Shown piece by piece: positions 1 through 64,000 of a stretch of 64,000 nt of DNA. The translations under genes and the position numbers were made by a program. How positions within the stretch are numbered: position 1 is the first letter of the stretch; each line of letters begins with the position of its first letter. The DNA comes from Candidatus Omnitrophota bacterium. GTDB lineage: Bacteria > Omnitrophota > Gorgyraeia > Zapsychrales > Zapsychraceae. The stretch spans positions 260,876 through 324,875 of the forward strand of contig JAJDCB010000030.1 in the NCBI GenBank assembly GCA_029261065.1. The letters run 5' to 3'. Under the pieces are notes generated by a model, which ran no database searches, had not been told where the DNA came from, and saw only the letters and a program-made list of their open reading frames with translations.

Positions 1-132
1 AAAAGGAAATTCACTCTACTTTGATGCCTCTTTAGAGCATTATTTCGAAAATGAAAATAAAACCGTTACACGCATTATTTGCGTGTCCTCACCTGTGACT
101 CTGTAAATTCAAAAATTAAAAAAGGTATTGAT

Positions 133-1731
133 ATGTTGTTTTATCAAATCGTGGCTCTTTTTAACCTAATGACATGTGGTCTGATGTATATGATCATCAT
201 GACCAAGTATAATACTTCTAAAGTACATAAAACGTTTTGTTATTTTGCGTTTAGTGTATTTTTATGGGCATTTTGTTATTTCTTTTGGCAAATATCGACT
301 AATAGCCAAATTGCGCTTTTTTGGTGCCGCGCTTTGATGGTTGGAGCTATTTTTATACCGTCAACGTATTTTCATTTTAGTGTTCATGTTATAGAACAAT
401 ATGAAAAATACAAACATTATGTTAAATGGTCGTATTTTGCCAGTTTGATCTTGTTAATATTAAATTTTACTCCATTATTTGTTTACGATGTTAGACCTCG
501 CCTCATATTTCCGTATTGGCCAACTGCAGGTATTACTTTTGCCTCATATATAGCTTTATATGTTTTTGAGCCAACTTTTGCTTTATTTTTATTAATTAAA
601 AATTTAGACAAAATGGAGCCTTATACCAGAAAAAGATTTAAGTATTTATATTGGGGAACGCTTATTGGTCTGGCTGGAAGTCTTACGAATTTTCCTTTAT
701 GGTATGATATTCCTATTTTACCCTGGACGAATGGCTTGGTTTCGGTTTATTTTTTCTTAGTGACGTATTCCATTGTCAGATATCAATTGTTTGATGTGCG
801 CATTGCGATTAACAGAAGTTTAGTTTATACCGTGTTGGTGACCACTGTAACGCTTATATATTTTATGTCTATTTATGCCTTAGAACGGCTATTTCAGGAT
901 TTTGTTGGTTATAGTTCTTTTTTGGCTTCTTTAACATCAGCGACAGCGATTGCCATTTCTTTTATTCCATTACGTAATACGATACAAGTTTTTATCGATA
1001 CTTATTTTTTTAAAGGTAGTGTGACTCAAATTGTTCAAGAAAATGAAATGTTAAGGCGAGAAGTTGCTCAGGCCGAGAAGTCAAAGGCTATTGCAACATT
1101 AGCTAGTGGGATGGCTCATGAGATTAAGAATCCGTTAACTGCCATTAAGACGTTTGCTGCGCACCTACCAGAAAAAAGGAGTGATGTTGCGTTTGTAGAA
1201 CAGTTTTCTACAATTGTTGGTAAAGAGGTTAATCGTATCGATGATCTTGTGCATCAATTGCTTGAGTTTTCTCGTCCAGCTGCTTTAGATATTAAAGAGG
1301 CTGAGATTCATAATATTATTGAGGAATTGTTGAGTCTTTTAAGAAATCAGTTGAAAGATAAAAATATAAGCGTTAAAAAAGATTTTGTTAGAAAAACAGT
1401 GTATATAAATTTAGACGAGAGTAGGATAAAGCAAGTCTTTTTAAATGTGCTGCTAAATGGCATTGATGCGATGTTAAGCGGTGGGGAGCTGACCATTAAG
1501 ACGAGAATACACCTAGATAGATTAGAACTGACCTTTATGGATGAAGGAGTTGGTATACTTAAAGAAGATATTTATCAAATTTTCGATCCTTTTTTTACAA
1601 GAAAAGATAATGGAACAGGTCTTGGTTTGGCTATTGCAAAGGGCATTATTCAAGAGCATAAGGGGACAATTTTGGTAAAAAGTGAGGTAGGAGTTGGTAC
1701 AAGTTTCATTATTGACCTTCCGTTAAATTAG
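133..1731 (+). CDS. Membrane sensor histidine kinase with N-terminal multi-TM (7TM-type) sensor, HisKA and HATPase_c
   Basis: Track ORF 79..1731 begins at TTG; the first ATG (133) starts directly at the hydrophobic TM region, as in the paralog at 2515..4140. H-box 'MAHEIKNPLTAI' and G-boxes 'DEGVGI' and 'GTGLGLAIAKGII'. No cognate response regulator adjacent. Confidence 0.8.
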   Translation: MLFYQIVALFNLMTCGLMYMIIMTKYNTSKVHKTFCYFAFSVFLWAFCYFFWQISTNSQIALFWCRALMVGAIFIPSTYFHFSVHVIEQYEKYKHYVKWSYFASLILLILNFTPLFVYDVRPRLIFPYWPTAGITFASYIALYVFEPTFALFLLIKNLDKMEPYTRKRFKYLYWGTLIGLAGSLTNFPLWYDIPILPWTNGLVSVYFFLVTYSIVRYQLFDVRIAINRSLVYTVLVTTVTLIYFMSIYALERLFQDFVGYSSFLASLTSATAIAISFIPLRNTIQVFIDTYFFKGSVTQIVQENEMLRREVAQAEKSKAIATLASGMAHEIKNPLTAIKTFAAHLPEKRSDVAFVEQFSTIVGKEVNRIDDLVHQLLEFSRPAALDIKEAEIHNIIEELLSLLRNQLKDKNISVKKDFVRKTVYINLDESRIKQVFLNVLLNGIDAMLSGGELTIKTRIHLDRLELTFMDEGVGILKEDIYQIFDPFFTRKDNGTGLGLAIAKGIIQEHKGTILVKSEVGVGTSFIIDLPLN

Positions 1732-1820
1732 ATAAGAATAAATACGTTTGTTGTTGTGTATGATAGTTTTAATGCTTAATATTTAGTGTAATCTTAAAAA
1801 ATAAACATAGGGAGAATAGT

Positions 1821-2474
1821 ATGTTAAAAATTTATGGGGTTAGTTTATCAACACCGTGCAATAAAGTGAGATTTGTAGCAAATGCATTAGATTTAGATTA
1901 TGATTTTGTCGTTGTGAATATGTCGGAAGGAAAACATAAATCGGAAGAGTATCTAGAGTTGCATCCAGCGGGTAAAGTTCCTGTTATTGATGATGAGGGG
2001 TTTGTTTTATTTGAAAGTAATGCGATTATTAAATATTTGAATGAAAAAAATAATGCTGGTTATTATCCAACAGAGCATCGACAACGAGCTATTGTTGATC
2101 AATGGTTAGATTTTTCGAGTCAACATGTGGGGGCGGCAATGAATAAGGTGTTTTTTAATCGGATACTTGCCCCTAAATTTCAAATGGAGGTAGACGCGCA
2201 ATCGTTAAAAGATGGAGAAAAATTTTTACAGAATTTTTTACCGGTGATACATACACAACTAGGAAGACATAAATATCTGGCAGGTGCTGAGTTAACTTTA
2301 GCGGATTTTAATTTATTGGCTGTTCTTGATCCTGCTGAAGTTAGTCAAATTGATTTAACTCAGTTTGATCATATAACGAGATGGCGCGACGAGCTTCGAG
2401 ATAAAGGGTTTTATAAACAGTGTTTTAATAATAGCAATTATACTGAAATGTTAATGGCGATGGCAAAAGAATAG
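1821..2474 (+). CDS. Glutathione S-transferase family protein
   Basis: N-terminal thioredoxin-like GST fold ('KVPVIDDEGFVLFESNAIIKYL'), length 217 aa, C-terminal alpha-helical GST domain. RBS 'agggaga' upstream. Confidence 0.7.
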   Translation: MLKIYGVSLSTPCNKVRFVANALDLDYDFVVVNMSEGKHKSEEYLELHPAGKVPVIDDEGFVLFESNAIIKYLNEKNNAGYYPTEHRQRAIVDQWLDFSSQHVGAAMNKVFFNRILAPKFQMEVDAQSLKDGEKFLQNFLPVIHTQLGRHKYLAGAELTLADFNLLAVLDPAEVSQIDLTQFDHITRWRDELRDKGFYKQCFNNSNYTEMLMAMAKE

Positions 2475-2514
2475 GTTTTTTACTGGATTACGTGTTTTAA
2501 AAAAGCGTGGGACT

Positions 2515-4140
2515 TTATTCAGAAGAAGGAGATTCTGGCATTTCAAAGGGAAGTATAATGCTTACGGTGGTACCTTGGTTTTTCACACTTGTAATACGAA
2601 TTTTTCCTTTATGGCTTTCAATAATGCTTTGCGCAATTGATAGGCCTAAACCAGTATGTTTTTCTTTTGTGCTGTAAAATGGATCAAAAATTTTATTCAA
2701 TTCTTTATCGGGGATGCCACAGCCCGTATCTTTAACATGAATTATAAAGTAAAATGATGTTTGTTCCGTCTCAATCGTTAAATTCCCGCCCCTTGGCATT
2801 GCTTCCAAAGCATTGATGATAATGTTAACTATTGTTTGATTGATTTGATCTGGGTCTATCACTAGATTAACAAATTGTTTATCATCAAATTTTTTATGCA
2901 CCTCAACACCATTTTCTAATATGTTGTTTTTTAAAATTACCAGAGTACTGTTTATTAATAATACAATATTAGTATTTTTTGTCGTTAAAGGGGTTGGGTT
3001 GCTGTATTGATTGAGATGATGAAGCAAACTGTTAATGCGTTGGACCTCGTTTGCGAGAACAGTAGAAAATTTATTTAGAAATTCTTCATCATGTAATTTT
3101 TTAGGAAGATAATGACAATATCCATTGATGGCCGTCAGGGGGTTTTTTATTTCATGAATTATGCTATTGGTTAATGTGGCCAACGTTTTATATCTTTCCG
3201 CTTGAGCGGCTTCTTTCATGAGAAGCTCATTTTGTTCTGCAATTTGAGAAAAACTTCCTTTAAAGAAGTATCGATCAATAAGTGATTGAATAACATTTTT
3301 CAGAGGGATAAAAATTAAGGCAATCGTGGCCATGGCAATCGTTGAACTTACCAAGGATTGGTAACCTAAAATATCTTGGAAAATACGCTCTAGAATGTAA
3401 ATGGTCACAAAATAAAGAATGGTAATGCATGTGATAAGGCTGGAATAAACAAGTCCTTTTTTAAGGATGATATTTATATTAAAAAGTTGGTATCTAAGTA
3501 TAGCGTAAGCAAAGAGAAGGACATAAATGGCTACGAAAATGTTACCAACGGGAGGAATAGGGATGTCAAACCAGAGGGGGAAGTTTGTAAAACCTCCCGA
3601 ATAACTAATTAAGGAGCCAAAAAGAATATATCTGATTTGGTTGCGTTTGATGGGGTGCGTTGTTTTATATTCTTTGGAAAGCAATATAACGCTATAAATG
3701 ATTAAAAGGGCGTAAAGAATAACGTATATTAAGTAGTACTTTCCTGCTGTTGGCCAAAACTCAAACATCATTCTAGGTTTAACATCTTTCACAAAGAGAG
3801 GGGTGAAATTTAATATTAGAAATCCGAGACTTACGACGTATCCAATTAGGATTTTTACACGGTGTTTTTTGTAATTTCCAATTAAGTTAACACAAAAATG
3901 AAAATAGGTGTTTGGGATGAAGATAGCTCCTGTCATTAAGGCGCGGCACCAGAAAAGGGCTGTCGTCTCGGTCTTAGAAAGTTGCCATATAAAATAGCAT
4001 ATTGACCAAATAAAAATAGAGGATGCGAAGTAAAAAAAGGATCGGTTTAAAGAAGATTTTGGGTTTTTGGAAAAAACAAAGATTCCTAAAATTAATGATA
4101 CCAAAGTATTGAGTAAAGCGCTGAAAGGGAAATACCACAT
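2515..4140 (-). CDS. Membrane sensor histidine kinase, paralog of 133..1731 (7TM sensor, HisKA, HATPase_c)
   Basis: Long blocks near-identical to the first HK ('ALFWCRALMTGAIFIPNTYFHF', 'FTNFPLWFDIP', 'ILRYQLF', 'IDRYFFKGS', 'HEIKNPLTAI'). HATPase motifs 'DTGCGI' and 'HTGLGLSIA'. Confidence 0.8.
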   Translation of the reverse strand: MWYFPFSALLNTLVSLILGIFVFSKNPKSSLNRSFFYFASSIFIWSICYFIWQLSKTETTALFWCRALMTGAIFIPNTYFHFCVNLIGNYKKHRVKILIGYVVSLGFLILNFTPLFVKDVKPRMMFEFWPTAGKYYLIYVILYALLIIYSVILLSKEYKTTHPIKRNQIRYILFGSLISYSGGFTNFPLWFDIPIPPVGNIFVAIYVLLFAYAILRYQLFNINIILKKGLVYSSLITCITILYFVTIYILERIFQDILGYQSLVSSTIAMATIALIFIPLKNVIQSLIDRYFFKGSFSQIAEQNELLMKEAAQAERYKTLATLTNSIIHEIKNPLTAINGYCHYLPKKLHDEEFLNKFSTVLANEVQRINSLLHHLNQYSNPTPLTTKNTNIVLLINSTLVILKNNILENGVEVHKKFDDKQFVNLVIDPDQINQTIVNIIINALEAMPRGGNLTIETEQTSFYFIIHVKDTGCGIPDKELNKIFDPFYSTKEKHTGLGLSIAQSIIESHKGKIRITSVKNQGTTVSIILPFEMPESPSSE

Positions 4141-4322
4141 AACTATACTCCAATTTTTAAGTATGTAAGATAGTTTTTATTATAACGAAATGAGATTGCT
4201 TTAGAAAGTAAAAATGCATTTAGAATAAAAAGGCATTATATTAATTTTACTAGAAAAATTAACATTGTTTAGTATAATCATCAATAAATTAAAATGAATT
4301 TTCAAAATGGGGGAGGATTTAT

Positions 4323-5009
4323 ATGCAGAGAATTACGACATTGATGTTGATAATGTTTTTTTTATGTATGAGTGTTACAGGTTATACAGAACAAAAAGGG
4401 GGAGACCATCAGGGGGAGGCCTTGGCCGTTATGAAAGAGGCTCTTCAAAAAAGAATAAGAGTTACTGGAACGTTGGATTTGTTTGATGTTAAAGCGGATC
4501 GAGTGAGAAATTTGAGAAAAATTGAATTTAAAGAAGAGGTCGTTAATGATGGCGACCAATTGGTTGGTATGATGACATGTAAGGATATTGCGACAAATGA
4601 CATGGTTTGGATCGAAGCGGTAGTTCTTGCTAAAAAGGAAGAGGCTTTAAGTTTTAAGGAATTCCGGATCGCAAAAATTGATAAATTTGAAGATAGTAAA
4701 GCGGAGATTTTTGAGAAGAAGAATGTTACTAGGGAGGAGTTGATCACGACTATGACATCTTATGTTGAGCAAAAATCAAAATTTACGAAAAGTTTTGATT
4801 TATACGACGAAAAAGCAAGTAAACTGCGTCACTTAAAGCTAAATTCTTTTTCTGATAAAACGAGAGCCTTTGGGAGTTTGCATATTACTGAAGTTTTATT
4901 TAGTGATGTCGAAACGAATGAAACGCTAAAAATTGATATGACCGTTGAAAATAAAGCTGGTCAATTGAATGTAAAGAAAATAAAAATCAAAAGTGTTTTA
5001 CCTCAATAA
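4323..5009 (+). CDS. Hypothetical secreted protein with an internal tandem duplication
   Basis: Signal peptide 'MQRITTLMLIMFFLCMSVTG'. Two related ~90-aa halves ('LDLFDVKADRVRNLRKIEF...' and 'FDLYDEKASKLRHLKLNSF...'). GGGGAGG RBS 6 nt upstream of the ATG; TATAAT at 4273..4278. Confidence 0.6.
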   Translation: MQRITTLMLIMFFLCMSVTGYTEQKGGDHQGEALAVMKEALQKRIRVTGTLDLFDVKADRVRNLRKIEFKEEVVNDGDQLVGMMTCKDIATNDMVWIEAVVLAKKEEALSFKEFRIAKIDKFEDSKAEIFEKKNVTREELITTMTSYVEQKSKFTKSFDLYDEKASKLRHLKLNSFSDKTRAFGSLHITEVLFSDVETNETLKIDMTVENKAGQLNVKKIKIKSVLPQ

Positions 5010-5198
5010 TTTTGAAACAAGATTAAGGTATGTATAACCTTTTTAAACTTTTAGGGTGTTTCAAAATTTCTTACCTATGTGAGTGCCTAAATTATAAGAT
5101 TTTTCATAAAATATCTGTTTATCAGTTGTAATAAGATTCTGATAATGTAAAATGTGATATGTATATTACTATTAAATAATATTATATATTTTATATTT

Positions 5199-7610
5199 AT
5201 GAAAAATAATCAATTTAAATTATCTTTTCCTTCCTTAATAATTTTCAGTCTCACACTCTGCACAATGTTGTGTTTTCTTGCCGTTTTATGGCAAATGACA
5301 CAGCTTACCTTCAGAATTGAAACAGAATTGCTCAATCATCACTCCTTTTTAGTCATGGAATCTTTTTTACAACAATTTTCAAAGTTGATTTTTACAGTCA
5401 TTTTTTTATTATGGCTAGGTTTAGTAAACATGCTTTTTGTGGTTAAAAGAAGTAGAGAGATGCGTAAAAAACTTTTTAACAAAACGTCTATAGTTAACTT
5501 ATTACATAAAGTGACCAGAGCGGCAAATGAGTCTAAGAGTAGTAACGAGGCGTATAAAGAAGTTTTAGAAATTATTTGTAACTATATGAAATGGCCGATT
5601 GGACACGTTTATGTGCAAAGTAGAAAGAATATGCAAGTCATGGTTTCTGCCGGTATTTGGCGCTCCCCGGAATCTCGGCCTTACCAAAAGTTTCGAGATG
5701 CTTCAAATAAAATAAAATTTAAAGAAGGAGAGGGGGTTATTGGTCTTGCGTTTCAAACGAAAAAGCCGGTTTGGATAAAGGATGTGGATAGGGATCAACA
5801 ATTTAAACGTGCGGCTTTAGCACAAAGCGAAGGATTTAAATCTATCTTAGTTTTTCCTGTCTTGGTAGGAAATCAAGTTGTTTCAATTTTAGAATTTTAT
5901 AGTCGTGAGAGTTGTGAAGAGGGTGATGAGATTGTTAAGTTGATGGGAAATGTAGGAGTCCAGTTGGGGCGGGTTATTGAGCGAGAACGCGCCTCCGAGC
6001 AATTAAAAAATGAGAAAAACATAGCTGTACAGTTAGGAAAGAAAGCCCTGCTTTCTTCGGAAGCAAAGAGCACTTTTTTAGCAGGAATGTCACATGAAAT
6101 TCGTACGCCGATGAATGCGATTTTAGGATTTAGTGACTTATTAACGCGCACAGAATTAGATGAGACTCAATTTAAGTACATTCAAACCATTCAATCGAGT
6201 GGAACGTTATTGATGAGCATTATTAATGATATTTTGGATTTCTCAAAATTTGAATCAGGTAAAATGCAATTAGAATCCATTAATTTTAATATAGAATATT
6301 TAGTTCATGATGTTTTTAAGATGGTGATGGAGAGGATTGCCAATAAACCGATCGATACTTTTGTAGACATAGCAGAGGATGTTCCTCGGTATCTTTTGGG
6401 AGATCCAACAAGATTAAGACAGGTTTTTCTGAATTTGTTGGGAAATGCAATTAAATTTACGAGTGATGGAGAGATAGGCGTTATTATTCGAAGAAACAAT
6501 GCCCTTGTTTCGGAGGATAATATTGGTTTGTTATGTATTGTCAAAGATACGGGGATAGGGGTTTCTGAAGATAAACATCGTTTAATATTTGAGTCTTTTA
6601 GTCAGGCAGATCAGTCAACAACGAGAAACTTTGGCGGTACAGGTTTAGGCCTTACTATATGTAAGTCCATTGTTGAGGCTATGGGTGGCAGGATTCGCAT
6701 TGAGTCGACAGCAAATGTGGGAAGTAAATTTATTTTTGAAATTATTTTGCCAAAGGGTAAGTCATTGACAGAAAGTGAAATTTATCCTCTTTCGTTAGAC
6801 CAAATTAAGAATAAAAAAGTAGCAATCGTTGAAGATAACGACAAAAATCGTGAAATTTTGATTAATTATTGTGAGCAAATTGGCATGGATGTTGTTTTTG
6901 TCGCAAAGAGTGGAGAATCATGTTTACAAAAATTAGATAGTATGGCATCGATTTGTGTTTTCCCTGATGTTTTACTGACGGATATGCTTATGCCTGGAAT
7001 GGATGGCTATGCATTGATAGATAAAATTAGAAAGAATGATAATTGGAAAAAGCTTCGTTTTGTTGCTGTTAGTTCAGATGCTCGTGTGGGAATCACAAAA
7101 GAGGCTCAGGAAAAAGGCTTCCATGGTTTTCTACCTAAACCAATTATCAGAGATGAATTGAAAAATGTGATTGCTGTTGTTTTGGGTGATCAAAGAGAAA
7201 AGAAATCTATTATTACACGTCATAGTGCCGAGGAGATGCATTGCAAAGGGATTAAAGTTTTGGTCGCAGAAGATAGCTTTCCCAATCAGGAATTAATGAA
7301 AGCTTATTTTAAAAATCTTGGTTGTGATGGTGAGTTTGCTGAAAATGGTGCCGAGGCCATTGAGATGATTAAGAAAAATTCTTATGATCTTTGTTTTATG
7401 GATTTACAAATGCCAGTTATGGGCGGGATAGAAGCCACTCTAAAGATTAGAAAAGACATTTCCAAAGAGCTTCCTATTATTGCTTTAACGGCAAATGTTA
7501 TGAAAGAAGCTTACGAGAAATGTTTAAAAGCTGGTATGAATGACTTCTTGCCAAAGCCCGTTGATATGGAATCTCTTAAAAAGAAAATTGTTGGGGTTGT
7601 TAAAAATTAA
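5199..7610 (+). CDS. Hybrid sensor histidine kinase (TM, GAF, HisKA, HATPase_c, two receiver domains)
   Basis: H-box 'MSHEIRTPMNAILGFSDLL'. ATP-lid 'DTGIGV...GGTGLGLTICK'. Two REC domains with the conserved Asp ('LLTDMLMPGMDG', 'CFMDLQMPVMGG'). Track start 5154 is probably too far upstream; the ATG at 5199 ('MKNNQF') precedes the TM segment. Confidence 0.8.
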   Translation: MKNNQFKLSFPSLIIFSLTLCTMLCFLAVLWQMTQLTFRIETELLNHHSFLVMESFLQQFSKLIFTVIFLLWLGLVNMLFVVKRSREMRKKLFNKTSIVNLLHKVTRAANESKSSNEAYKEVLEIICNYMKWPIGHVYVQSRKNMQVMVSAGIWRSPESRPYQKFRDASNKIKFKEGEGVIGLAFQTKKPVWIKDVDRDQQFKRAALAQSEGFKSILVFPVLVGNQVVSILEFYSRESCEEGDEIVKLMGNVGVQLGRVIERERASEQLKNEKNIAVQLGKKALLSSEAKSTFLAGMSHEIRTPMNAILGFSDLLTRTELDETQFKYIQTIQSSGTLLMSIINDILDFSKFESGKMQLESINFNIEYLVHDVFKMVMERIANKPIDTFVDIAEDVPRYLLGDPTRLRQVFLNLLGNAIKFTSDGEIGVIIRRNNALVSEDNIGLLCIVKDTGIGVSEDKHRLIFESFSQADQSTTRNFGGTGLGLTICKSIVEAMGGRIRIESTANVGSKFIFEIILPKGKSLTESEIYPLSLDQIKNKKVAIVEDNDKNREILINYCEQIGMDVVFVAKSGESCLQKLDSMASICVFPDVLLTDMLMPGMDGYALIDKIRKNDNWKKLRFVAVSSDARVGITKEAQEKGFHGFLPKPIIRDELKNVIAVVLGDQREKKSIITRHSAEEMHCKGIKVLVAEDSFPNQELMKAYFKNLGCDGEFAENGAEAIEMIKKNSYDLCFMDLQMPVMGGIEATLKIRKDISKELPIIALTANVMKEAYEKCLKAGMNDFLPKPVDMESLKKKIVGVVKN

Positions 7611-7624
7611 GGATTAAGTACCTC

Positions 7625-9046
7625 GTGAAAAATTATCAATTTGATTTTGAAAATTTAGAAAATACGCTTAAAGTCCTTATTGATGCTGTTGAGCAAACGG
7701 GGGACAACGTGATGGTTACTGATAAAGAGGGTAATGTTAAATATATTAATCCTGCTTTTGAGAGAAATACAGGGTTTTCCCTTGCGGAAGTTATTAACAA
7801 AAATCCAAGGTTTCTTAAGTCTGGAAAACAGGACAAAGAATATTATGAAGAGCTATGGAAAAGTATATTGAGTGGAAAAGTTTTTCGAGCGACGACAATC
7901 AACAAAAAAAAGTCGGGGGAGTTGTATTATTCTGATCAAACGGTATCGCCTGTGACCAATGAAGTTGGTGAGATTACACATTTTGTTTCTGTATGGAAGG
8001 ATATTACTGAGCGTATGGAATATCAAAATGAACTTAATGCATTAAATGATATGCTTTCTTATGAAAAATTGAAACTCGAACAAATTCTTAGCTTTGATGA
8101 AAAGATTAGTGCTCTTGAGAATATAAATGAGATGATTGATTTTATTCTTAAAAAAGTGAGTGTAATCTTAGGCTCTCAACGGTGTTCCTTGTTTTTAGTT
8201 GATGAGAATACTCATGAGATATGTATTAAGGGAGCAATTGGCATATCTGAAGACATTGTTAAGAAAATAAAGGTTAAGCAAGGTGAAGGGGTTATGGGGA
8301 TTGTTATTCAATCGGGAGAATTTTTACTTGTGGAAGATATTGATTTAGATAAGAGGATTGATCGTGAGAATAATTCTAGATATAAATTTAAATCTTTTAT
8401 GTGTGTTCCTATTAAGTTAGAAAATAAACTTATTGGTATTGTTAATGTATCTGAAAAATCTTCCCAAAAAGATGCCATTTATACGTCATTAGATTTAAAA
8501 ATTTTATTGGCTATTGTGCGGGAAGCTGCAGTAGCCATTGAAAATGCCAGAATGTATAAAGAACTAAAGTATTTAACGGTTACGGATCCATTAACGCAGT
8601 TATACAACTTTCGATATTTTACTAAATCCCTAGAGCATGAAATAAATCGCTTTAAAAGGACAGCAAGACCATTAAGCTTGTTGATGATTGATGTAGATCA
8701 TTTTAAAGCGTATAACGATAGTTTTGGGCATTTGGAAGGGGATATCTTGCTTAAGAAGTTAGCCAGTGTCTTTGTTGGTGTGAGCCGCGATATTGATTTT
8801 GTTTGCCGTTATGCGGGTGATGAATTTGCTGTGATATTGTCTGAAACTAATGTTGATGAGGCTAAACAGGTTGCACAACGTATGTTAGAAAAGGTGCGAA
8901 AGTTAAAATTAAAGCAAAAAGTTACTTTAAGTATTGGAATAGCTCAATGTACAGAGAGCATGGATCGTAGAGATTTTATTTCAAAAGCAGATCGTGCTTT
9001 ATTTGAGGCTAAACACGAGGGACGTGATCGCGTTTGTACCTTGTAA
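7625..9046 (+). CDS. PAS-GAF-GGDEF diguanylate cyclase-type protein (AGDEF active-site variant, RxxD I-site)
   Basis: GTG start 14 nt after the hybrid HK. PAS ('NTGFSLAEVINKNPRFL'), GAF, and a GGDEF domain whose signature reads 'RYAGDEF' with the I-site 'RDID' five residues upstream. Confidence 0.75.
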   Translation: MKNYQFDFENLENTLKVLIDAVEQTGDNVMVTDKEGNVKYINPAFERNTGFSLAEVINKNPRFLKSGKQDKEYYEELWKSILSGKVFRATTINKKKSGELYYSDQTVSPVTNEVGEITHFVSVWKDITERMEYQNELNALNDMLSYEKLKLEQILSFDEKISALENINEMIDFILKKVSVILGSQRCSLFLVDENTHEICIKGAIGISEDIVKKIKVKQGEGVMGIVIQSGEFLLVEDIDLDKRIDRENNSRYKFKSFMCVPIKLENKLIGIVNVSEKSSQKDAIYTSLDLKILLAIVREAAVAIENARMYKELKYLTVTDPLTQLYNFRYFTKSLEHEINRFKRTARPLSLLMIDVDHFKAYNDSFGHLEGDILLKKLASVFVGVSRDIDFVCRYAGDEFAVILSETNVDEAKQVAQRMLEKVRKLKLKQKVTLSIGIAQCTESMDRRDFISKADRALFEAKHEGRDRVCTL

Positions 9047-9149
9047 ACATCTGTAAGTGATTCTTTTTATCAAAGGCTTGGAAGTCTAATGATATAAAAG
9101 TGTTGCATAATTTCTTGTTCCTATTAGAATAAAGGTTAAGGATAAATGC

Positions 9150-11123
9150 ATGAGTAAAACTCTTAAAATGATAAAGAAAGCCGGTCGTGTGGACCCATTA
9201 AAGGGAAAGGGGTCTGTTATTAACGAGTGTAGCTTGTTTTCAAAACAAGATATTTATCTTTTTAAAGAGGGAAAGCATTTTCGCCTTTATAATTTATTAG
9301 GATCTCATGCTACAGAGTATCAAGGAGTTACAGGAGTCTACTTTGCGCTTTGGGCTCCAAATGCCAAAAGTGTTTCTGTTATTGGCGATTTTAATGGTTG
9401 GAACAATACAACACACCCTTTATCAGCCCGTTGGGACTCCTCCGGTATTTGGGAGGGTTTCATTCCTCATATCAAAGATGGTGAAGTTTATAAATATCAT
9501 CTCATCTCGAAAAATAATAACTATTCCGTAGATAAAAAAGATCCTTTTGCATTTTATGATGAAATTGCACCTCGAACCGCATCACAAATTTGGACTGATA
9601 CGTATACATGGTCTGATAAAGAATGGATGAAGGAGCGTGGCGTTCATAATTCATTGGATGCTCCTATGGCAACATATGAAATGCATCTTGGTTCATGGCG
9701 AAGAAATGCGCAACGTGGTGATGATTATTTGTCTTATAAAGAGCTAGCTGTTGATTTGGTTAAATATATTAAAGAGATGGGATATACTCATCTTGAGTTT
9801 TTGCCGGTTATGGAACACCCCTTTTATGGCTCCTGGGGATACCAGACTGTAGGTTATTTTGCTCCCACAAGTCGTTATGGCCCTCCAGAAGATTTTAAGT
9901 ATCTTGTAGATCAATGTCATCAAAATGAAATTAGTGTTATTCTTGATTGGGTTCCTTCGCATTTTCCATCAGATCAACACGGGCTTTCTTATTTTGACGG
10001 CACTCATTTATATGAGCACGCCGATCATCGTAAAGGATTTCATCCGGATTGGAAAAGTCAAATTTTTAATTATGGTCGTGCTGAGGTTCGAGAATTTCTA
10101 ATCTCGAATGCTTTGTTTTGGTTGGATAAATATCATGTCGATGGACTTCGTGTCGATGCGGTGGCTTCGATGTTGTATTTAGATTATTCTCGTAAATATG
10201 GAGAATGGTTGCCTAATGAGACAGGTGGTAATGAAAATGTAGAAGCGATAGAGTTTTTAAAGGAGTTAAATGCGAATGTGTATAAAAACTTTCCTGATGT
10301 TCAAATGATAGCTGAGGAGTCAACCGCGTGGAGTGGTGTCTCGCGACCTGTAGATCATGGAGGTCTTGGATTTGGCATGAAGTGGAATATGGGTTGGATG
10401 CATGATAATTTAAAATATTTTGCTAAAGATCCAATTCACCGCAAATATCATCATCATGAATTAACGTTTAGTTATCTCTATACCTTTACAGAGAATTTTG
10501 TTAATGCTTTGTCTCACGACGAGGTTGTTCACGAGAAAGGTTCATTGCTTTCAAAGATGCCAGGAGATGATTGGCAGAAATTTGCCAACCTTAGGCTTTT
10601 ATACGCTTATATGTATGCTCATCCAGGAAAAAAACTTTTGTTTATGGGCTGTGAGTTTGCCCAATGGGATGAATGGGATCATGAAAAGAGTTTAGATTGG
10701 CATTTACTTGAGCATGCCCCTCATCAAGGTGTTCAGCAGTTAGTTAAAGATTTAAATGCGTTATATAAAACCAATCCTGCGTTATATCAATATGATTTTT
10801 CATCAGAAGGTTTTCAGTGGATTGATGGTGATAATAGTGATCAAGGAGTTATTTGTTTTGTGCGAAAGGGTAAGGATGCTAAGAAATCTATTGTTGTTGT
10901 TTGTAATTTGACGCCGGAAACTTATCACGATTATCGTATTGGAGTGCCGCATGCCGGTCAATGGAAAGAGTTGTTAAATAGTGATGCTAAGGAATATGGA
11001 GGGAGTGGCCAAGGAAACTTAGGGGTAAAAAAATCTGATCAAATTGCTTGGCATGGACAAATAAATTCGGTATCATTATCTATTCCGCCGTTAGGAATAT
11101 TATTTTTAAGTGCAAAGAATTAA
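9150..11123 (+). CDS. glgB: 1,4-alpha-glucan branching enzyme (GH13)
   Basis: Canonical GlgB blocks 'DGLRVDAVASMLYLDYSR' and 'EESTAWSGVSRP', CBM48-like N-terminus, 657 aa. Confidence 0.9.
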   Translation: MSKTLKMIKKAGRVDPLKGKGSVINECSLFSKQDIYLFKEGKHFRLYNLLGSHATEYQGVTGVYFALWAPNAKSVSVIGDFNGWNNTTHPLSARWDSSGIWEGFIPHIKDGEVYKYHLISKNNNYSVDKKDPFAFYDEIAPRTASQIWTDTYTWSDKEWMKERGVHNSLDAPMATYEMHLGSWRRNAQRGDDYLSYKELAVDLVKYIKEMGYTHLEFLPVMEHPFYGSWGYQTVGYFAPTSRYGPPEDFKYLVDQCHQNEISVILDWVPSHFPSDQHGLSYFDGTHLYEHADHRKGFHPDWKSQIFNYGRAEVREFLISNALFWLDKYHVDGLRVDAVASMLYLDYSRKYGEWLPNETGGNENVEAIEFLKELNANVYKNFPDVQMIAEESTAWSGVSRPVDHGGLGFGMKWNMGWMHDNLKYFAKDPIHRKYHHHELTFSYLYTFTENFVNALSHDEVVHEKGSLLSKMPGDDWQKFANLRLLYAYMYAHPGKKLLFMGCEFAQWDEWDHEKSLDWHLLEHAPHQGVQQLVKDLNALYKTNPALYQYDFSSEGFQWIDGDNSDQGVICFVRKGKDAKKSIVVVCNLTPETYHDYRIGVPHAGQWKELLNSDAKEYGGSGQGNLGVKKSDQIAWHGQINSVSLSIPPLGILFLSAKN

Positions 11124-11175
11124 ATTTAGATACATATAAATAATTTGTTTCTTTATTTTCTACAAGGAGGATGAC

Positions 11176-11508
11176 ATGAAAGATAAAGTCATTGAAGCAG
11201 CTGGGAAAACGTGGCAGTTTCTAGGCACCAACGGTGAAACTGATGTTAAGTCATTAAGTAAGGGTGTTAAAGAAAAAGAAGAAGTTGTTTACCAGGCGCT
11301 TGGTTGGTTAGCGAGAGAAGATAAGGTTGATTACTCGACGAAGGGAAGTAAGATATTTGTTTCTCTTATTCAGTCAGAGCTTGATACGTTTCGTCAAACA
11401 TTTGGTGAGACACAGAAGAAAGAAACAAAAAAAGAAACATCGCCCGTTGTTCGTCAAAAAGCTAAACAGCCAAGAGTAAAAAGAAGAGCTGCCAAAACAC
11501 GGATGTAA
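11176..11508 (+). CDS. Small winged-helix (DUF2582-like) protein with a Lys-rich tail
   Basis: 'AGKTWQFLGTNGETDV...VYQALGWLAREDKV' resembles the short wHTH family. RBS 'caaggagga' upstream. C-terminus is K/R-rich. Confidence 0.45.
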   Translation: MKDKVIEAAGKTWQFLGTNGETDVKSLSKGVKEKEEVVYQALGWLAREDKVDYSTKGSKIFVSLIQSELDTFRQTFGETQKKETKKETSPVVRQKAKQPRVKRRAAKTRM

Positions 11509-11541
11509 GAGATTAAATTAAAACAATGATTTCGAGACTTA

Positions 11542-13446
11542 ATGGCCAATCAATTTATTTGTATTCACGGACATTTTTACCAACCTCCCAGGGAAAATCC
11601 TTGGTTAGGTGTTATTGAACCCCAAGCATCTGCTTATCCCTACCACAATTGGAATCAACGCATTACAGATGAGTGTTATGCTCGTAATGCTGCCTCTAGA
11701 ATTCTAGATGCCGATCAGCGTATTAAACACATAGTTAATAATTATTCTCAAATAAGTTTTAATTTTGGTCCTACCCTTTTATCTTGGTTAGAGAAATTTT
11801 CAAATCATACCTATCAATCCATTCTTGATGCTGATCGATTAAGTCAAAAAAGATTTTCTTCTCACGGCTCTGCTTTGGCTCAAGTTTATAATCACATGAT
11901 TATGCCCTTAGCTAATAAAAAAGATAAGATGACTCAAGTTGTTTGGGGATTGCGTGATTTTGAACATCGCTTTAAACGAAAAGCAGAAGGGATGTGGCTT
12001 GCTGAATTAGCTGTTGATGAAGAAACGCTTGAGTGTTTGGCTTGCGAAGGTATTTGTTTTACCATTCTTTCACCGCGTTCTGCTAAAAGTATAAAAATGA
12101 TCGACCAAGATACTGCCTGGAAATCTGTCGATGAAGAATCGTTGGATATTACGATGCCTTATTTATGTCGTCTTTCATCGGGTAGGGAGATAGTTATATT
12201 CTTTTATGACGGTAAAAGATCATTAGAAGTTGCCTTTAAAGGATTGCTGAATAATGGCGAGTATTTTTCGGAGCGTTTATTGGACGGGTTTGACAGTACT
12301 TATAAAAAGCCTCAACTTATCCATATTGCAACGGATGGTGAATCATATGGACATCATCACAAATTTGGTGATATGGCTTTGGCGTATTGTTTATATCATA
12401 TCGAGAAAGAAAGTTTAGCTAGAATTGTAAATTATGGTCAATTTTTGGAGTTATGTCCTCCAAGCTATGAAGTCAAAATTGTGAATAACACTTCTTGGAG
12501 TTGTGAGCATGGGGTAGGGCGATGGGAACGCGATTGTGGATGTCATACGGGGGCTCAAGTGGGGTGGGATCAAAAGTGGAGAAAACCGTTACGAGAATCT
12601 CTTAATTGGTTGCGTGATCAATTAGGGGGTATTTATGAAAAAGAGATGTCCGTTTATGTGTCTGATGTTTGGAAAGCGCGCGACGAATATATTGAAGTTA
12701 TTTTAGATGCAACGGATAAACGTAAGAAAAAGTTTTTAAAGGCTATTAATGATAAACAAAAAATAAAGAATGATGAAAAAAAGATATGGTCGTTACTTGA
12801 AATACAATTAAATGCGCAATTGATGTTTACCAGTTGTGGCTGGTTTTTTGACGATTTAGCAGGGCTTGAGGCGACTCAGGTATTAAAATACGCAGCCCGT
12901 GCTATTGAGTTAGCACTTGATGTTAGTCGTGTTGATTTAGAACTTGCCTTTGTAAATCGATTAAAAAAAGCTAAGTGTAACGAAGCTGACATTGAAAGCG
13001 CTGCCCAAGTTTACGTAGAAGAAATACTACATCAAAATTTATGCTACTTATTAGGTCAAAAAGATCTAAATTTTTTACGTATTAGAAACATATTAGAGAT
13101 TATGAGCGGTTGGAATGTAGATCGTGATAAAGAGAACTTGCAATTTATCGCATCCCATAGAATTAGTGACATGGTAAATAACTTTTTCAAAAAAGATGAT
13201 TCTTTAGATCGCTTGTTAGCGATCGAATCTATGATTGAACAGTTAAATACCATAGACATCCAACTTGATTTATGGGAAACGCAAAATCTTTTTTTTAGAA
13301 TGGGCAAAGAACGTTATGATCAAAAAACAAAATCTCACCGAGGAACCGCTGAAAGTGAAAAATGGATTAAAGCCTATCAGCGGCTTGCCAAGTTGCTTTC
13401 CATTAAGATAAGTGGTGAACATAAAGTCGAACTCATAAAGGGATAA
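11542..13446 (+). CDS. Glycoside hydrolase family 57 protein (alpha-glucan processing; DUF3536-type C-terminus)
   Basis: N-terminal 'ICIHGHFYQPPRENPW' GH57 signature, 'EGMWLAELAVD' (catalytic Glu region), 'HIATDGESYGHHH'. Confidence 0.75.
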   Translation: MANQFICIHGHFYQPPRENPWLGVIEPQASAYPYHNWNQRITDECYARNAASRILDADQRIKHIVNNYSQISFNFGPTLLSWLEKFSNHTYQSILDADRLSQKRFSSHGSALAQVYNHMIMPLANKKDKMTQVVWGLRDFEHRFKRKAEGMWLAELAVDEETLECLACEGICFTILSPRSAKSIKMIDQDTAWKSVDEESLDITMPYLCRLSSGREIVIFFYDGKRSLEVAFKGLLNNGEYFSERLLDGFDSTYKKPQLIHIATDGESYGHHHKFGDMALAYCLYHIEKESLARIVNYGQFLELCPPSYEVKIVNNTSWSCEHGVGRWERDCGCHTGAQVGWDQKWRKPLRESLNWLRDQLGGIYEKEMSVYVSDVWKARDEYIEVILDATDKRKKKFLKAINDKQKIKNDEKKIWSLLEIQLNAQLMFTSCGWFFDDLAGLEATQVLKYAARAIELALDVSRVDLELAFVNRLKKAKCNEADIESAAQVYVEEILHQNLCYLLGQKDLNFLRIRNILEIMSGWNVDRDKENLQFIASHRISDMVNNFFKKDDSLDRLLAIESMIEQLNTIDIQLDLWETQNLFFRMGKERYDQKTKSHRGTAESEKWIKAYQRLAKLLSIKISGEHKVELIKG

Positions 13447-13447
13447 G

Positions 13448-15235
13448 ATGGAAGATCATATGTTAACAGGTTTAGCCAGTATAATATTGCTGGGTATTGG
13501 AGCGCAGTGGTTGGCGTGGCGTTTGCGTTTTCCATCCATTTTATTTTTACTTATTTTTGGGTTTTTAACAGGTCCAATTCTTGGATTCTTAAACCCCGAT
13601 GTCCTCTTTGGTGAACTTCTTCATCCTTTAGTTTCTATTTCTGTTGCCATCATTCTTTTTGAAGGTGGTCTCACCTTAAAATTGTCTGAACTTCATGATA
13701 TCGGGCATGTCATAAGAAATCTTATTACCGTGGGCGCATTAGTCACATGGGGTATTGCGGCTGTGAGTGCTCATTTTATTTTAAATCTCAATTGGGAAAT
13801 CGCAATTCTTTTGGGCGCGATTGTTATTGTAACGGGCCCAACTGTTGTGGGCCCTTTGTTACAACATGTGAGGCCTGTTGCGCGTGTGGCGAACGTTTTA
13901 AAGTGGGAAGGGATTACCATTGACCCGGTTGGTGCGTTATTAGCTGTTTTGGTATTTGAAGGTATATTACTTGAGAAGCTGCATCTCGCGGGTGGACATA
14001 TTTTTCTTGGGATTTTTAAAACAATTGTGATTGGAAGTTTAACGGGAGTCATTTTTTCATGGTTTCTTGTCTTTTTATTAAAGCGCTATTTAATCCCTGA
14101 TTTTTTGCATGAAGCCGTAACGCTTATGTTTGTCATTGGATCTTTTGTGTTATCCAATCATTTTCAATCAGAATCAGGATTGTTAACAGTCACGTTGATG
14201 GGGATTTTCTTAGCTAATCAAAAGAAAGTTACCGTAGATCATATTGTTCATTTTAAAGAAAATTTACGTGTGCTTATTATTTCTAGTTTGTTTATTGTTT
14301 TAGCGGCACAGCTAAAACCCTCAGATTTGAGTATTATTAATTTGCAGAGTTTTGTTTTCCTTTTTATTCTCATTTTTGTTGCAAGACCTTTGTCTGTATT
14401 TATATCAACTTATGGTTCCGAATTAACGTGGCAGGAAAGAGTTTTTATGTGTTGGATGGCTCCTCGAGGGATTGTAGCTGCCGCCATATCATCTTTGTTT
14501 GGTTATCGTCTGATGATGAATGGCCAGCCTCAGACAGAATATTTGGTTCCGATGACATTTATGGTTATTGTGGGGACAGTGACTATTTACGGATTAACTG
14601 CCGTTCCTGTGGCGCGTTGGTTAAAAGTAGCTCGTTTGGATGATCAAGGTGTTTTATTTATTGGGGCACATCGTTGGGCTAGAAAAATAGCCAAGGCGTT
14701 ACAAACAGAAGGGTTCGATGTTCTTATTGTTGATACGAATCGTAATAATATTATTGCCTCACATAAAGAGGGGTTAAATACTTATTATGGAAGTATATTG
14801 GAGGAGCGCGTTTTGGAGGGGATGGAGTTAGATGGAATAGGAAGTGTTTTGGCAATGACGTCAAATAATGAAGTCAATTCTTTGGCTGTGATTAAATTTT
14901 TAAGACAATTTGGTCGAGCTAATGTTTATCAACTTCCTTCAGAGGTGACCGACAAAGAAAAGAGTAAAGAAATGACGGACCAACATCAAGGTCGCCATTT
15001 TTTTAATGAATCGAGTACTTATGTCCAATTAACGGAAAGTTTTGCTAAGGGAGCGGTTGTTGAGAAAATTTTATTAACGGAAGAGTTTGATTTTAAAGCC
15101 TTTCAAACATCTAGCGAAGGTAAATCAACACCTTTGTTTGTAATTAAAGATAAAAAGAATTTAAGCGTCTTTACAGTCGAACAACCCCTTTCTCCTCAAG
15201 CCGGGGATGAGCTTATTTGTTTAGTAAGTCAATAA
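13448..15235 (+). CDS. Na+/H+ (cation:proton) antiporter, CPA1/NhaP type, with C-terminal RCK/TrkA-N regulatory domain
   Basis: 12 TM N-terminal transporter domain. C-terminal Rossmann 'VLFIGAHRWARKIAKALQTEGFDVLIVD'. Starts 2 nt after the GH57 stop. Confidence 0.75.
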   Translation: MEDHMLTGLASIILLGIGAQWLAWRLRFPSILFLLIFGFLTGPILGFLNPDVLFGELLHPLVSISVAIILFEGGLTLKLSELHDIGHVIRNLITVGALVTWGIAAVSAHFILNLNWEIAILLGAIVIVTGPTVVGPLLQHVRPVARVANVLKWEGITIDPVGALLAVLVFEGILLEKLHLAGGHIFLGIFKTIVIGSLTGVIFSWFLVFLLKRYLIPDFLHEAVTLMFVIGSFVLSNHFQSESGLLTVTLMGIFLANQKKVTVDHIVHFKENLRVLIISSLFIVLAAQLKPSDLSIINLQSFVFLFILIFVARPLSVFISTYGSELTWQERVFMCWMAPRGIVAAAISSLFGYRLMMNGQPQTEYLVPMTFMVIVGTVTIYGLTAVPVARWLKVARLDDQGVLFIGAHRWARKIAKALQTEGFDVLIVDTNRNNIIASHKEGLNTYYGSILEERVLEGMELDGIGSVLAMTSNNEVNSLAVIKFLRQFGRANVYQLPSEVTDKEKSKEMTDQHQGRHFFNESSTYVQLTESFAKGAVVEKILLTEEFDFKAFQTSSEGKSTPLFVIKDKKNLSVFTVEQPLSPQAGDELICLVSQ

Positions 15236-15274
15236 ATAGCCCATGGTTAACTACTTTTGTGTTAGGATAAATTC

Positions 15275-16564
15275 ATGAAATTTTATACAGATCTTCATCT
15301 GCATTCTTTTTATTCCCGCGCCACAAGTAAAAATTTAAACCTCGAGCATTTGCATCTTTGGGCACAAATTAAAGGGATCGATGTTGTTGGGACAGCTGAT
15401 TTTGTTCATCCTGGTTGGATGAAAGAGTTGGAGCAGAAGCTTGAGCCAGCTGAAGAAGGTTTTTTTAAGTTAAAACCAAAATATGTTAAGACAACCCAAG
15501 ATCAAGTGCCTAAAGCATGTCGTGCCGATGTGCGTTTTACCTTAACCGTTGAGATATCAAATATTTACAAAAGATTAGATCGTGTGCGCAAAGTACACAA
15601 TCTTCTTTATGCCCCCCATTTTAAAGCAGCCAAAAAAATTCAATCTCGTCTTGATGCTATAGGTAATATTAAATCAGATGGACGTCCTATTTTGGGATTA
15701 GATTCCAGAGATTTGTTAGAGATTACATTAGAATCGGATCCATTAAGTTATCTTGTTCCTGCACACATTTGGACGCCTTGGTTTTCTGCGTTGGGTTCCA
15801 AGGGAGGATTTGATCGCATCGAAGATTGTTTTGGCGATCTAACCAAACATGTCTTTGCCGTTGAAACAGGATTATCTTCTGATCCGTTAATGAATTGGAG
15901 ATTAAAACAATTAGACCCTTATGTTCTTGTTTCAAATTCGGATGCGCATTCACCCGCTAAATTGGCGCGTGAGGCGACGATATTTGATACGGAATTCTCT
16001 TATAGGGGTATTTATAACGCATTATCTGATCCAAAGAATAAAGGATTAAAGGGGACTCTTGAGTTCTTTCCTGAAGAAGGGAAGTATCATTACGATGGTC
16101 ATCGTGATTGCAAAACAAGATTGCATCCGCAAGAAACAAAAAATCATCAAGGATTGTGCCCTGTTTGTGGCAAGCCCGTTACGGTTGGTGTTATGGCACG
16201 AGTTGAGGAGTTAGCGGATAGACCTGAGGGTCAAAAATCGAAACGATGGCGACCGTATTTTAATTTAATTCCATTGCCCGAGGTTATTGCATCAGCCCGT
16301 GGCGTTGTTGGCTCAAATGGAAAAGCTGTTCAAGCTGTATTTTTTCAATTGTTATCCGAATTAGGGAATGAGTTATATATTTTGCAAGATGCGCCAATCG
16401 CTGATATAGAACGTGTGGCAGGTGATATGGTGGCCCAAGGTGTTAAGCGTATGAGAGAGGGGAAAGTTGATATAAAAGCAGGTTTCGATGGGGAGTATGG
16501 AAAAATCAATTTGTTCACAGAACAAGAGCGTGTTAAGAAAGCTGGACAACTCGCGTTATATTAA
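15275..16564 (+). CDS. PHP-domain protein, endonuclease Q-like (TIGR00375-type)
   Basis: N-terminal 'YTDLHLHSFYSRATS' PHP metal-binding motif, 'NSDAHSP' later PHP motif, putative Zn knuckle 'CPVCGKP'. Length ~430 aa, similar to EndoQ. Confidence 0.55.
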   Translation: MKFYTDLHLHSFYSRATSKNLNLEHLHLWAQIKGIDVVGTADFVHPGWMKELEQKLEPAEEGFFKLKPKYVKTTQDQVPKACRADVRFTLTVEISNIYKRLDRVRKVHNLLYAPHFKAAKKIQSRLDAIGNIKSDGRPILGLDSRDLLEITLESDPLSYLVPAHIWTPWFSALGSKGGFDRIEDCFGDLTKHVFAVETGLSSDPLMNWRLKQLDPYVLVSNSDAHSPAKLAREATIFDTEFSYRGIYNALSDPKNKGLKGTLEFFPEEGKYHYDGHRDCKTRLHPQETKNHQGLCPVCGKPVTVGVMARVEELADRPEGQKSKRWRPYFNLIPLPEVIASARGVVGSNGKAVQAVFFQLLSELGNELYILQDAPIADIERVAGDMVAQGVKRMREGKVDIKAGFDGEYGKINLFTEQERVKKAGQLALY

Positions 16565-16573
16565 AAGATAAAG

Positions 16574-18100
16574 ATGACTAGACCATCCTTTGATGTTAAT
16601 CCATCTCAACAACAAGCGATTAATCATAAGGCAAGTCATTTATTGATTGTGGCCGGTCCCGGCACAGGGAAAACGCACACCCTGGTTTTACGGATTATTT
16701 CAACTATTCCGCAGTTACAATCCAACCAAAAAATTTTAGCGATCACCTTTACAAATAAAGCCGCTCAAGAAATGCGTGAAAGGCTAATTAGTCATAATCC
16801 TTCCTTTATGGATAAGGTTACGATTGAAACTTTTCATAGTTTTTGTTTAAAATTCTTAAGACAACAAAAGATAGAGGATGAAGATTTCGAAATTATTTCA
16901 CCAGAAGAAATTTTAACTATCTCTGAGTCTATTTGGCCTAAAAAAACAATATCACAGAGAAATAAACTGTTACAAAAAGTTTCTCTTTGGAAGGCAAGTG
17001 ATTTTTCACAATCTCCTCCCGAGTACGTTCAACGGTATAATTCTTTATTGATCAAAAGAAAATGCATAGATTTTGATGATATCTTGTTAAGATTTTGGGC
17101 GCTACTATCAAAGCATAATGATGTGAAAGAACGGTTTCACGATCTCTACCGTTATATTTTTGTTGATGAATATCAAGATATTAATAAAATTCAGCATGCC
17201 GTTCTGAAATTGATGGTTGGAGAGGGTTGCTTATTAACAGCTATTGGTGATCCCCGTCAGGCGATATATGGTTTTCGTGGTTCGAATGCGAATTTGTTTG
17301 ATGCATTTCAAAATGATTTTCTTCCCACTAAAGTTATGTCATTGGACAAAAATTATAGGTCATCTTCGAATTTATTAAAGGCATCCTCTCAGGTTATAGC
17401 AAAGATGGCGGATGATAGTGATCCGCCTCTTGTTGCTCATATTCAAAAACAAGGACATCTTAGCGTTTATGAAGCATTAACCGAGAGTTCAGAAGCTGAA
17501 TACGTTGTTCATTCGATTGAAAAAATAGTAGGTGGAACAAGTATGTTTTCACAAGATTCTAAACGTGTTACGACACACGAAGATGGAGAGTTTGCTTTTG
17601 GCGATATTGCTGTGTTATATCGGTTAAATAGCCAAAGACATGCTCTAAAAAAAGCATTTGAGAGAAGTGGCATGCCATACCAAATTTATGGAAAGCAATC
17701 GAGTGAAGGGTATTATGACGAAATTTATCAAATGCGTCCAGAGCAGGTGGGCGGATTGGCGGGCGATAAAGTGTCTTTGATGACATTACACGCGGCAAAA
17801 GGTTTAGAGTTTTCAGTTGTTTTTATTGTGGGATGTGAAAACAATTTAATTCCTTTGCATATTGAAAACTTTGAATCCAATGTTGAAGAAGAGCGTCGTT
17901 TATTTTATGTAGGCATGACGCGAGCCAAACAGAGTCTTATCCTTACAAAGGCTAAAAACCGTTTTGTTTTTGGGAAAAAAGTAAGCAACGTAATCACCCC
18001 TTTCATTCATGATATAGAGGAACAATTGGAAAGGTATCAACAAAAGTCTTCGGCTCCTCAAAAGAAGAAAGAAGAGATTCAATTAACGCTTTTCGGTTAA
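16574..18100 (+). CDS. Short UvrD/Rep/PcrA-family (SF1) DNA helicase
   Basis: Walker A 'AGPGTGKTHTL', motif II 'VDEYQDIN', motif III 'GDPRQAIYGFRG', motif V 'TLHAAKGLEF', motif VI 'YVGMTRAKQSL'. Only 508 aa (no large 2B/C-terminal regions). Starts 9 nt after the PHP gene. Confidence 0.8.
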   Translation: MTRPSFDVNPSQQQAINHKASHLLIVAGPGTGKTHTLVLRIISTIPQLQSNQKILAITFTNKAAQEMRERLISHNPSFMDKVTIETFHSFCLKFLRQQKIEDEDFEIISPEEILTISESIWPKKTISQRNKLLQKVSLWKASDFSQSPPEYVQRYNSLLIKRKCIDFDDILLRFWALLSKHNDVKERFHDLYRYIFVDEYQDINKIQHAVLKLMVGEGCLLTAIGDPRQAIYGFRGSNANLFDAFQNDFLPTKVMSLDKNYRSSSNLLKASSQVIAKMADDSDPPLVAHIQKQGHLSVYEALTESSEAEYVVHSIEKIVGGTSMFSQDSKRVTTHEDGEFAFGDIAVLYRLNSQRHALKKAFERSGMPYQIYGKQSSEGYYDEIYQMRPEQVGGLAGDKVSLMTLHAAKGLEFSVVFIVGCENNLIPLHIENFESNVEEERRLFYVGMTRAKQSLILTKAKNRFVFGKKVSNVITPFIHDIEEQLERYQQKSSAPQKKKEEIQLTLFG

Positions 18101-18111
18101 ATATTATTACT

Positions 18112-19173
18112 ATGAAAAATAATAAGTCGGGTTTTATATTGTTAGCCGTATTATGGGCTCTTGTGATATTGACGATGTTAGCTCTAAGTCTAGGACGTAG
18201 CACAAATATTGATTTGGCTTTGACCAAACATGCCATAGGAAAATCTAAAGCTAAATATTTAGCTTGGGCCGGTATTGCTTTCGCTGTTGAACAAATTCGT
18301 TTTGATTCACAAGATGATGATACAAAAAATCAAGATACGTTATATCAATGTGCCGTAACACTAGATGAAGATACAACGCTTGAGGATAGATTTAAAAATC
18401 ATTCATTGGAAAGTGGATATTTTGATATCGTGTATCCCTATGAGGAAAATGGGATTAGCTATCATGCTTATGGTATGCAGGATGAAGAAAGGAAAATTAA
18501 TATCAATACGTTAACACCTCAAAATGTAAAAGTTTTTGTTAAATTGTTAGAAGTTATAAGTGTTGATGAAGAAATAGCTCAAACTATAGCTTACGCTGTA
18601 TTAGATTGGAAGGATGAAGATATCAATCTGTCCCATGAACTCTACGGTGCAGAAGATGACTATTATCAAAGCGCTGAGGGGTCGTATAAATCTAAGAATG
18701 CACCTTTTGACTCGATTGAAGAATTGACACTTGTTCGAGGAGTGGATGCTGATATATTTAAAAACTTGCGAAACTTTATTACAGTTTACCCTCAAACAGG
18801 AAATTTGAAAATTAATTTTAATACAGCCTCATCATCCGTTTTGCTTGGACTTGCAAAATCGGTAAGTGGACCTTTAACAAATACGGAAGACTCTGATGCT
18901 GATTCGTTAGTTGAAAAAATTATAGAATATCGTCGTGGGGAAGATGGTACACCATTTACGAGGGATGATCGTTTAGTTGAACTTAACAAACTTCCCCTAA
19001 ATGCAAAGGAACGGGTGCTTTCTTTAGCCATGAATCAATATAAAACAAATAAATCTGAATTTATTCGTGTTCGGGTTAAGGGTGTGGAACGTACAAGAGA
19101 AACCCAATCCGTATTAGAGGCTGTTATTCGAAGAAGTGATTTAACTATTGTGGAGTGGTTACGGGAAAATTAG
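18112..19173 (+). CDS. GspK-like minor pseudopilin (type II secretion/type IV pilus-related), orphan
   Basis: N-terminus 'GFILLAVLWALVILTMLALSLGRST' typical of GspK. C-terminal helix-hairpin-helix-like 'LKINFNTASSSVLLGL'. No other gsp/pil genes nearby. Confidence 0.55.
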   Translation: MKNNKSGFILLAVLWALVILTMLALSLGRSTNIDLALTKHAIGKSKAKYLAWAGIAFAVEQIRFDSQDDDTKNQDTLYQCAVTLDEDTTLEDRFKNHSLESGYFDIVYPYEENGISYHAYGMQDEERKININTLTPQNVKVFVKLLEVISVDEEIAQTIAYAVLDWKDEDINLSHELYGAEDDYYQSAEGSYKSKNAPFDSIEELTLVRGVDADIFKNLRNFITVYPQTGNLKINFNTASSSVLLGLAKSVSGPLTNTEDSDADSLVEKIIEYRRGEDGTPFTRDDRLVELNKLPLNAKERVLSLAMNQYKTNKSEFIRVRVKGVERTRETQSVLEAVIRRSDLTIVEWLREN

Positions 19174-19252
19174 AAAATACAATCATGAAATGAAGTTATA
19201 GATTAGAGTGTGTTTCTCTTATTGCAAGCTTATGGGGTGTGGAGTTGTAAAT

Positions 19253-19996
19253 TTAATCTAAACGATTTTTAAATCCTTGCCAAGGAAAGTTATGGCCAGG
19301 GCAATCCGTAATAACACCATGGACCTCGCCATGACGCAATACACGTGAAGTGGGAATGTTGTAGAAATCTTGTAGTTTTTTGACGATATAGTTTAAAGAA
19401 TCAAGTTGTTTCTTGGAAGGGTTTTGATTGTTAAAATTACCTACCAAACAAATGCCTATCGCTTTGGTGTTCATCTCTGATGCCTTACAATGAGCCCCAT
19501 CTTGTTGTTTGATCCAACGCGGTGTGGCCTCAATTTGTCCTTCTTTTCGATCAGAGGAATTATTACTAACAACGAAATGATAACCGATCCCACGATCCCA
19601 GCCACGTTTTAAATGAGCTTTATGAAAAGCTAGAGAGTTACCGACCTCTGTTGCACTATGATGAACAATAATGTAGCGCCACTTCGAAGATGGATATAAT
19701 GAAATAACAGGTTTCGGATCTGTTGCCATAGGAATTTTAATTTGTTGCCCCATCTGTAGGATGGCCCTCTCTGAAATACGATTGGCACGCAAAATTCGTT
19801 TAATAGGAACGTCGTACGTTTTACTGATTCTCCAAAGAGTTTCACCGGGACCAACAACATGATAAATATCTGAGCGTTTAATGGAGGGAGGCGTTGGATC
19901 TTTTGTTACGCGTGGTGTAGGTTTAGGAGCTGTGGCACAAGAACTAAGAAAGACACAAACTAATATTAGGGATAGGGAGTAAATTAATTTTTTCAT
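19253..19996 (-). CDS. LysM domain N-acetylmuramoyl-L-alanine amidase (Amidase_2) lipoprotein
   Basis: Track ORF extends to 20053. The internal ATG at 19996 gives 'MKKLIYSLSLILVCVFLSSC' (lipobox). LysM 'GETLWRISKTYDVPIKRIL'. Amidase_2 'IVHHSATE...GYHFVV...GAHC'. Confidence 0.7.
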   Translation of the reverse strand: MKKLIYSLSLILVCVFLSSCATAPKPTPRVTKDPTPPSIKRSDIYHVVGPGETLWRISKTYDVPIKRILRANRISERAILQMGQQIKIPMATDPKPVISLYPSSKWRYIIVHHSATEVGNSLAFHKAHLKRGWDRGIGYHFVVSNNSSDRKEGQIEATPRWIKQQDGAHCKASEMNTKAIGICLVGNFNNQNPSKKQLDSLNYIVKKLQDFYNIPTSRVLRHGEVHGVITDCPGHNFPWQGFKNRLD

Positions 19997-20098
19997 AAGA
20001 AGTATTTGTTTCTGTAAACACATTATTTTACGCCGGAAAACGAAGCATCGCAAGATTAAATCATGATAAATTAAGTGATTTTAAAGAGTTTGAGGCCA

Positions 20099-21034
20099 TT
20101 AAGACTTAGTTAATAATCGATGAATAACGATCTCCGGCAAGCAATTATATCTAACGGGCAAGCATGAGGCTCCAATACCTCTTGAGGTGTAACCAATCAT
20201 AGGGCCCTCTAACCAACGACCTGAAAAGTATCGGTTTCTATGGGGTGTATTGTGTACTAAGGCGACACCACCAGGCAAACATATTTGTCCTCCATGTGTA
20301 TGCCCACAGAGATATAAGTCTACTTTTGATTCAGCAGCCATTTCAATTAACTCTTGGGAATGGGCTAGAAGTATTTTGGTTTTAGAAGAAAATATATCTT
20401 TCATGGCCGTTTCAAGATTTGCGCAATCATAGAAGTGTTGATCATCAACACCAGCAATGCCAATATTTGCTGAATCACGATTAATAACAATAGATTCATT
20501 GACTAACATTTTTATGCCTATGGCTTCAAGCTCGGGTACCATTTCAATAGAGTCGTGGTTTCCTAAAATGCCGAGAATGGGGTAGTCTGACTGTATGCAT
20601 TCGATAAGTTTTTTAGTATAAATAAGGCAGTCGTTAAATTGACCATAGGTTAGAAAACGATAGTCGCCTGTAATGACACATAAATCGAATTTAAGGTTTT
20701 TAATTGTTGAGATGAGCTTTTTGCCATGATCAAAAATGCCCTCAATATGTAAGTCGGTTAGATGGAGAATTCTAAAGCCATCAAACTCTTTCGGTAAATC
20801 TTTTAAATGTACATCATGGTGAGAGATGTGATATTTAAGCGAGTTTTTAACGCCCCGTTTATAGATGCCTAAAATCTTAAGAAAACAATTGAGAGGACTG
20901 GTTAACCAATTAAGGTTTTCCCAAAAAAGTTTAAATCCGCCTCGAAATTGAAGAACAGAATGAGTCGTTTGGCGTAATAAGCGTTTTTCGAGATGTTCTT
21001 TGGGGAATCTTTTCTTGAGTGTATCGGTGTTCAT
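20099..21034 (-). CDS. Metallophosphoesterase (calcineurin-like)
   Basis: 'LHLTDLHIEG', 'GNHD', 'GHTHGGQI' phosphoesterase motifs. Confidence 0.7.
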   Translation of the reverse strand: MNTDTLKKRFPKEHLEKRLLRQTTHSVLQFRGGFKLFWENLNWLTSPLNCFLKILGIYKRGVKNSLKYHISHHDVHLKDLPKEFDGFRILHLTDLHIEGIFDHGKKLISTIKNLKFDLCVITGDYRFLTYGQFNDCLIYTKKLIECIQSDYPILGILGNHDSIEMVPELEAIGIKMLVNESIVINRDSANIGIAGVDDQHFYDCANLETAMKDIFSSKTKILLAHSQELIEMAAESKVDLYLCGHTHGGQICLPGGVALVHNTPHRNRYFSGRWLEGPMIGYTSRGIGASCLPVRYNCLPEIVIHRLLTKS

Positions 21035-21197
21035 ATTATTGTAATTATTTTAAACGAAAAGGTTTATGATTCAATTATACATTTGGAATAATAAAATTCA
21101 ATGACAAAGCTAGTTCAATGTATTTGCTTATTCAACACAATTAAGTAAGGGAAAAAACCTTTGACCTTTTCTAGGGGAGTCAGTAGAATTGAACCGT

Positions 21198-22106
21198 CTT
21201 ATGAATGCAATCTCCATTACAAATTTGAAAAAAGTATACGCCGATGGTACCGAAGCCCTTAAAGGTATCAATTTAGACGTTGATGCTGGTGATTTTTTTG
21301 CCTTATTAGGAGCGAATGGGGCTGGAAAAACTACTATTATTGGTATTTTAACAGGACTTGTCATTAAAACAGAGGGTCAGGCCCAAATTTTGGGGTTGGA
21401 TGTTGATAAAAATGGCCCTGTCGCTCGCCGTTTAATTGGTGTGGTACCGCAGGAATTTAATTTTAACATGTTTGAAAGGGTAGAAGATATTGTTATCAAT
21501 CAAGCCGGTTATTTTGGCATCGAACGTAAGGTTGCCATTAAAGAATGCGAACGGTTATTAAAGAAATTGGAAATTTGGAATAAAAGGGATGTGCCTTCAC
21601 GTTCTCTTTCAGGAGGAATGAAGAGACGTTTGATGATAGCGCGAGCGTTAGTCAATCGTCCAAAATTGCTAATTCTAGATGAGCCTACCGCGGGTGTTGA
21701 TGTGGAGTTGCGCCACGGGATGTGGGAGTTTTTAAAGGAATTGAATCGAGAAGGAACGACCATTTTATTGACGACGCATTATCTGGAGGAAGTAGAGCAG
21801 ATGTGTCGAAGGGCTGCGATCATCAAGAATGGAGAGATTATTAAAAATGATACTGTGCGCTCTTTACTTAAACTTATTGATGAAGAAACATATATTGTGC
21901 AAGTGGATGATGTAAAGAAAATAAAGGATTTGAATATAGCCCATTTGAAAATCGTTGATGATCATACTTTTGAAGTTGAGTTAAAAAAAGGAGATAAGTT
22001 AAACGATTTGATATTAAAAATGAGTCAGGCGGGTGCTGCCGTTACAGATATTCGTCCCAAAGGAAATCGATTAGAAAAATTGTTCTTAAAAATTTTACAA
22101 CAATGA
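21198..22106 (+). CDS. ABC transporter ATP-binding protein (ABC-2 exporter type)
   Basis: Walker A 'GANGAGKTT', signature 'LSGGMKRRL', Walker B 'LLILDEPT'. Track start 21189 is TTG; ATG at 21198. Confidence 0.8.
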   Translation, partial: LMNAISITNLKKVYADGTEALKGINLDVDAGDFFALLGANGAGKTTIIGILTGLVIKTEGQAQILGLDVDKNGPVARRLIGVVPQEFNFNMFERVEDIVINQAGYFGIERKVAIKECERLLKKLEIWNKRDVPSRSLSGGMKRRLMIARALVNRPKLLILDEPTAGVDVELRHGMWEFLKELNREGTTILLTTHYLEEVEQMCRRAAIIKNGEIIKNDTVRSLLKLIDEETYIVQVDDVKKIKDLNIAHLKIVDDHTFEVELKKGDKLNDLILKMSQAGAAVTDIRPKGNRLEKLFLKILQQ

Positions 22107-22876
22107 CAGCTTACCAAACCTACATAGCCCTATATACAATTGTGCGTAAAGAAGTGGTTCGTTTCTTACGGATTTGGTCGCAGACCTTATTGCCACCCGT
22201 TATTACACAATCTTTATACTTTCTTATATTTGGAAAATTTATTGGATCACGCATTGGAGAGATTAATGGCATAGATTATATGGCCTTTATTGTGCCAGGA
22301 TTAGTCATGATGAGTGTGATTAATAATTCGTTTTCAAATGTTGTCAGTTCCTTCTTTGGATCCAAATTTCAAAGGAATGTTGAAGAGATTCTCGTGTCTT
22401 CCACACCTAATTGGGTCGTTGTTGTCGGTTATGTTATTGGTGGAACATTAAGAGGAATAATCGTTGGAATCCTCGTATTTTTTGTATCATTTTTATTTAC
22501 TAAACCCAGCATTCATCATTTTGGTCTCATTGTTGTTTTTATAGTTTTAACAAGTCTTGTGTTTGCTTTGGCAGGACTATTAAATGCAATTTTTGCTAAG
22601 AAATTTGACGATGTTTCCATTTTTCCAATTTTTATATTGGCTCCGTTAACATATTTAGGTGGTGTCTTTTATTCAATAAACAGTTTACCCAGTTTTTGGC
22701 AACAAATATCAAAATTGAATCCCGTCCTTTATATGGTCAATGGTTTTCGTTATGGATTTTATGGGTTTTCTGATGTGAGTGTTCTGGCTAGTTTCATTAT
22801 ACTGATCTCGTTTACCGCAATATTGGCTTCTTTAAATTTGTATTTACTCAATAAAGGAACAGGTCTTAAAACGTAA
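22103..22876 (+). CDS. ABC-2 family transporter permease
   Basis: 6-TM protein overlapping the ATPase stop by 4 nt (ATGA). Confidence 0.7.
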   Translation: MTAYQTYIALYTIVRKEVVRFLRIWSQTLLPPVITQSLYFLIFGKFIGSRIGEINGIDYMAFIVPGLVMMSVINNSFSNVVSSFFGSKFQRNVEEILVSSTPNWVVVVGYVIGGTLRGIIVGILVFFVSFLFTKPSIHHFGLIVVFIVLTSLVFALAGLLNAIFAKKFDDVSIFPIFILAPLTYLGGVFYSINSLPSFWQQISKLNPVLYMVNGFRYGFYGFSDVSVLASFIILISFTAILASLNLYLLNKGTGLKT

Positions 22877-23445
22877 TGATGGCCAATCAAAAGCAAAAAG
22901 ATAAGTCATTTAATGTATTTAAGGCATGGTTTGATGTTCTTTTTAAGCCAGATTCATTTTTTAAAGAGGCTTGTCAGAGAGGACCGAAAATTAATGCTAC
23001 TGTTTTTCTTATAACGGTATTTTTGGTGACAACATTTCTACATTATGTTACGGATTTCTTGTTGTATGAAAATGTTAATTTACTAATAGATGTTTGTTAT
23101 TCTTTTGTGTTGGGAATATTAGGGTTTTTGTTGTATGTGTGCGTTGTTCATCTTGGACTGTTGTTGATAAAAGTGAACTGTAATCTAGGTGATACATTTC
23201 GTATTGCTGCTTTTGCAGAAGGTGTTATTATTTTTGGAATACTACCTAAGGTGGGCGCGTTTATCACTGTTGTGTGGTTTTTTTTGTTGATGTGTTATGG
23301 TTTAACCGAAAAATATAAGTTGCCATTACTTAAGACGATAATTTTGTTGTTGTCTATTTATGCGTTTTTTGGAGCGAACTATTTTATACTAACAAAGACA
23401 GCACCAGCTTTATTAGATCTCATTTTTAATTCGAGTGGGGGTTAA
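22876..23445 (+). CDS. Hypothetical integral membrane protein (Yip1-like topology)
   Basis: Hydrophilic N-terminus followed by ~5 TM helices. TAATG overlap with the permease. Confidence 0.4.
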   Translation: MMANQKQKDKSFNVFKAWFDVLFKPDSFFKEACQRGPKINATVFLITVFLVTTFLHYVTDFLLYENVNLLIDVCYSFVLGILGFLLYVCVVHLGLLLIKVNCNLGDTFRIAAFAEGVIIFGILPKVGAFITVVWFFLLMCYGLTEKYKLPLLKTIILLLSIYAFFGANYFILTKTAPALLDLIFNSSGG

Positions 23446-23467
23446 TCAAAATAAGGGGAGTGATATT

Positions 23468-24088
23468 ATGAGTTTTTATAAAAAAATTCTAAGCATTTGT
23501 GTCATGGGTTTATTGTGCATATATGTCCCTTCGCTTCAAGCTGAGACAATAAAAGGATTGCAGGCTGGAGAGCAGGCAAGTGATTTCACAGCTGTCAATT
23601 ATAAGGGAGAAAAGGTTGTATTTTCTGATTATTACAAAGATGGTCCTGTCGTTTTAATTTTCTATCGGGGTGGTTGGTGTATGTTTTGTAATAAACAATT
23701 ACATGCTTTTCAGCAAAGTATTGAAGAGTTCGAAGAGTTAGGCGTTAAAATTGTGGCGTTAAGTGTTGATCAACAAGATGTTGCTGCAAAATATGTGGCG
23801 GATAAAGAGTTTGATTTTGAAATTATTAGTAATCCTGAGGCAAATATATTGCGTATGTATGATTTGGTGTATGAGGTTCCTCAAGATTTACGAAAAAAAT
23901 ATAAAGAAGAATATAAAATTGACCTTCAAAAGGCCTCAGGGCGAGTTGATGGTATCATAGCGATTCCGGCTACGTATATTGTGGAGCAGGGCGGTCTTAT
24001 CACATTTGCTTATGCCAATGAAGATTATCGCATACGTAAATCACCCCAAGAGATATTGCATATCTTAAAGACAAGTAATGACAAATAA
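23468..24088 (+). CDS. Secreted AhpC/TSA-family redoxin (thioredoxin-fold, CxxC)
   Basis: RBS 'aaggggag' then ATG at 23468 ('MSFYKKILSICVMG...' signal peptide). 'FYRGGWCMFCNKQL' redox motif. Confidence 0.65.
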   Translation: MSFYKKILSICVMGLLCIYVPSLQAETIKGLQAGEQASDFTAVNYKGEKVVFSDYYKDGPVVLIFYRGGWCMFCNKQLHAFQQSIEEFEELGVKIVALSVDQQDVAAKYVADKEFDFEIISNPEANILRMYDLVYEVPQDLRKKYKEEYKIDLQKASGRVDGIIAIPATYIVEQGGLITFAYANEDYRIRKSPQEILHILKTSNDK

Positions 24089-25910
24089 AAAACCGATTTA
24101 TATATTAGGTTTATCCGCCTTTTATCATGATAGCGCGGCCTGTTTAATTAAAGATGGCGAAATTATAGCTGCTGCTCAAGAAGAAAGGTTTACGCGCAAA
24201 AAACATGACGATGCTTTTCCAAAGAAAGCTATCGATTATTGCTTGAAAGAGGCGGGTATTGTCATGGATGATTTAAACTATGTAAGTTTCTATGAAAAGC
24301 CTTTTTTGAAATTTGAAAGATTATTGATAAACTACTTATCATTTGCCCCGTTTGGTATTTTATCTTTCCTTAAAGCCTTACCCATATGGTTGAAAACCAA
24401 ACTATTTTTAAAAGATTACATCCAAAAAGAATTAAGGTTCTCAGGTGAAATCATTTTTCCAGAACATCATGAGTCCCATGCGGCATCTGCTTTTTATCCA
24501 TCACCCTTTAAAGAGGCGGCTATCTTAACGATGGATGGTGTTGGCGAGTGGACGACAACGAGTATAGGTGTGGGTCGAGCTAATGAGTTAGAGTTATTGT
24601 GTGAAACAAAGTTTCCTCATTCAATAGGTTTGCTTTATTCGGCATTTACCTATTACTGTGGGTTTCGTGTTAATTCAGGAGAATATAAATTGATGGGCTT
24701 AGCCCCTTATGGGGAGCCGAAATATGTGGATATTATCAAAAAAGAATTAATCGATATTAAGGCGGATGGTTCCTTTAAATTGAATATGTCTTATTTTAAT
24801 TATTGTGTGGGTTTAACGATGACGAATAGAAAGTTTGATGAATTGTTTGGTGAGAAACCAAGAGGCCCTGAAACGAAATTGAATCAGCATCATATGGATA
24901 TGGCGCGTTCCATTCAAGAGGTTACTGAGGAGATTATGATTAAGATGGCCAATCACGCATGTGAATTGACTGGATTAACAAATCTTTGCCTAGCTGGTGG
25001 GGTTGCTCTAAATTGTGTGGGTAATGGTCGTATATTAAGAGAAAGCAAGATGGAGAATGTTTGGATTCAACCAGCGGCAGGAGATGCGGGTGGTGCTTTG
25101 GGGGCTGCGTTGATGGTGTGGTATCGGTATCTTGAGAATGATCGAGATGGCGATGAGGTTAATGATAGACAAAAGGGGACATATTTGGGGCCTTGTTATT
25201 CTCAAACAGAAGTTCAAAAATTTGTGGATGAAAAAAAACTGCCTTATGAAAAGTTAAATGATGAGCAGCTATCAGAAAAAGTTGCCGAATTACTGGATTC
25301 TGAAAATGTGATTGGTTTATTTCAAGGGCGTATGGAATTTGGTCCTCGTGCCTTGGGGGCGCGAAGCATTATTGGTGATGCTCGTTCAACTAAGATGCAG
25401 GAAATCATGAATTTGAAAATCAAATTCCGTGAATCGTTTAGACCATTTGCCCCCAGTGTTTTAAAAGAAAGGGCAGGTGATTTTTTCAAACTTAAAGGGG
25501 AGAGTCCCTACATGCTTTTAGTTGCGGATGTAAACGATGAGAAGCTTATAGAAACTGAGGACAAGCAAAGCGCTGAAGGGCTTGATAAGCTTAAGATTAA
25601 GCGTTCGGTTATTCCTGCGATAACACATGTTGATAACTCAGCGCGCATTCAAACGGTTGATGAGAAAACGAATCCGCTTTATTATAAAATTATTCATGCG
25701 TTTTATCAAAAGACACAATGTCCGGTTATCATCAATACATCTTTTAATATCCGAGGAGAACCGATTGTTTGTACTCCAGAAGATGCCTATCGATGTTTTA
25801 TGGTTACCAATATGGACTATTTGGTTGTAAATAATCTTTTATTTGAAAAACAAAAACAGCCGAACAAAGATCAATTTCGTAAAGATGACATATCAACAAT
25901 TTTAGATTAG
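24078..25910 (+). CDS. Carbamoyltransferase (NodU/CmcH family)
   Basis: 'IYILGLSAFYHDSAACLIKDGEIIAAAQEERFTRKKHD' N-terminal Kae1/YgjD-like fold, C-terminal carbamoyltransferase domain; 610 aa. Confidence 0.8.
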   Translation: MTNKKPIYILGLSAFYHDSAACLIKDGEIIAAAQEERFTRKKHDDAFPKKAIDYCLKEAGIVMDDLNYVSFYEKPFLKFERLLINYLSFAPFGILSFLKALPIWLKTKLFLKDYIQKELRFSGEIIFPEHHESHAASAFYPSPFKEAAILTMDGVGEWTTTSIGVGRANELELLCETKFPHSIGLLYSAFTYYCGFRVNSGEYKLMGLAPYGEPKYVDIIKKELIDIKADGSFKLNMSYFNYCVGLTMTNRKFDELFGEKPRGPETKLNQHHMDMARSIQEVTEEIMIKMANHACELTGLTNLCLAGGVALNCVGNGRILRESKMENVWIQPAAGDAGGALGAALMVWYRYLENDRDGDEVNDRQKGTYLGPCYSQTEVQKFVDEKKLPYEKLNDEQLSEKVAELLDSENVIGLFQGRMEFGPRALGARSIIGDARSTKMQEIMNLKIKFRESFRPFAPSVLKERAGDFFKLKGESPYMLLVADVNDEKLIETEDKQSAEGLDKLKIKRSVIPAITHVDNSARIQTVDEKTNPLYYKIIHAFYQKTQCPVIINTSFNIRGEPIVCTPEDAYRCFMVTNMDYLVVNNLLFEKQKQPNKDQFRKDDISTILD

Positions 25911-25922
25911 AGTTTAAGGGTT

Positions 25923-26471
25923 ATGACTAAAGAAGAAAAATATAATTTGTACGTGTTTGGATATGGGTTAAGCCTCATTATTCCCTATTTAATGTTTTTT
26001 AAATCGCTGCATCTAGGATTTAGCTTTAGGATGCTACTCGTTTTGTTAACGGGTTTTGGATTGGTGCTTTTTTGTGTTACAAAGATTTCTAATCTTAAGC
26101 CGATAGTTAATAGCTGGATTTTTATTGTTCATGCCTTTATCCTTTTTTCAGGAGCAACTGGTCGTTTTGGAATAGTTGCTATTGGTTTAGTTGTTTGTGT
26201 TAGCATGATTCTCGCTGTAACAATTTATCAAGTTGAGCGTCTTAAACCTATTTATTTGGGATGGATGAAAGTGGCTCAGGGGATTGGGGCAATTATAACA
26301 AGTTTTATTTTATGTATTGTCTACTATACATTGTTTGCATTTGTAGGTATTATTTTAAGAGTATTAAAAAAAGATTTATTGGATCGTTATCAGAATAAAG
26401 AAGTTGAATCGTATTGGATTACAAGAGAATCGATACCTTTTAAGAAAGAGAATTATACAAAGCAGTTTTAA
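25923..26471 (+). CDS. SxtJ-like small membrane protein (partner of carbamoyltransferase)
   Basis: ~180 aa, 4 TM. Conserved position immediately after the carbamoyltransferase and before a DUF5989-type mini-protein. Confidence 0.45.
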   Translation: MTKEEKYNLYVFGYGLSLIIPYLMFFKSLHLGFSFRMLLVLLTGFGLVLFCVTKISNLKPIVNSWIFIVHAFILFSGATGRFGIVAIGLVVCVSMILAVTIYQVERLKPIYLGWMKVAQGIGAIITSFILCIVYYTLFAFVGIILRVLKKDLLDRYQNKEVESYWITRESIPFKKENYTKQF

Positions 26472-26483
26472 TGGGGGCGTAAG

Positions 26484-26642
26484 ATGTCAAAAATTTCTAT
26501 TTTGAAAGAATTTTGGGATTTTTTAAGGGAGCGAAAACGGTTTTGGTTGATGCCAATATTTCTGGTTCTCATCCTTTTAAGTCTACTTATTGTCTTTACA
26601 CAGGGGTCTTCGGTTGCACCGTTCATTTATACGTTGTTTTAG
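26484..26642 (+). CDS. DUF5989-like 52-aa membrane mini-protein (absent from the ORF track)
   Basis: ATG 12 nt after the SxtJ-like stop. 'MSKISILKEFWDFLRERKRFWLMPIFLVLILLSLLIVF...' is one amphipathic stretch plus one TM helix, the typical third member of the carbamoyltransferase trio. Confidence 0.55.
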   Translation: MSKISILKEFWDFLRERKRFWLMPIFLVLILLSLLIVFTQGSSVAPFIYTLF

Positions 26643-26840
26643 TCTGAGAAATTGCTTCACACTGCGCTCATTTGTGTGGTAAACAATCTCTAGGTTACTT
26701 AAATGTATATCATTTTGAGTTTTTTCATATTGCAGTTATCTATAATAGGCAGCGGTACTTACAGTTCAATAAGATTTTTTTGAGCTTAAATAGCTATTTA
26801 CTCAAACGAGATTCTTTTGATGTAAGGTTTAGTCTTGTTG

Positions 26841-26849
26841 TGGTATAAT
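26841..26849 (+). promoter_or_regulatory. Extended -10 promoter element (TGgTATAAT) upstream of 26893..27489
   Basis: 'tggtataat' at 26841..26849, then AAGGAG RBS at 26881..26886 and ATG at 26893. Confidence 0.4.
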
Positions 26850-26892
26850 GTCTTCAGAAATAAGTCGCCACATCTAAAAAAAGGAGCTTCAT

Positions 26893-27489
26893 ATGTTAAA
26901 GAAAGTTTCGCAATATTTCATTATTAGTTGTTTTGTTTTAGGTTTATGTTTATCCTTTAATATTGGTGAAGCCAATGTTGCCGGGACACCCGCTGTTTAT
27001 AAAGTTTATTTGAAAAAACTTGCTGTTGGCAAGGTGGGTGCGGGACAGATAATATCTCTTTTTAAAGATAAGTATATTGAATTAGATATTGCATCAAACT
27101 CGTTTAATGCAGATTTAAATAATTATATAAAAAGTGTTAGCATCCCAAGCGGAAATTATGATTTTATGCATGTTGAGTATTACACAACTTATATTGTTAA
27201 GGGGATTGTGTATAAGGCTGGGAGGACATATTACACAGCAGCTGGTGGAACGAAGCATGTCGCAGGGAATATTACGGATGTGAGTAAGCTTCCAGGATAT
27301 GATGAGATGCAAGTTGAAATAGGACAGTTTGAAAATAGTTTTGAGACTGACCGTTTTCCAATTCCTATTGTTGGTAAAGGACAACCTCTTAAGTTAAGTG
27401 TAAATGTTAATCTTCAGGGTACATTAGTATTGGATGGTTCTGAGATTATTCCGGATGAGGATATAAGTTCTTCAGTTTTTCAGCTTTAA
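26893..27489 (+). CDS. Hypothetical secreted protein
   Basis: Signal peptide 'MLKKVSQYFIISCFVLGLCLSF'. No recognisable catalytic motif. Strong RBS. Confidence 0.6.
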   Translation: MLKKVSQYFIISCFVLGLCLSFNIGEANVAGTPAVYKVYLKKLAVGKVGAGQIISLFKDKYIELDIASNSFNADLNNYIKSVSIPSGNYDFMHVEYYTTYIVKGIVYKAGRTYYTAAGGTKHVAGNITDVSKLPGYDEMQVEIGQFENSFETDRFPIPIVGKGQPLKLSVNVNLQGTLVLDGSEIIPDEDISSSVFQL

Positions 27490-27567
27490 TAAGAACCATT
27501 GTTTGATTACCAACCTATCCTATAGTTAGGCCAATCAAAAATAACAGAGATTATAAGCGATTTTATT

Positions 27568-28323
27568 ATGCAGATTATTTCATGGAACGTGAATGGAATC
27601 CGTGCAGCACTTAAGAAAGGCTTTGTTGATTTCGTTCAAAAACAAAATCCTGATATTATCTGTGTTGGTGAAACAAAAGCTCCTGCCGGTGGAATGACAA
27701 TAGAAATAGAGGGTTATCATGAATACTGGAATAATGCCGTTAGACCAGGCTATTCCGGTACAGCCATTTTTTCTAAAATAAAACCAAAAACAGTTAATAA
27801 TGATTTGGGCATATCAAAACATGATCAGGAAGGACGCGTTATAACGGCTGAGTATGAGAAGTTTTATCTAGTTAATGTCTATGTTCCTAATTCAAAAAGA
27901 GCTCTTGAACGTTTACCTTATAGGGAGAAAGAGTGGGATGTAGATTTTTTAAAACATGTGAAAAAATTAGAGAAAAAAAAGCCTGTGATATTTTGTGGAG
28001 ATCTTAACGTCGCACATAAGGAGATCGATTTAAAAAATCCTAAGGGCAATGAAAAAAATCATGGATTTACTCCCCAGGAGAGAAAGGGGTTTGATAATAT
28101 TGTTAGCGCAGGGTTTATCGATACTTTTAGAGAGTTTAATAAAGATGGTGGGCATTATACGTGGTGGAGTCCAATGAATAAATGTCGAGCAAGAAATATT
28201 GGTTGGCGTATTGACTATGTCTGTATGTCTGAAAAATTAAAAGCAAAGCTTAAAAAGGCTTTTATTTTGAATGATGTGATGGGTTCTGATCATTGTCCTG
28301 TTGGTATCGAATTGAGCAATTGA
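27568..28323 (+). CDS. xth: Exodeoxyribonuclease III (AP endonuclease, EEP family)
   Basis: '[13 protein letters not shown]' N-terminus, 'DHCPV' C-terminal motif, 251 aa. Confidence 0.85.
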
Positions 28324-28375
28324 TCTATTTTCTAACTGTAAGAATCAACGATCTTTTATTGTTATCCAACTTTGT

Positions 28376-30511
28376 ATGAAGTTTAATATTATGTTTAATT
28401 TTTTATTTGTTCCTAAAAGATCTTTTCCTTATTGGTTTCTTTCCGTTATATGTCTTTGGGCCTATATAACACTATCTACAAGTAGTGTATCAGCCAATCC
28501 CATTATGGACGTTTCCTATCGCGAGATGTGGGATGTCAAACCAACTCCGATAGAAAATCAGATTAAGGCGAAACCTACTCTTAATAAAGAGAGTGAGCCT
28601 TTGAGAACTGTTTCGATGAAACGTTCTTTTAAAGATGATAATAAGCAGAAACAATATAATCAAGAAGATGTGAGTTATGAGATAGCTCCCGTTTATGTCC
28701 GTCCAAGCCTAGAATATCAAGCCTCGCCTTCTCGAAGCTGGTCTGATGAAGTTGTTGTTACAGCTAAGCGTATCCCTACTTTTTCCAGCCACAGTGCAGA
28801 AAATATAAAAGTTATTACAGAAAAAGACATAGAAAAGTTGCCTGCCAGAAATCTTGGAGAGGTCTTAAAGTATGTTCCAGGGGTGGATGTTCTCTCTACG
28901 TCGGAATTTGGCCAAGCCTCATCTGTTTCGATTAATGGATCGAAGTCAAGGCAAGTGTTGATAATGGTCGATGGTATTCCTTTTAATACACAGCTTTCTG
29001 GTCAAGCGAATCCAACGCGTATTCCCATTGGGCACATTAAGCAAATTGAAGTCATTAAGGGTGCCTCCTCAAGTGCTTGGGGGTCAAGTATTGGAGGTGT
29101 TATTAATGTTATTACCAAAGATGTTGGCGACTCTCATATTCCCGAGGGACAATTTACGACTAGTTACGGTGAGTTTGCTAGTACAACCAACAGTCTAGAT
29201 TTATCAGGAAAGGTTGGTGAGTTAGGCTATTATTTGTCAGGCAGTTTTCTTAAAACAGATGGGCCTTTCTCAGAGACAGATGTCGAAGAAACTAAATCAT
29301 TTCTAAAGCTTGCTCACCCTTTAGCTGATGCTGCGAAATTAACGGCATCATTTGGATATAGTGGGGCAAATGTGCGTTATGGCGTTACGCGATCAAATCG
29401 TATTAATTCAACGCCCTACATCTCTAGATATGGTCAGCTTGTCTTGGATGTTGATAAACCAACATTTGATTTTCAAGCGGCCTATAAGTATAACGATCAA
29501 GATATTACGACAGATATTTTTAATGCCTCAACAGGAGCCTTAGTCTCGGCAACAGTCAGTCACAATTTTCTTCAGGGTGTGGGTTTAAATGGAAGTATGG
29601 AAATCAATGAAACAGATACTTTTGTTTTAGGAGGAGATTTTGACTGGCAAACGCTTAAGTCTAATAATTTTTTAACAGAAAGTAAAAGTATAGGAACACA
29701 GGCCGCTTACAGTAATTACACGAGAAGTACAGATCGTTGGGATGTTATTCCTGGAATCAGATATGATCGAAACGAACATTTTGGCGAGCAATTTAGTCCC
29801 AGCTTTGGTGTTGTTTATCATTTTTTAAATTCTTCCGAAACATTACTCCGTGCAAAAGCCTCCCAAGCCTTCAATGCGCCACCTTTACTATGGATATTTA
29901 ACGATGATCCCACATTATTCGTTGGTCCTAGTCCTGATTTAGACGCTGAAAGTGCAAATGTTTATGAGTTAGGATTAGAGTCTGACATTTCTTCAAGGGT
30001 GCATATGAATTTAAGTTTATATCGCATGGATGTAAAGGATGCGATTGGATTGGTTTTTCAAGGAGGAGCTTTTGTTCAACGTAACTTTAGAAAATTTAGA
30101 AGACAAGGGGCCGAATTGCAACTGCAATATGATATTACTAAGGATTTATCGCTTGTGACAAGTGGAGCTTTTAACGATGTTGAAAATAGAGAGACAGGCC
30201 AGATGGTGCGGGATCAAGGTGTGGCTCGGCAAAGTTATTTGTTGGGTATGAATTATAAAAATAATAAAGGATATGGCGTTTATTTAAATGGTTATTATAA
30301 ACGGTGGAGTTCTTCTCCTTCTTTACAAGCAAACGATCGTAAATTTATATTAGATGCTAAGTTGACAAAAGAATGGGCTAATGTATTTAGACATATGGAT
30401 ATGGAGGTGTTTTTTAATATTCATAATGTTACCAATAGTAAATACTGGTCTAGCATCAATTTTCCTCTTCCCGAAAGGCACCTCGAAGGAGGGCTAACAA
30501 TTAAATTTTAA
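28376..30511 (+). CDS. TonB-dependent outer-membrane receptor
   Basis: Plug domain ('VVVTAKRIPTFSSHSAENIKVITEKDIEKLPARNLGEVLKYVPGV'). Long beta-barrel ending in terminal aromatic 'TIKF'. Confidence 0.8.
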   Translation: MKFNIMFNFLFVPKRSFPYWFLSVICLWAYITLSTSSVSANPIMDVSYREMWDVKPTPIENQIKAKPTLNKESEPLRTVSMKRSFKDDNKQKQYNQEDVSYEIAPVYVRPSLEYQASPSRSWSDEVVVTAKRIPTFSSHSAENIKVITEKDIEKLPARNLGEVLKYVPGVDVLSTSEFGQASSVSINGSKSRQVLIMVDGIPFNTQLSGQANPTRIPIGHIKQIEVIKGASSSAWGSSIGGVINVITKDVGDSHIPEGQFTTSYGEFASTTNSLDLSGKVGELGYYLSGSFLKTDGPFSETDVEETKSFLKLAHPLADAAKLTASFGYSGANVRYGVTRSNRINSTPYISRYGQLVLDVDKPTFDFQAAYKYNDQDITTDIFNASTGALVSATVSHNFLQGVGLNGSMEINETDTFVLGGDFDWQTLKSNNFLTESKSIGTQAAYSNYTRSTDRWDVIPGIRYDRNEHFGEQFSPSFGVVYHFLNSSETLLRAKASQAFNAPPLLWIFNDDPTLFVGPSPDLDAESANVYELGLESDISSRVHMNLSLYRMDVKDAIGLVFQGGAFVQRNFRKFRRQGAELQLQYDITKDLSLVTSGAFNDVENRETGQMVRDQGVARQSYLLGMNYKNNKGYGVYLNGYYKRWSSSPSLQANDRKFILDAKLTKEWANVFRHMDMEVFFNIHNVTNSKYWSSINFPLPERHLEGGLTIKF

Positions 30512-30627
30512 GAGTTAAAGTTTTTTTGTCTTTAAGTAGAAAAAAGTCATGAAATAGTACCCTTATCCTATTTTCATTTTCAAAATTTAAACTATAATTA
30601 TGGTTAATTATTTATGTGTGTAAATTA

Positions 30628-32274
30628 ATGAATAACATCGTAATAAAGGTTTTCTTTTTGGTAATGGCAATATCTTATTCCATACCTACTGCAGTATCAG
30701 CAAATCAATCCACAATCCCTACAAATCGTTTATTAAAATTCAGAGATCAAACTAATCCAAATTTACTTTCATCAGAGCCCCAGTACGGTGGAGAATTAAT
30801 TTGGGGGACAAGCAATCCTCCGTCGATCATTAATCCTATTTTAACACATATGAGTGTTTCCACGAGCCTTGTTCAGCTTATATTCAATGGCCTTGTTAAA
30901 AAAAATCCGCAAGGTGAAATAATTCCTTCGCTAGCAGAATCATGGGATATCTCTGATGATCATCTTACATATACATTTTATTTGAGAAAAAACGTCAGAT
31001 TTCATGACGGTGTCGAACTTACAGCGGAGGATGTTAAATTTACTTATGAGCTGATTGTTAATGATAAAGTAGACTCTATCTATAGATCTTCGCTAATTTC
31101 TGTTAGCCATTTTGATGTGTTAGATAAATATACAATTCGAATTGTTTTGAAAAAGGATGTGCAAAATTTTATTCATCAGCTAGTTCGTTTTATTGTACCT
31201 AAACATTTATTAGAAAATGAAGATGTTCAGAATACAAAATTTAATTATCAACCTATTGGAAGCGGACCATTTAAGTTTCAGAATTGGGATAAAATTACAA
31301 ATGAGATTGAGCTAGTCGCGAATAAAGATTATTTTGAAGGACGACCTTATTTGGATAGCATATTAATCAAGCAATACCCAAATAAGAATGCATTATGGTC
31401 GGCGTTGATGAGAAATGAGGTTGATCTTGTTCTGTTTTTAAGCAAGAAAGACTACAACATTTTAAAGGATGATCCTTCTTATAATGTTTACAGAATACCC
31501 TTGGAATTTAATTGTGCAATTATTTATAACACGCAAGATGCAATACTAAATGATTTTGAAGTTAGAAAGGCGATTGCTCATAGTATTGACAGAAAAAAAT
31601 TGATTTCAGATGTTTCGATTGAAGGTTTAGAAAGCGTGGGACCCTTACATCCCGATGCTTTAAAGGGTGATCATTTGTTAAATCTATTTGAATATAATCC
31701 TCATAAAGCAAAAGTTATTTTGATGCATAGAGGGTGGAGGGATGATAACAAAGATGGAATTCTTGAGAAAGAAGGAAGAGATTTAGAAATTAAACTTTTG
31801 GTTTATGAACAAAATGAAGATTTTAAAAAGATTGTACAAGTTTTACATCAACGATTTGCTGATGTTGGAATAAAGTTAAGTGTTCTTTTGTATAACGACA
31901 ATTTGCAATTAACTGACGAGTTTTTGCAAAAACATAAACCTCAAGCATGGATAAGATTTCTTTCTTCAAGGTTGTCTAATAAGTATGTCAATCTTGGATA
32001 TTGGTACTCTCAATCCAGTGAATTTGGACGATTGTGGAAATATGAAAATAAAAAATTTGATGAAATATATGAAAGTGGATTAATTGAAAAAGATGTGGAT
32101 GAGAGGTACAAGTTATACGAAGAGATGCACGATATCATTTACAAAGATCAACCTGCAAGTTTTTTATTTGTTCCTGTAAGTTATCATGCTGTTTCTGAAA
32201 AATTTAGAAATGTAGACGCATTGTTTAAACATAATATGGCTGTTTATACTTTATCTGAATGGTATTTGGAGTAA
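30628..32274 (+). CDS. Periplasmic solute-binding protein, family 5 (peptide/nickel/opine type; MbnE/OppA/DppA-like)
   Basis: Signal peptide 'MNNIVIKVFFLVMAISYSIPTAVSA'. SBP_bac_5 core ('LVKKNPQGEIIPSLAESWDISDDHLTYTFYLRKNVRFHDG'). No permease or ATPase genes adjacent. Confidence 0.75.
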   Translation: MNNIVIKVFFLVMAISYSIPTAVSANQSTIPTNRLLKFRDQTNPNLLSSEPQYGGELIWGTSNPPSIINPILTHMSVSTSLVQLIFNGLVKKNPQGEIIPSLAESWDISDDHLTYTFYLRKNVRFHDGVELTAEDVKFTYELIVNDKVDSIYRSSLISVSHFDVLDKYTIRIVLKKDVQNFIHQLVRFIVPKHLLENEDVQNTKFNYQPIGSGPFKFQNWDKITNEIELVANKDYFEGRPYLDSILIKQYPNKNALWSALMRNEVDLVLFLSKKDYNILKDDPSYNVYRIPLEFNCAIIYNTQDAILNDFEVRKAIAHSIDRKKLISDVSIEGLESVGPLHPDALKGDHLLNLFEYNPHKAKVILMHRGWRDDNKDGILEKEGRDLEIKLLVYEQNEDFKKIVQVLHQRFADVGIKLSVLLYNDNLQLTDEFLQKHKPQAWIRFLSSRLSNKYVNLGYWYSQSSEFGRLWKYENKKFDEIYESGLIEKDVDERYKLYEEMHDIIYKDQPASFLFVPVSYHAVSEKFRNVDALFKHNMAVYTLSEWYLE

Positions 32275-32305
32275 AGTGCTTAACTAAAAGAAAGGAGGAG
32301 AAAAA

Positions 32306-32410
32306 ATGGAAATTGTAAAATTGGGTTCAAATGATTTAAATCAACAAGATTCATTGAATTGTTGTTGGCCACCCGGGGCAGAGGTGTTAGAAACCCCATC
32401 GGATGAATAA
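32306..32410 (+). CDS. Candidate RiPP precursor peptide, 34 aa (MEIVKLGSNDLNQQDSLNCCWPPGAEVLETPSDE); absent from the ORF track
   Basis: Near-perfect RBS 'aaggaggag' 6 nt upstream of ATG 32306; in-frame stop upstream at 32285. Immediately precedes a radical SAM/SPASM enzyme. Cys-Cys-Trp-Pro-Pro-Gly core, acidic C-terminus. Confidence 0.55.
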   Translation: MEIVKLGSNDLNQQDSLNCCWPPGAEVLETPSDE

Positions 32411-32422
32411 CTTTTCATAAAT

Positions 32423-32485
32423 TTTTAGCGCACTATTTATCAATAACTGCGGCATTTAGTAAGGTTGAAAAATAGTGCGCTAAAA
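32423..32485 (+). promoter_or_regulatory. 16-bp perfect inverted repeat (TTTTAGCGCACTATTT / AAATAGTGCGCTAAAA) between the peptide gene and the radical SAM gene
   Basis: Arms at 32423..32438 and 32470..32485 with a 31-nt spacer. Either an RNA hairpin (attenuator or processing site setting the precursor:enzyme ratio) or a palindromic operator. Confidence 0.5.
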
Positions 32486-32514
32486 GTTTACGGAATAAAT
32501 AAAGGATTTTTCAT

Positions 32515-33882
32515 ATGAAGTTTTCTTGCCATACTATCATTGTCGATCATTACCCAGAAGTAAATCAGCACTTACTTTATAATACACGCACACAGTCGAT
32601 GATCAAAATTGATCAAGAACTTCGGCGTACTATTGAAGAGTATCCTAAAAATATTAAGATGATTTCAAAAAAGACTTGGGAGGATTTGAAGGCCTTACAC
32701 AATATGGGTATATTAGTTGAAAATGATGACGAAGATATGCTTAGACTTAAAAGTCATATGATGCAACTTAAGAAAAGTGTAAACGCAAAAGTTTTGCCGA
32801 TAACTATTTTAACGACATATGCCTGTAACTTTAAATGTAGCTATTGCTTTCAAGAAAGTTCACGTACCTTTGATAAGATGACAACAGAAACAAGTGACCA
32901 TGTGATTAGCTGGTTAAAATATAAAGTGAAGCAGTTTGGCTATCAAAAACTGCTCATTAATTTTTATGGGGGGGAGCCGCTTGTTAATCAGCGTACTTTA
33001 AAAGAAATTGTCAGTCAGATGAAACCTTGGTGTGAAGGAGAAGGTGTTGAGTTTAAGTTTATGTTACAAACTAATGGTTATTTGATGACTTCCCAATTGG
33101 TTGATGAATATATCGAGATGGGTTTAGATCAGGTTCGTATTTCTGTTGATGGTGTTGGGGAAGATCACGATCGGCATCGACCGTTAAGAAATGGGAAGGG
33201 GACGTTTGATCGCGTTATGAAAAATATTGTTGATAATGTTGATAAATTGAAAATTGGGATTTCTATTAGTTATGATAAAGGACAAGTTGATCATATTGAA
33301 CGATTTTTTGATTACTGCAATGATTTAGGAATAACAAAAAAATTGGGCCGATTTATCTTTTCTCCTATACATGCAACTTTGGGGCCAAAAGAGAAGCCTG
33401 AGATGATACAAAATTCAAGCTGCATGTGTAATTACGAAGATAAAAGTTTAGAGGATGCGAATCGTAAAATTAATGCTCTTATGCGTGCCAATGGGCTTGT
33501 AAGTAAAAGTGGTATGTCAACATCTACATGTCCTGTCACACGTGATAATTCTGGGATGACGATAGACCAGCATGGACATTTGTATAAATGTAACTCCATG
33601 TTAGGGCATCCGGAGCTCTCTACAGGGCATGTGAAAGATCTTATCTATAATCAAAAACATCGTGAATTTGTTAATTTGGATGTTTACAAACAATGCCCTG
33701 TTGATTGCACCTATATGCCAATGTGTAGTGGCGGGTGTCGATTATCCTCGTTTTTAAAAAACAAAAACTTTACTACACCCACCTGCCACAAGCCTTATCT
33801 TAATAAGATGGCGCCGGATTTAATCAAAAAAGATTATGAGTCCTTGATGGCAAAGGCAAAGCCTTCATTAGCAAAGAGTTGA
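32515..33882 (+). CDS. Radical SAM / SPASM-domain peptide-modifying enzyme with N-terminal RRE-like extension
   Basis: CxxxCxxC 'CNFKCSYC' begins at residue 104, after a ~95-aa N-terminal domain. C-terminal Cys-rich SPASM region ('CPVTRD', 'CNSMLGH', 'CPVDCTYMPMCSGGC'). Confidence 0.75.
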   Translation: MKFSCHTIIVDHYPEVNQHLLYNTRTQSMIKIDQELRRTIEEYPKNIKMISKKTWEDLKALHNMGILVENDDEDMLRLKSHMMQLKKSVNAKVLPITILTTYACNFKCSYCFQESSRTFDKMTTETSDHVISWLKYKVKQFGYQKLLINFYGGEPLVNQRTLKEIVSQMKPWCEGEGVEFKFMLQTNGYLMTSQLVDEYIEMGLDQVRISVDGVGEDHDRHRPLRNGKGTFDRVMKNIVDNVDKLKIGISISYDKGQVDHIERFFDYCNDLGITKKLGRFIFSPIHATLGPKEKPEMIQNSSCMCNYEDKSLEDANRKINALMRANGLVSKSGMSTSTCPVTRDNSGMTIDQHGHLYKCNSMLGHPELSTGHVKDLIYNQKHREFVNLDVYKQCPVDCTYMPMCSGGCRLSSFLKNKNFTTPTCHKPYLNKMAPDLIKKDYESLMAKAKPSLAKS

Positions 33883-34035
33883 GATTTATCGATTATGCGA
33901 GGCTATAAGCTGTTCTTACCTAGAGTCTTTTTAATTGATTAACATTTTAAGTTATAGTAGTCTATTAAAAAGTGCTCCATCTAAAGTCTTTTACCGATAT
34001 GTCCATTTCCATGGAAAAGGCCACAATACAAACAT

Positions 34036-35793
34036 ATGAGATTTAACTTCAAGCGTTTACGTTTTTTATTTCCAAATCGTATTTGGCATCAGATATTTTT
34101 TGTCCTCATTTTTATGGTGGTCATTCCGCTTGTCATTTTGGGGACGTTACTTATTACAACGAGTAAAAGAACGATTAAAACCTCAGTTTTAAGGGATTAT
34201 AAGCAAATTGCCATTCATGCGACGGGAGAAGTTGAGCAAAGTATTGAAGGGGCAAAGCATGCCTTAGAAGTAGCGGCCTCGATTTTAGGAATCCTACAGT
34301 CCGATATTTGGCGTCAAGAAACCACATTAGTTGAGTTAGCCTTACAATATCCCGCCTATCGACGTGTATCCAGCGTTGATTTAAATGGAGAAGAGCTGGC
34401 AACATCCGAGTTGGGGACTATTTTTCGTGACTGGTCCAATGAAAAAGTCTTTAAAGAGGCGCGTGAGGGAAATGCTTATATTTCTAAAGTCAGGATAGGT
34501 GCAGATCATATCCCATTATTAATTATTGCGACGCCCATTATATCGTTGGGTAAGACTAGGGGGGTGCTTATAGGAGAGCTAAATATTAGGGGAATTTGGG
34601 ATATTGTCGATAGCATCAAATTTGGCGAGACGGGGCGTGCTTATTTAATTGATCAAGAGGGACGGGTGATTGCTCATCCGGATAAAAAGATTGTGTTTCA
34701 AAATAATGCCGTTATCTCTCCTAAAGTCCCTAGCGCTGTCTTGCAGGGAAAGTCAGGGGCCATTGAACAAAAGGATGAGAATTCAAGAATGTGGTTGGTG
34801 TCATACGCTCCAGTAGAAGGGCTTAATTGGGGCTTGATCATCTCTCAATTGGAATCTGAAGCCATGAGCTTTTCAAAGGTTATGCAACATCAATCATGGT
34901 TACTCATTGGTCTAAGTTTACTGGCGACTGTATTGATAAGTTTTATCTTGGCCAGATCTATTCGTCGACCTATTCATCATCTTATAGATGGAACAAATCG
35001 TTTAGCTAAAGGAGACTATGGGTTTTCGTTTCGTATCGGACAAAGAAATGAGATCGGTAAATTACTGTTTTCGTTTAATCGAATGGCCAGAAAGCTTGAA
35101 AAGGCACAACGAATGGAGCGGTTATCTTTTGTTGGTCGTGCCGCAACAGCTATTGCCCATGAATTGAAAAATTCTCTTGTTCTTGTAAAAACGTTTGTTC
35201 AACTTTTACCAGAGAGACATCAAGAAGAAAAGTTTATTAAAGATTTTTCAAAAATAATTCCTCGAGAATTAGAAACGTGGAATGAGATGTTAAGGGGTAT
35301 TATGGAATATTCTAGAAATAAGGATTTTTCAAAAGAATTAATTGACGTTAATCAAATGATTGAAAATGTTTTTTCTTTGGCCGAGTTGCGAGTTAAACAA
35401 AAAGACATTGAGTTAAATTTAAATATGAATTCAGATATTCCTCGCGTTTTTGGAAATGAAGAGAAGCTAAAGCAAGTTGTGCTTAATTTGGTTACTAACG
35501 CTATAGATGCTACATCAACAGGGGGTTCGATTACAATGGCGACAGAATTGGTGCCTATGAAGGATGCTAGTGGATACGAGGTAGAGTTGAAAGTTATTGA
35601 TACAGGAGAAGGTATGAGCCAAGAGCAAGTTTCAAGGATTTTCGAACCATTTTTTTCTACCAAAAAAAATGGATTAGGTCTGGGGTTGGCTATAAGCCAG
35701 GATATTGTTAAGCATCATGGGGGCGTTATTCAAGTTTATTTAAACAAATTTGAAACGTCTTTTGTTGTTAGATTGCCAGTATCAACAGCTTAG
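34036..35793 (+). CDS. Sensor histidine kinase with periplasmic Cache-like domain, HAMP, HisKA, HATPase_c
   Basis: TM1 at residues ~20-42 and TM2 at ~285-305 around a ~240-aa periplasmic domain. H-box 'AHELKNSLVLV'. 'DTGEGM...GLGLGLAISQDIV'. Confidence 0.75.
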   Translation: MRFNFKRLRFLFPNRIWHQIFFVLIFMVVIPLVILGTLLITTSKRTIKTSVLRDYKQIAIHATGEVEQSIEGAKHALEVAASILGILQSDIWRQETTLVELALQYPAYRRVSSVDLNGEELATSELGTIFRDWSNEKVFKEAREGNAYISKVRIGADHIPLLIIATPIISLGKTRGVLIGELNIRGIWDIVDSIKFGETGRAYLIDQEGRVIAHPDKKIVFQNNAVISPKVPSAVLQGKSGAIEQKDENSRMWLVSYAPVEGLNWGLIISQLESEAMSFSKVMQHQSWLLIGLSLLATVLISFILARSIRRPIHHLIDGTNRLAKGDYGFSFRIGQRNEIGKLLFSFNRMARKLEKAQRMERLSFVGRAATAIAHELKNSLVLVKTFVQLLPERHQEEKFIKDFSKIIPRELETWNEMLRGIMEYSRNKDFSKELIDVNQMIENVFSLAELRVKQKDIELNLNMNSDIPRVFGNEEKLKQVVLNLVTNAIDATSTGGSITMATELVPMKDASGYEVELKVIDTGEGMSQEQVSRIFEPFFSTKKNGLGLGLAISQDIVKHHGGVIQVYLNKFETSFVVRLPVSTA

Positions 35794-35924
35794 ATAACAA
35801 ACAATTTTTGGTAGAAAAAAGTCAGCAAGTGGAACCTTGGCCCTATTTACAAATTTTGAAAAGTTTGTCATAGTATTAATCAATTCAATTAAGTTTTTTA
35901 ATTAATATTTTTATTAGGAGCAAT

Positions 35925-36656
35925 ATGCTATCTGAAACAATTGTGGTTATTGATGATGATGAGCGTGTAATTCAAAGTTTAGAACTAGCTCTTAGCGAAT
36001 ATGAAGTGGTTGGTTTTGAAAAGCCTAAAGAGGCAATGGTTTATTTACGTAAGCCGAATGAAGTAAGTCTTGTTTTATTGGATGTTATGATGCCTAAAGT
36101 TAATGGTATTAACATTCTTCAAGAAATCAAAAGTTTAAAAACAGATTTATCGGTCATAATGATTACGGCTTACGGCTCAAAAGATGTTGTCATGCAAGCG
36201 TTAAGAAATAAAGCAGATGATTTTATTGAAAAGCCTTTCGATATCAAAGAAATTAGACAAAAAATTAAAGAACATTTGAGTAAAAAATTAAAGTTTTCAA
36301 CTTATGGCGTCACGCAAAATCTTCATGTGGAGCGTATCAGACGTTTTATCGATCGAAATTACAATAATGTAAATTTAGATGAAATAGCCAGCCAAATGTG
36401 TTTAAGTCCCAAATATATTAGTCGGCTTTTTAATAGAGTTAATGACATCGATTTTCGTGATTATAAAGTGCAAGTAAAAATTAAACGTGCCAAAGATCTT
36501 CTTGTAAACACCTCTTTAAGTGTCCACGATATATCTAACGATTTGGGCTATCAAAATCCGGAATCATTTATGCGTATTTTTAAACAAAAAGTTAAACTTA
36601 CTCCTATGCAGTATCGAAAAAAGAGTTTAGTCTCTCAAAGTATAGATCATGAATAA
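35925..36656 (+). CDS. Response regulator with receiver and AraC-type HTH output
   Basis: REC ('VVIDDDERV', 'LVLLDVMMPKVNG') plus C-terminal AraC HTH ('YISRLFNRVNDIDFRDYKVQVKIKRAKDLL...PESFMRIFK'). Confidence 0.75.
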   Translation: MLSETIVVIDDDERVIQSLELALSEYEVVGFEKPKEAMVYLRKPNEVSLVLLDVMMPKVNGINILQEIKSLKTDLSVIMITAYGSKDVVMQALRNKADDFIEKPFDIKEIRQKIKEHLSKKLKFSTYGVTQNLHVERIRRFIDRNYNNVNLDEIASQMCLSPKYISRLFNRVNDIDFRDYKVQVKIKRAKDLLVNTSLSVHDISNDLGYQNPESFMRIFKQKVKLTPMQYRKKSLVSQSIDHE

Positions 36657-37047
36657 TGTTAAGATATTAATTATCGATGGACACCCTGTTTATTATCAGA
36701 AAACAGTTGGGTTTCTTAAAGGTCTAACGTTAAAAGACATTACAACGGCTAGTTCAGGCCAAGAGGGACTTAAAAAGGTTGATATGTTAAGGCCGGATCT
36801 CATCATGATGAGTGCTATGTTGCCAGATTTTGATGGCGTAGATATTTGTAGAGAAATTAGGGCTATTAAAGACTACACACCAAAAATTATTGTTCAAATA
36901 GGTGTCTTTTATGAAGAAAAGGATATAGACGATCTTTATCAAAGTGGGGCGAACAAAGTTGTTCTTCGCAAAGAAAAAGACTTCTTATCTTTAGAGAAGG
37001 CCATTGATGAGTTGTTGTTCTCAAAGTCAGGATCCCGCCAAAGTTAG
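36649..37047 (+). CDS. Atypical single-domain receiver (pseudo-receiver) lacking the phospho-acceptor Asp
   Basis: Receiver fold, but the canonical 'DLxxLD' site reads 'DLIMMSAM' (Asp replaced by Ser). Overlaps the upstream AraC-RR gene by 8 nt. Confidence 0.55.
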   Translation: MNNVKILIIDGHPVYYQKTVGFLKGLTLKDITTASSGQEGLKKVDMLRPDLIMMSAMLPDFDGVDICREIRAIKDYTPKIIVQIGVFYEEKDIDDLYQSGANKVVLRKEKDFLSLEKAIDELLFSKSGSRQS

Positions 37048-37189
37048 CCATTTCCTATTTTAAATGGGACCAATCATATTTATCGTATTAAATAATATTT
37101 AATCATTATCTTTTCTCTGCTCCTATTTGTTGTAAAATAATTATAGAATATTTCTATTTCTATTAATTATTAAAGTAGAGGGGAGTGTT

Positions 37190-37579
37190 ATGCCAACTAT
37201 ATTTTCAAAAATCATTAATGGTGAAATTCCTTGTCATAAAATTCTTGAAGATGATAATTATTTATCTTTTTTAGATGTGCGTCCTGTTTGTGATGGTCAT
37301 GCCTTAGTGATTCCAAAAAGAGAAGTAGATTATATTTTTGATATACCAGATGATGAGTTGTCTGGTTTAATGGTGTTTTCAAAAAAAATTGCACACGCTA
37401 TGAAGAAGGCTATTGTTTGTAAAAAAATTGGTGTTATGGTGGCGGGATTAGAAGTAGCACATGCCCATGTGCATTTAATTCCAATAGAAAGTGTATCTGA
37501 TTTAAGTTTTTCAAATGCAAAAGATGTTAGTGTAGAACATTTATCTCAAGTCGTCGAGAAAATTAAAAAAGAGCTCTGA
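37190..37579 (+). CDS. HIT-family (histidine triad) nucleotide hydrolase
   Basis: 'HAHVHLIP' histidine triad, 129 aa. Confidence 0.8.
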   Translation: MPTIFSKIINGEIPCHKILEDDNYLSFLDVRPVCDGHALVIPKREVDYIFDIPDDELSGLMVFSKKIAHAMKKAIVCKKIGVMVAGLEVAHAHVHLIPIESVSDLSFSNAKDVSVEHLSQVVEKIKKEL

Positions 37580-37651
37580 GCAGTATGATCGTTGTGTAAC
37601 AAAATAACATTTATTCTTGTTTTAGATATTTTCCATCGTTAGAATGACAAT

Positions 37652-38044
37652 ATGGCTGAAAAAGAAATCAAAAATATATTAGTTGTTGATGATGATCCTG
37701 TTCAGGTTCGACTTCTTAATGGCGTACTCACAGAAAATGGGTATCAAGTTGATGTCTCTACGGAAGCCGCTGATGGTTTACAGAAGGCTATGAGCAATCA
37801 AATTGATCTTATTATTTTAGATGTGATGATGCCTGTAATTAACGGTTTTAATTTTTGTAAATTGCTTAAATCTGAAGATGATCACAAACATATTCCCATC
37901 ATTCTTGTTACTTCTCGAGATGAAGAAGAGGATATCAAAATTGGGTTAGAAATGGGAGCCAACGCCTATCTCACGAAACCTGTTAATTCCAAAGAGCTTT
38001 TACGGTTGATCGGTGTTGTAGCTTCCATGGAAGATACTCACTGA
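37652..38044 (+). CDS. CheY-like single-domain response regulator
   Basis: 'ILVVDDDPVQ', 'LIILDVMMPVINGF', 'ILVTS' and 'YLTKP' receiver motifs. Confidence 0.75.
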   Translation: MAEKEIKNILVVDDDPVQVRLLNGVLTENGYQVDVSTEAADGLQKAMSNQIDLIILDVMMPVINGFNFCKLLKSEDDHKHIPIILVTSRDEEEDIKIGLEMGANAYLTKPVNSKELLRLIGVVASMEDTH

Positions 38045-38103
38045 TTTTGTTATGGGTGTTAAGTTTGTGGTGGCATTTAGTGGAGATTTAGGAAAACGCA
38101 TAC

Positions 38104-38898
38104 ATGAAATTTTTTGAAGCTATTGGATTTACGATTAAAGGTTGGTTTGCTGTTTTTATTGAGTTTAATCGACTTTGTTTGGAAACGGCTTATTGGATTA
38201 TTCTGGGCCCCTTTAAAGGCAAACCAATCAATAGTCAAGCTGTCTATTCGCAGATGGTTTTTATGGGAGTCCAATCGATTCTCATTGTTTTTTTTGTTAC
38301 CTTTTTTACCGGAGTTGTCCTTGCCATGCAATCGGCCCACCAGCTTAAACAAATGGGGGGTACGATTTATGTCGCTAGTTTAGTTACGATTTCCATATGT
38401 CGAGAGTTAGGGCCTGTTCTTACAGCGTTAGTTATAGCAGGGCGCATAGGAGCTGCCATTACAGCTGAGATTGGTTCAATGAAAGTTAATGAACAAATTG
38501 AAGCGCTCGATACGATGGCTATCAGTCCCGTCCGTTATCTTGTTGTCCCCAAATTATTATCTTTGTTTTGGATGTTGCCGTGTCTAACCGTTATTGGCGA
38601 TGTTGCAGGATTTGCTGGTGGTTATGTGATAGGAGTTTATAATCTTCACATTAATCGCGGTTTATATATTCAAACAGCCTTCAAATTTCTTACCTTAAAA
38701 GACATTTATACGGGATTATCAAAGCCTTTTGTTTTTGCGATTATTATTACAATGGTAGGTGCATATCAAGGTTTAAAGACAAAAGGGGGCGCCGTTGGGG
38801 TAGGACATGCTACTACGGTAAGTGTTGTGACAAGTTTTATATTGATTATATTAGCGGATGCGGTTGTTACAGGCGCATTTTATTTTGTGGGGTATTAA
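38104..38898 (+). CDS. mlaE: MlaE-type ABC transporter permease (phospholipid transport)
   Basis: Strong match to the MlaE/YrbE family ('LVTISICRELGPVLTALVIAGRIGAAITAEIGSMKVNEQIEALDTMAISP'). Confidence 0.8.
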   Translation: MKFFEAIGFTIKGWFAVFIEFNRLCLETAYWIILGPFKGKPINSQAVYSQMVFMGVQSILIVFFVTFFTGVVLAMQSAHQLKQMGGTIYVASLVTISICRELGPVLTALVIAGRIGAAITAEIGSMKVNEQIEALDTMAISPVRYLVVPKLLSLFWMLPCLTVIGDVAGFAGGYVIGVYNLHINRGLYIQTAFKFLTLKDIYTGLSKPFVFAIIITMVGAYQGLKTKGGAVGVGHATTVSVVTSFILIILADAVVTGAFYFVGY

Positions 38899-39677
38899 TG
38901 ATGGGTAGTGATAGAACAGACAAAAAAATTGCTGTAACAGTTAAAAACATTAAAAAAACTTTTGGAGGACGAACCGTCTTAGATGATGTGTCTCTTGATG
39001 TTTATAAGGGAGAGACTTTCGTAATTATGGGTGGCTCTGGAAGTGGTAAAAGTACATTATTGCGAATTATGACAGGTGGTATTAAGCCTAACAGCGGTGA
39101 TGTTTATTTTGGAGATAATGAATTGTGTGCGCTATCTGGAATTGAACTAGAAAAAATAAAAAGACGTTTTGGAATGAGCTTTCAGTCTGCTGCTTTACTC
39201 GATTTTTTGACAGTAGAAGAAAATGTAAGTTTGCCTTTAAAAGAACATACTAATTTAGCACCAAAAATCATTAGTATCATTGCAAAAATGAAATTAAATC
39301 TCGTTGGTCTTCAAGGATTTGAAAATTATTATCCGAGTATGCTTTCAGGTGGGATGAAAAAAAGAGCCGGATTAGCGCGTTCTATCGCCATGGATCCAGA
39401 AGTTGTTTTTTATGATGAACCAACCGCAGGGCTTGATCCTGTTGCCTGCAGTGTGATTGATCAATTGATTTTGGATTTAACAAAGAAATTAAATCTCACA
39501 TCTATTGTTGTTACCCATAATATGGAAAGTATTTTTAGAATAGCAGATCGTGTTGCCATGGTTTATAAGGGGAAGTTATTGGAGGTGGCGACACCTCAAG
39601 AGATTAAAAAATCAACGAATCCGATTGTTCATCAATTTATAAATGGTGAGATCCAAGGTCCTATTGATCTTGGTTAA
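38898..39677 (+). CDS. mlaF: MlaF-type ABC transporter ATP-binding protein
   Basis: Walker A 'GGSGSGKST', signature 'LSGGMKKRAGLAR', Walker B 'VVFYDEPT'. TAATG overlap with mlaE. Confidence 0.8.
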   Translation: MMGSDRTDKKIAVTVKNIKKTFGGRTVLDDVSLDVYKGETFVIMGGSGSGKSTLLRIMTGGIKPNSGDVYFGDNELCALSGIELEKIKRRFGMSFQSAALLDFLTVEENVSLPLKEHTNLAPKIISIIAKMKLNLVGLQGFENYYPSMLSGGMKKRAGLARSIAMDPEVVFYDEPTAGLDPVACSVIDQLILDLTKKLNLTSIVVTHNMESIFRIADRVAMVYKGKLLEVATPQEIKKSTNPIVHQFINGEIQGPIDLG

Positions 39678-39723
39678 TTTTTATTATTGAGAGATAAGAA
39701 TGTCGATAAACAGGGAGTAGAAT

Positions 39724-40452
39724 ATGAAAATAAATAATGAAACGAAATTAGGGGTGTTTGTTGTATTTGTAATTGCATTGTTAACTGTTTTTACAATTAA
39801 GACAGGGGTATTTAATTTTTCTAAAGAAGGCTATATGATCAAAGTTCATTTTAGAAACATTGATGGGATTAATGTCAATACACCGGTACGTCTTAATGGG
39901 TTTGAAGTAGGAGTTGTTAAATCCGTTAACGTTTTAGATGAGATTGAAGAAACCATTATGGAATTAAATGTATGGATCAATGGTACGGTTAAATTACGCA
40001 CAGGTTCAAATGCTTTTGTTAAAAATTTAGGATTTTTGGGAGAGAAATATGTAGCGTTATCATCAGCTGGAAAGGGGAAAGGTTATTTGCCAGAAGGAGC
40101 CATTATTGTAGGTAAAGAGCCCGTCGATATGGATTCGTTGTTACAAGATGGACAAGAAATAGTCACGCAAATTAAAGAGCTTGCAACAAATATCAATGAG
40201 CGTTTGGCTGTTAATAAAGAGAGGATTGATAATATTTTAGCGAATTTTGATGTATCGATGGTGAAGTTAGCTTCGATTACAACGAACGTAGATGAAAGGT
40301 TAGAATTAAATAAAGACCATATTGATAGCACTTTAAAGAATCTAAACTCCTCATCTGTGAATCTTGATCAATTTACGTATGATCTTAAACAAAATCCTTG
40401 GAAGTTAATGTATCGGCCTAAAGAGAAGCGTTTAAAAAACCTTCAAAAATAA
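39724..40452 (+). CDS. mlaD: MlaD-type MCE-domain protein
   Basis: N-terminal TM anchor followed by MCE domain ('VHFRNIDGINVNTPVRLNGFEVGVVKSV'). Confidence 0.7.
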   Translation: MKINNETKLGVFVVFVIALLTVFTIKTGVFNFSKEGYMIKVHFRNIDGINVNTPVRLNGFEVGVVKSVNVLDEIEETIMELNVWINGTVKLRTGSNAFVKNLGFLGEKYVALSSAGKGKGYLPEGAIIVGKEPVDMDSLLQDGQEIVTQIKELATNINERLAVNKERIDNILANFDVSMVKLASITTNVDERLELNKDHIDSTLKNLNSSSVNLDQFTYDLKQNPWKLMYRPKEKRLKNLQK

Positions 40453-40581
40453 ATTTTTATTGCTGAGAGTTTAAAAGTATTTTGAATTGATATTTGTATT
40501 AATTTTTTAACAATTCTTATTTGTTTTAAACTTTTACATGTTAGAATAAATCATCCGTTAATAATTTTACATTTTTTTCTC

Positions 40582-41391
40582 ATGCCCTCAAACTTTATAC
40601 TCAAGCTCAAAAAATCCCTTTCATATAATTCTTCAAAAGTTTATCCCTTAGAAGAATTTGTGCCTGGACGAATCTGGGTTAAATGGATTCCTTTCCGTTT
40701 TTTTGGATTAGAGATTGGGGTGCGTATGACAGTTGTTCGCTTTTCATACGATAATTTATGGATTCATTCTCCAACTTTTTTAGATGCATCCACGCAAGCC
40801 CAATTAAAATCATTGGGGGAGGTTTTCTTTGTCGTTTCTCCCAACAATTTGCATCATTATTTTATGGGAGACTATGCGGATATTTATCCAAAAGCAAGGC
40901 TTTATGCACCTCCTGGATTGGCAGAAAAAAGAAAAGATATTCAGTTTCAATATTTTTTAACCGATAAACCTGAAGATGAATGGATGGATCATATTGATCA
41001 ACATATCATTATGGGGCAACCAAAGTTGCGTGAGGTCGTCTTTTTGCATAAAGAAAGTAAGACGTTAATTCTTGGTGATTTGCTTATGTGTTTTGATCAT
41101 CATGCGGCATCAATGACTCAGTTTGTGACCAAAAAATTTGGTATTTTTGATCGCCCAATTTCTCCTTTAGAACACAAAACATCATCAAGTAATAGAAGTT
41201 TATTTAAACATTCGATTGAACATATTCTTGAATGGGATTTCGATAAAATTATTTTATCACATGGTCGGATTATTACCGAAAATGCTAAAGAAACTTTTAA
41301 AAAATCTTTTGATTGGTTATTTGAAGAAAAGTCAAAGGGTGGAGGCTTGGCGGAGTATTTGAAACAAAGAGATCAAAACACGGAAAATTAA
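40582..41391 (+). CDS. Hypothetical protein, DUF4336-like (metallo-beta-lactamase-fold type)
   Basis: 'RMTVVRFSYDNLWIHSPTFL...FVVSPNNLHHYF' pattern typical of that family; 269 aa. Confidence 0.4.
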   Translation: MPSNFILKLKKSLSYNSSKVYPLEEFVPGRIWVKWIPFRFFGLEIGVRMTVVRFSYDNLWIHSPTFLDASTQAQLKSLGEVFFVVSPNNLHHYFMGDYADIYPKARLYAPPGLAEKRKDIQFQYFLTDKPEDEWMDHIDQHIIMGQPKLREVVFLHKESKTLILGDLLMCFDHHAASMTQFVTKKFGIFDRPISPLEHKTSSSNRSLFKHSIEHILEWDFDKIILSHGRIITENAKETFKKSFDWLFEEKSKGGGLAEYLKQRDQNTEN

Positions 41392-41439
41392 TAAATAAGA
41401 AGTGTTGCCTTTAATGGCAATAGGACAAAGGGGGAGTAG

Positions 41440-41649
41440 ATGGAAAAAGGTACAGTAAAGTGGTTTCATCGGAAAAAAGGATATGGATTTATTGTCCATG
41501 AATCTGGTGAAGATGTCTTTGTGCATCATACCGCTATTGAAGGAACTGGTTTTAAATATCTTAATGATGGTGAAACCGTTGATTACGAATTTGAAAAAGA
41601 TGAAAAAGGTTTAAAAGCAAAAAAAGTTGTAAGGGAAGAGCGTATATAA
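41440..41649 (+). CDS. Cold-shock protein (CspA family)
   Basis: 'GTVKWFHRKKGYGFI' RNP1-like motif, 'VFVHHTAI' RNP2; 69 aa. Confidence 0.9.
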   Translation: MEKGTVKWFHRKKGYGFIVHESGEDVFVHHTAIEGTGFKYLNDGETVDYEFEKDEKGLKAKKVVREERI

Positions 41650-41706
41650 TTTAATAGTTTGTTCCAATGGTAAAGACGGTGTTTGTCTTTAAAAAGAAGA
41701 GAACAA

Positions 41707-42252
41707 ATGGAAAAAATTAGAAACAATCTGTTATTACTACTTGTTGTTGGTCTTTTGACAAGTTTATCAACAGCATCTGCTGATGAGAAAATTGTGAAAG
41801 ATGGTCAGAAGGTCACAATAGAGTATGTTCTTAAAATTGAGGGGCAAGTTCTCGACAGTTCTGAGGCTAATAAACCTTTAGTTTATGAGCATGGTAAAGG
41901 TCAAATTATTGCTGGTTTGGCCGATGCTTTAAGAGGTATGAGAGTCTTAGAAGAAAAGCATCTTGTTATAGAGCCAGATGGAGCTTATGGTCGTGTTTTA
42001 ACAGATGCATTTGTTAAATATTCTAAGTCGGTCTTTCCAGAAGATTTTAAGCCTGAAGTAGGCACTGTTATTGAGATGAAGAATCCTAAAGCTCCCGAAG
42101 AACCAATGGTCTTAGGAATCATTTGGGAAGTTAGTGAGGAAGATGTTGTTGTTAATTTTAATCATCCTCTGGCAGGAAAATCTTTAGAGTTTGATGTCAA
42201 AGTTGTCAACATTGATGATGGTATTTTAAATTCTACTTTTAATGAGGAATGA
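41707..42252 (+). CDS. Periplasmic FKBP-type peptidyl-prolyl cis-trans isomerase
   Basis: Track start 41683 is TTG; ATG at 41707 gives a signal peptide ('MEKIRNNLLLLLVVGLLTSLSTASA'). FKBP core ('VTIEYVLKIEGQVLDSS', 'NFNHPLAGKSLEFDVKVVNI'). Confidence 0.75.
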   Translation: MEKIRNNLLLLLVVGLLTSLSTASADEKIVKDGQKVTIEYVLKIEGQVLDSSEANKPLVYEHGKGQIIAGLADALRGMRVLEEKHLVIEPDGAYGRVLTDAFVKYSKSVFPEDFKPEVGTVIEMKNPKAPEEPMVLGIIWEVSEEDVVVNFNHPLAGKSLEFDVKVVNIDDGILNSTFNEE

Positions 42253-43021
42253 GATTGAGTAACGTTGTAATAAGTAACATCCCCGATAATCCCACCATAA
42301 CGCCCCACGCCGTGAGACTTTTGCCACCTTCATCCAAAGCATCTGGAATCAATTCTGAAACCACTAAATAAATCATGGCACCTCCTGCAAAGCCTAGACC
42401 AACAGGAAGCAAGGGTTCAAACATCCACGCGAGAAGGGCTGAGGGGACGGCCATCAAAGGCTGAGGCACGCTTGTTAATATGGAGATGAAAGCGCACTTG
42501 CGTGTGGATACGCCTTCAGCTTTAAGGGGCAGTGAAATGGCAATGCCTTCAGGAATGTTGTGAACGGCGATCGCAATGGCCATGATTAATCCAAAAGCAA
42601 AATTTCCTGTGGCAAAGGCAACTCCAATGGCGATGCCTTCAGGAATAGAATGGATAAACATAGCAACAAAGATAAGCAGCCCGCGGCGGGTAAAACCTTT
42701 TTTAGCATATGTTTTATAAAAGTTTGTGTTATTAAAATTTTTTTCGGTATAACGAAAAAAGGCAGCTCCTAGTAACAAACCAATAATAACAACATAGGGC
42801 GCGTAGGGAAGTCGAGGACCTAATGCAATACCTTCTTGAACTAATGAAAAAACAGAGGCCGAAATCATCATGCCTGCTGCAATAGCTGAAGAAAACGCGC
42901 GTAAGGTTTTTGAGTTACTTTTGACGAAATGAACAGGAATAGCCCCTAGGCCAGTGGCTAAGGCGCTTAGGACTCCGGTAATGGAGGTCCATAAAATAAG
43001 GGATATAGTAGTCTCGTTCAT
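42239..43021 (-). CDS. ZIP-family divalent metal transporter (ZupT-like)
   Basis: Duplicated 'HSIPEGIAIG' and 'HNIPEGIAI' signature helices, 8 TM. Confidence 0.8.
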   Translation of the reverse strand: MNETTISLILWTSITGVLSALATGLGAIPVHFVKSNSKTLRAFSSAIAAGMMISASVFSLVQEGIALGPRLPYAPYVVIIGLLLGAAFFRYTEKNFNNTNFYKTYAKKGFTRRGLLIFVAMFIHSIPEGIAIGVAFATGNFAFGLIMAIAIAVHNIPEGIAISLPLKAEGVSTRKCAFISILTSVPQPLMAVPSALLAWMFEPLLPVGLGFAGGAMIYLVVSELIPDALDEGGKSLTAWGVMVGLSGMLLITTLLNLIPH

Positions 43022-43127
43022 TAGTAATGATCATAACACAAACTTAGTGAGATCCAAGTGAGAATGCTAAATTCATCTCTTTGATATTTATTTGACAATA
43101 AGGCTTATTTACTTTATCTTGAACACT

Positions 43128-46100
43128 ATGAATTCACTCCCAAAAGGACATCCTATCCATAAAATTCTTGAAAAGCGCATTATGATTATTGATGGCGCGA
43201 TGGGCACTATGATTCAGCGATATAATCTGGATGAAGCCGCTTATAGAGGAAAGTCGTATGCGGACTTCTCTGTTGATGTAAAGGGCAATAATGATCTTCT
43301 ATCGATCACACAACCTCATATTATTGAAGAAATTCATTGTGCCTATTTGGAAGCTGGAGCCGATATCATTGAAACCAATACCTTTAATGCTAATCCTATA
43401 AGCATGGCTGATTACAAGATGGAATCTGAGGTTTATCAGCTCAATTTGTGTTCAGCTCAGGTTGCCAAAAGGGCGGCTGATCGTTATTCTCAAAAAACGC
43501 CAGAGAAGCGACGCTTTGTTGCTGGAGCTCTTGGTCCTACCAATAAAACGGCTTCCATGTCTCAAGACGTTGAAGATCCTGGCCATCGTGCCGTTTCTTT
43601 TGATGACATTGTTGAAGCTTATACCGAACAATTACGTGGTCTTATCGATGGTGGTGTGGATCTCTTAATGATTGAAACCATTTTTGATACGCTTAACGCG
43701 AAAGCAGCCATTTATGCTATTGATACTTATTTAGAGAAGATTGGTCGTGACATTCCAATTATGATTTCCGGAACGATTATTGATCAAAGTGGTCGAACGC
43801 TTTCTGGGCAAACCATGGAGGCTTTTTGGTATTCGGTGAGTCATGCGAAACCTTTAACTGTTGGCCTTAATTGTTCTTTGGGACCAGAAGAAATGAGAAG
43901 TTATGTTGCTGAGTTCTCCAAACTAGCGCCATGTTATATTTGTTGTTATCCAAACGCAGGGCTTCCAAATGAATTTGGTGAATTTGATCAAACACCTGAG
44001 ATTATGGCAAAGCTTGTTAAAGAATTTGCATCAGGTGGGTTTGTCAATATTTTAGGTGGTTGTTGTGGAACAACACCCGATCATATCAAGGCTATTGCTC
44101 AAGCTGTAGAAGGTTTAGAACCTCGAAAAATTCCGCAGGTCGCGATCCAATCTTGTTATAGCGGTTTGGAACCATTTAAAGTTACACCGGAAACAAATTT
44201 TATTAATATTGGGGAGCGTACGAACGTCACGGGTTCTAAGAAATTTTCTCGATTAATCCTAGAAGGAAATCTTGAAGAGGCTCTATCTGTCGCGCGTCAA
44301 CAAGTTGAAGCGGGAGCCCAATTGATTGATGTGAATATGGATGAAGCGATGTTAGATTCTAAAGAGGCGATGGTAACATTTTTGCATTTGATAGCCTCAG
44401 AACCTGATATTGCTCGAGTTCCTATCATGGTCGATTCCTCGAAGTGGGATGTTATTCATGCCGGATTAAAATGTATTCAAGGAAAAGCGGTTGTGAATTC
44501 GATTAGTTTAAAAGAAGGCGAGGAGCCCTTTATTTATCAAGCTAAAGAATTAAAACGTTTGGGTGCGGCCACGGTTGTTATGGCTTTTGATGAAAAAGGG
44601 CAGGCCGACAATTTGCAAAAACGTATCGATATTTGTTTACGTGCCTATAAGATTTTGACAGAGCAAGTGGGTTTCCCTCCGGAAGATATTATCTTTGACC
44701 CAAATATTTTTGCCGTAGCTACAGGTATTGAAGAGCATAATAATTATGCTGTTGATTTTATAGAAGCCACACGCGCGATAAAGAAGAATTGTCCGCATTG
44801 TCGCATTAGTGGGGGGGTAAGTAATGTGTCTTTCTCGTTTCGCGGTAACAATGCGGTGCGAGAGGCGATGCATTCTGCTTTTCTTTATTATGCTATTAAA
44901 GCGGGTATGGATATGGGGATTGTTAATGCCGGTATGATTGCCTTGTATGACGAAATCCCTAAGGAGTTACTTGTTTTAGTTGAGGATGTCATTCTTAATC
45001 GGAAAGATGATGCGACGGATAAACTTATTACATTTGCTGAAGGGTTTAAATCTGATGGAAAGAAACATGTCGAAGATTTGAGTTGGAGGGCGGCATCTGT
45101 AGAAAAACGTTTATCGCATGCTTTGGTCAAAGGTATTGTTGAGTATATCAATGAAGATACGGAAGAAGCGCGTCTGAAGTCTTCTCGTCCATTAGATGTT
45201 ATTGAAGGTCCTTTAATGGATGGGATGAATATTGTCGGAGATTTGTTTGGTTCGGGAAAAATGTTTTTACCTCAGGTTGTTAAAAGTGCTCGTGTTATGA
45301 AAAAGGCCGTGGCACATTTACAACCCTTTATAGAGGAAGCGAAGGCGGAAGGGGAAAGCAAAAATGCTGGTGTGATTATTATGGCGACCGTTAAGGGTGA
45401 TGTTCATGATATTGGGAAAAATATTGTGGGTGTTGTTTTGGGTTGTAATAATTACAAGATTATTGATTTAGGAGTTATGGTTTCATGCGATAAAATTTTA
45501 AAGGCCGCTCGTGATGAGAAGGCTGATATGATTGGATTAAGCGGGTTGATCACCCCTTCTTTGGATGAAATGGTTACGATTGCTAAAGAGATGGAAAGGC
45601 AAAAATTTGAATTGCCTTTACTTATTGGTGGGGCGACGACGTCGATCAATCATACGGCGGTCAAAATCGAACCTCACTATCATGGTCCCACTATTCATAT
45701 TAAAGATGCTTCAAAAAGTGTAGGCGCCTGTTCCTTGTTGATGGATAAGACTAAAAGAGATTCTCTTATCGAGAAGACAAAGCAAGATTACGAGAGCGTT
45801 CGACAGCAACTTTCCAAACGAGAGAACACGGCTGATTATCTGACTATTAAGCAAGCTCGTGATAACGCCTTAAAAACAGATTGGTCAACGCTAAGCATCA
45901 AACAACCATCTTTTTTGGGGAACAAAGTTTTTAAAGATTATGATTTAAATAATATTATTGAACGCATTGACTGGACGCCATTTTTTATTACTTGGGAACT
46001 TAAGGGCAAGTATCCCAAGATTCTTGATGATCCTAAATATGGTGAAGAGGCGACCAAGTTGTTTCATGATGCTCAGGGCATGCTTGGAGAAATCTTGCAG

Positions 46101-46814
46101 CGTAAACTTCTTAAGGCGCATGCTGTTATCGGATTTTATCCAGCAAACAGTGTTGGAGATGATATTGAGGTTTATCATGATGATACGCGAACGAAAGTTC
46201 TAAAAACTTTTCACTCTATTCGCGAACAACTTAAAAAACGAGATCCCAATCAACCCAATTTTGCTTTAGCGGATTTTGTTGCGCCTAAAGATTTTGGTGT
46301 GAAAGATTATATTGGTGGTTTTGCAGTGACGACAGGTGAGGGGTTAGATGAGTTGGTTCGAGAATATGAAGCTGATCATGATGATTATAAAAGTATTATG
46401 GCCAAAGCCTTAGCCGACCGTCTTGCCGAAGCCTTTGCCGAACATTTACATGAATGTGTACGCAAAGATTATTGGGGTTATGTCCCTGATGAAGATTTAA
46501 AAAACGAAGATCTTATCGATTGTAAATACCAAGGCATCCGCCCAGCCCCAGGTTATCCCGCCTGCCCTGATCACACCGAGAAACCAGATTTGTTTGATCT
46601 GCTAGATGTTCAAACAAATACAGGCATAGAACTAACAGAAAACTTCGCCATGCTTCCCGCCTCATCCGTGTGTGGTATCTATTTTTCCCACCCTCAATCT
46701 AGATACTTCTGGATTACGAAAATTAATAAAGATCAGGTTGAAGATTACGCTAAACGAAAAAATGTTGATGTGGCTATTATAGAAAAATGGCTGGGGCCGA
46801 ACTTGGCATATTAA
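43128..46814 (+). CDS. metH: Cobalamin-dependent methionine synthase
   Basis: Four modules: Hcy-binding ('[11 protein letters not shown]'), pterin-binding, B12-binding ('[10 protein letters not shown]...GLSGL') and AdoMet-activation domain. Track start 43092 includes a likely promoter (TTGACA 43092..43097); the homology-supported ATG is 43128. Confidence 0.9.
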
Positions 46815-46893
46815 AATTTAATGAAATTCTCTGTATTCTATTAAAGTAAGATGATAACATAATACTTATTACGTTTGATTAAGTAACGTCAAA

Positions 46894-46935
46894 GTGTCGT
46901 TCCCGCGGAAGCGGGAATGACACTATTATTTTCTT
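46894..46935 (+). terminator. Rho-independent terminator after metH
   Basis: GC-rich stem 'gtgtcgttcccgc-ggaa-gcgggaatgacac' followed by 'tattattttctt'. Confidence 0.6.
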
Positions 46936-47035
46936 TATCAATTTTGTTTTCAAAACAATTATTTAATTTATGCGCCCACAACACTCACTCGAAAAAAGAA
47001 ATTTACTCCCCCAAGATCTTCAACCGATCAATTCT

Positions 47036-48322
47036 ATGCAAGACTATAAAGCCCAAGGTGGTTTAGAAGGGCTTAAGAAGGCGCGGACGATGACGCCGGA
47101 AGAGCTTATTGCTGTCGTTAAAGATGCAAATCTTCGCGGTCGTGGAGGAGCGGGATTTCCAACGGCGATCAAGTGGGATACGGTTTCAAAAATGCCGGAT
47201 CCTAAAAAATATGTTGTCTGCAATATGGCAGAGGGGGAGCCTGGGACTTATAAAGATCGTTATCTTGTTAGTAAAAATCCTTATTTAGTTTTTGAAGGTA
47301 TGCTTATTGCGGCTCATGTGATTGGCGCTAAACAGGCAATCCTTGGAACCAAGAAAAAATTTAAAGATATTGTGCTTCGTTTACAAAAGGCATTAGATGA
47401 ATTTGAAGATGAAGGTATTGTTGAGCGTGGATTTTTAAAGATTGTTTTAGGACCTGATGAATATTTATTTGGAGAAGAGAAAGCTTTGTTGGAGGTGATT
47501 GATGGGCGTGCGCCCATGCCTCGTTTTTTCCCACCTTTTATGGTTGGTGTTGGTGTTGGGCCAACCGAAACAAATCCGACAGTTGTCAACAACGCAGAAT
47601 CGATGAGTCATTTGCCCAGTATCGTATCGAATGGAGCTGATTGGTTTCGATCTATGGGAACGGAGGATACGCCTGGTACCGTTATTTTGTCTATTTCAGG
47701 TGATGTGAAAAATCCTGGTATGTATGAAGTAGAGCCTGGTCTAACGGTTAACCAGATGCTCAATGATTTAGCTGGAGGTCCGATAGGTGATCTTCCCTTT
47801 AAAGCTGTTTTTTCTGGAGTAGCCAATCGCGTTTTAACACCCGATCAATTTGATTTAAAAGTCGACTTTGGAACTTTAAGGGCCGCTGGAGTAGGTTTAG
47901 GGTCTGGTGGTTTTATTGTTTATGATCAAAGCCGCAGCATGGTTGATGTCTTATGGATGTTTGATAGATTTCTCGCCGTATCGTCTTGTGGTCAGTGTGT
48001 TCCATGCAATATGGGTACGCGCGTCATCACAGATCATATTGAAAAATTAAGGGATGGACGAGGGTGTGAAGATGATATTGAAGCGATTTTAGCGGAATGT
48101 GGTCGCTGCACCAATCAAACAAGATGTTTCCTACCTACCCAAGCCTCAATATTAAGCCGCAGTGTCATCGAGAAATTTAGAGCAGAATTTGAATATTGTG
48201 CCAAAAATCAAAATTATGAAAAAAGTGATTTGATTCTTCCTAAATTACAACATTTTGACGATGATTCGGGTGAGTTTGTCTATGAGAGTGATCCAATTGA
48301 ATTTCGTGTAGAAATCGTTTAA
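47036..48322 (+). CDS. NuoF/HoxF-like NADH-binding FMN and [4Fe-4S] flavoprotein, orphan
   Basis: 'LRGRGGAGFPTAIKWD' (NADH/FMN region), 'GPDEYLFGEEKALLEVIDG', and the 4Fe-4S motif 'SCGQCVPCNMG'. Track start 46970 is probably an extension; ATG 47036 ('MQDYKAQGG') fits the NuoF N-terminus. Confidence 0.7.
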   Translation: MQDYKAQGGLEGLKKARTMTPEELIAVVKDANLRGRGGAGFPTAIKWDTVSKMPDPKKYVVCNMAEGEPGTYKDRYLVSKNPYLVFEGMLIAAHVIGAKQAILGTKKKFKDIVLRLQKALDEFEDEGIVERGFLKIVLGPDEYLFGEEKALLEVIDGRAPMPRFFPPFMVGVGVGPTETNPTVVNNAESMSHLPSIVSNGADWFRSMGTEDTPGTVILSISGDVKNPGMYEVEPGLTVNQMLNDLAGGPIGDLPFKAVFSGVANRVLTPDQFDLKVDFGTLRAAGVGLGSGGFIVYDQSRSMVDVLWMFDRFLAVSSCGQCVPCNMGTRVITDHIEKLRDGRGCEDDIEAILAECGRCTNQTRCFLPTQASILSRSVIEKFRAEFEYCAKNQNYEKSDLILPKLQHFDDDSGEFVYESDPIEFRVEIV

Positions 48323-48333
48323 GATAACAACAG

Positions 48334-48846
48334 ATGTCTTTAAAAACTACCATATGTATTGTTTTATCTCTTTTCCTAATCAGCGGATGCTTCTGGAGAG
48401 ATCCCAGTCGATATTATAATAAAGTCGATAAATATTCGATTAAATTTCCAGCTGGTTGGAAAAAGATTAATGAAACGGATGATATTGTTTCATTTGCACC
48501 ATCGGATTTATCGACGAATATTATCCGTAATCAAGCAGATATATCAGTCACTGTTGAGCCTACCTTAGATAAAATCACTCTTAAAGAAGCTTTTTTTAAT
48601 GCCATTAAATATGAAGAAACAGAGCATGGGGCCGAACTTGTTGATCATGGACACATTTTTATGTCTGGGCAAGATGGCCGGTGGTTTGTTTCAAGGCGAG
48701 AAAGCGGTATATTAGCTAAAGTCTATATCACGGTAAGAGACTCTGAGAAGATATATATCATTTTTTGCTCGGTCGATCAGTATGAATATAAAGGGTTTTC
48801 AGAAATATTTGAAGATACTGCCTACAGCTTCGAATTCCTCAAATAA
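48334..48846 (+). CDS. Hypothetical lipoprotein
   Basis: Lipobox 'LFLISGC'. No recognisable domain. Confidence 0.55.
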   Translation: MSLKTTICIVLSLFLISGCFWRDPSRYYNKVDKYSIKFPAGWKKINETDDIVSFAPSDLSTNIIRNQADISVTVEPTLDKITLKEAFFNAIKYEETEHGAELVDHGHIFMSGQDGRWFVSRRESGILAKVYITVRDSEKIYIIFCSVDQYEYKGFSEIFEDTAYSFEFLK

Positions 48847-48964
48847 TCATCACCTCATTTTTGTACGAATAAAACGTGTTATCGTAGTGTTACACTAATA
48901 GAAGGGTGTGGTTTATAGCTTCTATAAATAGCTAAATACGTAAGATAGTGTCAGGGGAAGATGC

Positions 48965-49498
48965 ATGAAATATGAAGGGGAAAAAAGGCTGGATCAAAAA
49001 GAGTTTGAAGAGCTTTTAATGGCAAACATGGGCTCTATGTACAACCTTGCTCAAAGGATGACGGGTAACCGTGACGATTCTTATGATTTGGTTCAAGAGG
49101 CATCATTAAGGGCTTTTCGCAATTTTGATAAATTTGAAAAGGGAACAAATTTTAAGGCATGGGTCCTAACAGTTTTGAGAAATATTTATATTAATCAATA
49201 TCGGAAAAAGGTAAAAGAGCCTTATAAAGTTAATTATGACGATTTCTCAGATTATGTGGGCGTTCCTGCCACCACAGGTCTTCAAGAGGAGATTTTTGGC
49301 GAGTCCTTGCAAAATTGTATTGATCAGTTGTCAGAAGATTTAAAATCTGTAATTACATTATTTTATGTGGATGGCCTTTCCTATAAAGAGATTGCAAAGG
49401 TAATGGACTGTCCTATAGGGACCGTTATGTCGAGGTTGTATATGGCCCGACATTTATTAAAAAAACGTTTAACGGAAGTGATGAAACATGAAGTCTAA
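48965..49498 (+). CDS. ECF-subfamily RNA polymerase sigma-70 factor
   Basis: Region 2 ('DLVQEASLRAFRNF', 'FKAWVLTVLRNIYINQYRK') and region 4 HTH ('LSYKEIAKVMDCPIGTVMSRLYMAR'). Confidence 0.85.
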   Translation: MKYEGEKRLDQKEFEELLMANMGSMYNLAQRMTGNRDDSYDLVQEASLRAFRNFDKFEKGTNFKAWVLTVLRNIYINQYRKKVKEPYKVNYDDFSDYVGVPATTGLQEEIFGESLQNCIDQLSEDLKSVITLFYVDGLSYKEIAKVMDCPIGTVMSRLYMARHLLKKRLTEVMKHEV

Positions 49499-50273
49499 AA
49501 TGACATGCCAAGATTTTAAAGATAATCTTTATAAGTTTTTAGATAAAGAGTTAACGGAGCGCCATAATTTCGATATGAAGCAACACTTGGATGCCTGCCC
49601 TTTATGTCAATTAACATATGAAAATGAAAAGAATTTTGATGGATTGGTGCGCTCGCATAGTGTTAAAGAGGATGCTCCTTTTGATTTAAGAGAAAGTGTT
49701 TTAGAAAGTATCCAGTCACAATCTAAAGTGTCCTTTTGGGAGAAATTAGGTTGGGTAAATACTTTTTTAAAACCTGTTGGTGTCGCTTTATTAGTTGTTA
49801 TCATCTCGATCACAGTTCTTTCAACGCGAACAGAATCGTTTCCATTGTTTAAAGAGTCAGTTACCAGACATCTCGATTGTCTAAAAGGTTCCTATCCTAT
49901 GGAGATTAAGACAAGCGATATAGAGGAGGTGACACGTTGGTTTGAAGGTAAATTGAATTTTGTCGTCAATGTGCCTGAGTTAGTGGGAAAAAATGTGGAA
50001 CTAAAAGGGGCAAGGTTGTGTCATCTGAAAGATAAGAAGGTTGCGCTATTAACCTATCACGTAAAGGGCAAACGTATGACGGTGTTTGTCATTGATTCGC
50101 ATAATCTAAAAATACCCTCATCAAAAGTTATCAAGGGTGAAGGTAGTAAGCTTTATGTAAATAAAGAAAAAGGATATTTAAGCGCGTTCTGTCTCAACAA
50201 GAAAACAGAAGGTGTCGGTTGTGTCTTCGTTTCAGATATGTCAGAGGAAGAGCTGCTTGGGCTTATTGGTTAA
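49488..50273 (+). CDS. Anti-sigma factor, ZAS type (HxxxCxxC), single TM, periplasmic C-terminal domain
   Basis: 'HLDACPLCQ' zinc-binding anti-sigma motif, central TM 'VGVALLVVIISITVL'. Overlaps the sigma-factor gene by 11 nt. Confidence 0.7.
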   Translation: MKSKMTCQDFKDNLYKFLDKELTERHNFDMKQHLDACPLCQLTYENEKNFDGLVRSHSVKEDAPFDLRESVLESIQSQSKVSFWEKLGWVNTFLKPVGVALLVVIISITVLSTRTESFPLFKESVTRHLDCLKGSYPMEIKTSDIEEVTRWFEGKLNFVVNVPELVGKNVELKGARLCHLKDKKVALLTYHVKGKRMTVFVIDSHNLKIPSSKVIKGEGSKLYVNKEKGYLSAFCLNKKTEGVGCVFVSDMSEEELLGLIG

Positions 50274-51215
50274 ATGGTTATGAATATTAAAAAAACAGGA
50301 ACTATAGTTATTGCTACGTTTTTGTTTGTGAGTTCTTTTCAAGCCTCTAAGGGAAGTTGTTCTGATTTTGATTTCTCTAATGCTCAAGTGGATCAAAATG
50401 CATTTAAGTCTGGTGGCCCACCTAAAGATGGTATTCCTGCCTTAACGAATCCAGAGTTTATTAAACAAAGTGAAGCTAAATTTTTAGATGATGATGAAAG
50501 GGTTGTTGGCGTTGTGATCAATGGAATTGCGCGAGCTTACCCTTTATCCATTTTAAATTGGCATGAAATTGTTAATGATGTCATTGATGAAACTCCTGTT
50601 GCTATAACGTGGTGTCCTTTAACAAAAAGTGCCGTGGTCTTTGATCGCAATGTGAATGGACAAACATTGGAGTTTGGTGTCTCAGGGTTGTTGTATAACA
50701 GCAATGTTGTTATGTATGATCGCAATTACGATGGGTTGTGGTCCCAAATGAAGATGGGAGGGTTAACAGGGAAAGGGGCTACAGCAGAATTAAAAAACTT
50801 ACCTTCACAAGTAACGACGTGGAAGCAATGGCGGCAAGAATATCCTAACAGTCTTGTTTTATCAAGAAAAACAGGGCATAGGAGAGACTATCAATCGAAT
50901 CCTTATGAAGGATATCACAATACCTCTCAAGTCATGTTTCCTTTACCGGATATTGATGATAGGGTCCCTCCTAAGAGTCTTGTTGTTGGAATACGATTAA
51001 AAGATAAGGCCAAGGCATATCCTTTAGATATGTTACAAAGGATAACGCAGCCCATTAATGATCAGGTGGCCGGTGTTGACATCACCATATTTCCCGCTTT
51101 AGATGAAAGTGTTATTGTTCAAGATACTCATGGAAATCGTTTAGCTTCTGTTGTAGCCTATTGGTTTGCATGGAGTGGTTTTAATCAAGATTCGTTATTG
51201 TATAAGGAGAAATAA
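50274..51215 (+). CDS. Secreted DUF3179-like protein
   Basis: Signal peptide, 'GGPPKDGIPALTNPEF' motif. Starts immediately after the anti-sigma stop. Confidence 0.4.
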   Translation: MVMNIKKTGTIVIATFLFVSSFQASKGSCSDFDFSNAQVDQNAFKSGGPPKDGIPALTNPEFIKQSEAKFLDDDERVVGVVINGIARAYPLSILNWHEIVNDVIDETPVAITWCPLTKSAVVFDRNVNGQTLEFGVSGLLYNSNVVMYDRNYDGLWSQMKMGGLTGKGATAELKNLPSQVTTWKQWRQEYPNSLVLSRKTGHRRDYQSNPYEGYHNTSQVMFPLPDIDDRVPPKSLVVGIRLKDKAKAYPLDMLQRITQPINDQVAGVDITIFPALDESVIVQDTHGNRLASVVAYWFAWSGFNQDSLLYKEK

Positions 51216-51219
51216 TTTA

Positions 51220-51891
51220 ATGCAGCTATCAGGAAATGCCTTTGATTATGTTATCGCTTTTTGGAGCGGTGTTTTGGTTAGTTTTACTCCTTGTGTTTAT
51301 CCAGTGATGCCTATTACGGCAAGCTTTATTGCGGGAGTTAACACCAAGGGAACAAAATTGATGGGGTTTGTTATTTCATTGATTTATGTTTTTGGTATTG
51401 CCCTGACTTATTGTGCTTTGGCAGTTTTTGCGGCTTTAACAGGAAAGATTTTTGGCCAAATTCAAAATTCACCTCTTGTTTTTTCTATCGTTGCTATTTT
51501 CTTATTCTTTTTTTCATTAGTTATGTTTGATATTATTCAATTACCTTCCCTTGGCATTTCGTTTCACGACAAAATTAAGAAGAAAAATATTTGGAGTGTC
51601 ATTTTATTTGGCATGGCCTCTGGTTTAGTTGTTGGCCCATGCACGGCACCTATTTTAGGAACATTATTGGTTTATGTAGGAGCTAAACAAAATGTTTTAC
51701 ATGGAGCTAGTTTATTGTTTGCTTTTTCATATGGCGTAGGGGCGTCATTGATTTTGGTTGGAACATTTAGTGGGATGCTCAGCAATATGCCTAAATCAGG
51801 CACGTGGTTAATAAGAATTAAGCAATTATGTGGATTGATTCTTATGGGAGCATCTTTCTATTATGTGGGAAAAGCCTTTGGATTAATTTAA
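51220..51891 (+). CDS. ccdA: CcdA/DsbD-type thiol-disulfide transporter (cytochrome c biogenesis transmembrane region)
   Basis: RBS 'aaggaga' then ATG 51220. Conserved Cys-containing TM helices ('FTPCVYPVMPI', 'GPCTAPILG'). Confidence 0.7.
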   Translation: MQLSGNAFDYVIAFWSGVLVSFTPCVYPVMPITASFIAGVNTKGTKLMGFVISLIYVFGIALTYCALAVFAALTGKIFGQIQNSPLVFSIVAIFLFFFSLVMFDIIQLPSLGISFHDKIKKKNIWSVILFGMASGLVVGPCTAPILGTLLVYVGAKQNVLHGASLLFAFSYGVGASLILVGTFSGMLSNMPKSGTWLIRIKQLCGLILMGASFYYVGKAFGLI

Positions 51892-51924
51892 TATTAAATA
51901 TATATACAGAAAGGAATTCTTAAA

Positions 51925-52305
51925 ATGAAAAAATTATTAACGATGATGCTAAGTATTTGTTTACTCTTGGCCGTTAGTAGCACAATGGCGGGGGCTGAGT
52001 ATGATAAAGGCAGTCATAAAGAGATGCCTAAAAATGTAACTATAGGTGGACCTGCGTTGGGAGGGATGTGCCCTGTGTGTGTTTATAAAGGCAAAGCCAC
52101 CATGGGTAATCATCACTTTGTGACAAAGTATAAGGGTGATGTTTATTTTTTTAAAGGAATTGATCAACAAAAGGCTTTTGTTAATGATCCGGAGAAGTAT
52201 TTAGCGGATATTCAAACTAAATATGATGCTCTTACGTCTAAAGGGAGTGCTAAGAAAGAAGAGATGAAAGGAAGCGAATCGCATCAAAAGAAGGGAAGTT
52301 ACTAA
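51925..52305 (+). CDS. Secreted small protein with YHS/TRASH-like Cys-Pro-x-Cys motif
   Basis: Signal peptide. 'GGMCPVCVYKGKATMGNHHFVTKYKGDVYFFKG' resembles the YHS metal-binding domain. Confidence 0.45.
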   Translation: MKKLLTMMLSICLLLAVSSTMAGAEYDKGSHKEMPKNVTIGGPALGGMCPVCVYKGKATMGNHHFVTKYKGDVYFFKGIDQQKAFVNDPEKYLADIQTKYDALTSKGSAKKEEMKGSESHQKKGSY

Positions 52306-52330
52306 TTAAGAGATTATTGAAGAATAAAAA

Positions 52331-52364
52331 AAAAGAGGTTAGCTTTTGCTAACCTCTTTTTTTT
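52331..52364 (+). terminator. Rho-independent terminator (bidirectional-looking)
   Basis: 'aaaaagaggttagc-tttt-gctaacctcttttttttt': perfect 10-bp stem flanked by an A-run upstream and a T-run downstream. Confidence 0.75.
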
Positions 52365-52410
52365 GTTGTATGATGACTTTATTGGAGGAAGGGCAGTGGC
52401 AAAAGAAAAA

Positions 52411-52818
52411 ATGTTTTTTTCAGAAATTCAGGATACGCAACCTTATTTGTCAATTATGATGATAAGGGTGTTTTTGGGATGGATTTTCTTTAAGGCTGGA
52501 ACGGGAAAGGTTTTTGGCTGGTTTAGCTCAGGAGGCGTTGAGTCGACAGTAAAACTTTTTCAGGATTTTGGTATTCCTTTTGCGCGATTTAATACATTCT
52601 TTGTTGGTTGGCTTGAATATGTTTGCGGTGCGTTGCTCATAATGGGGCTTTTTACAAGAGCTGCTGTTATCCCTCTCTCTGTGACCATGTTTGTCGCTAT
52701 CGCTAAGGTTCATCGGGAAGTAGGTTATTATTATCCTTCCCTCATTCTCCTTTCTTTGTTCATATTATTACAATTTGGGGGAGGCCGTTATTCTTTAGAT
52801 CATATGTGGAAAAGATAA
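52411..52818 (+). CDS. DoxX-family membrane protein
   Basis: 'FLGWIFFKAGTGKV' DoxX signature, 4 TM. Track start 52363 overlaps the terminator; likely start is ATG 52411 (or GTG 52396 after GGAGG). Confidence 0.65.
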   Translation: MFFSEIQDTQPYLSIMMIRVFLGWIFFKAGTGKVFGWFSSGGVESTVKLFQDFGIPFARFNTFFVGWLEYVCGALLIMGLFTRAAVIPLSVTMFVAIAKVHREVGYYYPSLILLSLFILLQFGGGRYSLDHMWKR

Positions 52819-52857
52819 TAATTTGGAAGTTATTTAGTATAGATACTAAATAAAAAT

Positions 52858-52884
52858 GGATGAGATGAATACTCATCCTTTTTT
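52858..52884 (+). terminator. Rho-independent terminator after doxX
   Basis: 'ggatgag-atgaata-ctcatcc' followed by 'ttttttattt'. Confidence 0.6.
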
Positions 52885-52932
52885 ATTTGTTTAAATGAGT
52901 AAGCCCATTTTTCTTGGAGATGATTACATCTC

Positions 52933-52961
52933 TGGACAAGTTGAGAAACAATGAGTATAAT
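52933..52961 (+). promoter_or_regulatory. Sigma-70-type promoter for yceI (TGGACA-N17-TATAAT)
   Basis: -35 'tggaca' at 52933..52938, 17-nt spacer, -10 'tataat' at 52956..52961. AAGGAGG RBS at 53012..53018. Confidence 0.45.
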
Positions 52962-53025
52962 AGGCTAAATTTGATCTTAATTTATGTTAAGAAAAATTTA
53001 GTGGTTTTAACCCTAAGGAGGAGTT

Positions 53026-53622
53026 ATGGTTACAGAATTTAAGAAGGTTTGTATTTTGTTGATATTTGCTTTATTTGCAGTTAGTTCATCCGTCTTGGCG
53101 GCTGACACATACGAAATCGATGCTGGTCATTCTACGATCGGTTTTGCCGTTAAACATCTTGCCGTGGGAACAACGCGGGGGTCTTTTACAGACTATGCGG
53201 GTGTTTTTAATTTTGATCCTAATGATTATTCTACCTTTGAAGTGGATGTTACGATTCAAACAAAAAGTATTAATACAAATCTAGAAGCCCGTGATACTCA
53301 TTTGCGTAGTGGTGATTTTCTAGATGCTGAAAATAATCCTACCATTTCTTTTAAAAGTACAAGATTAGAAAAAAGAGGTGAGGGGCAAGTTATTGTTGGT
53401 GATTTAACAATCCGTGGTGTAACAAAACAAGTGACGGTTCCTGTCACTTTAGCAGGTCCTGTAAAAAGTCCTTTTGGAGCTACTGTTATTGGTATTGCAG
53501 GAGATTTGAGGATTAATCGCCAAGATTATGGTGTTGCGTGGAGCAAAAATCTTGATAATGGTGGATTAGTTGTTGATGATTTTGTTGATTTGATTGTTGA
53601 GCTTGAAGCACAAAAAAAATAA
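53026..53622 (+). CDS. yceI: YceI-family periplasmic (polyisoprenoid-binding) protein
   Basis: Signal peptide, 'YEIDAGHSTIGFAVKHLAVGTTRGSF', 'GDLTIRGVTKQVTVPV' YceI blocks. Confidence 0.8.
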   Translation: MVTEFKKVCILLIFALFAVSSSVLAADTYEIDAGHSTIGFAVKHLAVGTTRGSFTDYAGVFNFDPNDYSTFEVDVTIQTKSINTNLEARDTHLRSGDFLDAENNPTISFKSTRLEKRGEGQVIVGDLTIRGVTKQVTVPVTLAGPVKSPFGATVIGIAGDLRINRQDYGVAWSKNLDNGGLVVDDFVDLIVELEAQKK

Positions 53623-53629
53623 TAACCAA

Positions 53630-53655
53630 GTAACCCCGCCAAAAGGCGGGGTTAC
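53630..53655 (+). terminator. Stem-loop (probable terminator or attenuator) after yceI
   Basis: Perfect 11-bp GC-rich stem 'gtaaccccgcc-aaaa-ggcggggttac'; weak downstream T-run. Confidence 0.5.
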
Positions 53656-53672
53656 TTGTAACTTTTACAAAC

Positions 53673-54866
53673 ATGGATCCTCACCTTACAACCTCACTAG
53701 TCGAACTTCTTCTTATAGCATGCACCGTTGCCATTTTTACTTCTTGGCTCAAACAACCCTACACGATTGCCTTAGTTTTAGTCGGGCTTGTGGTTGCTGT
53801 CTTAAAATTAACACCCGCCATTCATATTTCACATGATGTTACTTTTACTTTAATATTACCCCCTTTGTTGTTTCAAGGGGCGATGCATATGGATTTAGAG
53901 CGATTGCGGAATAATTGGAAAGCCATTGCGATGTTGGCTATTCCAGGTGTTGTTTGTTCGACTTTTCTTATAGGTTTTTTGATACATAGTTTTTTAGGTA
54001 TCGAATTTATCTACGCTTTGTTATTTGGCGCATTGATCACACCCACTGACCCTATCTCCGTTCTTTCAATACTTAAAAAAGTAGGGGCGCCTGAAAGGTT
54101 AAGGGCGATATTAGAGGGGGAAAGTCTCTTTAATGATGGGACGGGTGTTGTTGTGTTTTCTATTATTCTTGCGATGACAACGGGTGTTCATGATTTTAAT
54201 GCCACAGATGCTATTATGAAATTTTTTATGGTCGCTGGAGGTGGTACGTTAGTAGGATTAGCTGTAGGTTTCATAGGTTTTAAAATCTTACAAAAACTTA
54301 ACGATCATCTCTTGGAAGTCGCTTTAACCGTTGTTATGACTTTTGGAACACCGCTTCTTGCCGAACATTTTCATATGTCTGGAATCATCGCTGTTGTTGT
54401 TGCTGGTCTCATTATTGGTAATTATGGGAAAATTTATTCAATGTCTGAAAAGACAAGGGAGACTTTAGAAACATTTTGGGAGGTTATTGATTTTGTAATT
54501 AATTCCCTTTTATTTTTAGTCATTGGTATTGAATTACAGGTTGTTGAACAAAGCGATTTGTTGCGGTTGTGGTTGCCTATTATAACAACCCTTGGGATTT
54601 TGTTGTTTTCAAGAGCGGTTGTTGTTTATCCTGTTGTTTGGATTAAAAATAAAATAAGTGATCGACCTATTCCTCCTGGGTGGTCGCATGTTCTTTTTTG
54701 GGGAGGGTTAAAGGGGTCTTTATCTATTGCTCTTGTTGTTGGTTTGCCTTCCGACTTTCTTTATCGTGACTTTTTTCTTGCTGTAGCCTTTTCCATAGTG
54801 TTATTTAGCCTTGTCATACAAGGGCTTACAATGAAACCCTTGTTGCGTAAACTTGGTCTAACCTAA
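53673..54866 (+). CDS. Na+/H+ (cation:proton) antiporter, CPA1 family, transporter domain only
   Basis: ~12 TM with a conserved 'TDP' region ('ITPTDPISVLSIL'); 397 aa, no RCK domain. Confidence 0.7.
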   Translation: MDPHLTTSLVELLLIACTVAIFTSWLKQPYTIALVLVGLVVAVLKLTPAIHISHDVTFTLILPPLLFQGAMHMDLERLRNNWKAIAMLAIPGVVCSTFLIGFLIHSFLGIEFIYALLFGALITPTDPISVLSILKKVGAPERLRAILEGESLFNDGTGVVVFSIILAMTTGVHDFNATDAIMKFFMVAGGGTLVGLAVGFIGFKILQKLNDHLLEVALTVVMTFGTPLLAEHFHMSGIIAVVVAGLIIGNYGKIYSMSEKTRETLETFWEVIDFVINSLLFLVIGIELQVVEQSDLLRLWLPIITTLGILLFSRAVVVYPVVWIKNKISDRPIPPGWSHVLFWGGLKGSLSIALVVGLPSDFLYRDFFLAVAFSIVLFSLVIQGLTMKPLLRKLGLT

Positions 54867-54872
54867 TAATCA

Positions 54873-55481
54873 ATGAAATTCATAGTTTCCAGAATTGTAT
54901 GGTGCGTGTTTATCCTTTTGATAAATCAGACGCAAAGTGTATCTTATGCGGGTGATATCGGGAAAAAATATGTTATTGATCAAGAGGAATCATATATTGA
55001 ATGCCGTATTAAGTATTCTCTTATTGGGATGTATAAATCAAATTTTAAAGATTTTTCTGGTTACATGTTATTTCATCCACGAGAGATAGAGAAAAGTAAA
55101 GTTGTGTTGAATATTGAGACAGCTAGTTTAAAATCAAAATATTCTCGATTGGATAAAGTGGTTTTATCAAAAAGACTTCTAGAAGCTGAAAAATATCCTC
55201 AATTAACTTTCGAAAGTAAATCTTTTAAAAGAGAAGAAGATTATTTTCTTGTTGCGGGATTAATCAATATCCATGGGATTGAGCGCGAGCTTGAATTTCC
55301 TTTTGCTTTAAAAAAGTTTAGATACAAAAATAAAGAAGGAGAATTTCTCGTGGCACGAGGGCGATGGAAAATTCATCGTAAGGATTTTGAAATTCTTTGG
55401 AGTGAAGTGTGGGATAAGGGAGGGATTGTTGTTGGAAATACCGTCACGATCGATTGGTTGATGAAAGCAAAGTTGCTTTGA
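54873..55481 (+). CDS. Divergent YceI-like protein
   Basis: Signal peptide; YceI-like C-terminal blocks ('AGLINIHGIERELEFPF', 'KIHRKDFEILWSEVWDKGGIVVGNTVTI'). Confidence 0.55.
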   Translation: MKFIVSRIVWCVFILLINQTQSVSYAGDIGKKYVIDQEESYIECRIKYSLIGMYKSNFKDFSGYMLFHPREIEKSKVVLNIETASLKSKYSRLDKVVLSKRLLEAEKYPQLTFESKSFKREEDYFLVAGLINIHGIERELEFPFALKKFRYKNKEGEFLVARGRWKIHRKDFEILWSEVWDKGGIVVGNTVTIDWLMKAKLL

Positions 55482-55490
55482 TGAGGAAAT

Positions 55491-56363
55491 TTAAAAATTT
55501 AGAGAAGAGATGACTTGATCAATGGGCGTTGATTTGTTTAGGGTGTAGAAGTGAAGGCCGGGAGCGCCTCCATTAAGGAGTTCTTGGCATTGTTTAATGG
55601 CAAAGGCAATGCCAGCTTCTTTGACGGCTTCTTTATCTTCTACGATAGGTTCGAATATAGATTTGACTTCTTCTGTTACAGTAGCCCCACAAAGTTTTGT
55701 AAAACGTAATAATCCATGATAGTCCGTAATAGGCAAAACGCCAGGGATGACTCTTGTTTGGACATCAATATTTTTTAAGCGAAGTACATAGTCAAAATAA
55801 TCTTGATTATCGAAAAAGAGTTGTGTGATAACAAAATTGGCTCCGGCGTCTGTTTTTAGTTTTAGATATTGGGCATCTTGATCGCGATCTGGGCAAAGAA
55901 GATGGCCTTCAGGAAATCCAGCGACTCCTATTGAAAAATATTGCGCAAAATGTTCTCTGATGAAAGCGCATAGTTCACTGCTATATTTAAAGTTGATATC
56001 GGTTGGTTTCCAATCGGGATTATCAGTAGGAGGATCACCACGAAGCGCGAGGATGTTTTGGATGTTGCGTATTTTGGCATCTGTAAGGATGTCTTTAATT
56101 TCATCTTTGGTGTGAAGGACGCAGGTCAGGTGAGCTAATCCGGTGATGTTATGTTTTTCTTGAAGATGCTGCACAATATCAAACGTTTTATCTCGATTGC
56201 CTCCACCAGCACCATAGGTGCAGGAGATGAAATCAGGCTTAAATGCGCTTAATTCAGATATGGTATTGAGAAGTTTTTCGAATCCTTTCTCTGTTTTAGG
56301 CGGAAAAAGCTCGAAGGATAATGTCTTTTTTTTGTTCGGAAATATGTCTGATATGCGTTTCAT
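55491..56363 (-). CDS. metF: 5,10-methylenetetrahydrofolate reductase
   Basis: 'LSFELFPPKTEKG' N-terminus, 'CTYGAGGG', 290 aa. Confidence 0.85.
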   Translation of the reverse strand: MKRISDIFPNKKKTLSFELFPPKTEKGFEKLLNTISELSAFKPDFISCTYGAGGGNRDKTFDIVQHLQEKHNITGLAHLTCVLHTKDEIKDILTDAKIRNIQNILALRGDPPTDNPDWKPTDINFKYSSELCAFIREHFAQYFSIGVAGFPEGHLLCPDRDQDAQYLKLKTDAGANFVITQLFFDNQDYFDYVLRLKNIDVQTRVIPGVLPITDYHGLLRFTKLCGATVTEEVKSIFEPIVEDKEAVKEAGIAFAIKQCQELLNGGAPGLHFYTLNKSTPIDQVISSLNF

Positions 56364-56530
56364 AATTGTATATAGTAACAGAATATCTCAAAAATCTCTA
56401 ATAGTTTAACAATTTGTTGCCAAACTACTAGTAGCTAATTACTATTTTCTTTGGTATTATGATAACTTCCAATTAATTTAAGCATTAGACCCTTATCCAG
56501 CTGTATGCTGGATCACCACCATTCTTATCT

Positions 56531-57451
56531 ATGAAAATCATTGTTCCAGGGGCTTCAGGTTTTGTTGGTCGTAATTTCATTCTCCAAACACCTTCCGATT
56601 GGGATGTTTATGCGATTTATAACAATTCGCAAGATTTTCCAGCCTTTATCAAAGATCATGAGCTTGAACATGTTCGAGCCATAAGTTGCGACTTTACTAA
56701 TGAGGAACAACTCAATGATTTATCGAAAATAATCGGAAGTCATTGCGAGGCATGTGTTTATTTTCTTGCCAATGGAAATCCTGCCCTTTCCACGCAAGAT
56801 CCAATCTTGGACTTATCTCAAAATACTTTAGCTCTACTCGGTTTTCTGAAGACCTTTACAATTAATCGTTTTATTTATTTTTCTTCGGGAGCTGTTTATG
56901 ATAAATTAAGTGGCCCTGTGACACCGCAAAGTGCTGTGGATCCGCATCTACCTTATGCGATTTCAAAGTTAGCTAGTGAGCAATATATTAAGTTTTTTGC
57001 CGCCCGTGAAACGATTAAAGAGTACATTATCTTAAGATTTTTTGGATGCTTTGGTCCGTATGAACCTGATCGAAAGATTTACACTAAGTTAGTTAAAAAT
57101 TTTTGCATAGATCAAAAGAATGAATTTACGGTAACAGGGGATGGACAAAATCTTATCGATGCGATGTATGTGGACGATACGATTGCTGGTATTTTTAAAG
57201 TGTTAGATAGTCCACACAAAAACAAGGTTGTTGATTTTTGTAGTGCGAGACCGTTGACAATAGATAATTTGGTAAAACTTGCAGCTTCTGTTTTTGATCG
57301 AACCAATGTGAACGTGGTTCACCAAGGAGCCGTGCCTGAGTACATAGACTTTCAAGCATCCCCCGAAGAGATGCAAAATTTGTTTGATTTTAAACCACAA
57401 ATTTCCTTAGAAGAAGGATTTAAAAAACTGGCTAAGCATCTTAAAAGTTAA
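56531..57451 (+). CDS. NAD-dependent epimerase/dehydratase family protein
   Basis: 'IIVPGASGFVGRNF' Rossmann, 'YAISK' catalytic YxxxK. Confidence 0.65.
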   Translation: MKIIVPGASGFVGRNFILQTPSDWDVYAIYNNSQDFPAFIKDHELEHVRAISCDFTNEEQLNDLSKIIGSHCEACVYFLANGNPALSTQDPILDLSQNTLALLGFLKTFTINRFIYFSSGAVYDKLSGPVTPQSAVDPHLPYAISKLASEQYIKFFAARETIKEYIILRFFGCFGPYEPDRKIYTKLVKNFCIDQKNEFTVTGDGQNLIDAMYVDDTIAGIFKVLDSPHKNKVVDFCSARPLTIDNLVKLAASVFDRTNVNVVHQGAVPEYIDFQASPEEMQNLFDFKPQISLEEGFKKLAKHLKS

Positions 57452-57457
57452 ATTTCT

Positions 57458-58870
57458 ATGAATAAAAAAAGAATTGCAGTATTAGGAGCTGGACCCACTG
57501 GATTAACGGCGGCATGGAAATTAAGACAGGAAGGTCATGATGTTATTTTGCTTGAACGATCATCTTACGTAGGAGGATTTGGGGCAAGTTTTAAACGTGA
57601 TGGTTTTATCTTAGATTATGGCCCCCATACTTTTCATGTAAAAAAAGGTGAGGTTATTCCAATTGTCGAGTACTTGTTAGGGGATGACCTGATTCGCGGG
57701 AAACGTAATATCAGAACTCTTGCAAAGGGGAAATATCTTAAATACCCCTTTGAATTCTATAACCTTATCTCTCAACTTAATCCTTTTTTTGTAATCCGTA
57801 TGATTTTTGATTTTGTTATGGCTTCAATTATTTATAAATTTATTCATGTCGCGGATAATAATTTTGAATCTTGGGGTATCAAACGTTTTGGTAAAACACT
57901 TTATAATTTTTGTTTTGGGAGATACACGGAAAAAGTATGGGGCATGCCAGCTCATTTGATTTCACATAAATTTGCTGCTAAAAAGATTAAGGGTTTAGAT
58001 ATTAAGAGTATAATTTCCAAAATTCTCGGCGGTAAGGGTGAGGAACAGGAAATTTATTGGGAGGATTGGTTGTATCCTCGAAAGGGAAGTGGGCAGCTTT
58101 TTGATAAAATGAATCAAGATTATTTGGCTTCAGGTGGGCAACTGTCCTTAGAGTCGAATGTGACAAGAGTAAATTGTGAGGGTTCAACCGTCACATCTAT
58201 TGATTATGTAGAAAAAGGAAAAAAGAAAAATTTAAAAGTTGATGAGGTGATCTCAACTATTCCTTTAAAGAATCTTATTCTATCAATGTCTCCATCGTTT
58301 GGAGATTATATATCTTATACCGCAAAGCGATTACAGTTTCGGGGAATTGTGCTTGTATATGTGGTGATGGATACCAATGCTGCAACAGATGCCCACTGGA
58401 TTTATTTGTTGGACCCCATTTTTAAATTTAATCGTGTCACGGAACAGAAAAATTTAGTTAAGGATGTTTGTCCAGAAGGCAAGACGGTGTTGTGTTTTGA
58501 GATGTGTTGTAGCACGAAGGATCCTATATGGCAGTATACGGATGAGCAGTTTAAGGACATGATTTTTGAAGAAATAAAAAATATTAAAATCATAGACCCA
58601 AGTTTGATTAGCGATGTGTTTACTGTTAAAGTTACAGATGCCTATGCGATATGTCATCTCGGCTATGAAGAGCATCTTAAGGATTTATTAGAGCATATTT
58701 CTCAAATTAAGAATTTGGTCTCAACAGGACGCCAAGGTTTATATCTTCAGATTGATATGCATGACAGTATGGCGTTAGGATTAAACGCTGCTAAATTTGT
58801 GGTCCATGAAAATAAAGACATGTTTAGTTGGTATAAAGAGAAAACAGAATTTTTAGACTGGGATAGATAG
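57458..58870 (+). CDS. NAD(P)/FAD-dependent oxidoreductase (amine-oxidase/UGM-like fold)
   Basis: 'IAVLGAGPTGLTAAWKL...ERSSYVGG' dinucleotide-binding motif; 470 aa; lies within a sugar-nucleotide locus. Confidence 0.55.
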   Translation: MNKKRIAVLGAGPTGLTAAWKLRQEGHDVILLERSSYVGGFGASFKRDGFILDYGPHTFHVKKGEVIPIVEYLLGDDLIRGKRNIRTLAKGKYLKYPFEFYNLISQLNPFFVIRMIFDFVMASIIYKFIHVADNNFESWGIKRFGKTLYNFCFGRYTEKVWGMPAHLISHKFAAKKIKGLDIKSIISKILGGKGEEQEIYWEDWLYPRKGSGQLFDKMNQDYLASGGQLSLESNVTRVNCEGSTVTSIDYVEKGKKKNLKVDEVISTIPLKNLILSMSPSFGDYISYTAKRLQFRGIVLVYVVMDTNAATDAHWIYLLDPIFKFNRVTEQKNLVKDVCPEGKTVLCFEMCCSTKDPIWQYTDEQFKDMIFEEIKNIKIIDPSLISDVFTVKVTDAYAICHLGYEEHLKDLLEHISQIKNLVSTGRQGLYLQIDMHDSMALGLNAAKFVVHENKDMFSWYKEKTEFLDWDR

Positions 58871-58890
58871 GGAAGGAAGATGTTTCTATT

Positions 58891-59868
58891 ATGAAAAAAC
58901 AATCTTTAAAGAAGATAAAAAATAAAAATATTTTTATAACAGGGGGAACCGGTTTTATTGCCTCGCATTTGTGTGAACTTTTAATCGAAGATAACAAGAT
59001 TACTGTGTATGACACCAATCAACGCGATGCTCTTAAATACACAACATTTCAAGGTCACCCCAATTTAACCTCCATTCAAGGAGATGTTTTAAATGCAGAA
59101 TATCTAAAAGATGCCATGACAGGAGCTGACATCGTTATTCATTGTGCGGCTATTGCTGGGATTTATAGTGTTGTTAAAAGTCCATCATTAACATTGAGGG
59201 TTAGTTTCTTAGGAACGTATCATGCGCTTGAGGCAGCTGTTGCCCATAAGGTCAGTCGGTTTATAGATTTTTCAACCAGTGAAGTTTATGGTCCTTTTAT
59301 ATATAAGGGAACAGAACAAGAATTAACAACACAAGGTCCTGTTGGAGAAAGTCGATGGTCGTATTCAGTGGGAAAGTTAGCGGCTGAGCATTTAACACAT
59401 AGTTATCAAAAAGAATTTAAGCTCTCAACAACGTCTATTCGTCCCTTTAATATTTATGGGCCTCGACAAATTGGTGAAGGAGCCATTCAAGGGATGACTC
59501 TTAAAGCTATTAACAACGAGCCACTTACGATATATAATGATGGAACACAAATACGGGCCTGGTGCTTTGTTCGTGATTTTGTTGATGGGGTTTTGCGAAT
59601 TATTTCAGAACCAAAGGCGAGTGGAAAATCTTTTAATTTAGGTAATCCCCAAGGCAGTATTACAAATATTGAGTTGGCGAACATGATTATTCGGCTAACA
59701 AAGTCAAAATCAAAAATAGTTTTTAAAAAACATCCTGGTCCAGAAGTAGAAATAAGAATTCCTTCCATTGATCGGGCTAAGGAAATTTTGGGATTCGATC
59801 CAAAAGTTGGTTTAGAGGAAGGTATTTTAGAGACCATTGAATGGTATAAACAAATGGATAAGAAATGA
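58891..59868 (+). CDS. NAD-dependent epimerase/dehydratase (UDP-sugar modifying)
   Basis: 'IFITGGTGFIASHLCE', 'YSVGK' YxxxK. Confidence 0.7.
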   Translation: MKKQSLKKIKNKNIFITGGTGFIASHLCELLIEDNKITVYDTNQRDALKYTTFQGHPNLTSIQGDVLNAEYLKDAMTGADIVIHCAAIAGIYSVVKSPSLTLRVSFLGTYHALEAAVAHKVSRFIDFSTSEVYGPFIYKGTEQELTTQGPVGESRWSYSVGKLAAEHLTHSYQKEFKLSTTSIRPFNIYGPRQIGEGAIQGMTLKAINNEPLTIYNDGTQIRAWCFVRDFVDGVLRIISEPKASGKSFNLGNPQGSITNIELANMIIRLTKSKSKIVFKKHPGPEVEIRIPSIDRAKEILGFDPKVGLEEGILETIEWYKQMDKK

Positions 59869-61451
59869 GTAAAGTAGCTGTCATTGGTGCTGGGTATTGG
59901 GGAAAGAATTTGGTGCGTACGTTTCATCAAATGGGTGTATTGGAGTGTGTGTGTGATCTAAATCCTCATATCCTTAAAAAGACTCAAGAAAAATATCCTG
60001 ATTTAAAATTGCTTAATGATTATCAAGATGTTTTTAGTGATAGCACAATCGATTGTGTTGTTATTGCGACACCGGCTGTAACGCATTTTGATTTGGTAAC
60101 CCAATCTTTAAATGCTGGCAAACATGTTTTTATAGAAAAGCCCTTGGCGCTAAATGTTGAGGAAGGGGAGAAGTTAGTTGCTTTGGCTAAACAAAAAAGT
60201 AAGACGTTAATGGTTGGCCATATTCTGCAATATCATAATGCGATTATCAAATTAAAAGAGCTTATTGATCAAGGCGAGTTAGGAAAAATACAGTATATTT
60301 ATTCGAATCGGTTGAATATAGGGAAAATTCGTAGTGAAGAAAACATTTTATGGAGTTTTGCCCCGCATGATATTTCTGTCATTCTTATGTTTCTCAATGA
60401 GATGCCCGAAAATGTTTATACAACAGGAGAAAGTTATCTTCAAAAAGGGATATACGATGTTACGATGACAAATTTAAAATTTCCTTCAGGTGTAAAGGCT
60501 CATATTTTTGTTTCTTGGATACATCCCTTTAAAGAACAAAAGTTAGTTGTTGTGGGTGATAAAAAGATGGCCGTTTTTGATGATGTTAGTACAGAGAAGT
60601 TATTTTTGTATCCTCATAAAGTCGAATGGATTGATCGACATCCCGTGGCATCAAAGGGGGAGGCGGAGGTTGTTTCCTTTAAGACGGAGGAGCCTTTGAT
60701 GAATGAATGTAAACATTTCATTGAGTGTATCGAGAAGCATAATCAACCAAAGACGGACGGTGATGAAGGTTTAGAAGTTTTACGTGTGCTGCAGTATTCT
60801 CAAGAATCCTTAAATACTTCAAAAGCTATTGAAGTCTCTTCTCGGATGCATGCGAATGATAAGTCCTACTTTGTTCATGCCTCTAGTTATATTGATGAAG
60901 ATGTTACTATTGGAGCGGGGACTCAAATCTGGCATTATTCGCATATCTTAAGTCATTCGACAATAGGAAAAAATTGTAAGATTGGGCAAAATGTTGTTAT
61001 TGGTCCTGATGCATCCATTGGTCATAATTGTAAAATTCAAAATAATGTTTCTGTTTATAAAGGTGTTACGCTAGAGGATGATGTTTTTTGCGGTCCTTCC
61101 ATGGTTTTTACTAATGTGAATAATCCACGGTGCGCTATTCCTCGGATGGATGAAATTATGACGACACTTGTTAAGAAGGGTGCCTCCATTGGAGCGAATG
61201 CGACAATTGTTTGTGGACATTTATTAGGACGCTATTGTTTTATTGGAGCGGGCGCTGTCGTCACAAAAGATGTTCCTGATTATGCTTTGGTTATCGGAAA
61301 TCCTGGTCGTATTGTTGGTTGGATGTGTGAATGTGGGGAGAAGTTAGATTTGGAAAAAAATGATCATGCCCAATGCAACAATTGTCAAAGATCCTATCAG
61401 CTTAAAGCTAATTTAGTTAACGAAATTAAGCAGTTAACGCATAAAAAATGA
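59865..61451 (+). CDS. Fusion of Gfo/Idh/MocA UDP-sugar 3-dehydrogenase (WbpB/WlbA-like) and hexapeptide N-acetyltransferase (WbpD/WlbB-like), C-terminal Cys4 ribbon
   Basis: N-terminal 'VAVIGAGYWGKN...EKPLA' Gfo/Idh/MocA. C-terminal left-handed beta-helix hexapeptide repeats ('IGKNCKIGQNVVIGPDASIGHNCKI'). Tail 'CECGEKLDLEKNDHAQCNNCQ'. Confidence 0.65.
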   Translation: MSKVAVIGAGYWGKNLVRTFHQMGVLECVCDLNPHILKKTQEKYPDLKLLNDYQDVFSDSTIDCVVIATPAVTHFDLVTQSLNAGKHVFIEKPLALNVEEGEKLVALAKQKSKTLMVGHILQYHNAIIKLKELIDQGELGKIQYIYSNRLNIGKIRSEENILWSFAPHDISVILMFLNEMPENVYTTGESYLQKGIYDVTMTNLKFPSGVKAHIFVSWIHPFKEQKLVVVGDKKMAVFDDVSTEKLFLYPHKVEWIDRHPVASKGEAEVVSFKTEEPLMNECKHFIECIEKHNQPKTDGDEGLEVLRVLQYSQESLNTSKAIEVSSRMHANDKSYFVHASSYIDEDVTIGAGTQIWHYSHILSHSTIGKNCKIGQNVVIGPDASIGHNCKIQNNVSVYKGVTLEDDVFCGPSMVFTNVNNPRCAIPRMDEIMTTLVKKGASIGANATIVCGHLLGRYCFIGAGAVVTKDVPDYALVIGNPGRIVGWMCECGEKLDLEKNDHAQCNNCQRSYQLKANLVNEIKQLTHKK

Positions 61452-62545
61452 TTCCTCTCCTAGATCTCAAAGCTCAATATTCTCAAATTAAAGATCAGAT
61501 CAACGCGGCTATTCGTGATGTTCTTGAATCGCAATATTTTATTCTTGGACCAACCGTCAGTGACTTTGAAAAAAATATTGTCGCATATACTCAATCTAAA
61601 TATGCCATTGGTGTGGCCTCTGGAAGTGATGCCTTATTATTGTCTTTAATGGCCATAGATCTTCGCCCTGGAGATGAGGTTATCACAACACCATACACTT
61701 TTTTCTCAACAGCCAGTTGCATTTCACGTTTAGGTGCCAAGCCAGTTTTTGTCGATATAGATCCTAAAACTTACAACATTGATCCTAATTTAATTGAAGC
61801 AAAAATTACTTTAAGAACAAAAGCGATCATTCCCGTAGATCTTTATGGACAAGCCGCTGATATGGATCCTATTATGGCTTGTGCTAAGAAACATCAATTA
61901 ACGGTCATTGAAGATGCGGCACAAGCGTTAAGCGCAACATATAAGGGAAAAAAATGTTCGACGTTAGGGGATTTGGGGGCGATTAGTTTTTTCCCTTCAA
62001 AGAATTTAGGTGGGTATGGGGATGGGGGAATGGTTATCACGGATAATGAAGAGTTGGCAGAAAAAATAAAGATTTTGCGTGTGCATGGGGCAAAACCTAA
62101 GTATTATCATGATTATATTGGTTGTGCTAGTCGTTTGGATGCTTTGCAGGCAGCTGTTTTAAATGTTAAGTTAAAGTATTTAGATCAATGGAGTCAAGGA
62201 CGTCAGAAGAATGCTAAAGAATACGATGCTTTATTTTCATCCAAGGATGTTCAAACGCCATTTATTGATGAACATTGTCAGCATGTTTACAATCAATATG
62301 TTATACGTGTTTCAAAACGTGATCCATTAAGAGATTTTTTAAAAGAAAAAGAAATCTCAACAGAGATTTACTACCCTCGACCACTTCATTTACAGAAATG
62401 TTTCGCTGATCTAGGTTACAAAGAAGGAGATTTTCCCGAATCGGAGAAGGCTGCACAAGAAACACTAGCGTTACCAATTTATCCAGAATTAAGTCAACAA
62501 AACCAACGCATGATAGTTGATACCATTAGTCAGTTTTATAATTAA
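61448..62545 (+). CDS. DegT/DnrJ/EryC1/StrS-family PLP-dependent sugar aminotransferase (WbpE/WlbC-like)
   Basis: 'GSDALLLSLMA', 'DAAQALSATYKGKK', 'SFFPSKNLGGYGDGGMV' (PLP lysine region). Confidence 0.8.
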   Translation: MIPLLDLKAQYSQIKDQINAAIRDVLESQYFILGPTVSDFEKNIVAYTQSKYAIGVASGSDALLLSLMAIDLRPGDEVITTPYTFFSTASCISRLGAKPVFVDIDPKTYNIDPNLIEAKITLRTKAIIPVDLYGQAADMDPIMACAKKHQLTVIEDAAQALSATYKGKKCSTLGDLGAISFFPSKNLGGYGDGGMVITDNEELAEKIKILRVHGAKPKYYHDYIGCASRLDALQAAVLNVKLKYLDQWSQGRQKNAKEYDALFSSKDVQTPFIDEHCQHVYNQYVIRVSKRDPLRDFLKEKEISTEIYYPRPLHLQKCFADLGYKEGDFPESEKAAQETLALPIYPELSQQNQRMIVDTISQFYN

Positions 62546-62549
62546 TCGT

Positions 62550-63611
62550 ATGAACATAATCTCACTATTTAAATCACGTCGCATTATAAACTATTTAGTT
62601 GTTTCTATTTCTCTTGTTGGTATTTTCTTTCGTTTTGAGAGATTTAATAAAAGAACGCTTTGGGGGGATGAACTTGCGCTGTTTGCATTAACCTCAGACT
62701 CACCCAATCATTCACCAGAGCTCTTACAAGATATTTTGATTTATAATATGGGGTTGATTCAATTTCCAGGTGATATTTTACTACTTTGGCCTTTTCATTT
62801 GATGTTTGGCGTCAATAAATGGGGAGTGGCATTTCCACATATTGTTCTTTCTATTTTTGGTTTTTTTCTATTCTATAAAATGTGTCGCTTGTATTTGACT
62901 ACGTTGACGGGGTTTGTTGTCGCTTTTTTAGTCTTTTCTTTTAATAATACTATGCTTTTTCATGCTTTTGAAATAAGGCCGTATAGTGTGCTTATTCCTT
63001 TGAGTATTGCCACATTTTTGGTCATGAGATATTTGGTTGATGACGTATCTCCCTCTCGAAAAAAAGTAATTTTATTTAATACTTATATTGTTTTTACATT
63101 ATTATTTCATTTATATGGAGTCCTCATGTTAGCTCTTACATACACGTTTCATATGATTTGTTCTCGTAAAGAGACGCTGTTATTAACATTGTTAAAACAT
63201 ATCAGACATTATTGGTGGGCCATATTAATAGGCGGACCTTATTGGGCGACTTTTACGTTTGGATTTGATACGGCTTTTATGCATTGGGATACTTTTGCAT
63301 TTATTGATAAAGGATTTATTTCTGTTTTAAAGGGCATTGTGGGGAATTTGGTTGGGGCTCGGTTGTTATATATTTTTCTTTTTGGATTTGTGCTTTATTT
63401 TTTTAGACATAAGCTATGGTTTAAACAGAGCATGTTTGTAGTCATTTTAGTCATAGTTCCTATCAGCTTCATTTTATATTCTTGTGTGGCAAACCATTAC
63501 TGGTTTATTCAGCGTCTTTTTATTTGGGTGATGCCCTGGTTTGCTTTTCTTCTTGGTTGGCAGTGGGATACTTTGACAAACATGTTATTAAATAAAATAG
63601 AGAAGACATGA
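62550..63611 (+). CDS. Polytopic membrane protein, possible GT-C-fold glycosyltransferase
   Basis: ~10 TM; first loop carries 'LWGDE' (aspartate-containing motif as in GT-C enzymes). Track start 62517 overlaps the aminotransferase; ATG 62550 also possible. Confidence 0.35.
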   Translation: MNIISLFKSRRIINYLVVSISLVGIFFRFERFNKRTLWGDELALFALTSDSPNHSPELLQDILIYNMGLIQFPGDILLLWPFHLMFGVNKWGVAFPHIVLSIFGFFLFYKMCRLYLTTLTGFVVAFLVFSFNNTMLFHAFEIRPYSVLIPLSIATFLVMRYLVDDVSPSRKKVILFNTYIVFTLLFHLYGVLMLALTYTFHMICSRKETLLLTLLKHIRHYWWAILIGGPYWATFTFGFDTAFMHWDTFAFIDKGFISVLKGIVGNLVGARLLYIFLFGFVLYFFRHKLWFKQSMFVVILVIVPISFILYSCVANHYWFIQRLFIWVMPWFAFLLGWQWDTLTNMLLNKIEKT

Positions 63612-64000
63612 ATATAGCGCTTGTTACAGGATCTAGCGGTTTAATTGGTTCTCAGGCCTGTGAGTTTTTTGCCAAAGAAAATTTTCATATCGTTGGTATC
63701 GATAATGATATGCGTAGTTATTTTTTTGGTGAAGAGGCCTCGACGGATTGGAAAAGAAAACAGCTTGAAGAGAAATTAACAAAATATACGCATCGCGCTA
63801 TTGATATTCGAAATTTTAGTGATTTAGAGATTATTTTTAAAGAATACCAATCAGATATCAAGCTTATTATTCACACCGCAGCACAACCTTCCCATGATTG
63901 GGCTGCTCGTGAGCCGCTTACGGATTTTTCCATTAATGCCAATGGAACTCTGAATTTGTTAGAACTCACCCGTCAATATTCTTCTAATGCCGTTTTTATT
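63608..64000 (+). CDS. NAD-dependent epimerase/dehydratase, 5' partial (runs off the window)
   Basis: 'IALVTGSSGLIGSQACEFF' Rossmann motif. ATGA overlap with the upstream stop. Confidence 0.7.
   Translation, partial: MNIALVTGSSGLIGSQACEFFAKENFHIVGIDNDMRSYFFGEEASTDWKRKQLEEKLTKYTHRAIDIRNFSDLEIIFKEYQSDIKLIIHTAAQPSHDWAAREPLTDFSINANGTLNLLELTRQYSSNAVFI

Follow-up and report, generated by a model that had tools for sequence, protein, structure and literature searches.

An endonuclease Q homologue linked to a PcrA/UvrD-like helicase in Candidatus Omnitrophota: a probable bacterial DNA-repair module

The locus

The window analyzed here is a 64,000-nt stretch of a Candidatus Omnitrophota genome. It carries an endonuclease Q (EndoQ) family gene and a helicase gene in split (two-gene) form, located as follows.

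15275..16564, + strand: EndoQ-family endonuclease gene, 429 aa, ATG start (open reading frame listing)
16565..16573, no strand: 9-nt intergenic spacer, AAGATAAAG, between the EndoQ and helicase open reading frames
16574..18100, + strand: SF1A (PcrA/UvrD/Rep-like) helicase gene, 508 aa, ATG start (open reading frame listing)

A preliminary description of this DNA placed a PHP nuclease gene and a helicase gene 9 nt apart, and the open reading frame coordinates agree with this. The EndoQ stop codon TAA is at positions 16562–16564, and the coordinates show that the two open reading frames share a reading frame. A search of the 9-nt spacer found neither a promoter nor a terminator. The co-directional neighbors are all similarly tight, with gaps of 1–52 nt (11 nt from the helicase to the next gene), thus the 9-nt spacing is by itself uninformative. 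The signal beyond chance is that the pair is kept in other genomes. The neighbors of the helicase gene are EndoQ and a GspK-like gene, and no GajA gene adjoins it.

The EndoQ protein

The features of the first protein are:

15275..16564, + strand: PHP catalytic domain, Zn-knuckle and C-terminal helical domain (PF27218, MJ0043_C)
15290..15307, + strand: PHP motif I DLHLHS, residues 6–11, with metal ligands D6, H8 and H10
15758..15781, + strand: PAHIWTPW, residues 162–169; H164 is the equivalent of PfuEndoQ H139
15932..15955, + strand: SNSDAHSP, residues 220–227, the most conserved EndoQ "SDAH" motif; S220–P227 invariant in alignment A1
16100..16168, + strand: Zn-knuckle H276-x2-C279 ... C295-P-V-C298-G (from alignments)

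The PHP protein displays the motifs DLHLHS, PAHIWTPW and SNSDAHSP and a zinc knuckle of the form H-x2-C...C-P-x-C-G. It aligns end to end with the Pyrococcus furiosus EndoQ (5zb8) at residues 5–416 (E-value = 9.5e-50) and matches the full TIGR00375 profile (model positions 3–374, E-value = 4.6e-53, 181 bits); the precomputed annotation also gives a match to PF27218 (MJ0043_C). The earlier assignment to the PHP/EndoQ family is thus right. The score of 181 bits is below the curated TIGR00375 cut-off of 326.6 bits, and on its sequence the window EndoQ is a member of a divergent bacterial subfamily.

Alignment A1, which includes PfuEndoQ, shows D6, H8, H10, E93, H108, H164, E197 and S222–H225 to be invariant. 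These positions align with Pfu D6, H8, H10, E76, H84, H139, E167 and S191–H194, of which D6/H8/H10 have been named as conserved and S191–H194 described as a motif (PMC4357722). The PAHIWTPW peptide, where P162, A163, H164, T167, P168 and W169 are invariant, is a signature peptide of the helicase-linked EndoQ clade. Its Pfu counterpart H139 is both a catalytic Zn ligand and a part of the lesion pocket, where H139, G169 and S171 exclude T and A (PMC8307549). The equivalent lesion-pocket residues H164, G199 and S201 are invariant in A1. In the Zn-knuckle, C279, C295, P296 and C298 are invariant and H276 is found in at least 90% of the sequences; all four ligands are present, the first being His in the window EndoQ and Cys in PfuEndoQ. 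The alignments establish the first protein as a full-length EndoQ homologue that has kept all catalytic and lesion-pocket residues.

The archaeal enzymes of P. furiosus and Thermococcus kodakarensis (5zb8, 7k30) show full-length homology (E-value ~1e-49) and the same three-domain layout, with the catalytic Zn ligands and lesion-pocket residues in common. The window protein differs in being bacterial, in having ~25 more residues in the PHP domain, and in the His that replaces the first Zn-knuckle Cys.

The helicase

The features of the second protein are:

16652..16675, + strand: motif I (Walker A) AGPGTGKT, residues 27–34
17165..17179, + strand: motif II DEYQD, residues 198–202; D198, E199, Q201 and D202 invariant
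17246..17281, + strand: motif III GDPRQAIYGFRG, residues 225–236
17696..17758, + strand: disordered loop of ~20 aa, residues ~375–395, at the position of PcrA 2B
17777..17812, + strand: motif V LMTLHAAKGLEF, residues 402–413; H406, K409, G410, E412 and F413 invariant

Pfam searches show UvrD-helicase (PF00580, E-value = 6e-60) and UvrD_C (PF13361, E-value = 2e-42) domains. The helicase motifs Q, I, Ia, II (DEYQD), III, IV, V and VI are all present, among them Walker A GPGTGKT, GDPRQAIYGFRG, LMTLHAAKGLEF and VGMTRAK. Residues A27, G28, P29, G30, G32, K33 and T34 are invariant across 115 helicase homologues, as are G225, P227, Q229, I231, Y232, F234 and R235 of motif III in the homologue alignment.

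The helicase, of 508 aa, is about 215 aa shorter than PcrA/UvrD (720–730 aa). A phmmer alignment pairs residues 8–374 with PcrA 12–383 and residues 395–486 with PcrA 554–646. The PcrA 2B domain (~384–553) is therefore replaced by a loop, and the domains are 1A, 1B and 2A only. The AF2 model of the helicase has a pLDDT of 88.6, with values below 50 only at residues 376–395. At the other end, the PcrA alignment stops at residue 646 of 724, and the C-terminal ~70–75 aa are absent; the fused proteins described below likewise align to positions 2–649 of 725 of the PcrA model. The helicase is thus short because the 2B domain and the PcrA/UvrD C-terminal tail have been lost. The same short spacing at the 2B site is found in 73 of 91 close homologues, and across the helicase clade 2B varies from full size to none. 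The preliminary description had rightly placed the helicase in the UvrD family and had noted the retained SF1 motifs and a deficit of ~200 aa, close to that measured here, but its comparison with a GajB-like defense size class gives way to domain loss in a PcrA-like helicase. These comparisons establish the second protein as a PcrA/UvrD-like SF1A helicase with all motifs and with neither a 2B domain nor a PcrA-type C-terminal tail.

The best PDB match is PcrA (1pjr, E-value = 5.8e-68), and a PDB sequence search gives 233 bits for PcrA versus 62 bits for the solved GajB. Foldseek searches with the AF2 model, which address the structural comparison with GajB and UvrD suggested earlier, return PcrA/UvrD/Rep as best matches (TMq ~0.8; TM-score of 0.64 on target length), and GajB is absent from the top 50 fold matches. 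The NCBIfam scores are 349 bits for PcrA, 295–308 for UvrD and 300 for Rep; the helicase is below all the equivalog cut-offs, which are 911, 965–1144 and 951 bits, respectively. PADLOC, also suggested earlier, matches the helicase to GajB models (274 bits, best E-value = 5e-82) and gives nothing for EndoQ. The GajB matches are generic because the PcrA model scores higher (349 versus 274 bits).

The phylogenetic tree places the helicase clade as sister to, and not nested within, PcrA/UvrD/Rep (bootstrap 51/100); a Gabija-type helicase (Yersinia plasmid, L090) is a distant outgroup, far outside the clade. The bit scores, the fold ranking and this outgroup position do not support a specific relationship to GajB. 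The possibility raised earlier that the helicase might cluster with housekeeping PcrA/UvrD is borne out only as a sister relationship with weak bootstrap support; it does not fall inside that group.

Fusion and linkage in other genomes

Genomes were scanned with a PAHIWTPW-type signature. The best loci with a close EndoQ relative, taken from 80 species-representative genomes that span more than 20 bacterial phyla, were compared, each locus covering a few kilobases around EndoQ. EndoQ and the helicase are present in one protein of ~1,050–1,240 aa in 62 of the 80 genomes. The helicase is directly downstream of EndoQ in nine and 1.3 kb downstream in one, thus a fused or close downstream helicase is found in 72/80 genomes in total. 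This EndoQ type occurs without a linked helicase in seven. The domain order of the fusions is fixed, EndoQ always being N-terminal and the helicase C-terminal. In addition, 129 of the best 150 clusters at 50% identity have a length of at least 900 aa, and all eight long clusters sampled have UvrD domains after the EndoQ part, i.e. are EndoQ-helicase fusions. The pair is also linked in 7/7 further Omnitrophota contigs. The check for conserved co-occurrence proposed in the preliminary description is thus strongly positive, and the window genes are the split form of an EndoQ-helicase unit that is fused in most related bacteria.

The two halves co-diverge (Pearson r = 0.79, n = 67). The genes on either side are not kept but vary from genome to genome, which shows that the pair itself is the conserved unit.

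The Bacillus EndoQs (B. pumilus EndoQ and B. subtilis YqxK, annotated as "endonuclease Q family protein") are bacterial members of the same family but stand alone, with ~31% identity over 59% of the window query. YqxK is enriched on abasic-site DNA (PMC10220248). In Brevibacillus (one locus), EndoQ is flanked by a NUDIX hydrolase gene and spoIIM and has neither a helicase nor a QxxLF tail. The unlinked EndoQs in Brevibacillus and in the seven genomes above indicate that EndoQ function does not require the helicase.

A literature search found no paper that describes EndoQ-helicase linkage, and dedicated helicase coupling of archaeal EndoQ is unmentioned in the EndoQ literature examined. The fusion is covered by no curated model, and its current annotation is inconsistent ("DNA helicase UvrD/PcrA", "endonuclease Q family protein" or "hypothetical").

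Clamp-binding-type motifs at the C-termini

Both proteins end in a short peptide:

16547..16561, + strand: EndoQ C-terminal beta-clamp-binding-type motif QLALY, residues 425–429
18080..18094, + strand: helicase C-terminal beta-clamp-binding-type motif QLTLF, residues 503–507

The beta-clamp-binding consensus is QL[S/D]LF or QxxLF (PMC12309361). The window EndoQ has Tyr in place of the consensus Phe. A Q[LM]x[LF]F sequence is present in the last 12 aa of 99/120 close EndoQ homologues, compared with 0.06% of internal 12-aa windows. All ten split EndoQs end in QxxLF-type motifs, and so do four standalone EndoQs (three from Nitrospirota and one from Thermodesulfovibrionales).

In the helicase, the basic linker PQKKKEE precedes QLTLF and a single G follows it. 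In alignment A2, conservation of Q503 and F507 is 90% or higher. The C-terminal motif is found in 94/120 homologues and, in separate counts, in 48/56 complete fusions and 7/8 split helicases. The clamp-type motifs are conserved inside an otherwise variable basic tail. Both proteins carry a peptide of the beta-clamp-binding type, and binding is predicted. Archaeal EndoQ also has a C-terminal peptide of clamp-binding type (PMC4357722, PMC4858679), a PIP box through which PCNA stimulates the enzyme (PMC4858679), in place of the beta-clamp-type QxxLF of the window protein.

PcrA, UvrD and Rep share seven motifs and domains 1A, 1B and 2A with the window helicase, but the latter lacks 2B and has the basic linker and clamp motif in place of the C-terminal tail. 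No such clamp motif is found in the PcrA/UvrD/Rep outgroups of the tree. This bears on whether the helicase is a general-purpose PcrA/UvrD (for NER, mismatch repair and replication) that merely travels with EndoQ. PcrA is the best match in the NCBIfam, PDB and fold searches, the sister position in the tree, although weakly supported, points the same way, and the 64-kb window holds no second UvrD-like gene. However, covalent fusion in 62/80 genomes with a fixed domain order, a family-wide lack of the PcrA/UvrD tail, a clamp motif foreign to PcrA/UvrD/Rep, and a score far under the PcrA equivalog cut-off (349 versus 911 bits) make this improbable, though the helicase may additionally serve other pathways.

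Genomic neighborhood and mobility

Nuclease-helicase architectures are common in defense, and the preliminary description had offered a two-gene anti-phage system as one alternative. Such a system might resemble Gabija or Nhi and act, e.g., on phage DNA that contains uracil or deaminated bases. The PADLOC matches to GajB models and a suggestion, relayed in a review, that Bacillus EndoQ may act against uracil-DNA phages (PMC8307549) speak for this. Gabija GajA-GajB is likewise a two-gene system with a nuclease and a UvrD-family helicase of ~500 aa, but its nuclease is an OLD/TOPRIM ATPase and not a PHP EndoQ. At the window locus a GajA/OLD-type partner is absent, PADLOC is silent on EndoQ, and the helicase is remote from GajB in bit score and tree position. 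The flanks are varied housekeeping genes without a defense-island signal. EndoQ relatives show no match among 50,697 phage records, one distant match in 2.9 million viral contigs, and one match in 72,556 plasmid records, on a 733-kb replicon. They are thus essentially absent from such elements, and the window pair is not located on one. Close relatives keep ~70% identity, which is consistent with stable inheritance and not mobility, and tails that bind the clamp are a usual feature of proteins in replication and repair. A defense function is highly improbable.

A second possibility is that the Omnitrophota pair works with DNA-uptake (competence or type IV pilus-like) machinery to clean or cut damaged incoming DNA. 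The pair adjoins such genes in 7/13 Omnitrophota-type loci (a raw count) in five arrangements. The GspK-like gene in the window has a ComEA-type HHH motif; L092 has T2SS J and K, PilM/N/O and a secretin; L094 has two T2SSE ATPases; in L093 a TfoX_N gene is inserted between EndoQ and the helicase; and L008, L096 and L097 have the order LeuRS-EndoQ-helicase-ComEA-ComEC. ComEA-ComEC near leuS may be old synteny, which weighs against a functional tie. In addition, no such genes are found in flanks from other phyla, and the clamp motifs point toward chromosomal replication and repair. A dedicated uptake role is very unlikely.

A proposed repair mechanism

The pair is most likely an undescribed DNA-repair module and not an anti-phage system. 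The other alternative of the preliminary description, a lesion-processing repair module, agrees with this. Our main reading, with a probability of roughly 0.6, is that the two proteins are the halves of a clamp-tethered "nick and peel" excision-repair module. Nuclease specificity, helicase polarity, loading strand and clamp binding are here predicted from homology and motifs.

In this scheme EndoQ would flip out a deaminated base (uracil, hypoxanthine or xanthine) or an abasic site and nick the strand immediately 5′ of the lesion, leaving a 3′-OH. The helicase would load at the nick, move 3′→5′ on the intact strand, peel off the lesion-bearing 5′ end and displace EndoQ from its product. A clamp-bound polymerase would extend the 3′-OH, and a flap nuclease or exonuclease and ligase would complete repair. 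The clamp-binding tails would keep nuclease and helicase on one beta dimer, and in the split Omnitrophota version this tethering may do the work of the absent covalent link.

UvrD unwinds from a repair nick and displaces the incised strand together with the nuclease, which provides a functional analogy for the window helicase. UvrABC-UvrD nucleotide excision repair, MutL-UvrD mismatch repair and the UVDE/EndoV "alternative excision repair" follow the same logic of nick, helicase strand removal and resynthesis. They differ from the window pair, where nuclease and helicase are one unit or one polypeptide, both bear clamp motifs, and the strand is expected to be cut once, 5′ of the lesion, in place of dual incision. 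One EndoQ pathway proposed by Shiraishi et al. contains a helicase step (PMC4357722).

The labor may be divided differently within the same module. The helicase could be a clamp-coupled translocase that carries EndoQ along DNA in a search for lesions, either ahead of the replisome or behind it, or could simply strip the slow-turnover EndoQ off the nicked product, with strand removal left to Pol I-type strand displacement. That PCNA stimulates archaeal EndoQ suggests a difficulty with turnover or recruitment (PMC4858679); monomers of the UvrD family translocate processively on ssDNA and displace proteins (PMC13238157, PMC6158625); and both modules have clamp motifs. The absence of 2B argues for a true helicase role, since 2B deletion raises unwinding by Rep and UvrD1 (PMC13646824, PMC6412110). 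The sequence offers no feature that separates the two modes; we consider the translocase version rather unlikely.

For the nick-and-peel reading, the missing 2B domain has a further consequence. Engineered Rep and UvrD1 without 2B gain helicase activity (PMC13646824, PMC6412110, PMC13238157). These proteins have the same 1A/1B/2A domains and short linker and gain this activity as monomers (PMC13646824, PMC6412110); the window helicase is a natural variant of this type, conserved in the 73 close homologues noted above. Since it lacks the autoinhibitory 2B, it should be active in monomeric form. Uncontrolled UvrD1-delta2B harms mycobacteria, and the natural 2B-less helicase is therefore presumably controlled in another way. 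We infer that recruitment, either to the clamp or to EndoQ, provides this control and would take the place of 2B-mediated dimerization.

Significance

EndoQ has so far counted as an essentially archaeal enzyme with few, scattered bacterial members, and what follows its nick is unsettled. The window locus falls in a large clade of bacterial EndoQs that have their own helicase, mostly on the same polypeptide. More tentatively, and with less than even odds, the clade may represent a widespread EndoQ-helicase excision-repair pathway that spans more than 20 phyla and no fewer than ~600 species-level genomes. Incision and strand displacement would then be carried out by one fused protein or by two clamp-docked proteins, each split protein docking its own QxxLF tail on one protomer of the beta dimer. 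The 2B-less Omnitrophota helicase would be constitutively active, and the recurrent uptake-gene neighbors might hint that incoming DNA is subject to quality control along with resident DNA.

The linkage points to unwinding from the nick as the step downstream of EndoQ and to the sliding clamp as the organizing platform. Both are directly testable since the clade includes cultivable carriers of the fused gene, e.g. Desulfonema magnum, Sorangium, Saccharopolyspora and Neomoorella stamsii. The range of 2B from full size to none within one orthologous clade lets the contested role of this domain be studied in natural variants.

Gene layout of the pair

The pair consists of two open reading frames on the same strand:

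15275..16564, plus strand, EndoQ open reading frame, 429 aa
16574..18100, plus strand, SF1A helicase open reading frame, 508 aa

The first ends with a TAA stop codon, which is followed by a spacer of 9 nt (AAGATAAAG). A promoter and terminator scan of the 9–20.5 kb region displays no promoter- or terminator-like site between the two genes, and promoter-like sites in this region are fewer than in shuffled sequences. The 9-nt spacing by itself says little, because the whole dense gene run from glgB (9150) through a GspK-like gene (18112) is equally packed (gaps of 1–52 nt). The top matches of both proteins are from Candidatus Omnitrophota assemblies.

The two open reading frames share a reading frame (positions 16562–16576 read TAA, AAG ATA AAG, then ATG), and one stop-codon read-through at this site would restore an EndoQ-helicase fusion. 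Programmed read-through was considered and rejected; the frames differ in five of the six cleanly separated two-gene loci checked, and thus the shared frame is probably a coincidence.

Just upstream of the pair is a glycogen-metabolism cluster (9150–13446) with a glgB-like branching enzyme (labeled from its translation, without a domain scan), a small DUF2582 winged-helix protein and a GH57/DUF3536 enzyme. Between this cluster and the pair lies a Na+/H+ exchanger that carries a TrkA_N domain (13448–15235). None of these genes is conserved beside the pair elsewhere. GC skew is positive in all 2-kb bins of positions 1–64000 (0.08–0.29, with a GC content of 32%–41%) and most genes examined at 9–24 kb are on the plus strand, which fits one replichore with a strong strand bias. 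A near-perfect palindrome, GGCGGATGATAGTGATCCGCC, is found within the helicase gene at positions 17407–17427 (7-bp GC-rich arms, 7-nt loop). The terminator scan called it on both strands, but there is no proper T-run after it and it is therefore probably a chance sequence.

The EndoQ protein

The EndoQ protein covers the whole TIGR00375 model (E-value = 4.6e-53) with a score of 181 bits, below the curated cut-off of 326.6 bits. It aligns end to end with the Pyrococcus furiosus endonuclease Q, PfuEndoQ (5zb8/7k30, E-value ~1e-49), such that positions 5–416 correspond to chain positions 5–385. In an alignment with ten relatives and PfuEndoQ (termed A1), the equivalents of Pfu D6/H8/H10, E76, H84, H139, E167, G169, S171 and S191–H194 are invariant. 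They are the Zn ligands and the pocket residues to which published work attributes the exclusion of normal T and A (PMC4357722, PMC8307549). The Zn knuckle reads H276-x2-C279...C295-P-x-C298-G, its first ligand being His where PfuEndoQ has Cys. A Pfam search with the protein gave 0 matches, and the annotation is drawn from NCBIfam, the PDB and the precomputed family PF27218 (MJ0043_C). Source labels for this same 429-aa protein family vary: “DNA helicase UvrD/PcrA”, “endonuclease Q family protein” and “hypothetical”.

The helicase and its 2B position

The helicase matches the Pfam families UvrD-helicase (E-value = 6e-60) and UvrD_C (E-value = 2e-42). Walker A, the DEYQD motif and motifs III, V and VI are invariant in an alignment of 115 homologues (termed A2). 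When aligned with PcrA (1pjr), residues 8–374 correspond to PcrA 12–383 and residues 395–486 to PcrA 554–646; thus some 20 residues take the place of the 2B domain. The PcrA C-terminus, ~75 residues, is also without a counterpart.

The AlphaFold model built from A2 has a pLDDT of 88.6 and a pTM of 0.87 (a single-sequence run gave a pLDDT of 35 and was discarded). Its sole low-confidence stretch is residues 376–395, which are disordered. The top PDB matches in Foldseek are PcrA, UvrD and Rep (E-value = 1e-39 to 1e-33), with a TM-score of ~0.8 by query length and ~0.64 by target length, the lower value being expected if one domain of the target is absent from the query.

About 0 residues are found at the 2B position in the Omnitrophota-type loci, in one Elusimicrobia locus and in a fused Melainabacteria protein. 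Other members of the EndoQ-linked helicase clade have an extra 2B length that is continuous from 25 to 153 residues, mostly near 55–90 or 100–153. The short form is shared by 73 of the 91 closest relatives of the window helicase, and these sequences therefore indicate a real inherited variant rather than an assembly artefact. No other UvrD/PcrA-like gene is present in the 64-kb window, the stretch of the source genome covered.

In two loci from other genomes (L070, 7528–9571, and L071, 5974–8947) the helicase frame is split into two overlapping pieces, which may reflect a frameshift, a pseudogene or a fault in the assembly.

Conservation of the EndoQ-helicase linkage

When the EndoQ protein was run with HMMER against all 1.84 billion cluster representatives, 3,826 clusters matched (E < 1e-3). 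The best 150 of these are 50%–69% identical; 129 of the 150 are at least 900 aa long with the EndoQ part N-terminal, and UvrD-helicase and UvrD_C domains follow the EndoQ part in all eight long clusters sampled. A genome scan with A1, using one genome per GTDB species, gave at least 600 stretches, at least 598 of which encode an EndoQ relative. The best 80 loci were analyzed by ORF/BLAST.

Position of the helicase in the best 80 of at least 598 EndoQ loci

Fused to EndoQ in one open reading frame (~1,050–1,240 aa when complete): 62/80
Separate, directly downstream on the same strand: 9/80
1.3 kb downstream: 1/80
Contig end too near to judge: 1/80
No helicase: 7/80 (three Nitrospirota; one each Thermodesulfovibrionales, Limisphaerales, Fibrobacterota and Desulfobacterales)

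Co-occurrence of EndoQ homologs with UvrD-like genes, raised as a question in the preliminary description, is thus borne out, mostly in the form of fusions. In the linked loci among these 80 the order is always EndoQ followed by helicase. EndoQ without a helicase is also found in the one Bacillus-type locus checked (Brevibacillus).

The 80 loci are from Omnitrophota, Latescibacterota, KSB1, Planctomycetota, Fibrobacterota, Chloroflexota, Myxococcota (Sorangium), Actinomycetota (Actinoallomurus, Streptomonospora, Kutzneria, Saccharopolyspora), Desulfobacterota (Desulfonema), Binatia, Acidobacteriota, Melainabacteria, Bacteroidota, Peregrinibacteria, Clostridia (Neglectibacter, Neomoorella), Nitrospirota, Elusimicrobia and Verrucomicrobiota. 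The identities of the EndoQ half and the helicase half to the window proteins co-vary (Pearson r = 0.79, n = 67).

The pair is kept together in all seven further Omnitrophota contigs; one has an 8-nt overlap of the genes and two have 1–3 small open reading frames between them. Among the Omnitrophota-type genomes, inserted open reading frames were seen in L094 (8295–8675, 126 aa, no Pfam match), L093 (8521–10370, a trio of a 160-aa frame, TfoX_N and a 320-aa frame) and L007 (6134–7014, a 176-aa frame and a cupin).

The flanks of the window pair (glgB, GH57, Na+/H+ exchanger, GspK, amidase, ABC) show no synteny across the 80 genome loci. Among 129 flanking open reading frames (alignment A4) each Pfam family is present in at most three, the majority being metabolic or housekeeping. 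The flanking genes are not conserved, and the conserved unit is thus the pair itself.

DNA-uptake or pilus-type genes are found beside the pair in 7 of 13 Omnitrophota-type loci, a raw count without a background frequency, and the arrangements differ. Such neighbors were not seen at the pair in other phyla.

DNA-uptake or pilus-type genes beside the pair in Omnitrophota-type loci

Window 18112–19173: GspK-like gene carrying an HHH motif of the ComEA type (identity to T2SSK of L092, 46%)
L092 1–6993: T2SS J and K, PilM/N/O, secretin
L094 10352–12615: two T2SSE ATPases
L093 9052–9366: TfoX_N gene between EndoQ and helicase
L096 9929–11670, L097 9830–11672 and L008 5948–7308: LeuRS-EndoQ-helicase-ComEA-ComEC

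Phylogeny of the helicases

A neighbor-joining tree was made from the helicase cores of 65 EndoQ-linked sequences. The outgroups were E. coli UvrD and Rep, PcrA of S. aureus and Tsukamurella, three other UvrD-like sequences and two plasmid helicases, one from Bacillus and a Gabija-type one from Yersinia. Clustering with housekeeping PcrA/UvrD had been named beforehand as part of what would speak against a special pairing. In the tree the EndoQ-linked helicases group together as a sister clade to PcrA/UvrD/Rep, with a low bootstrap for monophyly (51/100). With this value in a simple tree, their separation from housekeeping UvrD is probable rather than settled.

No NCBIfam model spans the fusion, and the EndoQ and helicase halves each score below the cut-offs. 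The fusions align to positions 2–649 of the 725 positions of the PcrA model and therefore also lack the PcrA tail.

Clamp-type C-terminal tails

A feature absent from the preliminary description is found at the C-terminal ends: EndoQ ends in GQLALY and the helicase in KKKEEIQLTLFG. The beta-clamp-binding consensus is QL[S/D]LF, more generally QxxLF (PMC12309361); the window EndoQ tail has Tyr in place of the consensus Phe. A strict motif, Q[LM]x[LF]F within the 12 C-terminal residues, is present in 99 of 120 EndoQ homologues, 94 of 120 helicase homologues and 78 of 150 cluster representatives, many of the latter being fragments. The background is 0.06% of internal 12-residue windows. A looser motif used for the genome loci (Q[LMIV]x[LFIM][FLWYM] within the 14 C-terminal residues) ends 48 of 56 complete fusions and seven of eight split helicases, and all ten split EndoQs as well as the four standalone EndoQs (Nitrospirota, Thermodesulfovibrionales) have a QxxLF-type ending.

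The basic tail of the helicase is variable except at Q503 and F507 (conservation of at least 90%), and the PcrA/UvrD/Rep outgroups have no such tail. In the fusions a (Q)xxLF-like peptide directly follows the EndoQ domain (Gln is present in 32 of 62), and then there is a linker of 24–132 residues. In archaeal EndoQ, a C-terminal PIP box mediates binding to PCNA, which stimulates the enzyme; the authors of that work also noted motifs of the clamp type in bacterial homologues (PMC4858679). EndoQ and the helicase each carry, as a peptide, a putative beta-clamp-binding motif.

The beta clamp gene dnaN is 0.2–1.6 kb upstream of the fusion, on the opposite strand, in six Desulfobacterota loci (L025 3701–4819, L031 2–502, L046 3362–4492, L048 3304–4503, L056 3159–4295, L059 3238–4416). 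As these are from one related lineage they count as one event and may represent one gene order, inherited within the lineage, close to the origin region. The adjacency is of interest in light of the clamp-type motifs. The open reading frames that follow the fusions in L014 and L030 encode beta-eliminating lyases and are not the source of the two “DNA_pol3_beta” matches in the flanks.

Repair or defense

The preliminary description offered two alternatives, a lesion-processing repair module and a two-gene anti-phage system. For the latter there is a single published hint of an antiviral role, cited second-hand in PMC8307549 and limited to uracil-DNA phages and the EndoQ of Bacillus, and the helicase matches PADLOC GajB models. 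However, GajB is absent from the top 50 Foldseek matches of the helicase, the sequence is nearer PcrA (233 bits) than GajB (62 bits) and the Gabija-type sequence is far outside the EndoQ-linked clade. The GajB-model matches thus reflect generic UvrD-family similarity.

Searches of mobile elements were nearly empty. With EndoQ, tblastn found nothing in 50,697 phage records and one match in 72,556 plasmid records, while 2.9 million viral contigs yielded one relative, distant and standalone; with the helicase, the plasmid search gave no relative above 33% identity. The plasmid match, on a 733-kb Brevibacillus replicon, is labeled “endonuclease Q family protein”; it stands alone, flanked by a NUDIX gene and spoIIM, without a helicase. 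At the pair there is no OLD-type partner, no defense-island context and no PADLOC match for the nuclease. The sequence evidence points to repair over defense.

The relative on a viral contig (L083 5752–7005, IMG/VR UViG_3300043540_000188) is 28% identical, also without a helicase, and may be a virus-encoded or a host-flank PHP nuclease. The Yersinia tree outgroup (L090 1229–4893, Y. massiliensis plasmid NZ_CP028488.1) is from an “AAA family ATPase” and “ATP-dependent helicase” pair that adjoins a Tn3 transposase and a recombinase and looks like a Gabija-type system.

A proposed repair pathway

EndoQ and the helicase form one evolutionary unit and both look catalytically competent. From what is known of the two families, EndoQ would nick 5′ of dU, dI, dX or AP sites, leaving a 3′-OH. 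The helicase would load at the nick and move 3′→5′ on the intact strand, peeling off the lesion-bearing 5′ end and displacing EndoQ. A clamp-bound polymerase would resynthesize the strand, and a flap nuclease or exonuclease, with ligase, would complete the repair. The helicase step resembles what UvrD does after incision by UvrC or MutH. Shiraishi et al. had already placed a helicase in one suggested pathway for EndoQ (PMC4357722). Alternatively, the motor could plausibly serve chiefly EndoQ turnover or lesion scanning and not strand removal.

Engineered 2B deletions in Rep and UvrD1 unmask helicase activity of the monomer; left unchecked in vivo, UvrD1-delta2B does harm (PMC13646824, PMC6412110, PMC13238157). 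By analogy with these deletions, the natural 2B-less helicase is probably constitutively active, and it would be controlled by recruitment to the clamp and/or EndoQ.

The field portrays EndoQ as an archaeal enzyme that has few homologues in bacteria (PMC4357722, PMC4858679, PMC8307549). The literature searched has no mention of an EndoQ-helicase fusion or operon; a subscription journal or database note could hold one. Nuclease-helicase coupling and clamp tethering are familiar themes, so this is not a new principle. What is rated as new is a putative EndoQ-initiated excision repair with a dedicated, clamp-tailed and, in the window, 2B-less helicase.

Follow-up and report, generated by a model that had tools for sequence, protein, structure and literature searches.

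The nearest described counterpart of the gene cassette analysed here is the geopeptide system, whose radical SAM (rSAM) maturase is represented in NCBIfam/TIGRFAMs by TIGR04280, a "hypothetical equivalog" defined in silico. Our literature search found no paper on geopeptide systems and no experimentally characterised member of the wider family. In all four true geopeptide loci that were compared (L036, L093-L095), genes for a TonB-dependent receptor (TBDR), a CC peptide and an rSAM enzyme are followed by those for a periplasmic binding protein (SBP) of family PF04392, an sCache_4 kinase and GerE or sigma-54 type response regulators (RRs), with the SBP gene overlapping the kinase gene by 4-8 nt.

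Other systems resemble parts of the cassette. In the nisin (NisK/NisR) and Agr systems of Gram-positive bacteria, the gene of a modified ribosomal peptide is followed by a leaky terminator, the exporter is a dedicated one, and the two-component system activates the peptide's own promoter. As for methanobactin (Mbn), MbnT is a TBDR and MbnE an OppA/AppA-like SBP without a known inner-membrane step (PMC7558416). SBP_bac_5 proteins signal to Cache-type receptors in the pairs CBP–ChiS, AibA–TlpB and DppA–Tap; CBP is such a protein, and the periplasmic domain of ChiS is dCache-like (PMC8050422).

Gene content of the cassette

All coordinates are positions within the 64,000-nt stretch of DNA that was analysed (the window). 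A previous sequence-only reading had proposed a cassette of four same-strand genes (TBDR, family-5 SBP or SBP5, 34-aa ORF and rSAM), and all four were recovered at the same positions on the + strand. The conserved unit is larger, however, extending over 28376-37047 in the order TBDR – SBP5 – peptide – hairpin – rSAM – dCache kinase – AraC-type RR – pseudo-receiver, and this block is conserved across many uncultured bacteria. Its features are as follows:

28376..30511, + strand: TonB-dependent outer-membrane receptor, 711 aa (Pfam Plug and TonB_dep_Rec_b-barrel)
30536..30575, + strand: putative bipartite operator GTAGAAAAAAGTCA-N18-CTATTTTC in the promoter region of the SBP-peptide unit
30616..32274, + strand: orphan periplasmic family-5 SBP, 552 aa, with Sec signal peptide (PF00496, 255 bits)
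32290..32299, + strand: Shine-Dalgarno sequence of the peptide gene, GAAAGGAGGA, 6 nt upstream of the ORF
32306..32410, + strand: precursor peptide gene, 34 aa (conserved ORF in related loci, codon-position diversity)
32413..32495, + strand: strong RNA hairpin with 31-nt arms, 87% complementary (MFE, shuffles, presence in relatives)
32515..33882, + strand: radical SAM/SPASM peptide maturase, 455 aa (Pfam Radical_SAM and Fer4_12)
34036..35793, + strand: sensor histidine kinase (Pfam domains, motifs)
35811..35850, + strand: second putative operator copy GTAGAAAAAAGTCA-N18-CTATTTAC in the promoter region of the regulator genes
35925..36656, + strand: response regulator with receiver (phospho-acceptor D53) and AraC-type HTH (Pfam Response_reg, HTH_18, HTH_AraC)
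36649..37047, + strand: pseudo-receiver, 132 aa (Pfam Response_reg, alignment)

The TBDR has a signal peptide and a linker that is not conserved, the TonB-box-like motif DEVVVTA (aa 124-130, nt 28745-28765), and plug and barrel domains. It scored below all NCBIfam equivalog cutoffs; the best subfamily matches were haem, B12 and siderophore receptors, and the NCBIfam model of PqqU, a TBDR for PQQ uptake, matched weakly. Its orthologues in related loci (42-57% identity) are equivalently placed in 19 cases and lie downstream of the kinase in two.

The SBP also remained under all NCBIfam cutoffs (Opp4A, 187 vs 650). Its closest solved relatives are AppA (1xoc) and NikZ, and the nickel- and metallophore-binding proteins among its relatives also include NikA and staphylopine-binding CntA. 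An MbnE-like identity, suggested earlier, did not hold specifically, as MbnE was not among the best 60 sequence matches nor the best 50 fold matches. The best 120 homologues belong to Omnitrophota/PVC wherever named, and six of the seven sampled lie in the same cassette. No permease or ATPase of an ABC importer was found for the SBP in the window cassette, as had been remarked before, nor in any relative locus.

The kinase is composed of a TM segment, a periplasmic dCache_1 domain, a second TM segment, HAMP, HisKA (H-box AHELKN at aa 374) and HATPase, and the RR shows 45-55% identity in relatives. The start of the pseudo-receiver gene overlaps the RR gene by 8 nt. When seven of its orthologues were aligned with two canonical receivers, the phospho-acceptor Asp was replaced by Ser55 (nt 36811) in all seven; the window protein also has DG in place of the acidic pair DD. 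The Cache-type kinase, AraC-type RR and pseudo-receiver seen downstream in the sequence-only reading were correctly recognised; the kinase and RR are co-inherited with the peptide/enzyme pair.

Precursor peptide, hairpin and maturase

The product of the 34-aa ORF is MEIVKLGSNDLNQQDSLNCCWPPGAEVLETPSDE, with the leader MEIVKLG…SL (a hydrophobic strand plus Gly), the core NCCWPPG and a variable acidic tail. Of 27 distinct related loci, 26 have a homologous small ORF ahead of rSAM, and the Shine-Dalgarno form GAAAGGAGG is kept in 12/13 close relatives. At the first, second and third codon positions, pairwise nucleotide diversity amounts to 0.29, 0.18 and 0.59, so that variation falls mostly on third positions. 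From this conservation, the Shine-Dalgarno site and the codon-position pattern, we conclude that the previously unannotated ORF is a real gene and not a chance ORF. In the superfamily alignment, G7 and C19 are the only invariant residues, and both the tails and the residues following CCWPPG are hypervariable. In the window clade, the peptides have adjacent Cys residues and an acidic tail; in one clade, a lone Cys lies within a hydrophobic, Trp-rich core (LWCWWYIHR). The peptide gene lies 31 nt downstream of the SBP gene with no terminator in between, which makes co-transcription of the two probable.

Between the peptide and enzyme genes, the hairpin has an MFE of -35.5 kcal/mol (z = -8.0; equally stable shuffles, 0/200). 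All 24 loci examined have a strong hairpin here, in many cases with a T-run behind it; its sequence is not conserved, and an Rfam search gave no match. It is probably a leaky terminator or a transcript-stabilising element.

The maturase has an RRE-like domain (aa 1-~90), the CxxxCxxC motif (C104/C108/C111, nt 32824-32847) and a full set of SPASM cysteines (C303, C339, C359, C394, C398, C404, C408 and C424), the invariant cysteines having been read from an alignment of relatives (A1). Its best NCBIfam match was TIGR04280, with 255 bits under the cutoff of 400, and it remained under every other cutoff as well (PapB 147 vs 340, SCIFF 113 vs 425, CefB 176 vs 600). The AF2 model (pLDDT 87.7) had CteB (5wgg) as its top Foldseek match, over full length and with TM 0.67-0.69. 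The nearest families, namely geopeptide, CefB, TIGR04463, PapB and SCIFF, are all Cys-targeting. PqqE- and mycofactocin-type models scored low, and PqqE ranked 28th in the fold search. An anaerobic sulfatase maturase was rejected (74 bits vs cutoff 349). Taken from sequence and model, the enzyme is a peptide maturase with RRE, radical SAM and SPASM domains that belongs to the thioether-forming neighbourhood, and the RiPP reading of the cassette is supported by these domains and by the full-length resemblance to CteB.

With CteB/SCIFF, PapB ranthipeptides, CefB and TIGR04463 the enzyme shares the RRE–rSAM–SPASM domain order, and the systems share a Cys-rich substrate motif and N-terminal leader logic. 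In contrast to these thioether-forming maturases, it falls below each family cutoff, and its substrate type has a single invariant Cys. We know of none of these systems that is tied to a TBDR, an SBP and a Cache kinase, and searches showed none.

Comparison with geopeptide and methanobactin loci

Geopeptide loci resemble the window cassette in several respects besides the best-scoring enzyme family. Their short peptide shares the leader pattern (hydrophobic strand–K-K-G), followed after about 10-12 residues by an invariant CC, and a terminator hairpin comes after its gene. The TBDR is encoded immediately upstream, and genes for an orphan periplasmic SBP and for a Cache-type kinase with RR lie immediately downstream. 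They differ in several points. The window SBP belongs to family 5 (PF00496), with its gene ahead of the peptide gene; the window kinase has a dCache_1 sensor instead of sCache_4; and its RR is of AraC type, where geopeptide loci have GerE or sigma-54 types. The window peptide has the core CCWPPG and an acidic tail, and most window-type relatives possess an ABC exporter. The window type occurs in Omnitrophota, the geopeptide type in Nitrospirota and other phyla. Judged by sequence, this uncharacterised system has a divergent branch in Omnitrophota to which the locus belongs, and the earlier description of it as previously undescribed applies only in part, since a curated, purely in-silico family shares its architecture at a distance.

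The parallel with methanobactin operons that had been drawn is real at the level of parts: a ribosomal Cys-containing precursor occurs with a TBDR and a permease-less OppA/AppA-like SBP (PMC7558416). It does not extend to the SBP being closest to MbnE, nor to the modification enzyme, which is rSAM/SPASM in the window and MbnB/MbnC in methanobactin loci; MbnB/MbnC-like genes are absent. The exporter of window-type relatives, where present, is ABC-type, and the peptide core is not conserved as that of a chelator would be. Methanobactin loci are regulated by a sigma/anti-sigma pair; the regulator encoded in the window cassette is a two-component system.

Co-inheritance and putative operators

Among relatives, the modules are co-inherited in differing genomic neighbourhoods. 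Besides the peptide, the kinase was found in 21/21 loci (its orthologue lying downstream wherever the contig reaches far enough), the TBDR in 21/22, SBP5 in 19/20 informative rSAM-selected loci and an ABC exporter in 18/24 informative loci. The proposed co-occurrence of TBDR and orphan SBP5 with the peptide–rSAM pair is thus borne out. The exporter, encoded between rSAM and kinase in most relatives, is missing from the window cassette. No leader protease gene was found in any locus, no conserved immunity gene in the cassette loci, and no conserved downstream tailoring or client enzymes in the cassette. In distant clades the gene order is shuffled and rSAM–SBP5–HK are still linked; the SBP stays linked to the kinase in all loci. 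Locus L098 retains only SBP5–dCache HK–RR, the peptide, enzyme and receptor having been lost where a relative has the full cassette. Neither L098 nor L100 has a TBDR nearby, indicating that the SBP–kinase pair does not strictly depend on the receptor. Among the large proteins, the SBP evolves fastest, with 42-45% identity compared with 55-62% for rSAM.

The first putative operator copy overlaps a -35-like TTTTCA (30571-30576), with a -10 TATAAT ending at 30598; the second overlaps a -35-like TTTACA (35846-35851), with a -10 CATAGT ending at 35874. By chance, zero matches to the motif would be expected in the window. It is conserved in five other loci: with spacer 18 and at the same intergenic position before the SBP-peptide unit in L010, L011, L014 and L099, while L006 and L011 have it ahead of the RR gene. 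CCF-clade loci have a related motif, GGTAGAAAnAGGACAG-N17-GCCCATTTAC, upstream of the RR gene; before the SBP-peptide unit they carry a sigma-54 promoter instead, and a sigma-54 RR precedes the TBDR.

Possible roles of the modified peptide

One explanation, which we consider possible but unlikely, is a metallophore: the secreted, modified CC peptide would chelate metal, be re-imported by the TBDR and held by the SBP, and the two-component system would sense the loaded complex and up-regulate in response. Uptake-triggered induction is indeed known for siderophores. The window clade has the vicinal Cys and acidic tail, the receptor's top matches include haem, B12 and siderophore receptors, the SBP has NikZ, NikA and CntA among its relatives, and a TBDR and orphan OppA/AppA-like SBP beside a Cys-containing RiPP precursor is the methanobactin transport arrangement (PMC7558416). 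However, related maturases use up the Cys thiol in thioether links, which removes the obvious metal ligands, and the superfamily as a whole has no invariant residues beyond one Cys and one Gly. The single-Cys, Trp-rich clade is hard to square with conserved metal-chelating chemistry, as are the hypervariable residues after CCWPPG; the closest SBP structures do not include MbnE, and MbnB/MbnC are lacking. The SBP family was swapped between clades while kinase coupling was kept, and a derivative with only SBP and HK exists (L098), both of which speak against this explanation.

Less probable still is that TBDR, SBP and kinase serve as a sensor for an external cue unrelated to the modified peptide (a foreign peptide or a nutrient) and that the modified peptide is the output, for example an antimicrobial released by the ABC exporter. 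Many rSAM/SPASM RiPPs are antimicrobials, an exporter is encoded in most informative loci, the peptide unit lies behind activator-dependent promoters, and SBP–HK pairs can occur without biosynthetic genes (L098). Yet no immunity gene is conserved, the SBP and peptide genes are probably co-transcribed, and TBDR, SBP and kinase have stayed with the peptide/enzyme pair across three clades and an SBP-family swap, which is most easily explained if the peptide is their ligand. We regard as very improbable an intracellular role, in which the peptide, PQQ- or mycofactocin-like, would be a cofactor precursor or another product that stays in the cytoplasm, with the transport and sensing genes serving its salvage. 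That SPASM enzymes make PQQ and mycofactocin, that the PqqU model weakly matches the receptor and that the window cassette has no exporter would agree with it; the low PqqE- and mycofactocin-type scores, the missing tailoring or client enzymes, the exporter of most relatives and a core too variable for a cofactor precursor would not.

A self-contained circuit for making and sensing its own modified peptide (TBDR to SBP to kinase) is the reading that we favour over a methanobactin-like metallophore, at a probability of roughly 0.45. Of the two options offered by the sequence-only reading, signalling fits the evidence better, and a metallophore with an import module less well. Self-sensing is favoured by the absence of an importer permease anywhere, the SBP–kinase linkage everywhere including L098, and the shared operator before both the SBP-peptide and the RR units. 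That the SBP is a sensor partner rather than an importer is suggested further by the persistence of rSAM–SBP5–HK linkage despite shuffling, by geopeptide loci, which swap the SBP family and keep the kinase coupling, and by the rapid evolution of the SBP together with the hypervariable peptide tails. As in CBP–ChiS (Vibrio), LuxP–LuxQ and TorT–TorS, an SBP encoded beside a kinase would be the ligand-binding half of the sensor; there, however, the ligands are small metabolites or oligosaccharides and not a self-made RiPP, entry through the outer membrane is by porins instead of a TBDR, and CBP also feeds an ABC transporter. The hairpin, the exporter of relatives and the operator upstream of peptide and RR units are pieces analogous to those of nisin and Agr, although the window system is diderm and needs a TBDR import step and an SBP between signal and kinase.

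Several observations count against self-sensing. TBDRs classically import metal chelates or nutrients, and we know of no established precedent for TonB-powered uptake of a pure signal. The lack of an ABC exporter in the window cassette and of a leader protease in any locus, the nickel- and metallophore-binders among the nearest SBP relatives, and the two loci without a nearby TBDR point the same way.

The self-sensing model can be outlined as follows; peptide secretion, its binding by TBDR or SBP and SBP–kinase contact are suggested by gene linkage. The maturase would bind the leader via its RRE and cross-link the first, invariant Cys (and probably the second as well) to a residue close by. 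The mature product would be exported by the ABC exporter, which in the window genome must be encoded elsewhere, and, being too large for porins, would re-enter the periplasm through the dedicated TBDR. There the SBP would capture it and report to the dCache kinase, in the way that CBP reports to ChiS and LuxP to LuxQ. The kinase would phosphorylate the AraC-type regulator, which would then activate its own promoter as well as that of the SBP-peptide(-enzyme) unit, leading to positive feedback in which the modified peptide may act as an autoinducer-like signal.

Organization and conservation of the cassette

The four genes from which the sequence-only reading built its RiPP-like cassette were all recovered on the forward strand between 28376 and 33882. 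Comparison with related loci indicates that the conserved unit is larger than these four genes. The elements located in the window were:

Features of the cassette
28376-30511, + strand: TonB-dependent receptor (TBDR) with Plug and barrel domains and a signal peptide
30536-30575: bipartite motif, copy 1, upstream of the binding protein–peptide unit
30616-32274, + strand: family-5 solute-binding protein (SBP; PF00496, 255 bits) with a Sec signal peptide
32306-32410, + strand: precursor peptide MEIVKLGSNDLNQQDSLNCCWPPGAEVLETPSDE, preceded by GAAAGGAGGA
32413-32495: hairpin with 31-nt arms in the peptide-enzyme gap (ΔG -35.5 kcal/mol, z = -8.0)
32515-33882, + strand: radical SAM enzyme (Pfam domains)
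35811-35850: bipartite motif, copy 2, upstream of the regulator genes
36649-37047: pseudo-receiver, its start overlapping the AraC-type response regulator gene by 8 nt

Gene order was compared by tblastn of the window proteins against all fetched loci. The common order was TBDR – SBP – peptide – radical SAM enzyme – (ABC exporter) – dCache/HAMP kinase – receiver-AraC regulator – small receiver, embedded in unrelated genomic neighbourhoods.

Occurrence of cassette components in informative loci (counts drawn from roughly 35 loci picked via the enzyme or the SBP, a selection rather than a census)
Family-5 SBP: 19/20 (loci selected by the radical SAM enzyme only)
Kinase: 21/21
TBDR: 21/22 (two of them 3' of the kinase)
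ABC exporter: 18/24 (L002, 11371-13080; also L004, L005, L008, L009, L013-L020, L096, L097, L099-L102)

The exporter fuses ABC_membrane and ABC_tran domains in one protein of 545-590 aa, lacks a C39 peptidase domain and is encoded between enzyme and kinase. It is absent from the window cassette, where the enzyme-kinase gap is just 153 nt, and from five other loci. An exporter search of the window returned only generic ABC ATPase domains, belonging to an ABC-2 pair and an Mla system; leader protease and exporter are both missing from the window locus.

Several loci depart from the common order. In L100 (8001-15040), SBP, peptide, enzyme, ABC exporter and kinase are present, no TBDR lies within 8 kb on either side, and a PP-binding (acyl carrier-like) gene occupies its upstream place. 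In L009 (8416-11349), the SBP and radical SAM genes are split into two or three reading frames, which points to decay of the cassette or to errors in a long-read assembly. A search started from the SBP gave full or near-full cassettes in six of seven sampled contexts. The seventh, L098 from a PVC-group MAG (8001-11976), contains only SBP, dCache kinase and receiver; TBDR, peptide, enzyme and exporter are all missing. The L098 SBP and kinase share 55-60% identity with their cassette-borne counterparts, and the left flank (SMC/GGDEF) is the same as that of L102, which holds the whole cassette. L098 looks like a 'listener-only' derivative.

As for the surroundings in the window, a 198-aa predicted secreted protein (26893-27489), two genes upstream of the cassette, had no Pfam or NCBIfam match and is not kept beside the cassette in relatives. 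A dense signalling block spans 79-9046, as follows:

79-1731, + strand, and 2515-4140, - strand: two HisKA_7TM kinases
5154-7610: GAF hybrid kinase with two receivers
7625-9046: PAS-GAF-GGDEF protein

At 48965-51891, genes for an ECF sigma factor, a zf-HC2 anti-sigma factor, a DUF3179 protein and a DsbD-type membrane protein are consecutive and may form an envelope-redox stress module. The window probably lies on the leading strand of one replichore; the GC skew stays positive throughout the 2-kb bins, GC content is about 32-41% over positions 1-64000, and only about six ORFs of at least 100 aa are not on the forward strand.

Precursor peptide and radical SAM enzyme

The enzyme scan with one genome per species gave nine loci, all from Omnitrophota or PVC-group MAGs (52-62% identity). 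In each of the nine, the enzyme gene is closely preceded by a small ORF whose leader is shared and whose CCWPP is invariant. When metagenome and context look-ups were added, the peptide ORF was kept beside the enzyme in 26 of 27 distinct cassette-type loci, which bears out the pairing first proposed from the sequence. The sole peptide-less locus, L014, lacks the SBP as well: on this hydrothermal-vent contig (1-3987), the TBDR is followed by the operator motif, the radical SAM gene and the ABC exporter, with neither SBP nor peptide between TBDR and enzyme. The SD sequence GAAAGGAGG is kept in 12 of 13 close relatives of the peptide gene. Nucleotide diversity over 23 aligned codons was 0.29, 0.18 and 0.59 at positions 1, 2 and 3, a pattern that marks purifying selection on the protein, and the 34-aa small ORF is a genuine gene. 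Across an alignment of 32 peptides, three of them from true geopeptide loci, only the Gly that ends the leader strand (G7) and the first Cys (C19) are invariant.

The enzyme carries the CxxxCxxC motif (C104-x3-C108-x2-C111), invariant across 14 homologues spanning 38-65% identity. The same holds for all eight SPASM cysteines (C303, C339, C359, C394, C398, C404, C408 and C424), whose arrangement, CX14GX4C … CX3CX5CX3C … C, corresponds to the cysteines of two auxiliary clusters. An AlphaFold (AF2) model (pLDDT 87.7) places the radical SAM core between an N-terminal domain and the SPASM domain. In this model, residues 1-87 form three strands followed by three helices (pLDDT around 90), a predicted PqqD-like winged helix of the RRE type. 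The best full-length Foldseek matches were the RRE-containing thioether synthase CteB (TM 0.67-0.69), TigE and SuiB, aligned over 470-483 columns. The match to anSME, which is without the N-domain, was limited to core and SPASM. The radical SAM/SPASM enzyme with an RRE recognized by the sequence-only reading was thus recovered, its motifs and SPASM cysteines from the sequence and its RRE from the model and the fold matches.

Among NCBIfam models, the top one was the geopeptide radical SAM maturase TIGR04280, with 254.9 bits versus a cutoff of 400, followed by other Cys-targeting peptide maturases (CefB, TIGR04463, PapB and SCIFF). Assignment to ranthipeptide PapB (NF047865; 146.5 bits, cutoff 340), SCIFF maturase (TIGR03974; 113 bits, cutoff 425) or anaerobic sulfatase maturase (TIGR03942; 73.9 bits, cutoff 349) was rejected. 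The cofactor-biosynthesis clades NirJ, AhbC, MoaA, PqqE and mycofactocin were likewise ruled out by score. Placement among sulfatase maturases or cofactor enzymes, named beforehand as contrary to a RiPP role, is therefore not borne out.

Receptor, binding protein and regulators

In the TBDR, a TonB-box-like DEVVVTA (residues 124-130) marks the exact start of conservation with orthologues; TonB/ExbBD were not found among the 48 window ORFs searched. The SBP is the fastest-evolving large protein of the cassette. Its best 120 homologues (41-52% identity) come from Omnitrophota/PVC where named, many on contigs that also have enzyme matches. It had been described as an orphan, and indeed no permease or ATPase gene of an Opp/Dpp/Nik-type ABC importer was detected in the cassette, in the 48 scanned window ORFs or in related loci with Pfam context. 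The proposed likeness to MbnE did not hold: AppA and NikZ ranked nearest by sequence and fold, and MbnE (5ICQ) was in neither the 60 best PDB sequence matches nor the 50 best fold matches, so that placement in the MbnE clade was rejected.

The kinase has an H-box, AHELKN, at aa 374 and the response regulator a phospho-acceptor, D53, as in a two-component pair. HATPase_c and HAMP domains of the kinase are clear, and HisKA scored 21.5, under the Pfam cutoff of 26.9. By eye, its dCache domain partially matches the dCache amino-acid-sensor motif. In all seven orthologues of the pseudo-receiver, Ser55 stands in place of the phospho-acceptor Asp, and DA or DG in place of the DD pair; the protein may serve as a connector or as a module phosphorylated on Ser. 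A conserved IDAHPVY motif is also present in this protein.

Hairpin and promoter elements

A strong hairpin was present at the peptide-enzyme gap in 24/24 loci tested, often with a T-run, while its sequence is not conserved. Such placement is what would be expected if the precursor were transcribed in excess of the enzyme. An intrinsic-terminator scan did not flag the window's hairpin, because its loop exceeds the limit of the scan and no T-run follows it. The hairpin and intergenic regions had no Rfam match at E ≤ 1, and a known RNA family was ruled out on this basis.

The bipartite motif GTAGAAAAAAGTCA-N18-CTATTT[AT]C occurs in exactly two copies in the 64-kb window, against a chance expectation of zero. 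Each copy has its second box overlapping a -35-like hexamer, and the spacing to a -10-like hexamer is identical in the two; the peptide unit has the same operator as the regulator's own promoter. When 2.35 Mb of related loci were scanned with two mismatches allowed, nine matches resulted, two of which are the window's own. Of these nine, eight fall at the same two intergenic positions in cassettes of the CCWPP clade (the window's own clade, with peptide core CCWPPG), always with an 18-nt spacer. Exact or near-exact operators were absent from L002, L003, L004 and L007, so the operator is not universal at that stringency. In a separate related clade, CCF, a related motif precedes the regulator gene, and TGCAC repeats with a sigma-54-type promoter, TGGYAYG-N4-TTGCW, are located upstream of the SBP–peptide unit (L015 8175, L016 8176, L017 903, L018 5537, L027 806, L096 7921, L102 7965). 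The gene directly 5' of the TBDR encodes a sigma-54-type response regulator in L096 and L102. From these motifs, the peptide unit is predicted to be activator-dependent in both clades.

Relationship to geopeptide systems

A metagenome scan with the enzyme revealed a gradient of relatives, from intermediate clades with 267-331 bits against TIGR04280 to the control locus L036, whose enzyme exceeds the cutoff (544 bits). A search from the L036 enzyme gave about 2000 proteins at E<1e-40; several of them, from Nitrospirota and Dissulfurispiraceae, carry the NCBI name 'geopeptide radical SAM maturase'. The four true geopeptide loci examined (L036, L093-L095) each encode a TBDR, a short peptide (e.g. 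MKNRIVVLKKGVEKKQIVEGLCCIGAYVPYLWG), a radical SAM enzyme, a PF04392 SBP, an sCache_4/HAMP kinase whose gene overlaps that of the SBP by 4-8 nt, and a GerE- or sigma-54-type regulator. The window's adjacent short ORF shows the geopeptide precursor pattern, a leader strand with Gly followed by CC. NCBIfam peptide models gave no match for any of seven peptides at E thresholds of 10 and 1; since even a genuine geopeptide was missed, these models provide no membership score for the peptides.

The TBDR is common to both systems, whereas the window's SBP is of PF00496 and its kinase sensor dCache_1, as against PF04392 and sCache_4 in geopeptide loci. The logic is alike, but membership in the geopeptide locus architecture was rejected on these differences. 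Intermediate clades retain the family-5 SBP and kinase in shuffled order, for example SBP–peptide–enzyme–ABC–kinase–TBDR in L020 and SBP–peptide–enzyme–kinase in L022 and L052. In a third clade (L025, L026, L028, L031, L032 and L055), the precursor is just downstream of the radical SAM gene, and its Trp-rich core contains one Cys only (e.g. MKLQVVKKGSKGDKKILWCWWYIHR; MKIKIIKKGVKKENIKMNWCEWSYW). Where contigs extend, a family-5 SBP comes next in L026, and SBP and kinase in L028, L031 and L055. The window locus is thus a divergent branch of a superfamily. Its constants are peptide, enzyme, outer-membrane receptor, Cache kinase and an orphan binding protein of the periplasm, and for the last roles one protein family can be exchanged for another.

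As for the claim of an undescribed system, a radical SAM/SPASM RiPP is a known kind and the nearest family, TIGR04280, is already curated in NCBIfam, as a 'hypothetical equivalog' with no experimental member. The claim stands in that the window's clade falls under the cutoff and has other accessory families. A literature search on geopeptide/TIGR04280, CCWPP, or SPASM/radical SAM RiPP systems with a TBDR returned nothing relevant. The main interest lies in how a conserved TBDR–SBP–Cache kinase arrangement surrounds a peptide that the locus itself encodes.

A possible signalling circuit or metallophore

Two functions can be considered for the modified peptide. In the signalling circuit that we would prefer, the RRE would bind the leader and the enzyme would cross-link the invariant Cys; the product would be exported and re-enter through the TBDR, the SBP would bind it and activate the dCache kinase, and the AraC-type regulator would then drive both operator-bearing promoters. 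Cross-linking centred on the Cys of a C-[C/W]-aromatic motif may itself be new chemistry. The alternative, a methanobactin-like metallophore, carries real weight: a TBDR with an orphan OppA-like SBP is the Mbn arrangement (PMC7558416), NikZ, NikA and CntA are among the relatives of the SBP, and it would be unusual for TonB to power the uptake of a pure signal. The cassette and its relatives differ from methanobactin operons in that MbnB (DUF692), MbnC and an MbnA-type precursor are absent.

Our preference is based on five comparative arguments. The SBP never occurs with a permease, yet in the clades examined a linked kinase accompanies it on every contig that is long enough; its family can be swapped while the coupling to the kinase persists; and the SBP–kinase 'listener' survives without biosynthetic genes. 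Furthermore, the core is unconserved but for one Cys, some variants being hydrophobic with a single Cys and the tails hypervariable, and no other large protein evolves as fast as the SBP. Finally, family-5 SBPs are established co-sensors of Cache-type receptors, as in CBP–ChiS, AibA–TlpB and DppA–Tap (PMC8050422). Compared with a CBP–ChiS-type sensor, the coupling here takes the form of genetic linkage (conserved adjacency, the ORF overlap in geopeptide loci and L098 with only SBP and kinase).

We tentatively propose, with a probability of roughly two in five, a new class of diderm cell-to-cell or self-signalling, in which a radical SAM-modified peptide is exported, retrieved by the TBDR, handed by the SBP to a Cache kinase and switches on its own operon. 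Its SBP, kinase and regulator would be swappable parts, and the class would extend to thousands of loci across Omnitrophota, Nitrospirota and further phyla.

Peptide pheromones sensed by kinases are textbook knowledge in Gram-positive bacteria; to our knowledge, they are nearly absent from the Gram-negative literature. The outer membrane of Gram-negatives bars peptides of such size. If the signalling circuit is real, the module of modified peptide, own TonB-dependent gate, orphan SBP and Cache kinase would be a diderm answer to this barrier. Should the metallophore prove true instead, this peptide would be the first chalkophore-like one made by a radical SAM enzyme. In either case the parts are small and fit for heterologous expression, and the operator motif offers a direct reporter assay. 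Signalling would provide the first function for the large, uncharacterised 'geopeptide' family, as well as a testable ligand for the orphan SBP and dCache kinase of Omnitrophota, a phylum for which we know of almost no experimental biology.

Follow-up and report, generated by a model that had tools for sequence, protein, structure and literature searches.

The DNA analysed here, hereafter the window, is a stretch of 64,000 nucleotides from a Candidatus Omnitrophota bacterium (assembly GCA_029261065.1, contig JAJDCB010000030.1, positions 260,876 to 324,875 of the forward strand). It contains a cassette in the order TonB receptor, periplasmic SBP, short precursor gene, RNA hairpin, radical SAM enzyme, dCache kinase, AraC-type regulator and receiver-only regulator, and the same gene order recurs in orthologous loci. 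The cassette was also considered as a compositional island, which was rejected as GC is uniform at approximately 0.35 over the cassette and its flanks. The features are as follows.

28376–30511, + strand: TonB-dependent outer-membrane receptor (Plug domain and beta-barrel), first gene of the cassette (NCBIfam and Pfam matches, synteny)
30616–32274, + strand: orphan periplasmic SBP of family 5 (Opp/Nik-like) with a signal peptide (PF00496, E 1.5e-75)
32292–32300, + strand: strong Shine-Dalgarno (SD) sequence AAGGAGGAG, with a 5-nt spacer to the ATG (an SD is present in 24/24 detailed loci)
32306–32410, + strand: candidate precursor peptide gene, 34 codons (34 aa), start ATG at 32306, stop TAA at 32408–32410
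32306–32359, + strand: putative precursor leader MEIVKLGSNDLNQQDSLN, part of the precursor ORF
32360–32365, + strand: invariant Cys-Cys of the precursor
within 32306–32410, + strand: putative precursor core CCWPPGA and acidic tail EVLETPSDE
32413–32495, + strand: strong intra-operon RNA hairpin that may attenuate or stabilise the transcript; 21-bp core with perfect pairing (32418–32438/32470–32490)
32515–33882, + strand: radical SAM/SPASM peptide maturase with an N-terminal RRE-like domain (NCBIfam match, conserved Cys residues, AF2 model)
34036–35793, + strand: membrane sensor histidine kinase with periplasmic dCache_1 and HAMP domains, conserved 3′ of the radical SAM gene in the clade
35925–36656, + strand: response regulator with an AraC-type HTH output domain, conserved in the clade
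36649–37047, + strand: receiver-only response regulator overlapping the end of the AraC-type gene (same succession in loci L162–L168)

The start, stop and translation (MEIVKLGSNDLNQQDSLNCCWPPGAEVLETPSDE) of the ORF at 32306–32410 are exactly those given in an initial annotation of this DNA made from the sequence alone. The in-frame stop that it placed upstream at 32285 is a TAA (32285–32287), and the ORF lies, as described there, in the 240-nt gap between the stop of the SBP gene (32274) and the start of the radical SAM gene (32515), co-oriented with the latter and 104 nt upstream of it. The near-consensus ribosome-binding site reported 6 nt from the ATG is indeed a strong SD, with a measured distance of 5 nt, a trivial difference. 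The description of the ORF as unannotated holds in part: its orthologues occur in NCBI, JGI and ENA protein sets, all without a name, whereas a 34-aa ORF identical to that of the window is already a called gene in a Logan assembly of the same organism (L161). No signal peptide was found on the window precursor. An ORF of 39 codons on the opposite strand overlaps the precursor ORF.

Codon-level conservation was analysed in the 14 closest orthologues, using an ungapped block of 25 codons. The pN/pS ratio was 0.34 in the frame of the ORF (mean pN 0.25, pS 0.725), compared with 1.27 and 1.29 when the block was translated in either shifted frame, and the mean pairwise difference at codon positions 1, 2 and 3 was 0.29, 0.17 and 0.575, respectively, with the third position the most variable. 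In DNA fetched around homologues of the window radical SAM protein, a small ORF on the same strand, 69–258 nt 5′ of the radical SAM homologue and preceded by a GAAAGGAGGTG-like SD, was present in 24/24 loci analysed in detail. Of the 2,480 segments in a six-frame translation of the window, only the precursor ORF was matched by an orthologue HMM that left out the window sequence (E 2.8e-15). An HMM of the superfamily, likewise built without the window sequence, matched the window ORF with an E value of 2.8e-7, and the precursor HMM gave exactly one match per locus in 53 loci. An exhaustive search with a profile through 1.84 billion cluster representatives returned 42 proteins at E ≤1e-3, approximately 39 of which are peptides of 30–66 aa that match end to end and carry CC[WFY]P[PA]G[TS]; a 40-aa orthologue searched against an index of 5.8 billion proteins returned only itself. 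The 34-codon ORF is coding, conserved and kept under purifying selection. Two of the checks put forward in the initial annotation, codon-level conservation and synteny with radical SAM/SPASM genes, support its reading, and the frame, for which loss in orthologous loci had been named as one refutation, is kept together with the SD across several phyla. A chance ORF without a product is practically ruled out by this conservation of frame, SD and sequence in several phyla, even though such short ORFs are common in AT-rich intergenic DNA and the opposite-strand ORF overlaps this one. A possible second precursor copy in the window at 3733–3810 (VVLSCCWPKL...) was a weak HMM match with no start codon, antisense within a kinase gene, and was dismissed as a chance match.

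The hairpin between the precursor and enzyme genes has a predicted folding energy of −35.5 kcal/mol (z −7.5). A comparably strong hairpin of unrelated sequence is found at the same position in 23/24 loci, in several of them followed by T-runs, and an Rfam search of the window hairpin yielded no family at the gathering score, its only output being noise below threshold from miRNA and Phe_leader models. In other RiPP operons, attenuator or stabiliser hairpins set a high ratio of precursor to enzyme transcript, and the conservation of structure without sequence at a fixed position in the operon fits such a role here. The hairpin would then probably make the upstream part of the transcript (receptor, SBP and precursor) more abundant than the part encoding the enzyme and the regulators. 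The tandem Cys codons followed by a strong hairpin, in some loci with T-runs, could also be read as an attenuator of the radical SAM gene that senses Cys-tRNA, in which case the peptide itself would be functionless. This reading would predict conservation of the regulatory codons only and overlapping pairings. Purifying selection instead acts on the entire peptide and the leader motif is kept across phyla, whereas the hairpin is self-contained, starting just after the precursor stop codon with no pairing to the ORF sequence and no evident alternative antiterminator pairing. The Rfam Phe_leader match that might be cited in its favour is on the opposite strand and far under the gathering score (E 0.07), and the predicted leader-binding domain of the enzyme also argues against it. 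Attenuation by a functionless leader peptide was rejected on these grounds and is very improbable.

The best curated match of the enzyme is TIGR04280, "geopeptide radical SAM maturase", over its full length with 254.9 bits (E 1.4e-75; cutoff 400), followed by the models for CefB, TIGR04463, PapB, Clo7bot, CcpM and the SCIFF maturase; the Geobacter enzyme in locus L061 is a true TIGR04280 member with 622 bits. In an alignment of 33 homologues, the CX3CX2C motif (C104, C108, C111) and the C-terminal cysteines C339, C359, C394, C398, C404 and C408 are invariant, and C303 and C424 are nearly invariant. The AlphaFold (AF2) model of the enzyme has a pLDDT of 92.3. Residues 7–87, modelled with a pLDDT above 90, form a beta-beta-beta-alpha-alpha-alpha arrangement, a topology from which this region is predicted to be a PqqD-like RRE, the leader-binding domain. 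The closest solved protein in both sequence and fold is CteB, the SCIFF thioether synthase, which aligns over the whole length (TM 0.62–0.67), followed by TigE, anSME, SuiB and ChlB. The enzyme thus combines the CX3CX2C motif, a Cys-rich SPASM region and a predicted RRE-type domain, and adjoins a short, co-oriented and co-conserved precursor, as is characteristic of radical SAM/SPASM-modified RiPPs. As judged from these features, the neighbouring radical SAM enzyme most likely modifies the peptide.

Orthologous peptides of the window clade follow the consensus MEII-x-x-G-[TS]-[ED]-D-[VIL]-x-x-[ML]-x-x-L-[SGN]-C-C-[WFY]-P-[PA]-G-[TS], followed by an acidic tail that is often PEPE-like. Peptides such as MAIEVLDEGVESTEMVSTCCTATSARS occupy the precursor position in loci that are more distant, namely those of Geobacter, Trichlorobacter, Desulfuromonadales, other Desulfobacterota and Nitrospirota. 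When 52 peptides were anchored on the Cys pair, an N-terminal hydrophobic run followed by a Gly approximately 12 residues before Cys-Cys was seen superfamily-wide, with Cys-Cys invariant and 5–14 residues from the C-terminus and the residues after it variable; only the hydrophobic N-terminal leader motif and Cys-Cys are conserved throughout. The initial annotation had read the leader-like N-terminus and the core as those of a RiPP precursor, which is supported by the conserved leader, the CC[WFY]PPG core and the adjoining radical SAM/SPASM enzyme with its RRE-like domain. Of the crosslink sites that it suggested, only the Cys pair is invariant, and a role for the Trp is weakened: some peptides of the clade have Phe, Tyr or Met in its place, and most of the distant superfamily branches lack it. 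Variants in which Cys-Cys is replaced by Cys-Sec were sought with a regex screen allowing TGA read-through, which gave scattered noise and nothing in the precursor position.

Peptides of the Geobacter type match the NCBIfam model TIGR04229, "geopeptide", at 27–35 bits (cutoff 30). The Omnitrophota orthologue in locus L001 scores 20.6 bits, under the cutoff, and the window peptide gave no match to this model even at E values up to 10, nor to any other NCBIfam model, those for SCIFF included. The window pair therefore falls short of both curated thresholds (at least 30 bits for the peptide with TIGR04229 and at least 400 bits for the enzyme with TIGR04280), whereas the leader motif and the near-C-terminal Cys-Cys that delineate the geopeptide-like superfamily in this study are both present in the window peptide. 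The two systems share further traits. Geopeptide loci, as defined from Geobacter and its relatives, have a single short precursor of 27–40 aa directly 5′ of a homologous radical SAM/SPASM gene, a hydrophobic-x-x-G leader motif, an invariant Cys-Cys 5–14 residues from the C-terminus, and a TonB receptor, an orphan SBP and a kinase nearby, all of which is also found in the window. They differ in that the window enzyme has only approximately 26% identity to the Geobacter enzyme (255 bits against the cutoff of 400), in that the core CC[WFY]PPG[TS] and acidic tail of the window clade contrast with small or polar residues and a basic tail in the Geobacter type, and in that the window clade has an SBP of family 5 rather than PF04392, an AraC-type regulator, and hosts in Omnitrophota and Planctomycetota. 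Judged by these comparisons, the window peptide and enzyme are diverged relatives of the catalogued TIGR04229/TIGR04280 pair. Since the clade is related to this pair and yet scores below both curated cutoffs, it is best classed as an unrecognised subfamily of the geopeptide family rather than as a new family, and the new precursor family suggested initially is to be narrowed to this extent. The ORF is thus very probably the precursor of a ribosomal, radical SAM-modified peptide in a diverged, Omnitrophota-centred branch of the geopeptides. A search of the available literature for geopeptide, TIGR04229 and TIGR04280 found no paper, and hence no published chemistry, for either branch; nor did it find an account, from Geobacter or Omnitrophota, of a radical SAM RiPP whose locus includes a TonB receptor. 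In two BGC surveys of metagenomes (PMC13635244 among them), the RiPPs of Omnitrophota are named only in general terms.

Other named systems are more distant. The SCIFF and ranthipeptide systems (CteA/CteB and PapA/PapB) resemble the window in an enzyme composed of RRE, radical SAM and SPASM domains and in substrates whose key residues are Cys, whereas their precursors have six spaced Cys residues (six Cys in 45) or CX3D/E repeats and the window precursor has two adjacent ones; for the enzyme, the scores are 113 bits with TIGR03974 (cutoff 425) and 146.5 bits with the PapB model (cutoff 340), which places the window outside these families. We know of no ranthipeptide cluster with a TonB receptor or an SBP. 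Sactipeptides have several donor Cys residues, spaced apart and linked through sulfur to the alpha carbons of acceptor residues in a hairpin; such an assignment is likewise not supported, with a single adjacent Cys pair in the peptide and 61 bits for the enzyme against the cutoff of 720 in the RumMC model. The initial annotation was correct in setting the peptide, with its two adjacent Cys and no NCBIfam match, apart from SCIFF, sactipeptide and streptide precursors. Methanobactin operons share with the window a RiPP precursor with essential Cys, a TonB transporter upstream on the same strand, a signalling system of their own and, in some cases, a binding protein (PMC3621798). The window maturase, in contrast, is a radical SAM/SPASM enzyme unrelated to MbnB (DUF692/MNIO) and MbnC, neither of which is encoded by any annotated gene of the cassettes; a two-component system takes the place of the sigma/anti-sigma pair in regulation, and there is no MATE exporter. 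The window cassette is thus not a methanobactin operon, and the likeness is best taken as an analogy of layout only, with no homology.

The genes around the precursor and the enzyme are conserved with them. In orthologous loci, the family-5 SBP is kept immediately 5′ of the precursor gene. Its nearest solved structures are AppA and NikZ/NikA-type binders, its relatives include CntA, and no cognate permease or ATPase was found in the window cassette or in the orthologous cassettes examined. The window cassette also has neither an exporter nor a leader peptidase; in approximately half of the orthologous cassettes, the enzyme and kinase genes flank a gene for an MsbA/HlyB-like ABC half-transporter that has no peptidase domain. 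In loci of the Geobacter/Nitrospirota type, the receptor is kept, the SBP is of the TrpX-like family PF04392 and lies directly beside the kinase, and several have a sigma54-type regulator in contrast to the AraC-type regulator of the window branch. Across 57 loci with a Cys-Cys (CC) peptide, a receptor was found in 42, an SBP in 39 (family 5 in 17 loci and PF04392 in 22, with no locus having both) and a kinase in 39, with the misses mostly on short contigs. When loci of at least 9 kb were compared, the TonB receptor was present in 32/33 loci with a CC peptide and in 5/57 control loci with a radical SAM homologue and no CC peptide (Fisher p 5.5e-18), and the single CC-peptide locus lacking the receptor is cut off by a contig end. 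An SBP and a kinase were each found in 28 of the 33 loci; the window has all three. This link between peptide, receptor, SBP and two-component system is seen in seven or more lineages of phylum rank (Omnitrophota, Planctomycetota, spirochaetes, Ignavibacteriales, Auribacterota, Desulfobacterota including Geobacter, and Nitrospirota). The persistence of these roles while the protein families are exchanged between branches is strong evidence that the cassette acts as a functional unit.

We propose that the leader (MEIIxxG...) would dock on the RRE and that the enzyme would act on the adjacent Cys pair; among possible products, thioethers from the cysteines to neighbouring residues seem the most likely, although confidence in this scheme is slightly short of even. 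Thioether chemistry is favoured because links of this kind are made by the characterised enzymes closest to this one, CteB and, going by model names, PapB, the SCIFF maturase and QhpD. The superfamily as a whole has no conserved acceptor residue, so the assignment follows from the homology of the enzyme only. No characterised precedent for chemistry on two adjacent Cys residues was found in the literature search.

For the fate of the product, the reading that we favour, by a small measure over even, is that the mature peptide would be exported (by the ABC half-transporter), recaptured by the TonB receptor, bound by the SBP and reported via the dCache kinase to the AraC-type regulator. TonB receptors import and do not export. 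With a receptor that imports and an SBP that has a kinase as its neighbour and neither permease nor ATPase, a loop of recapture and sensing is the simplest reading of the cassette. That a RiPP operon can include both a TonB transporter and a periplasmic binding protein is known from methanobactin (PMC3621798). More broadly, and as a tentative proposal that we consider rather less probable than the loop itself, the CC-peptide cassettes of anaerobic diderms may be a widespread system that combines an unprecedented radical SAM chemistry on Cys-Cys with a secreted ligand that re-enters through the TonB receptor and is read by the SBP and kinase.

What such a ligand would do can be read in two ways, each possible and neither probable taken singly. 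It may be a RiPP metallophore, the modified or partly modified CC peptide binding a soft metal (Cu, Ni, Co or Zn) outside the cell and the complex being imported by the TonB receptor to the SBP, with production matched to the supply of metal by the two-component system; the logic would resemble that of methanobactin, a radical SAM enzyme standing in for MbnBC. A TonB receptor and a binding protein beside a Cys-containing RiPP precursor are the methanobactin layout, and Cys doublets occur in some MbnA cores (PMC3621798). The relatives of the SBP include NikA, NikZ and CntA, which bind metals or metallophores, CC and CU motifs have been argued to mark soft-metal sites, and CC alone is invariant in an otherwise variable core. 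The hosts appear to be anaerobic, and sulfide limits the availability of metals to anaerobes. This reading is weakened, however, by the lack of an inner-membrane permease or ATPase for uptake and of any metal-responsive regulator seen in the cassette, and by the PF04392 SBP of the distant branch, a TrpX-like protein not known as a metal binder. The relatives of the enzyme, moreover, use up the thiol as a thioether; were both thiols converted in this way, no free thiol would be left to bind soft metals, a point against a simple metallophore.

Alternatively, and with a similar, low probability, the peptide may be a signal of diderm anaerobes resembling those of quorum sensing, in which the variable core would provide specificity, the TonB receptor would admit a peptide of approximately 1.5–3 kDa, and the SBP and dCache kinase would detect it and pass the signal on to the AraC-type regulator. 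The highly variable core around a fixed CC is consistent with such a role, as are the orphan SBP and the kinase, neighbours in both branches and directly adjacent in the Geobacter type, and the surroundings of the cassette, which are rich in signalling genes. We know of no established precedent for TonB-gated peptide signalling, and an exporter and a leader peptidase are both lacking from the window cassette. An autoregulatory DNA motif was not found either: a scan for regulator motifs 5′ of the TonB receptor gene gave only AT-rich low-complexity k-mers, in a comparison where the start codons of the receptor genes are uncertain. In favour of a signal, a link of ranthipeptides to quorum sensing (Chen et al. 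2020) is cited in PMC13635244.

An intracellular product is improbable. The peptide would in this case be a cofactor precursor resembling those of PQQ or mycofactocin, or a crosslinked small subunit resembling QhpC, and the receptor, SBP and kinase would be unrelated neighbours. The window precursor indeed has no signal peptide, its cassette has no exporter or peptidase, and QhpD, PqqE and MftC-type enzymes are relatives in the same SPASM superfamily. Against this stand the near-obligate tie to the TonB receptor, the functional roles that are kept while protein families are swapped, the ABC exporter in approximately half of the orthologous cassettes, and the lack of a dehydrogenase or other cofactor-using enzyme conserved in the cassette.

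The most interesting result, which the initial annotation does not contain, is that the CC peptide and the enzyme are coupled, near-obligately and across phyla, with a TonB receptor, an SBP that lacks transport partners and a two-component system. TIGR04229 and TIGR04280 both miss the window clade, so that pipelines relying on these two models leave such precursors unnamed. Two adjacent Cys residues as the sole invariant part of the core point to a type of modification so far undescribed among the radical SAM enzymes that mature peptides. Omnitrophota have no cultivated members and next to nothing is known of their chemistry, and the precursor and enzyme offer a concrete pair for heterologous expression. 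If the product is a secreted and recaptured ligand, it would be the first of its kind, whether as a TonB-gated RiPP peptide signal or as a metallophore made by a radical SAM enzyme. The recurrence of the cassette across phyla suggests that diderm anaerobes have a general means of recapturing and sensing a peptide of their own making, which would serve metal acquisition or cell-to-cell signalling.

A gene for an MsbA/HlyB-like ABC half-transporter without a peptidase domain was found in approximately half of the orthologous cassettes, where it lies between the rSAM and kinase genes. Among the loci fetched around rSAM homologues for comparison (L-numbers), it is present in L001, L002, L004, L005, L006, L007, L081 and L082, and at the following positions:

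L164, 10393-12123: ABC half-transporter
L168, 10362-12092: ABC half-transporter

The cassette in the window has no ABC half-transporter gene. Two orthologous cassettes vary in other genes:

L168, 7111-7974 and 7978-8745: cassette SBP_bac_5, as two adjoining ORFs
L162, 961-8809: four signalling genes between the cassette TonB receptor and SBP genes

The division of SBP_bac_5 into two adjoining ORFs in L168 points to a pseudogene, a frameshift or an error in assembly. The genes inserted in L162 encode a CHASE3 kinase, a receiver, a receiver-PAS-kinase-GGDEF protein and a second receiver.

CC precursors of the Nitrospirota type (L053, L055, L124 and L129; for example, L124 1279-1518) occupy the precursor position 5′ of the rSAM gene and are 60-90 aa in length, with long, highly basic Lys/Ala/Thr repeat extensions N-terminal to the CC core (for example, ...KKKATKKKVTKKKTAKKKATKKK...ICCAGALMRI) that resemble histone H1 tails.

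Within the window, the precursor HMM also matched a CCWP-containing sequence at 3733-3810 (+) (VVLSCCWPKLKHH...; E 0.0075), which was rejected as a chance match, having no start codon and lying antisense within a kinase gene (2515-4140). The stretch 79-9046 is dense in signalling genes; these and one further ORF are:

79-1731 (+): HisKA_7TM histidine kinase, paralogue of 2515-4140
2515-4140 (-): HisKA_7TM histidine kinase, paralogue of 79-1731
5154-7610: hybrid GAF-kinase-receiver
7625-9046: PAS-GAF-GGDEF protein
15275-16564 (+): 429-aa ORF, without a Pfam hit up to E 1e-6

Across 1-64000, GC content is uniform (0.34-0.40), the GC skew stays positive along the entire length and the + strand carries nearly all long ORFs. 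Neither tRNA genes nor Rfam families were detected in the 64 kb.

The Acidobacteriota/Vicinamibacterales loci (L017-L031 and L084-L103) encode rSAM homologues at ~24-32% identity. As no CC-type precursor was found upstream of the rSAM homologue in these loci, and a TonB receptor is rarely nearby across the group as a whole, these enzymes probably act on another substrate.
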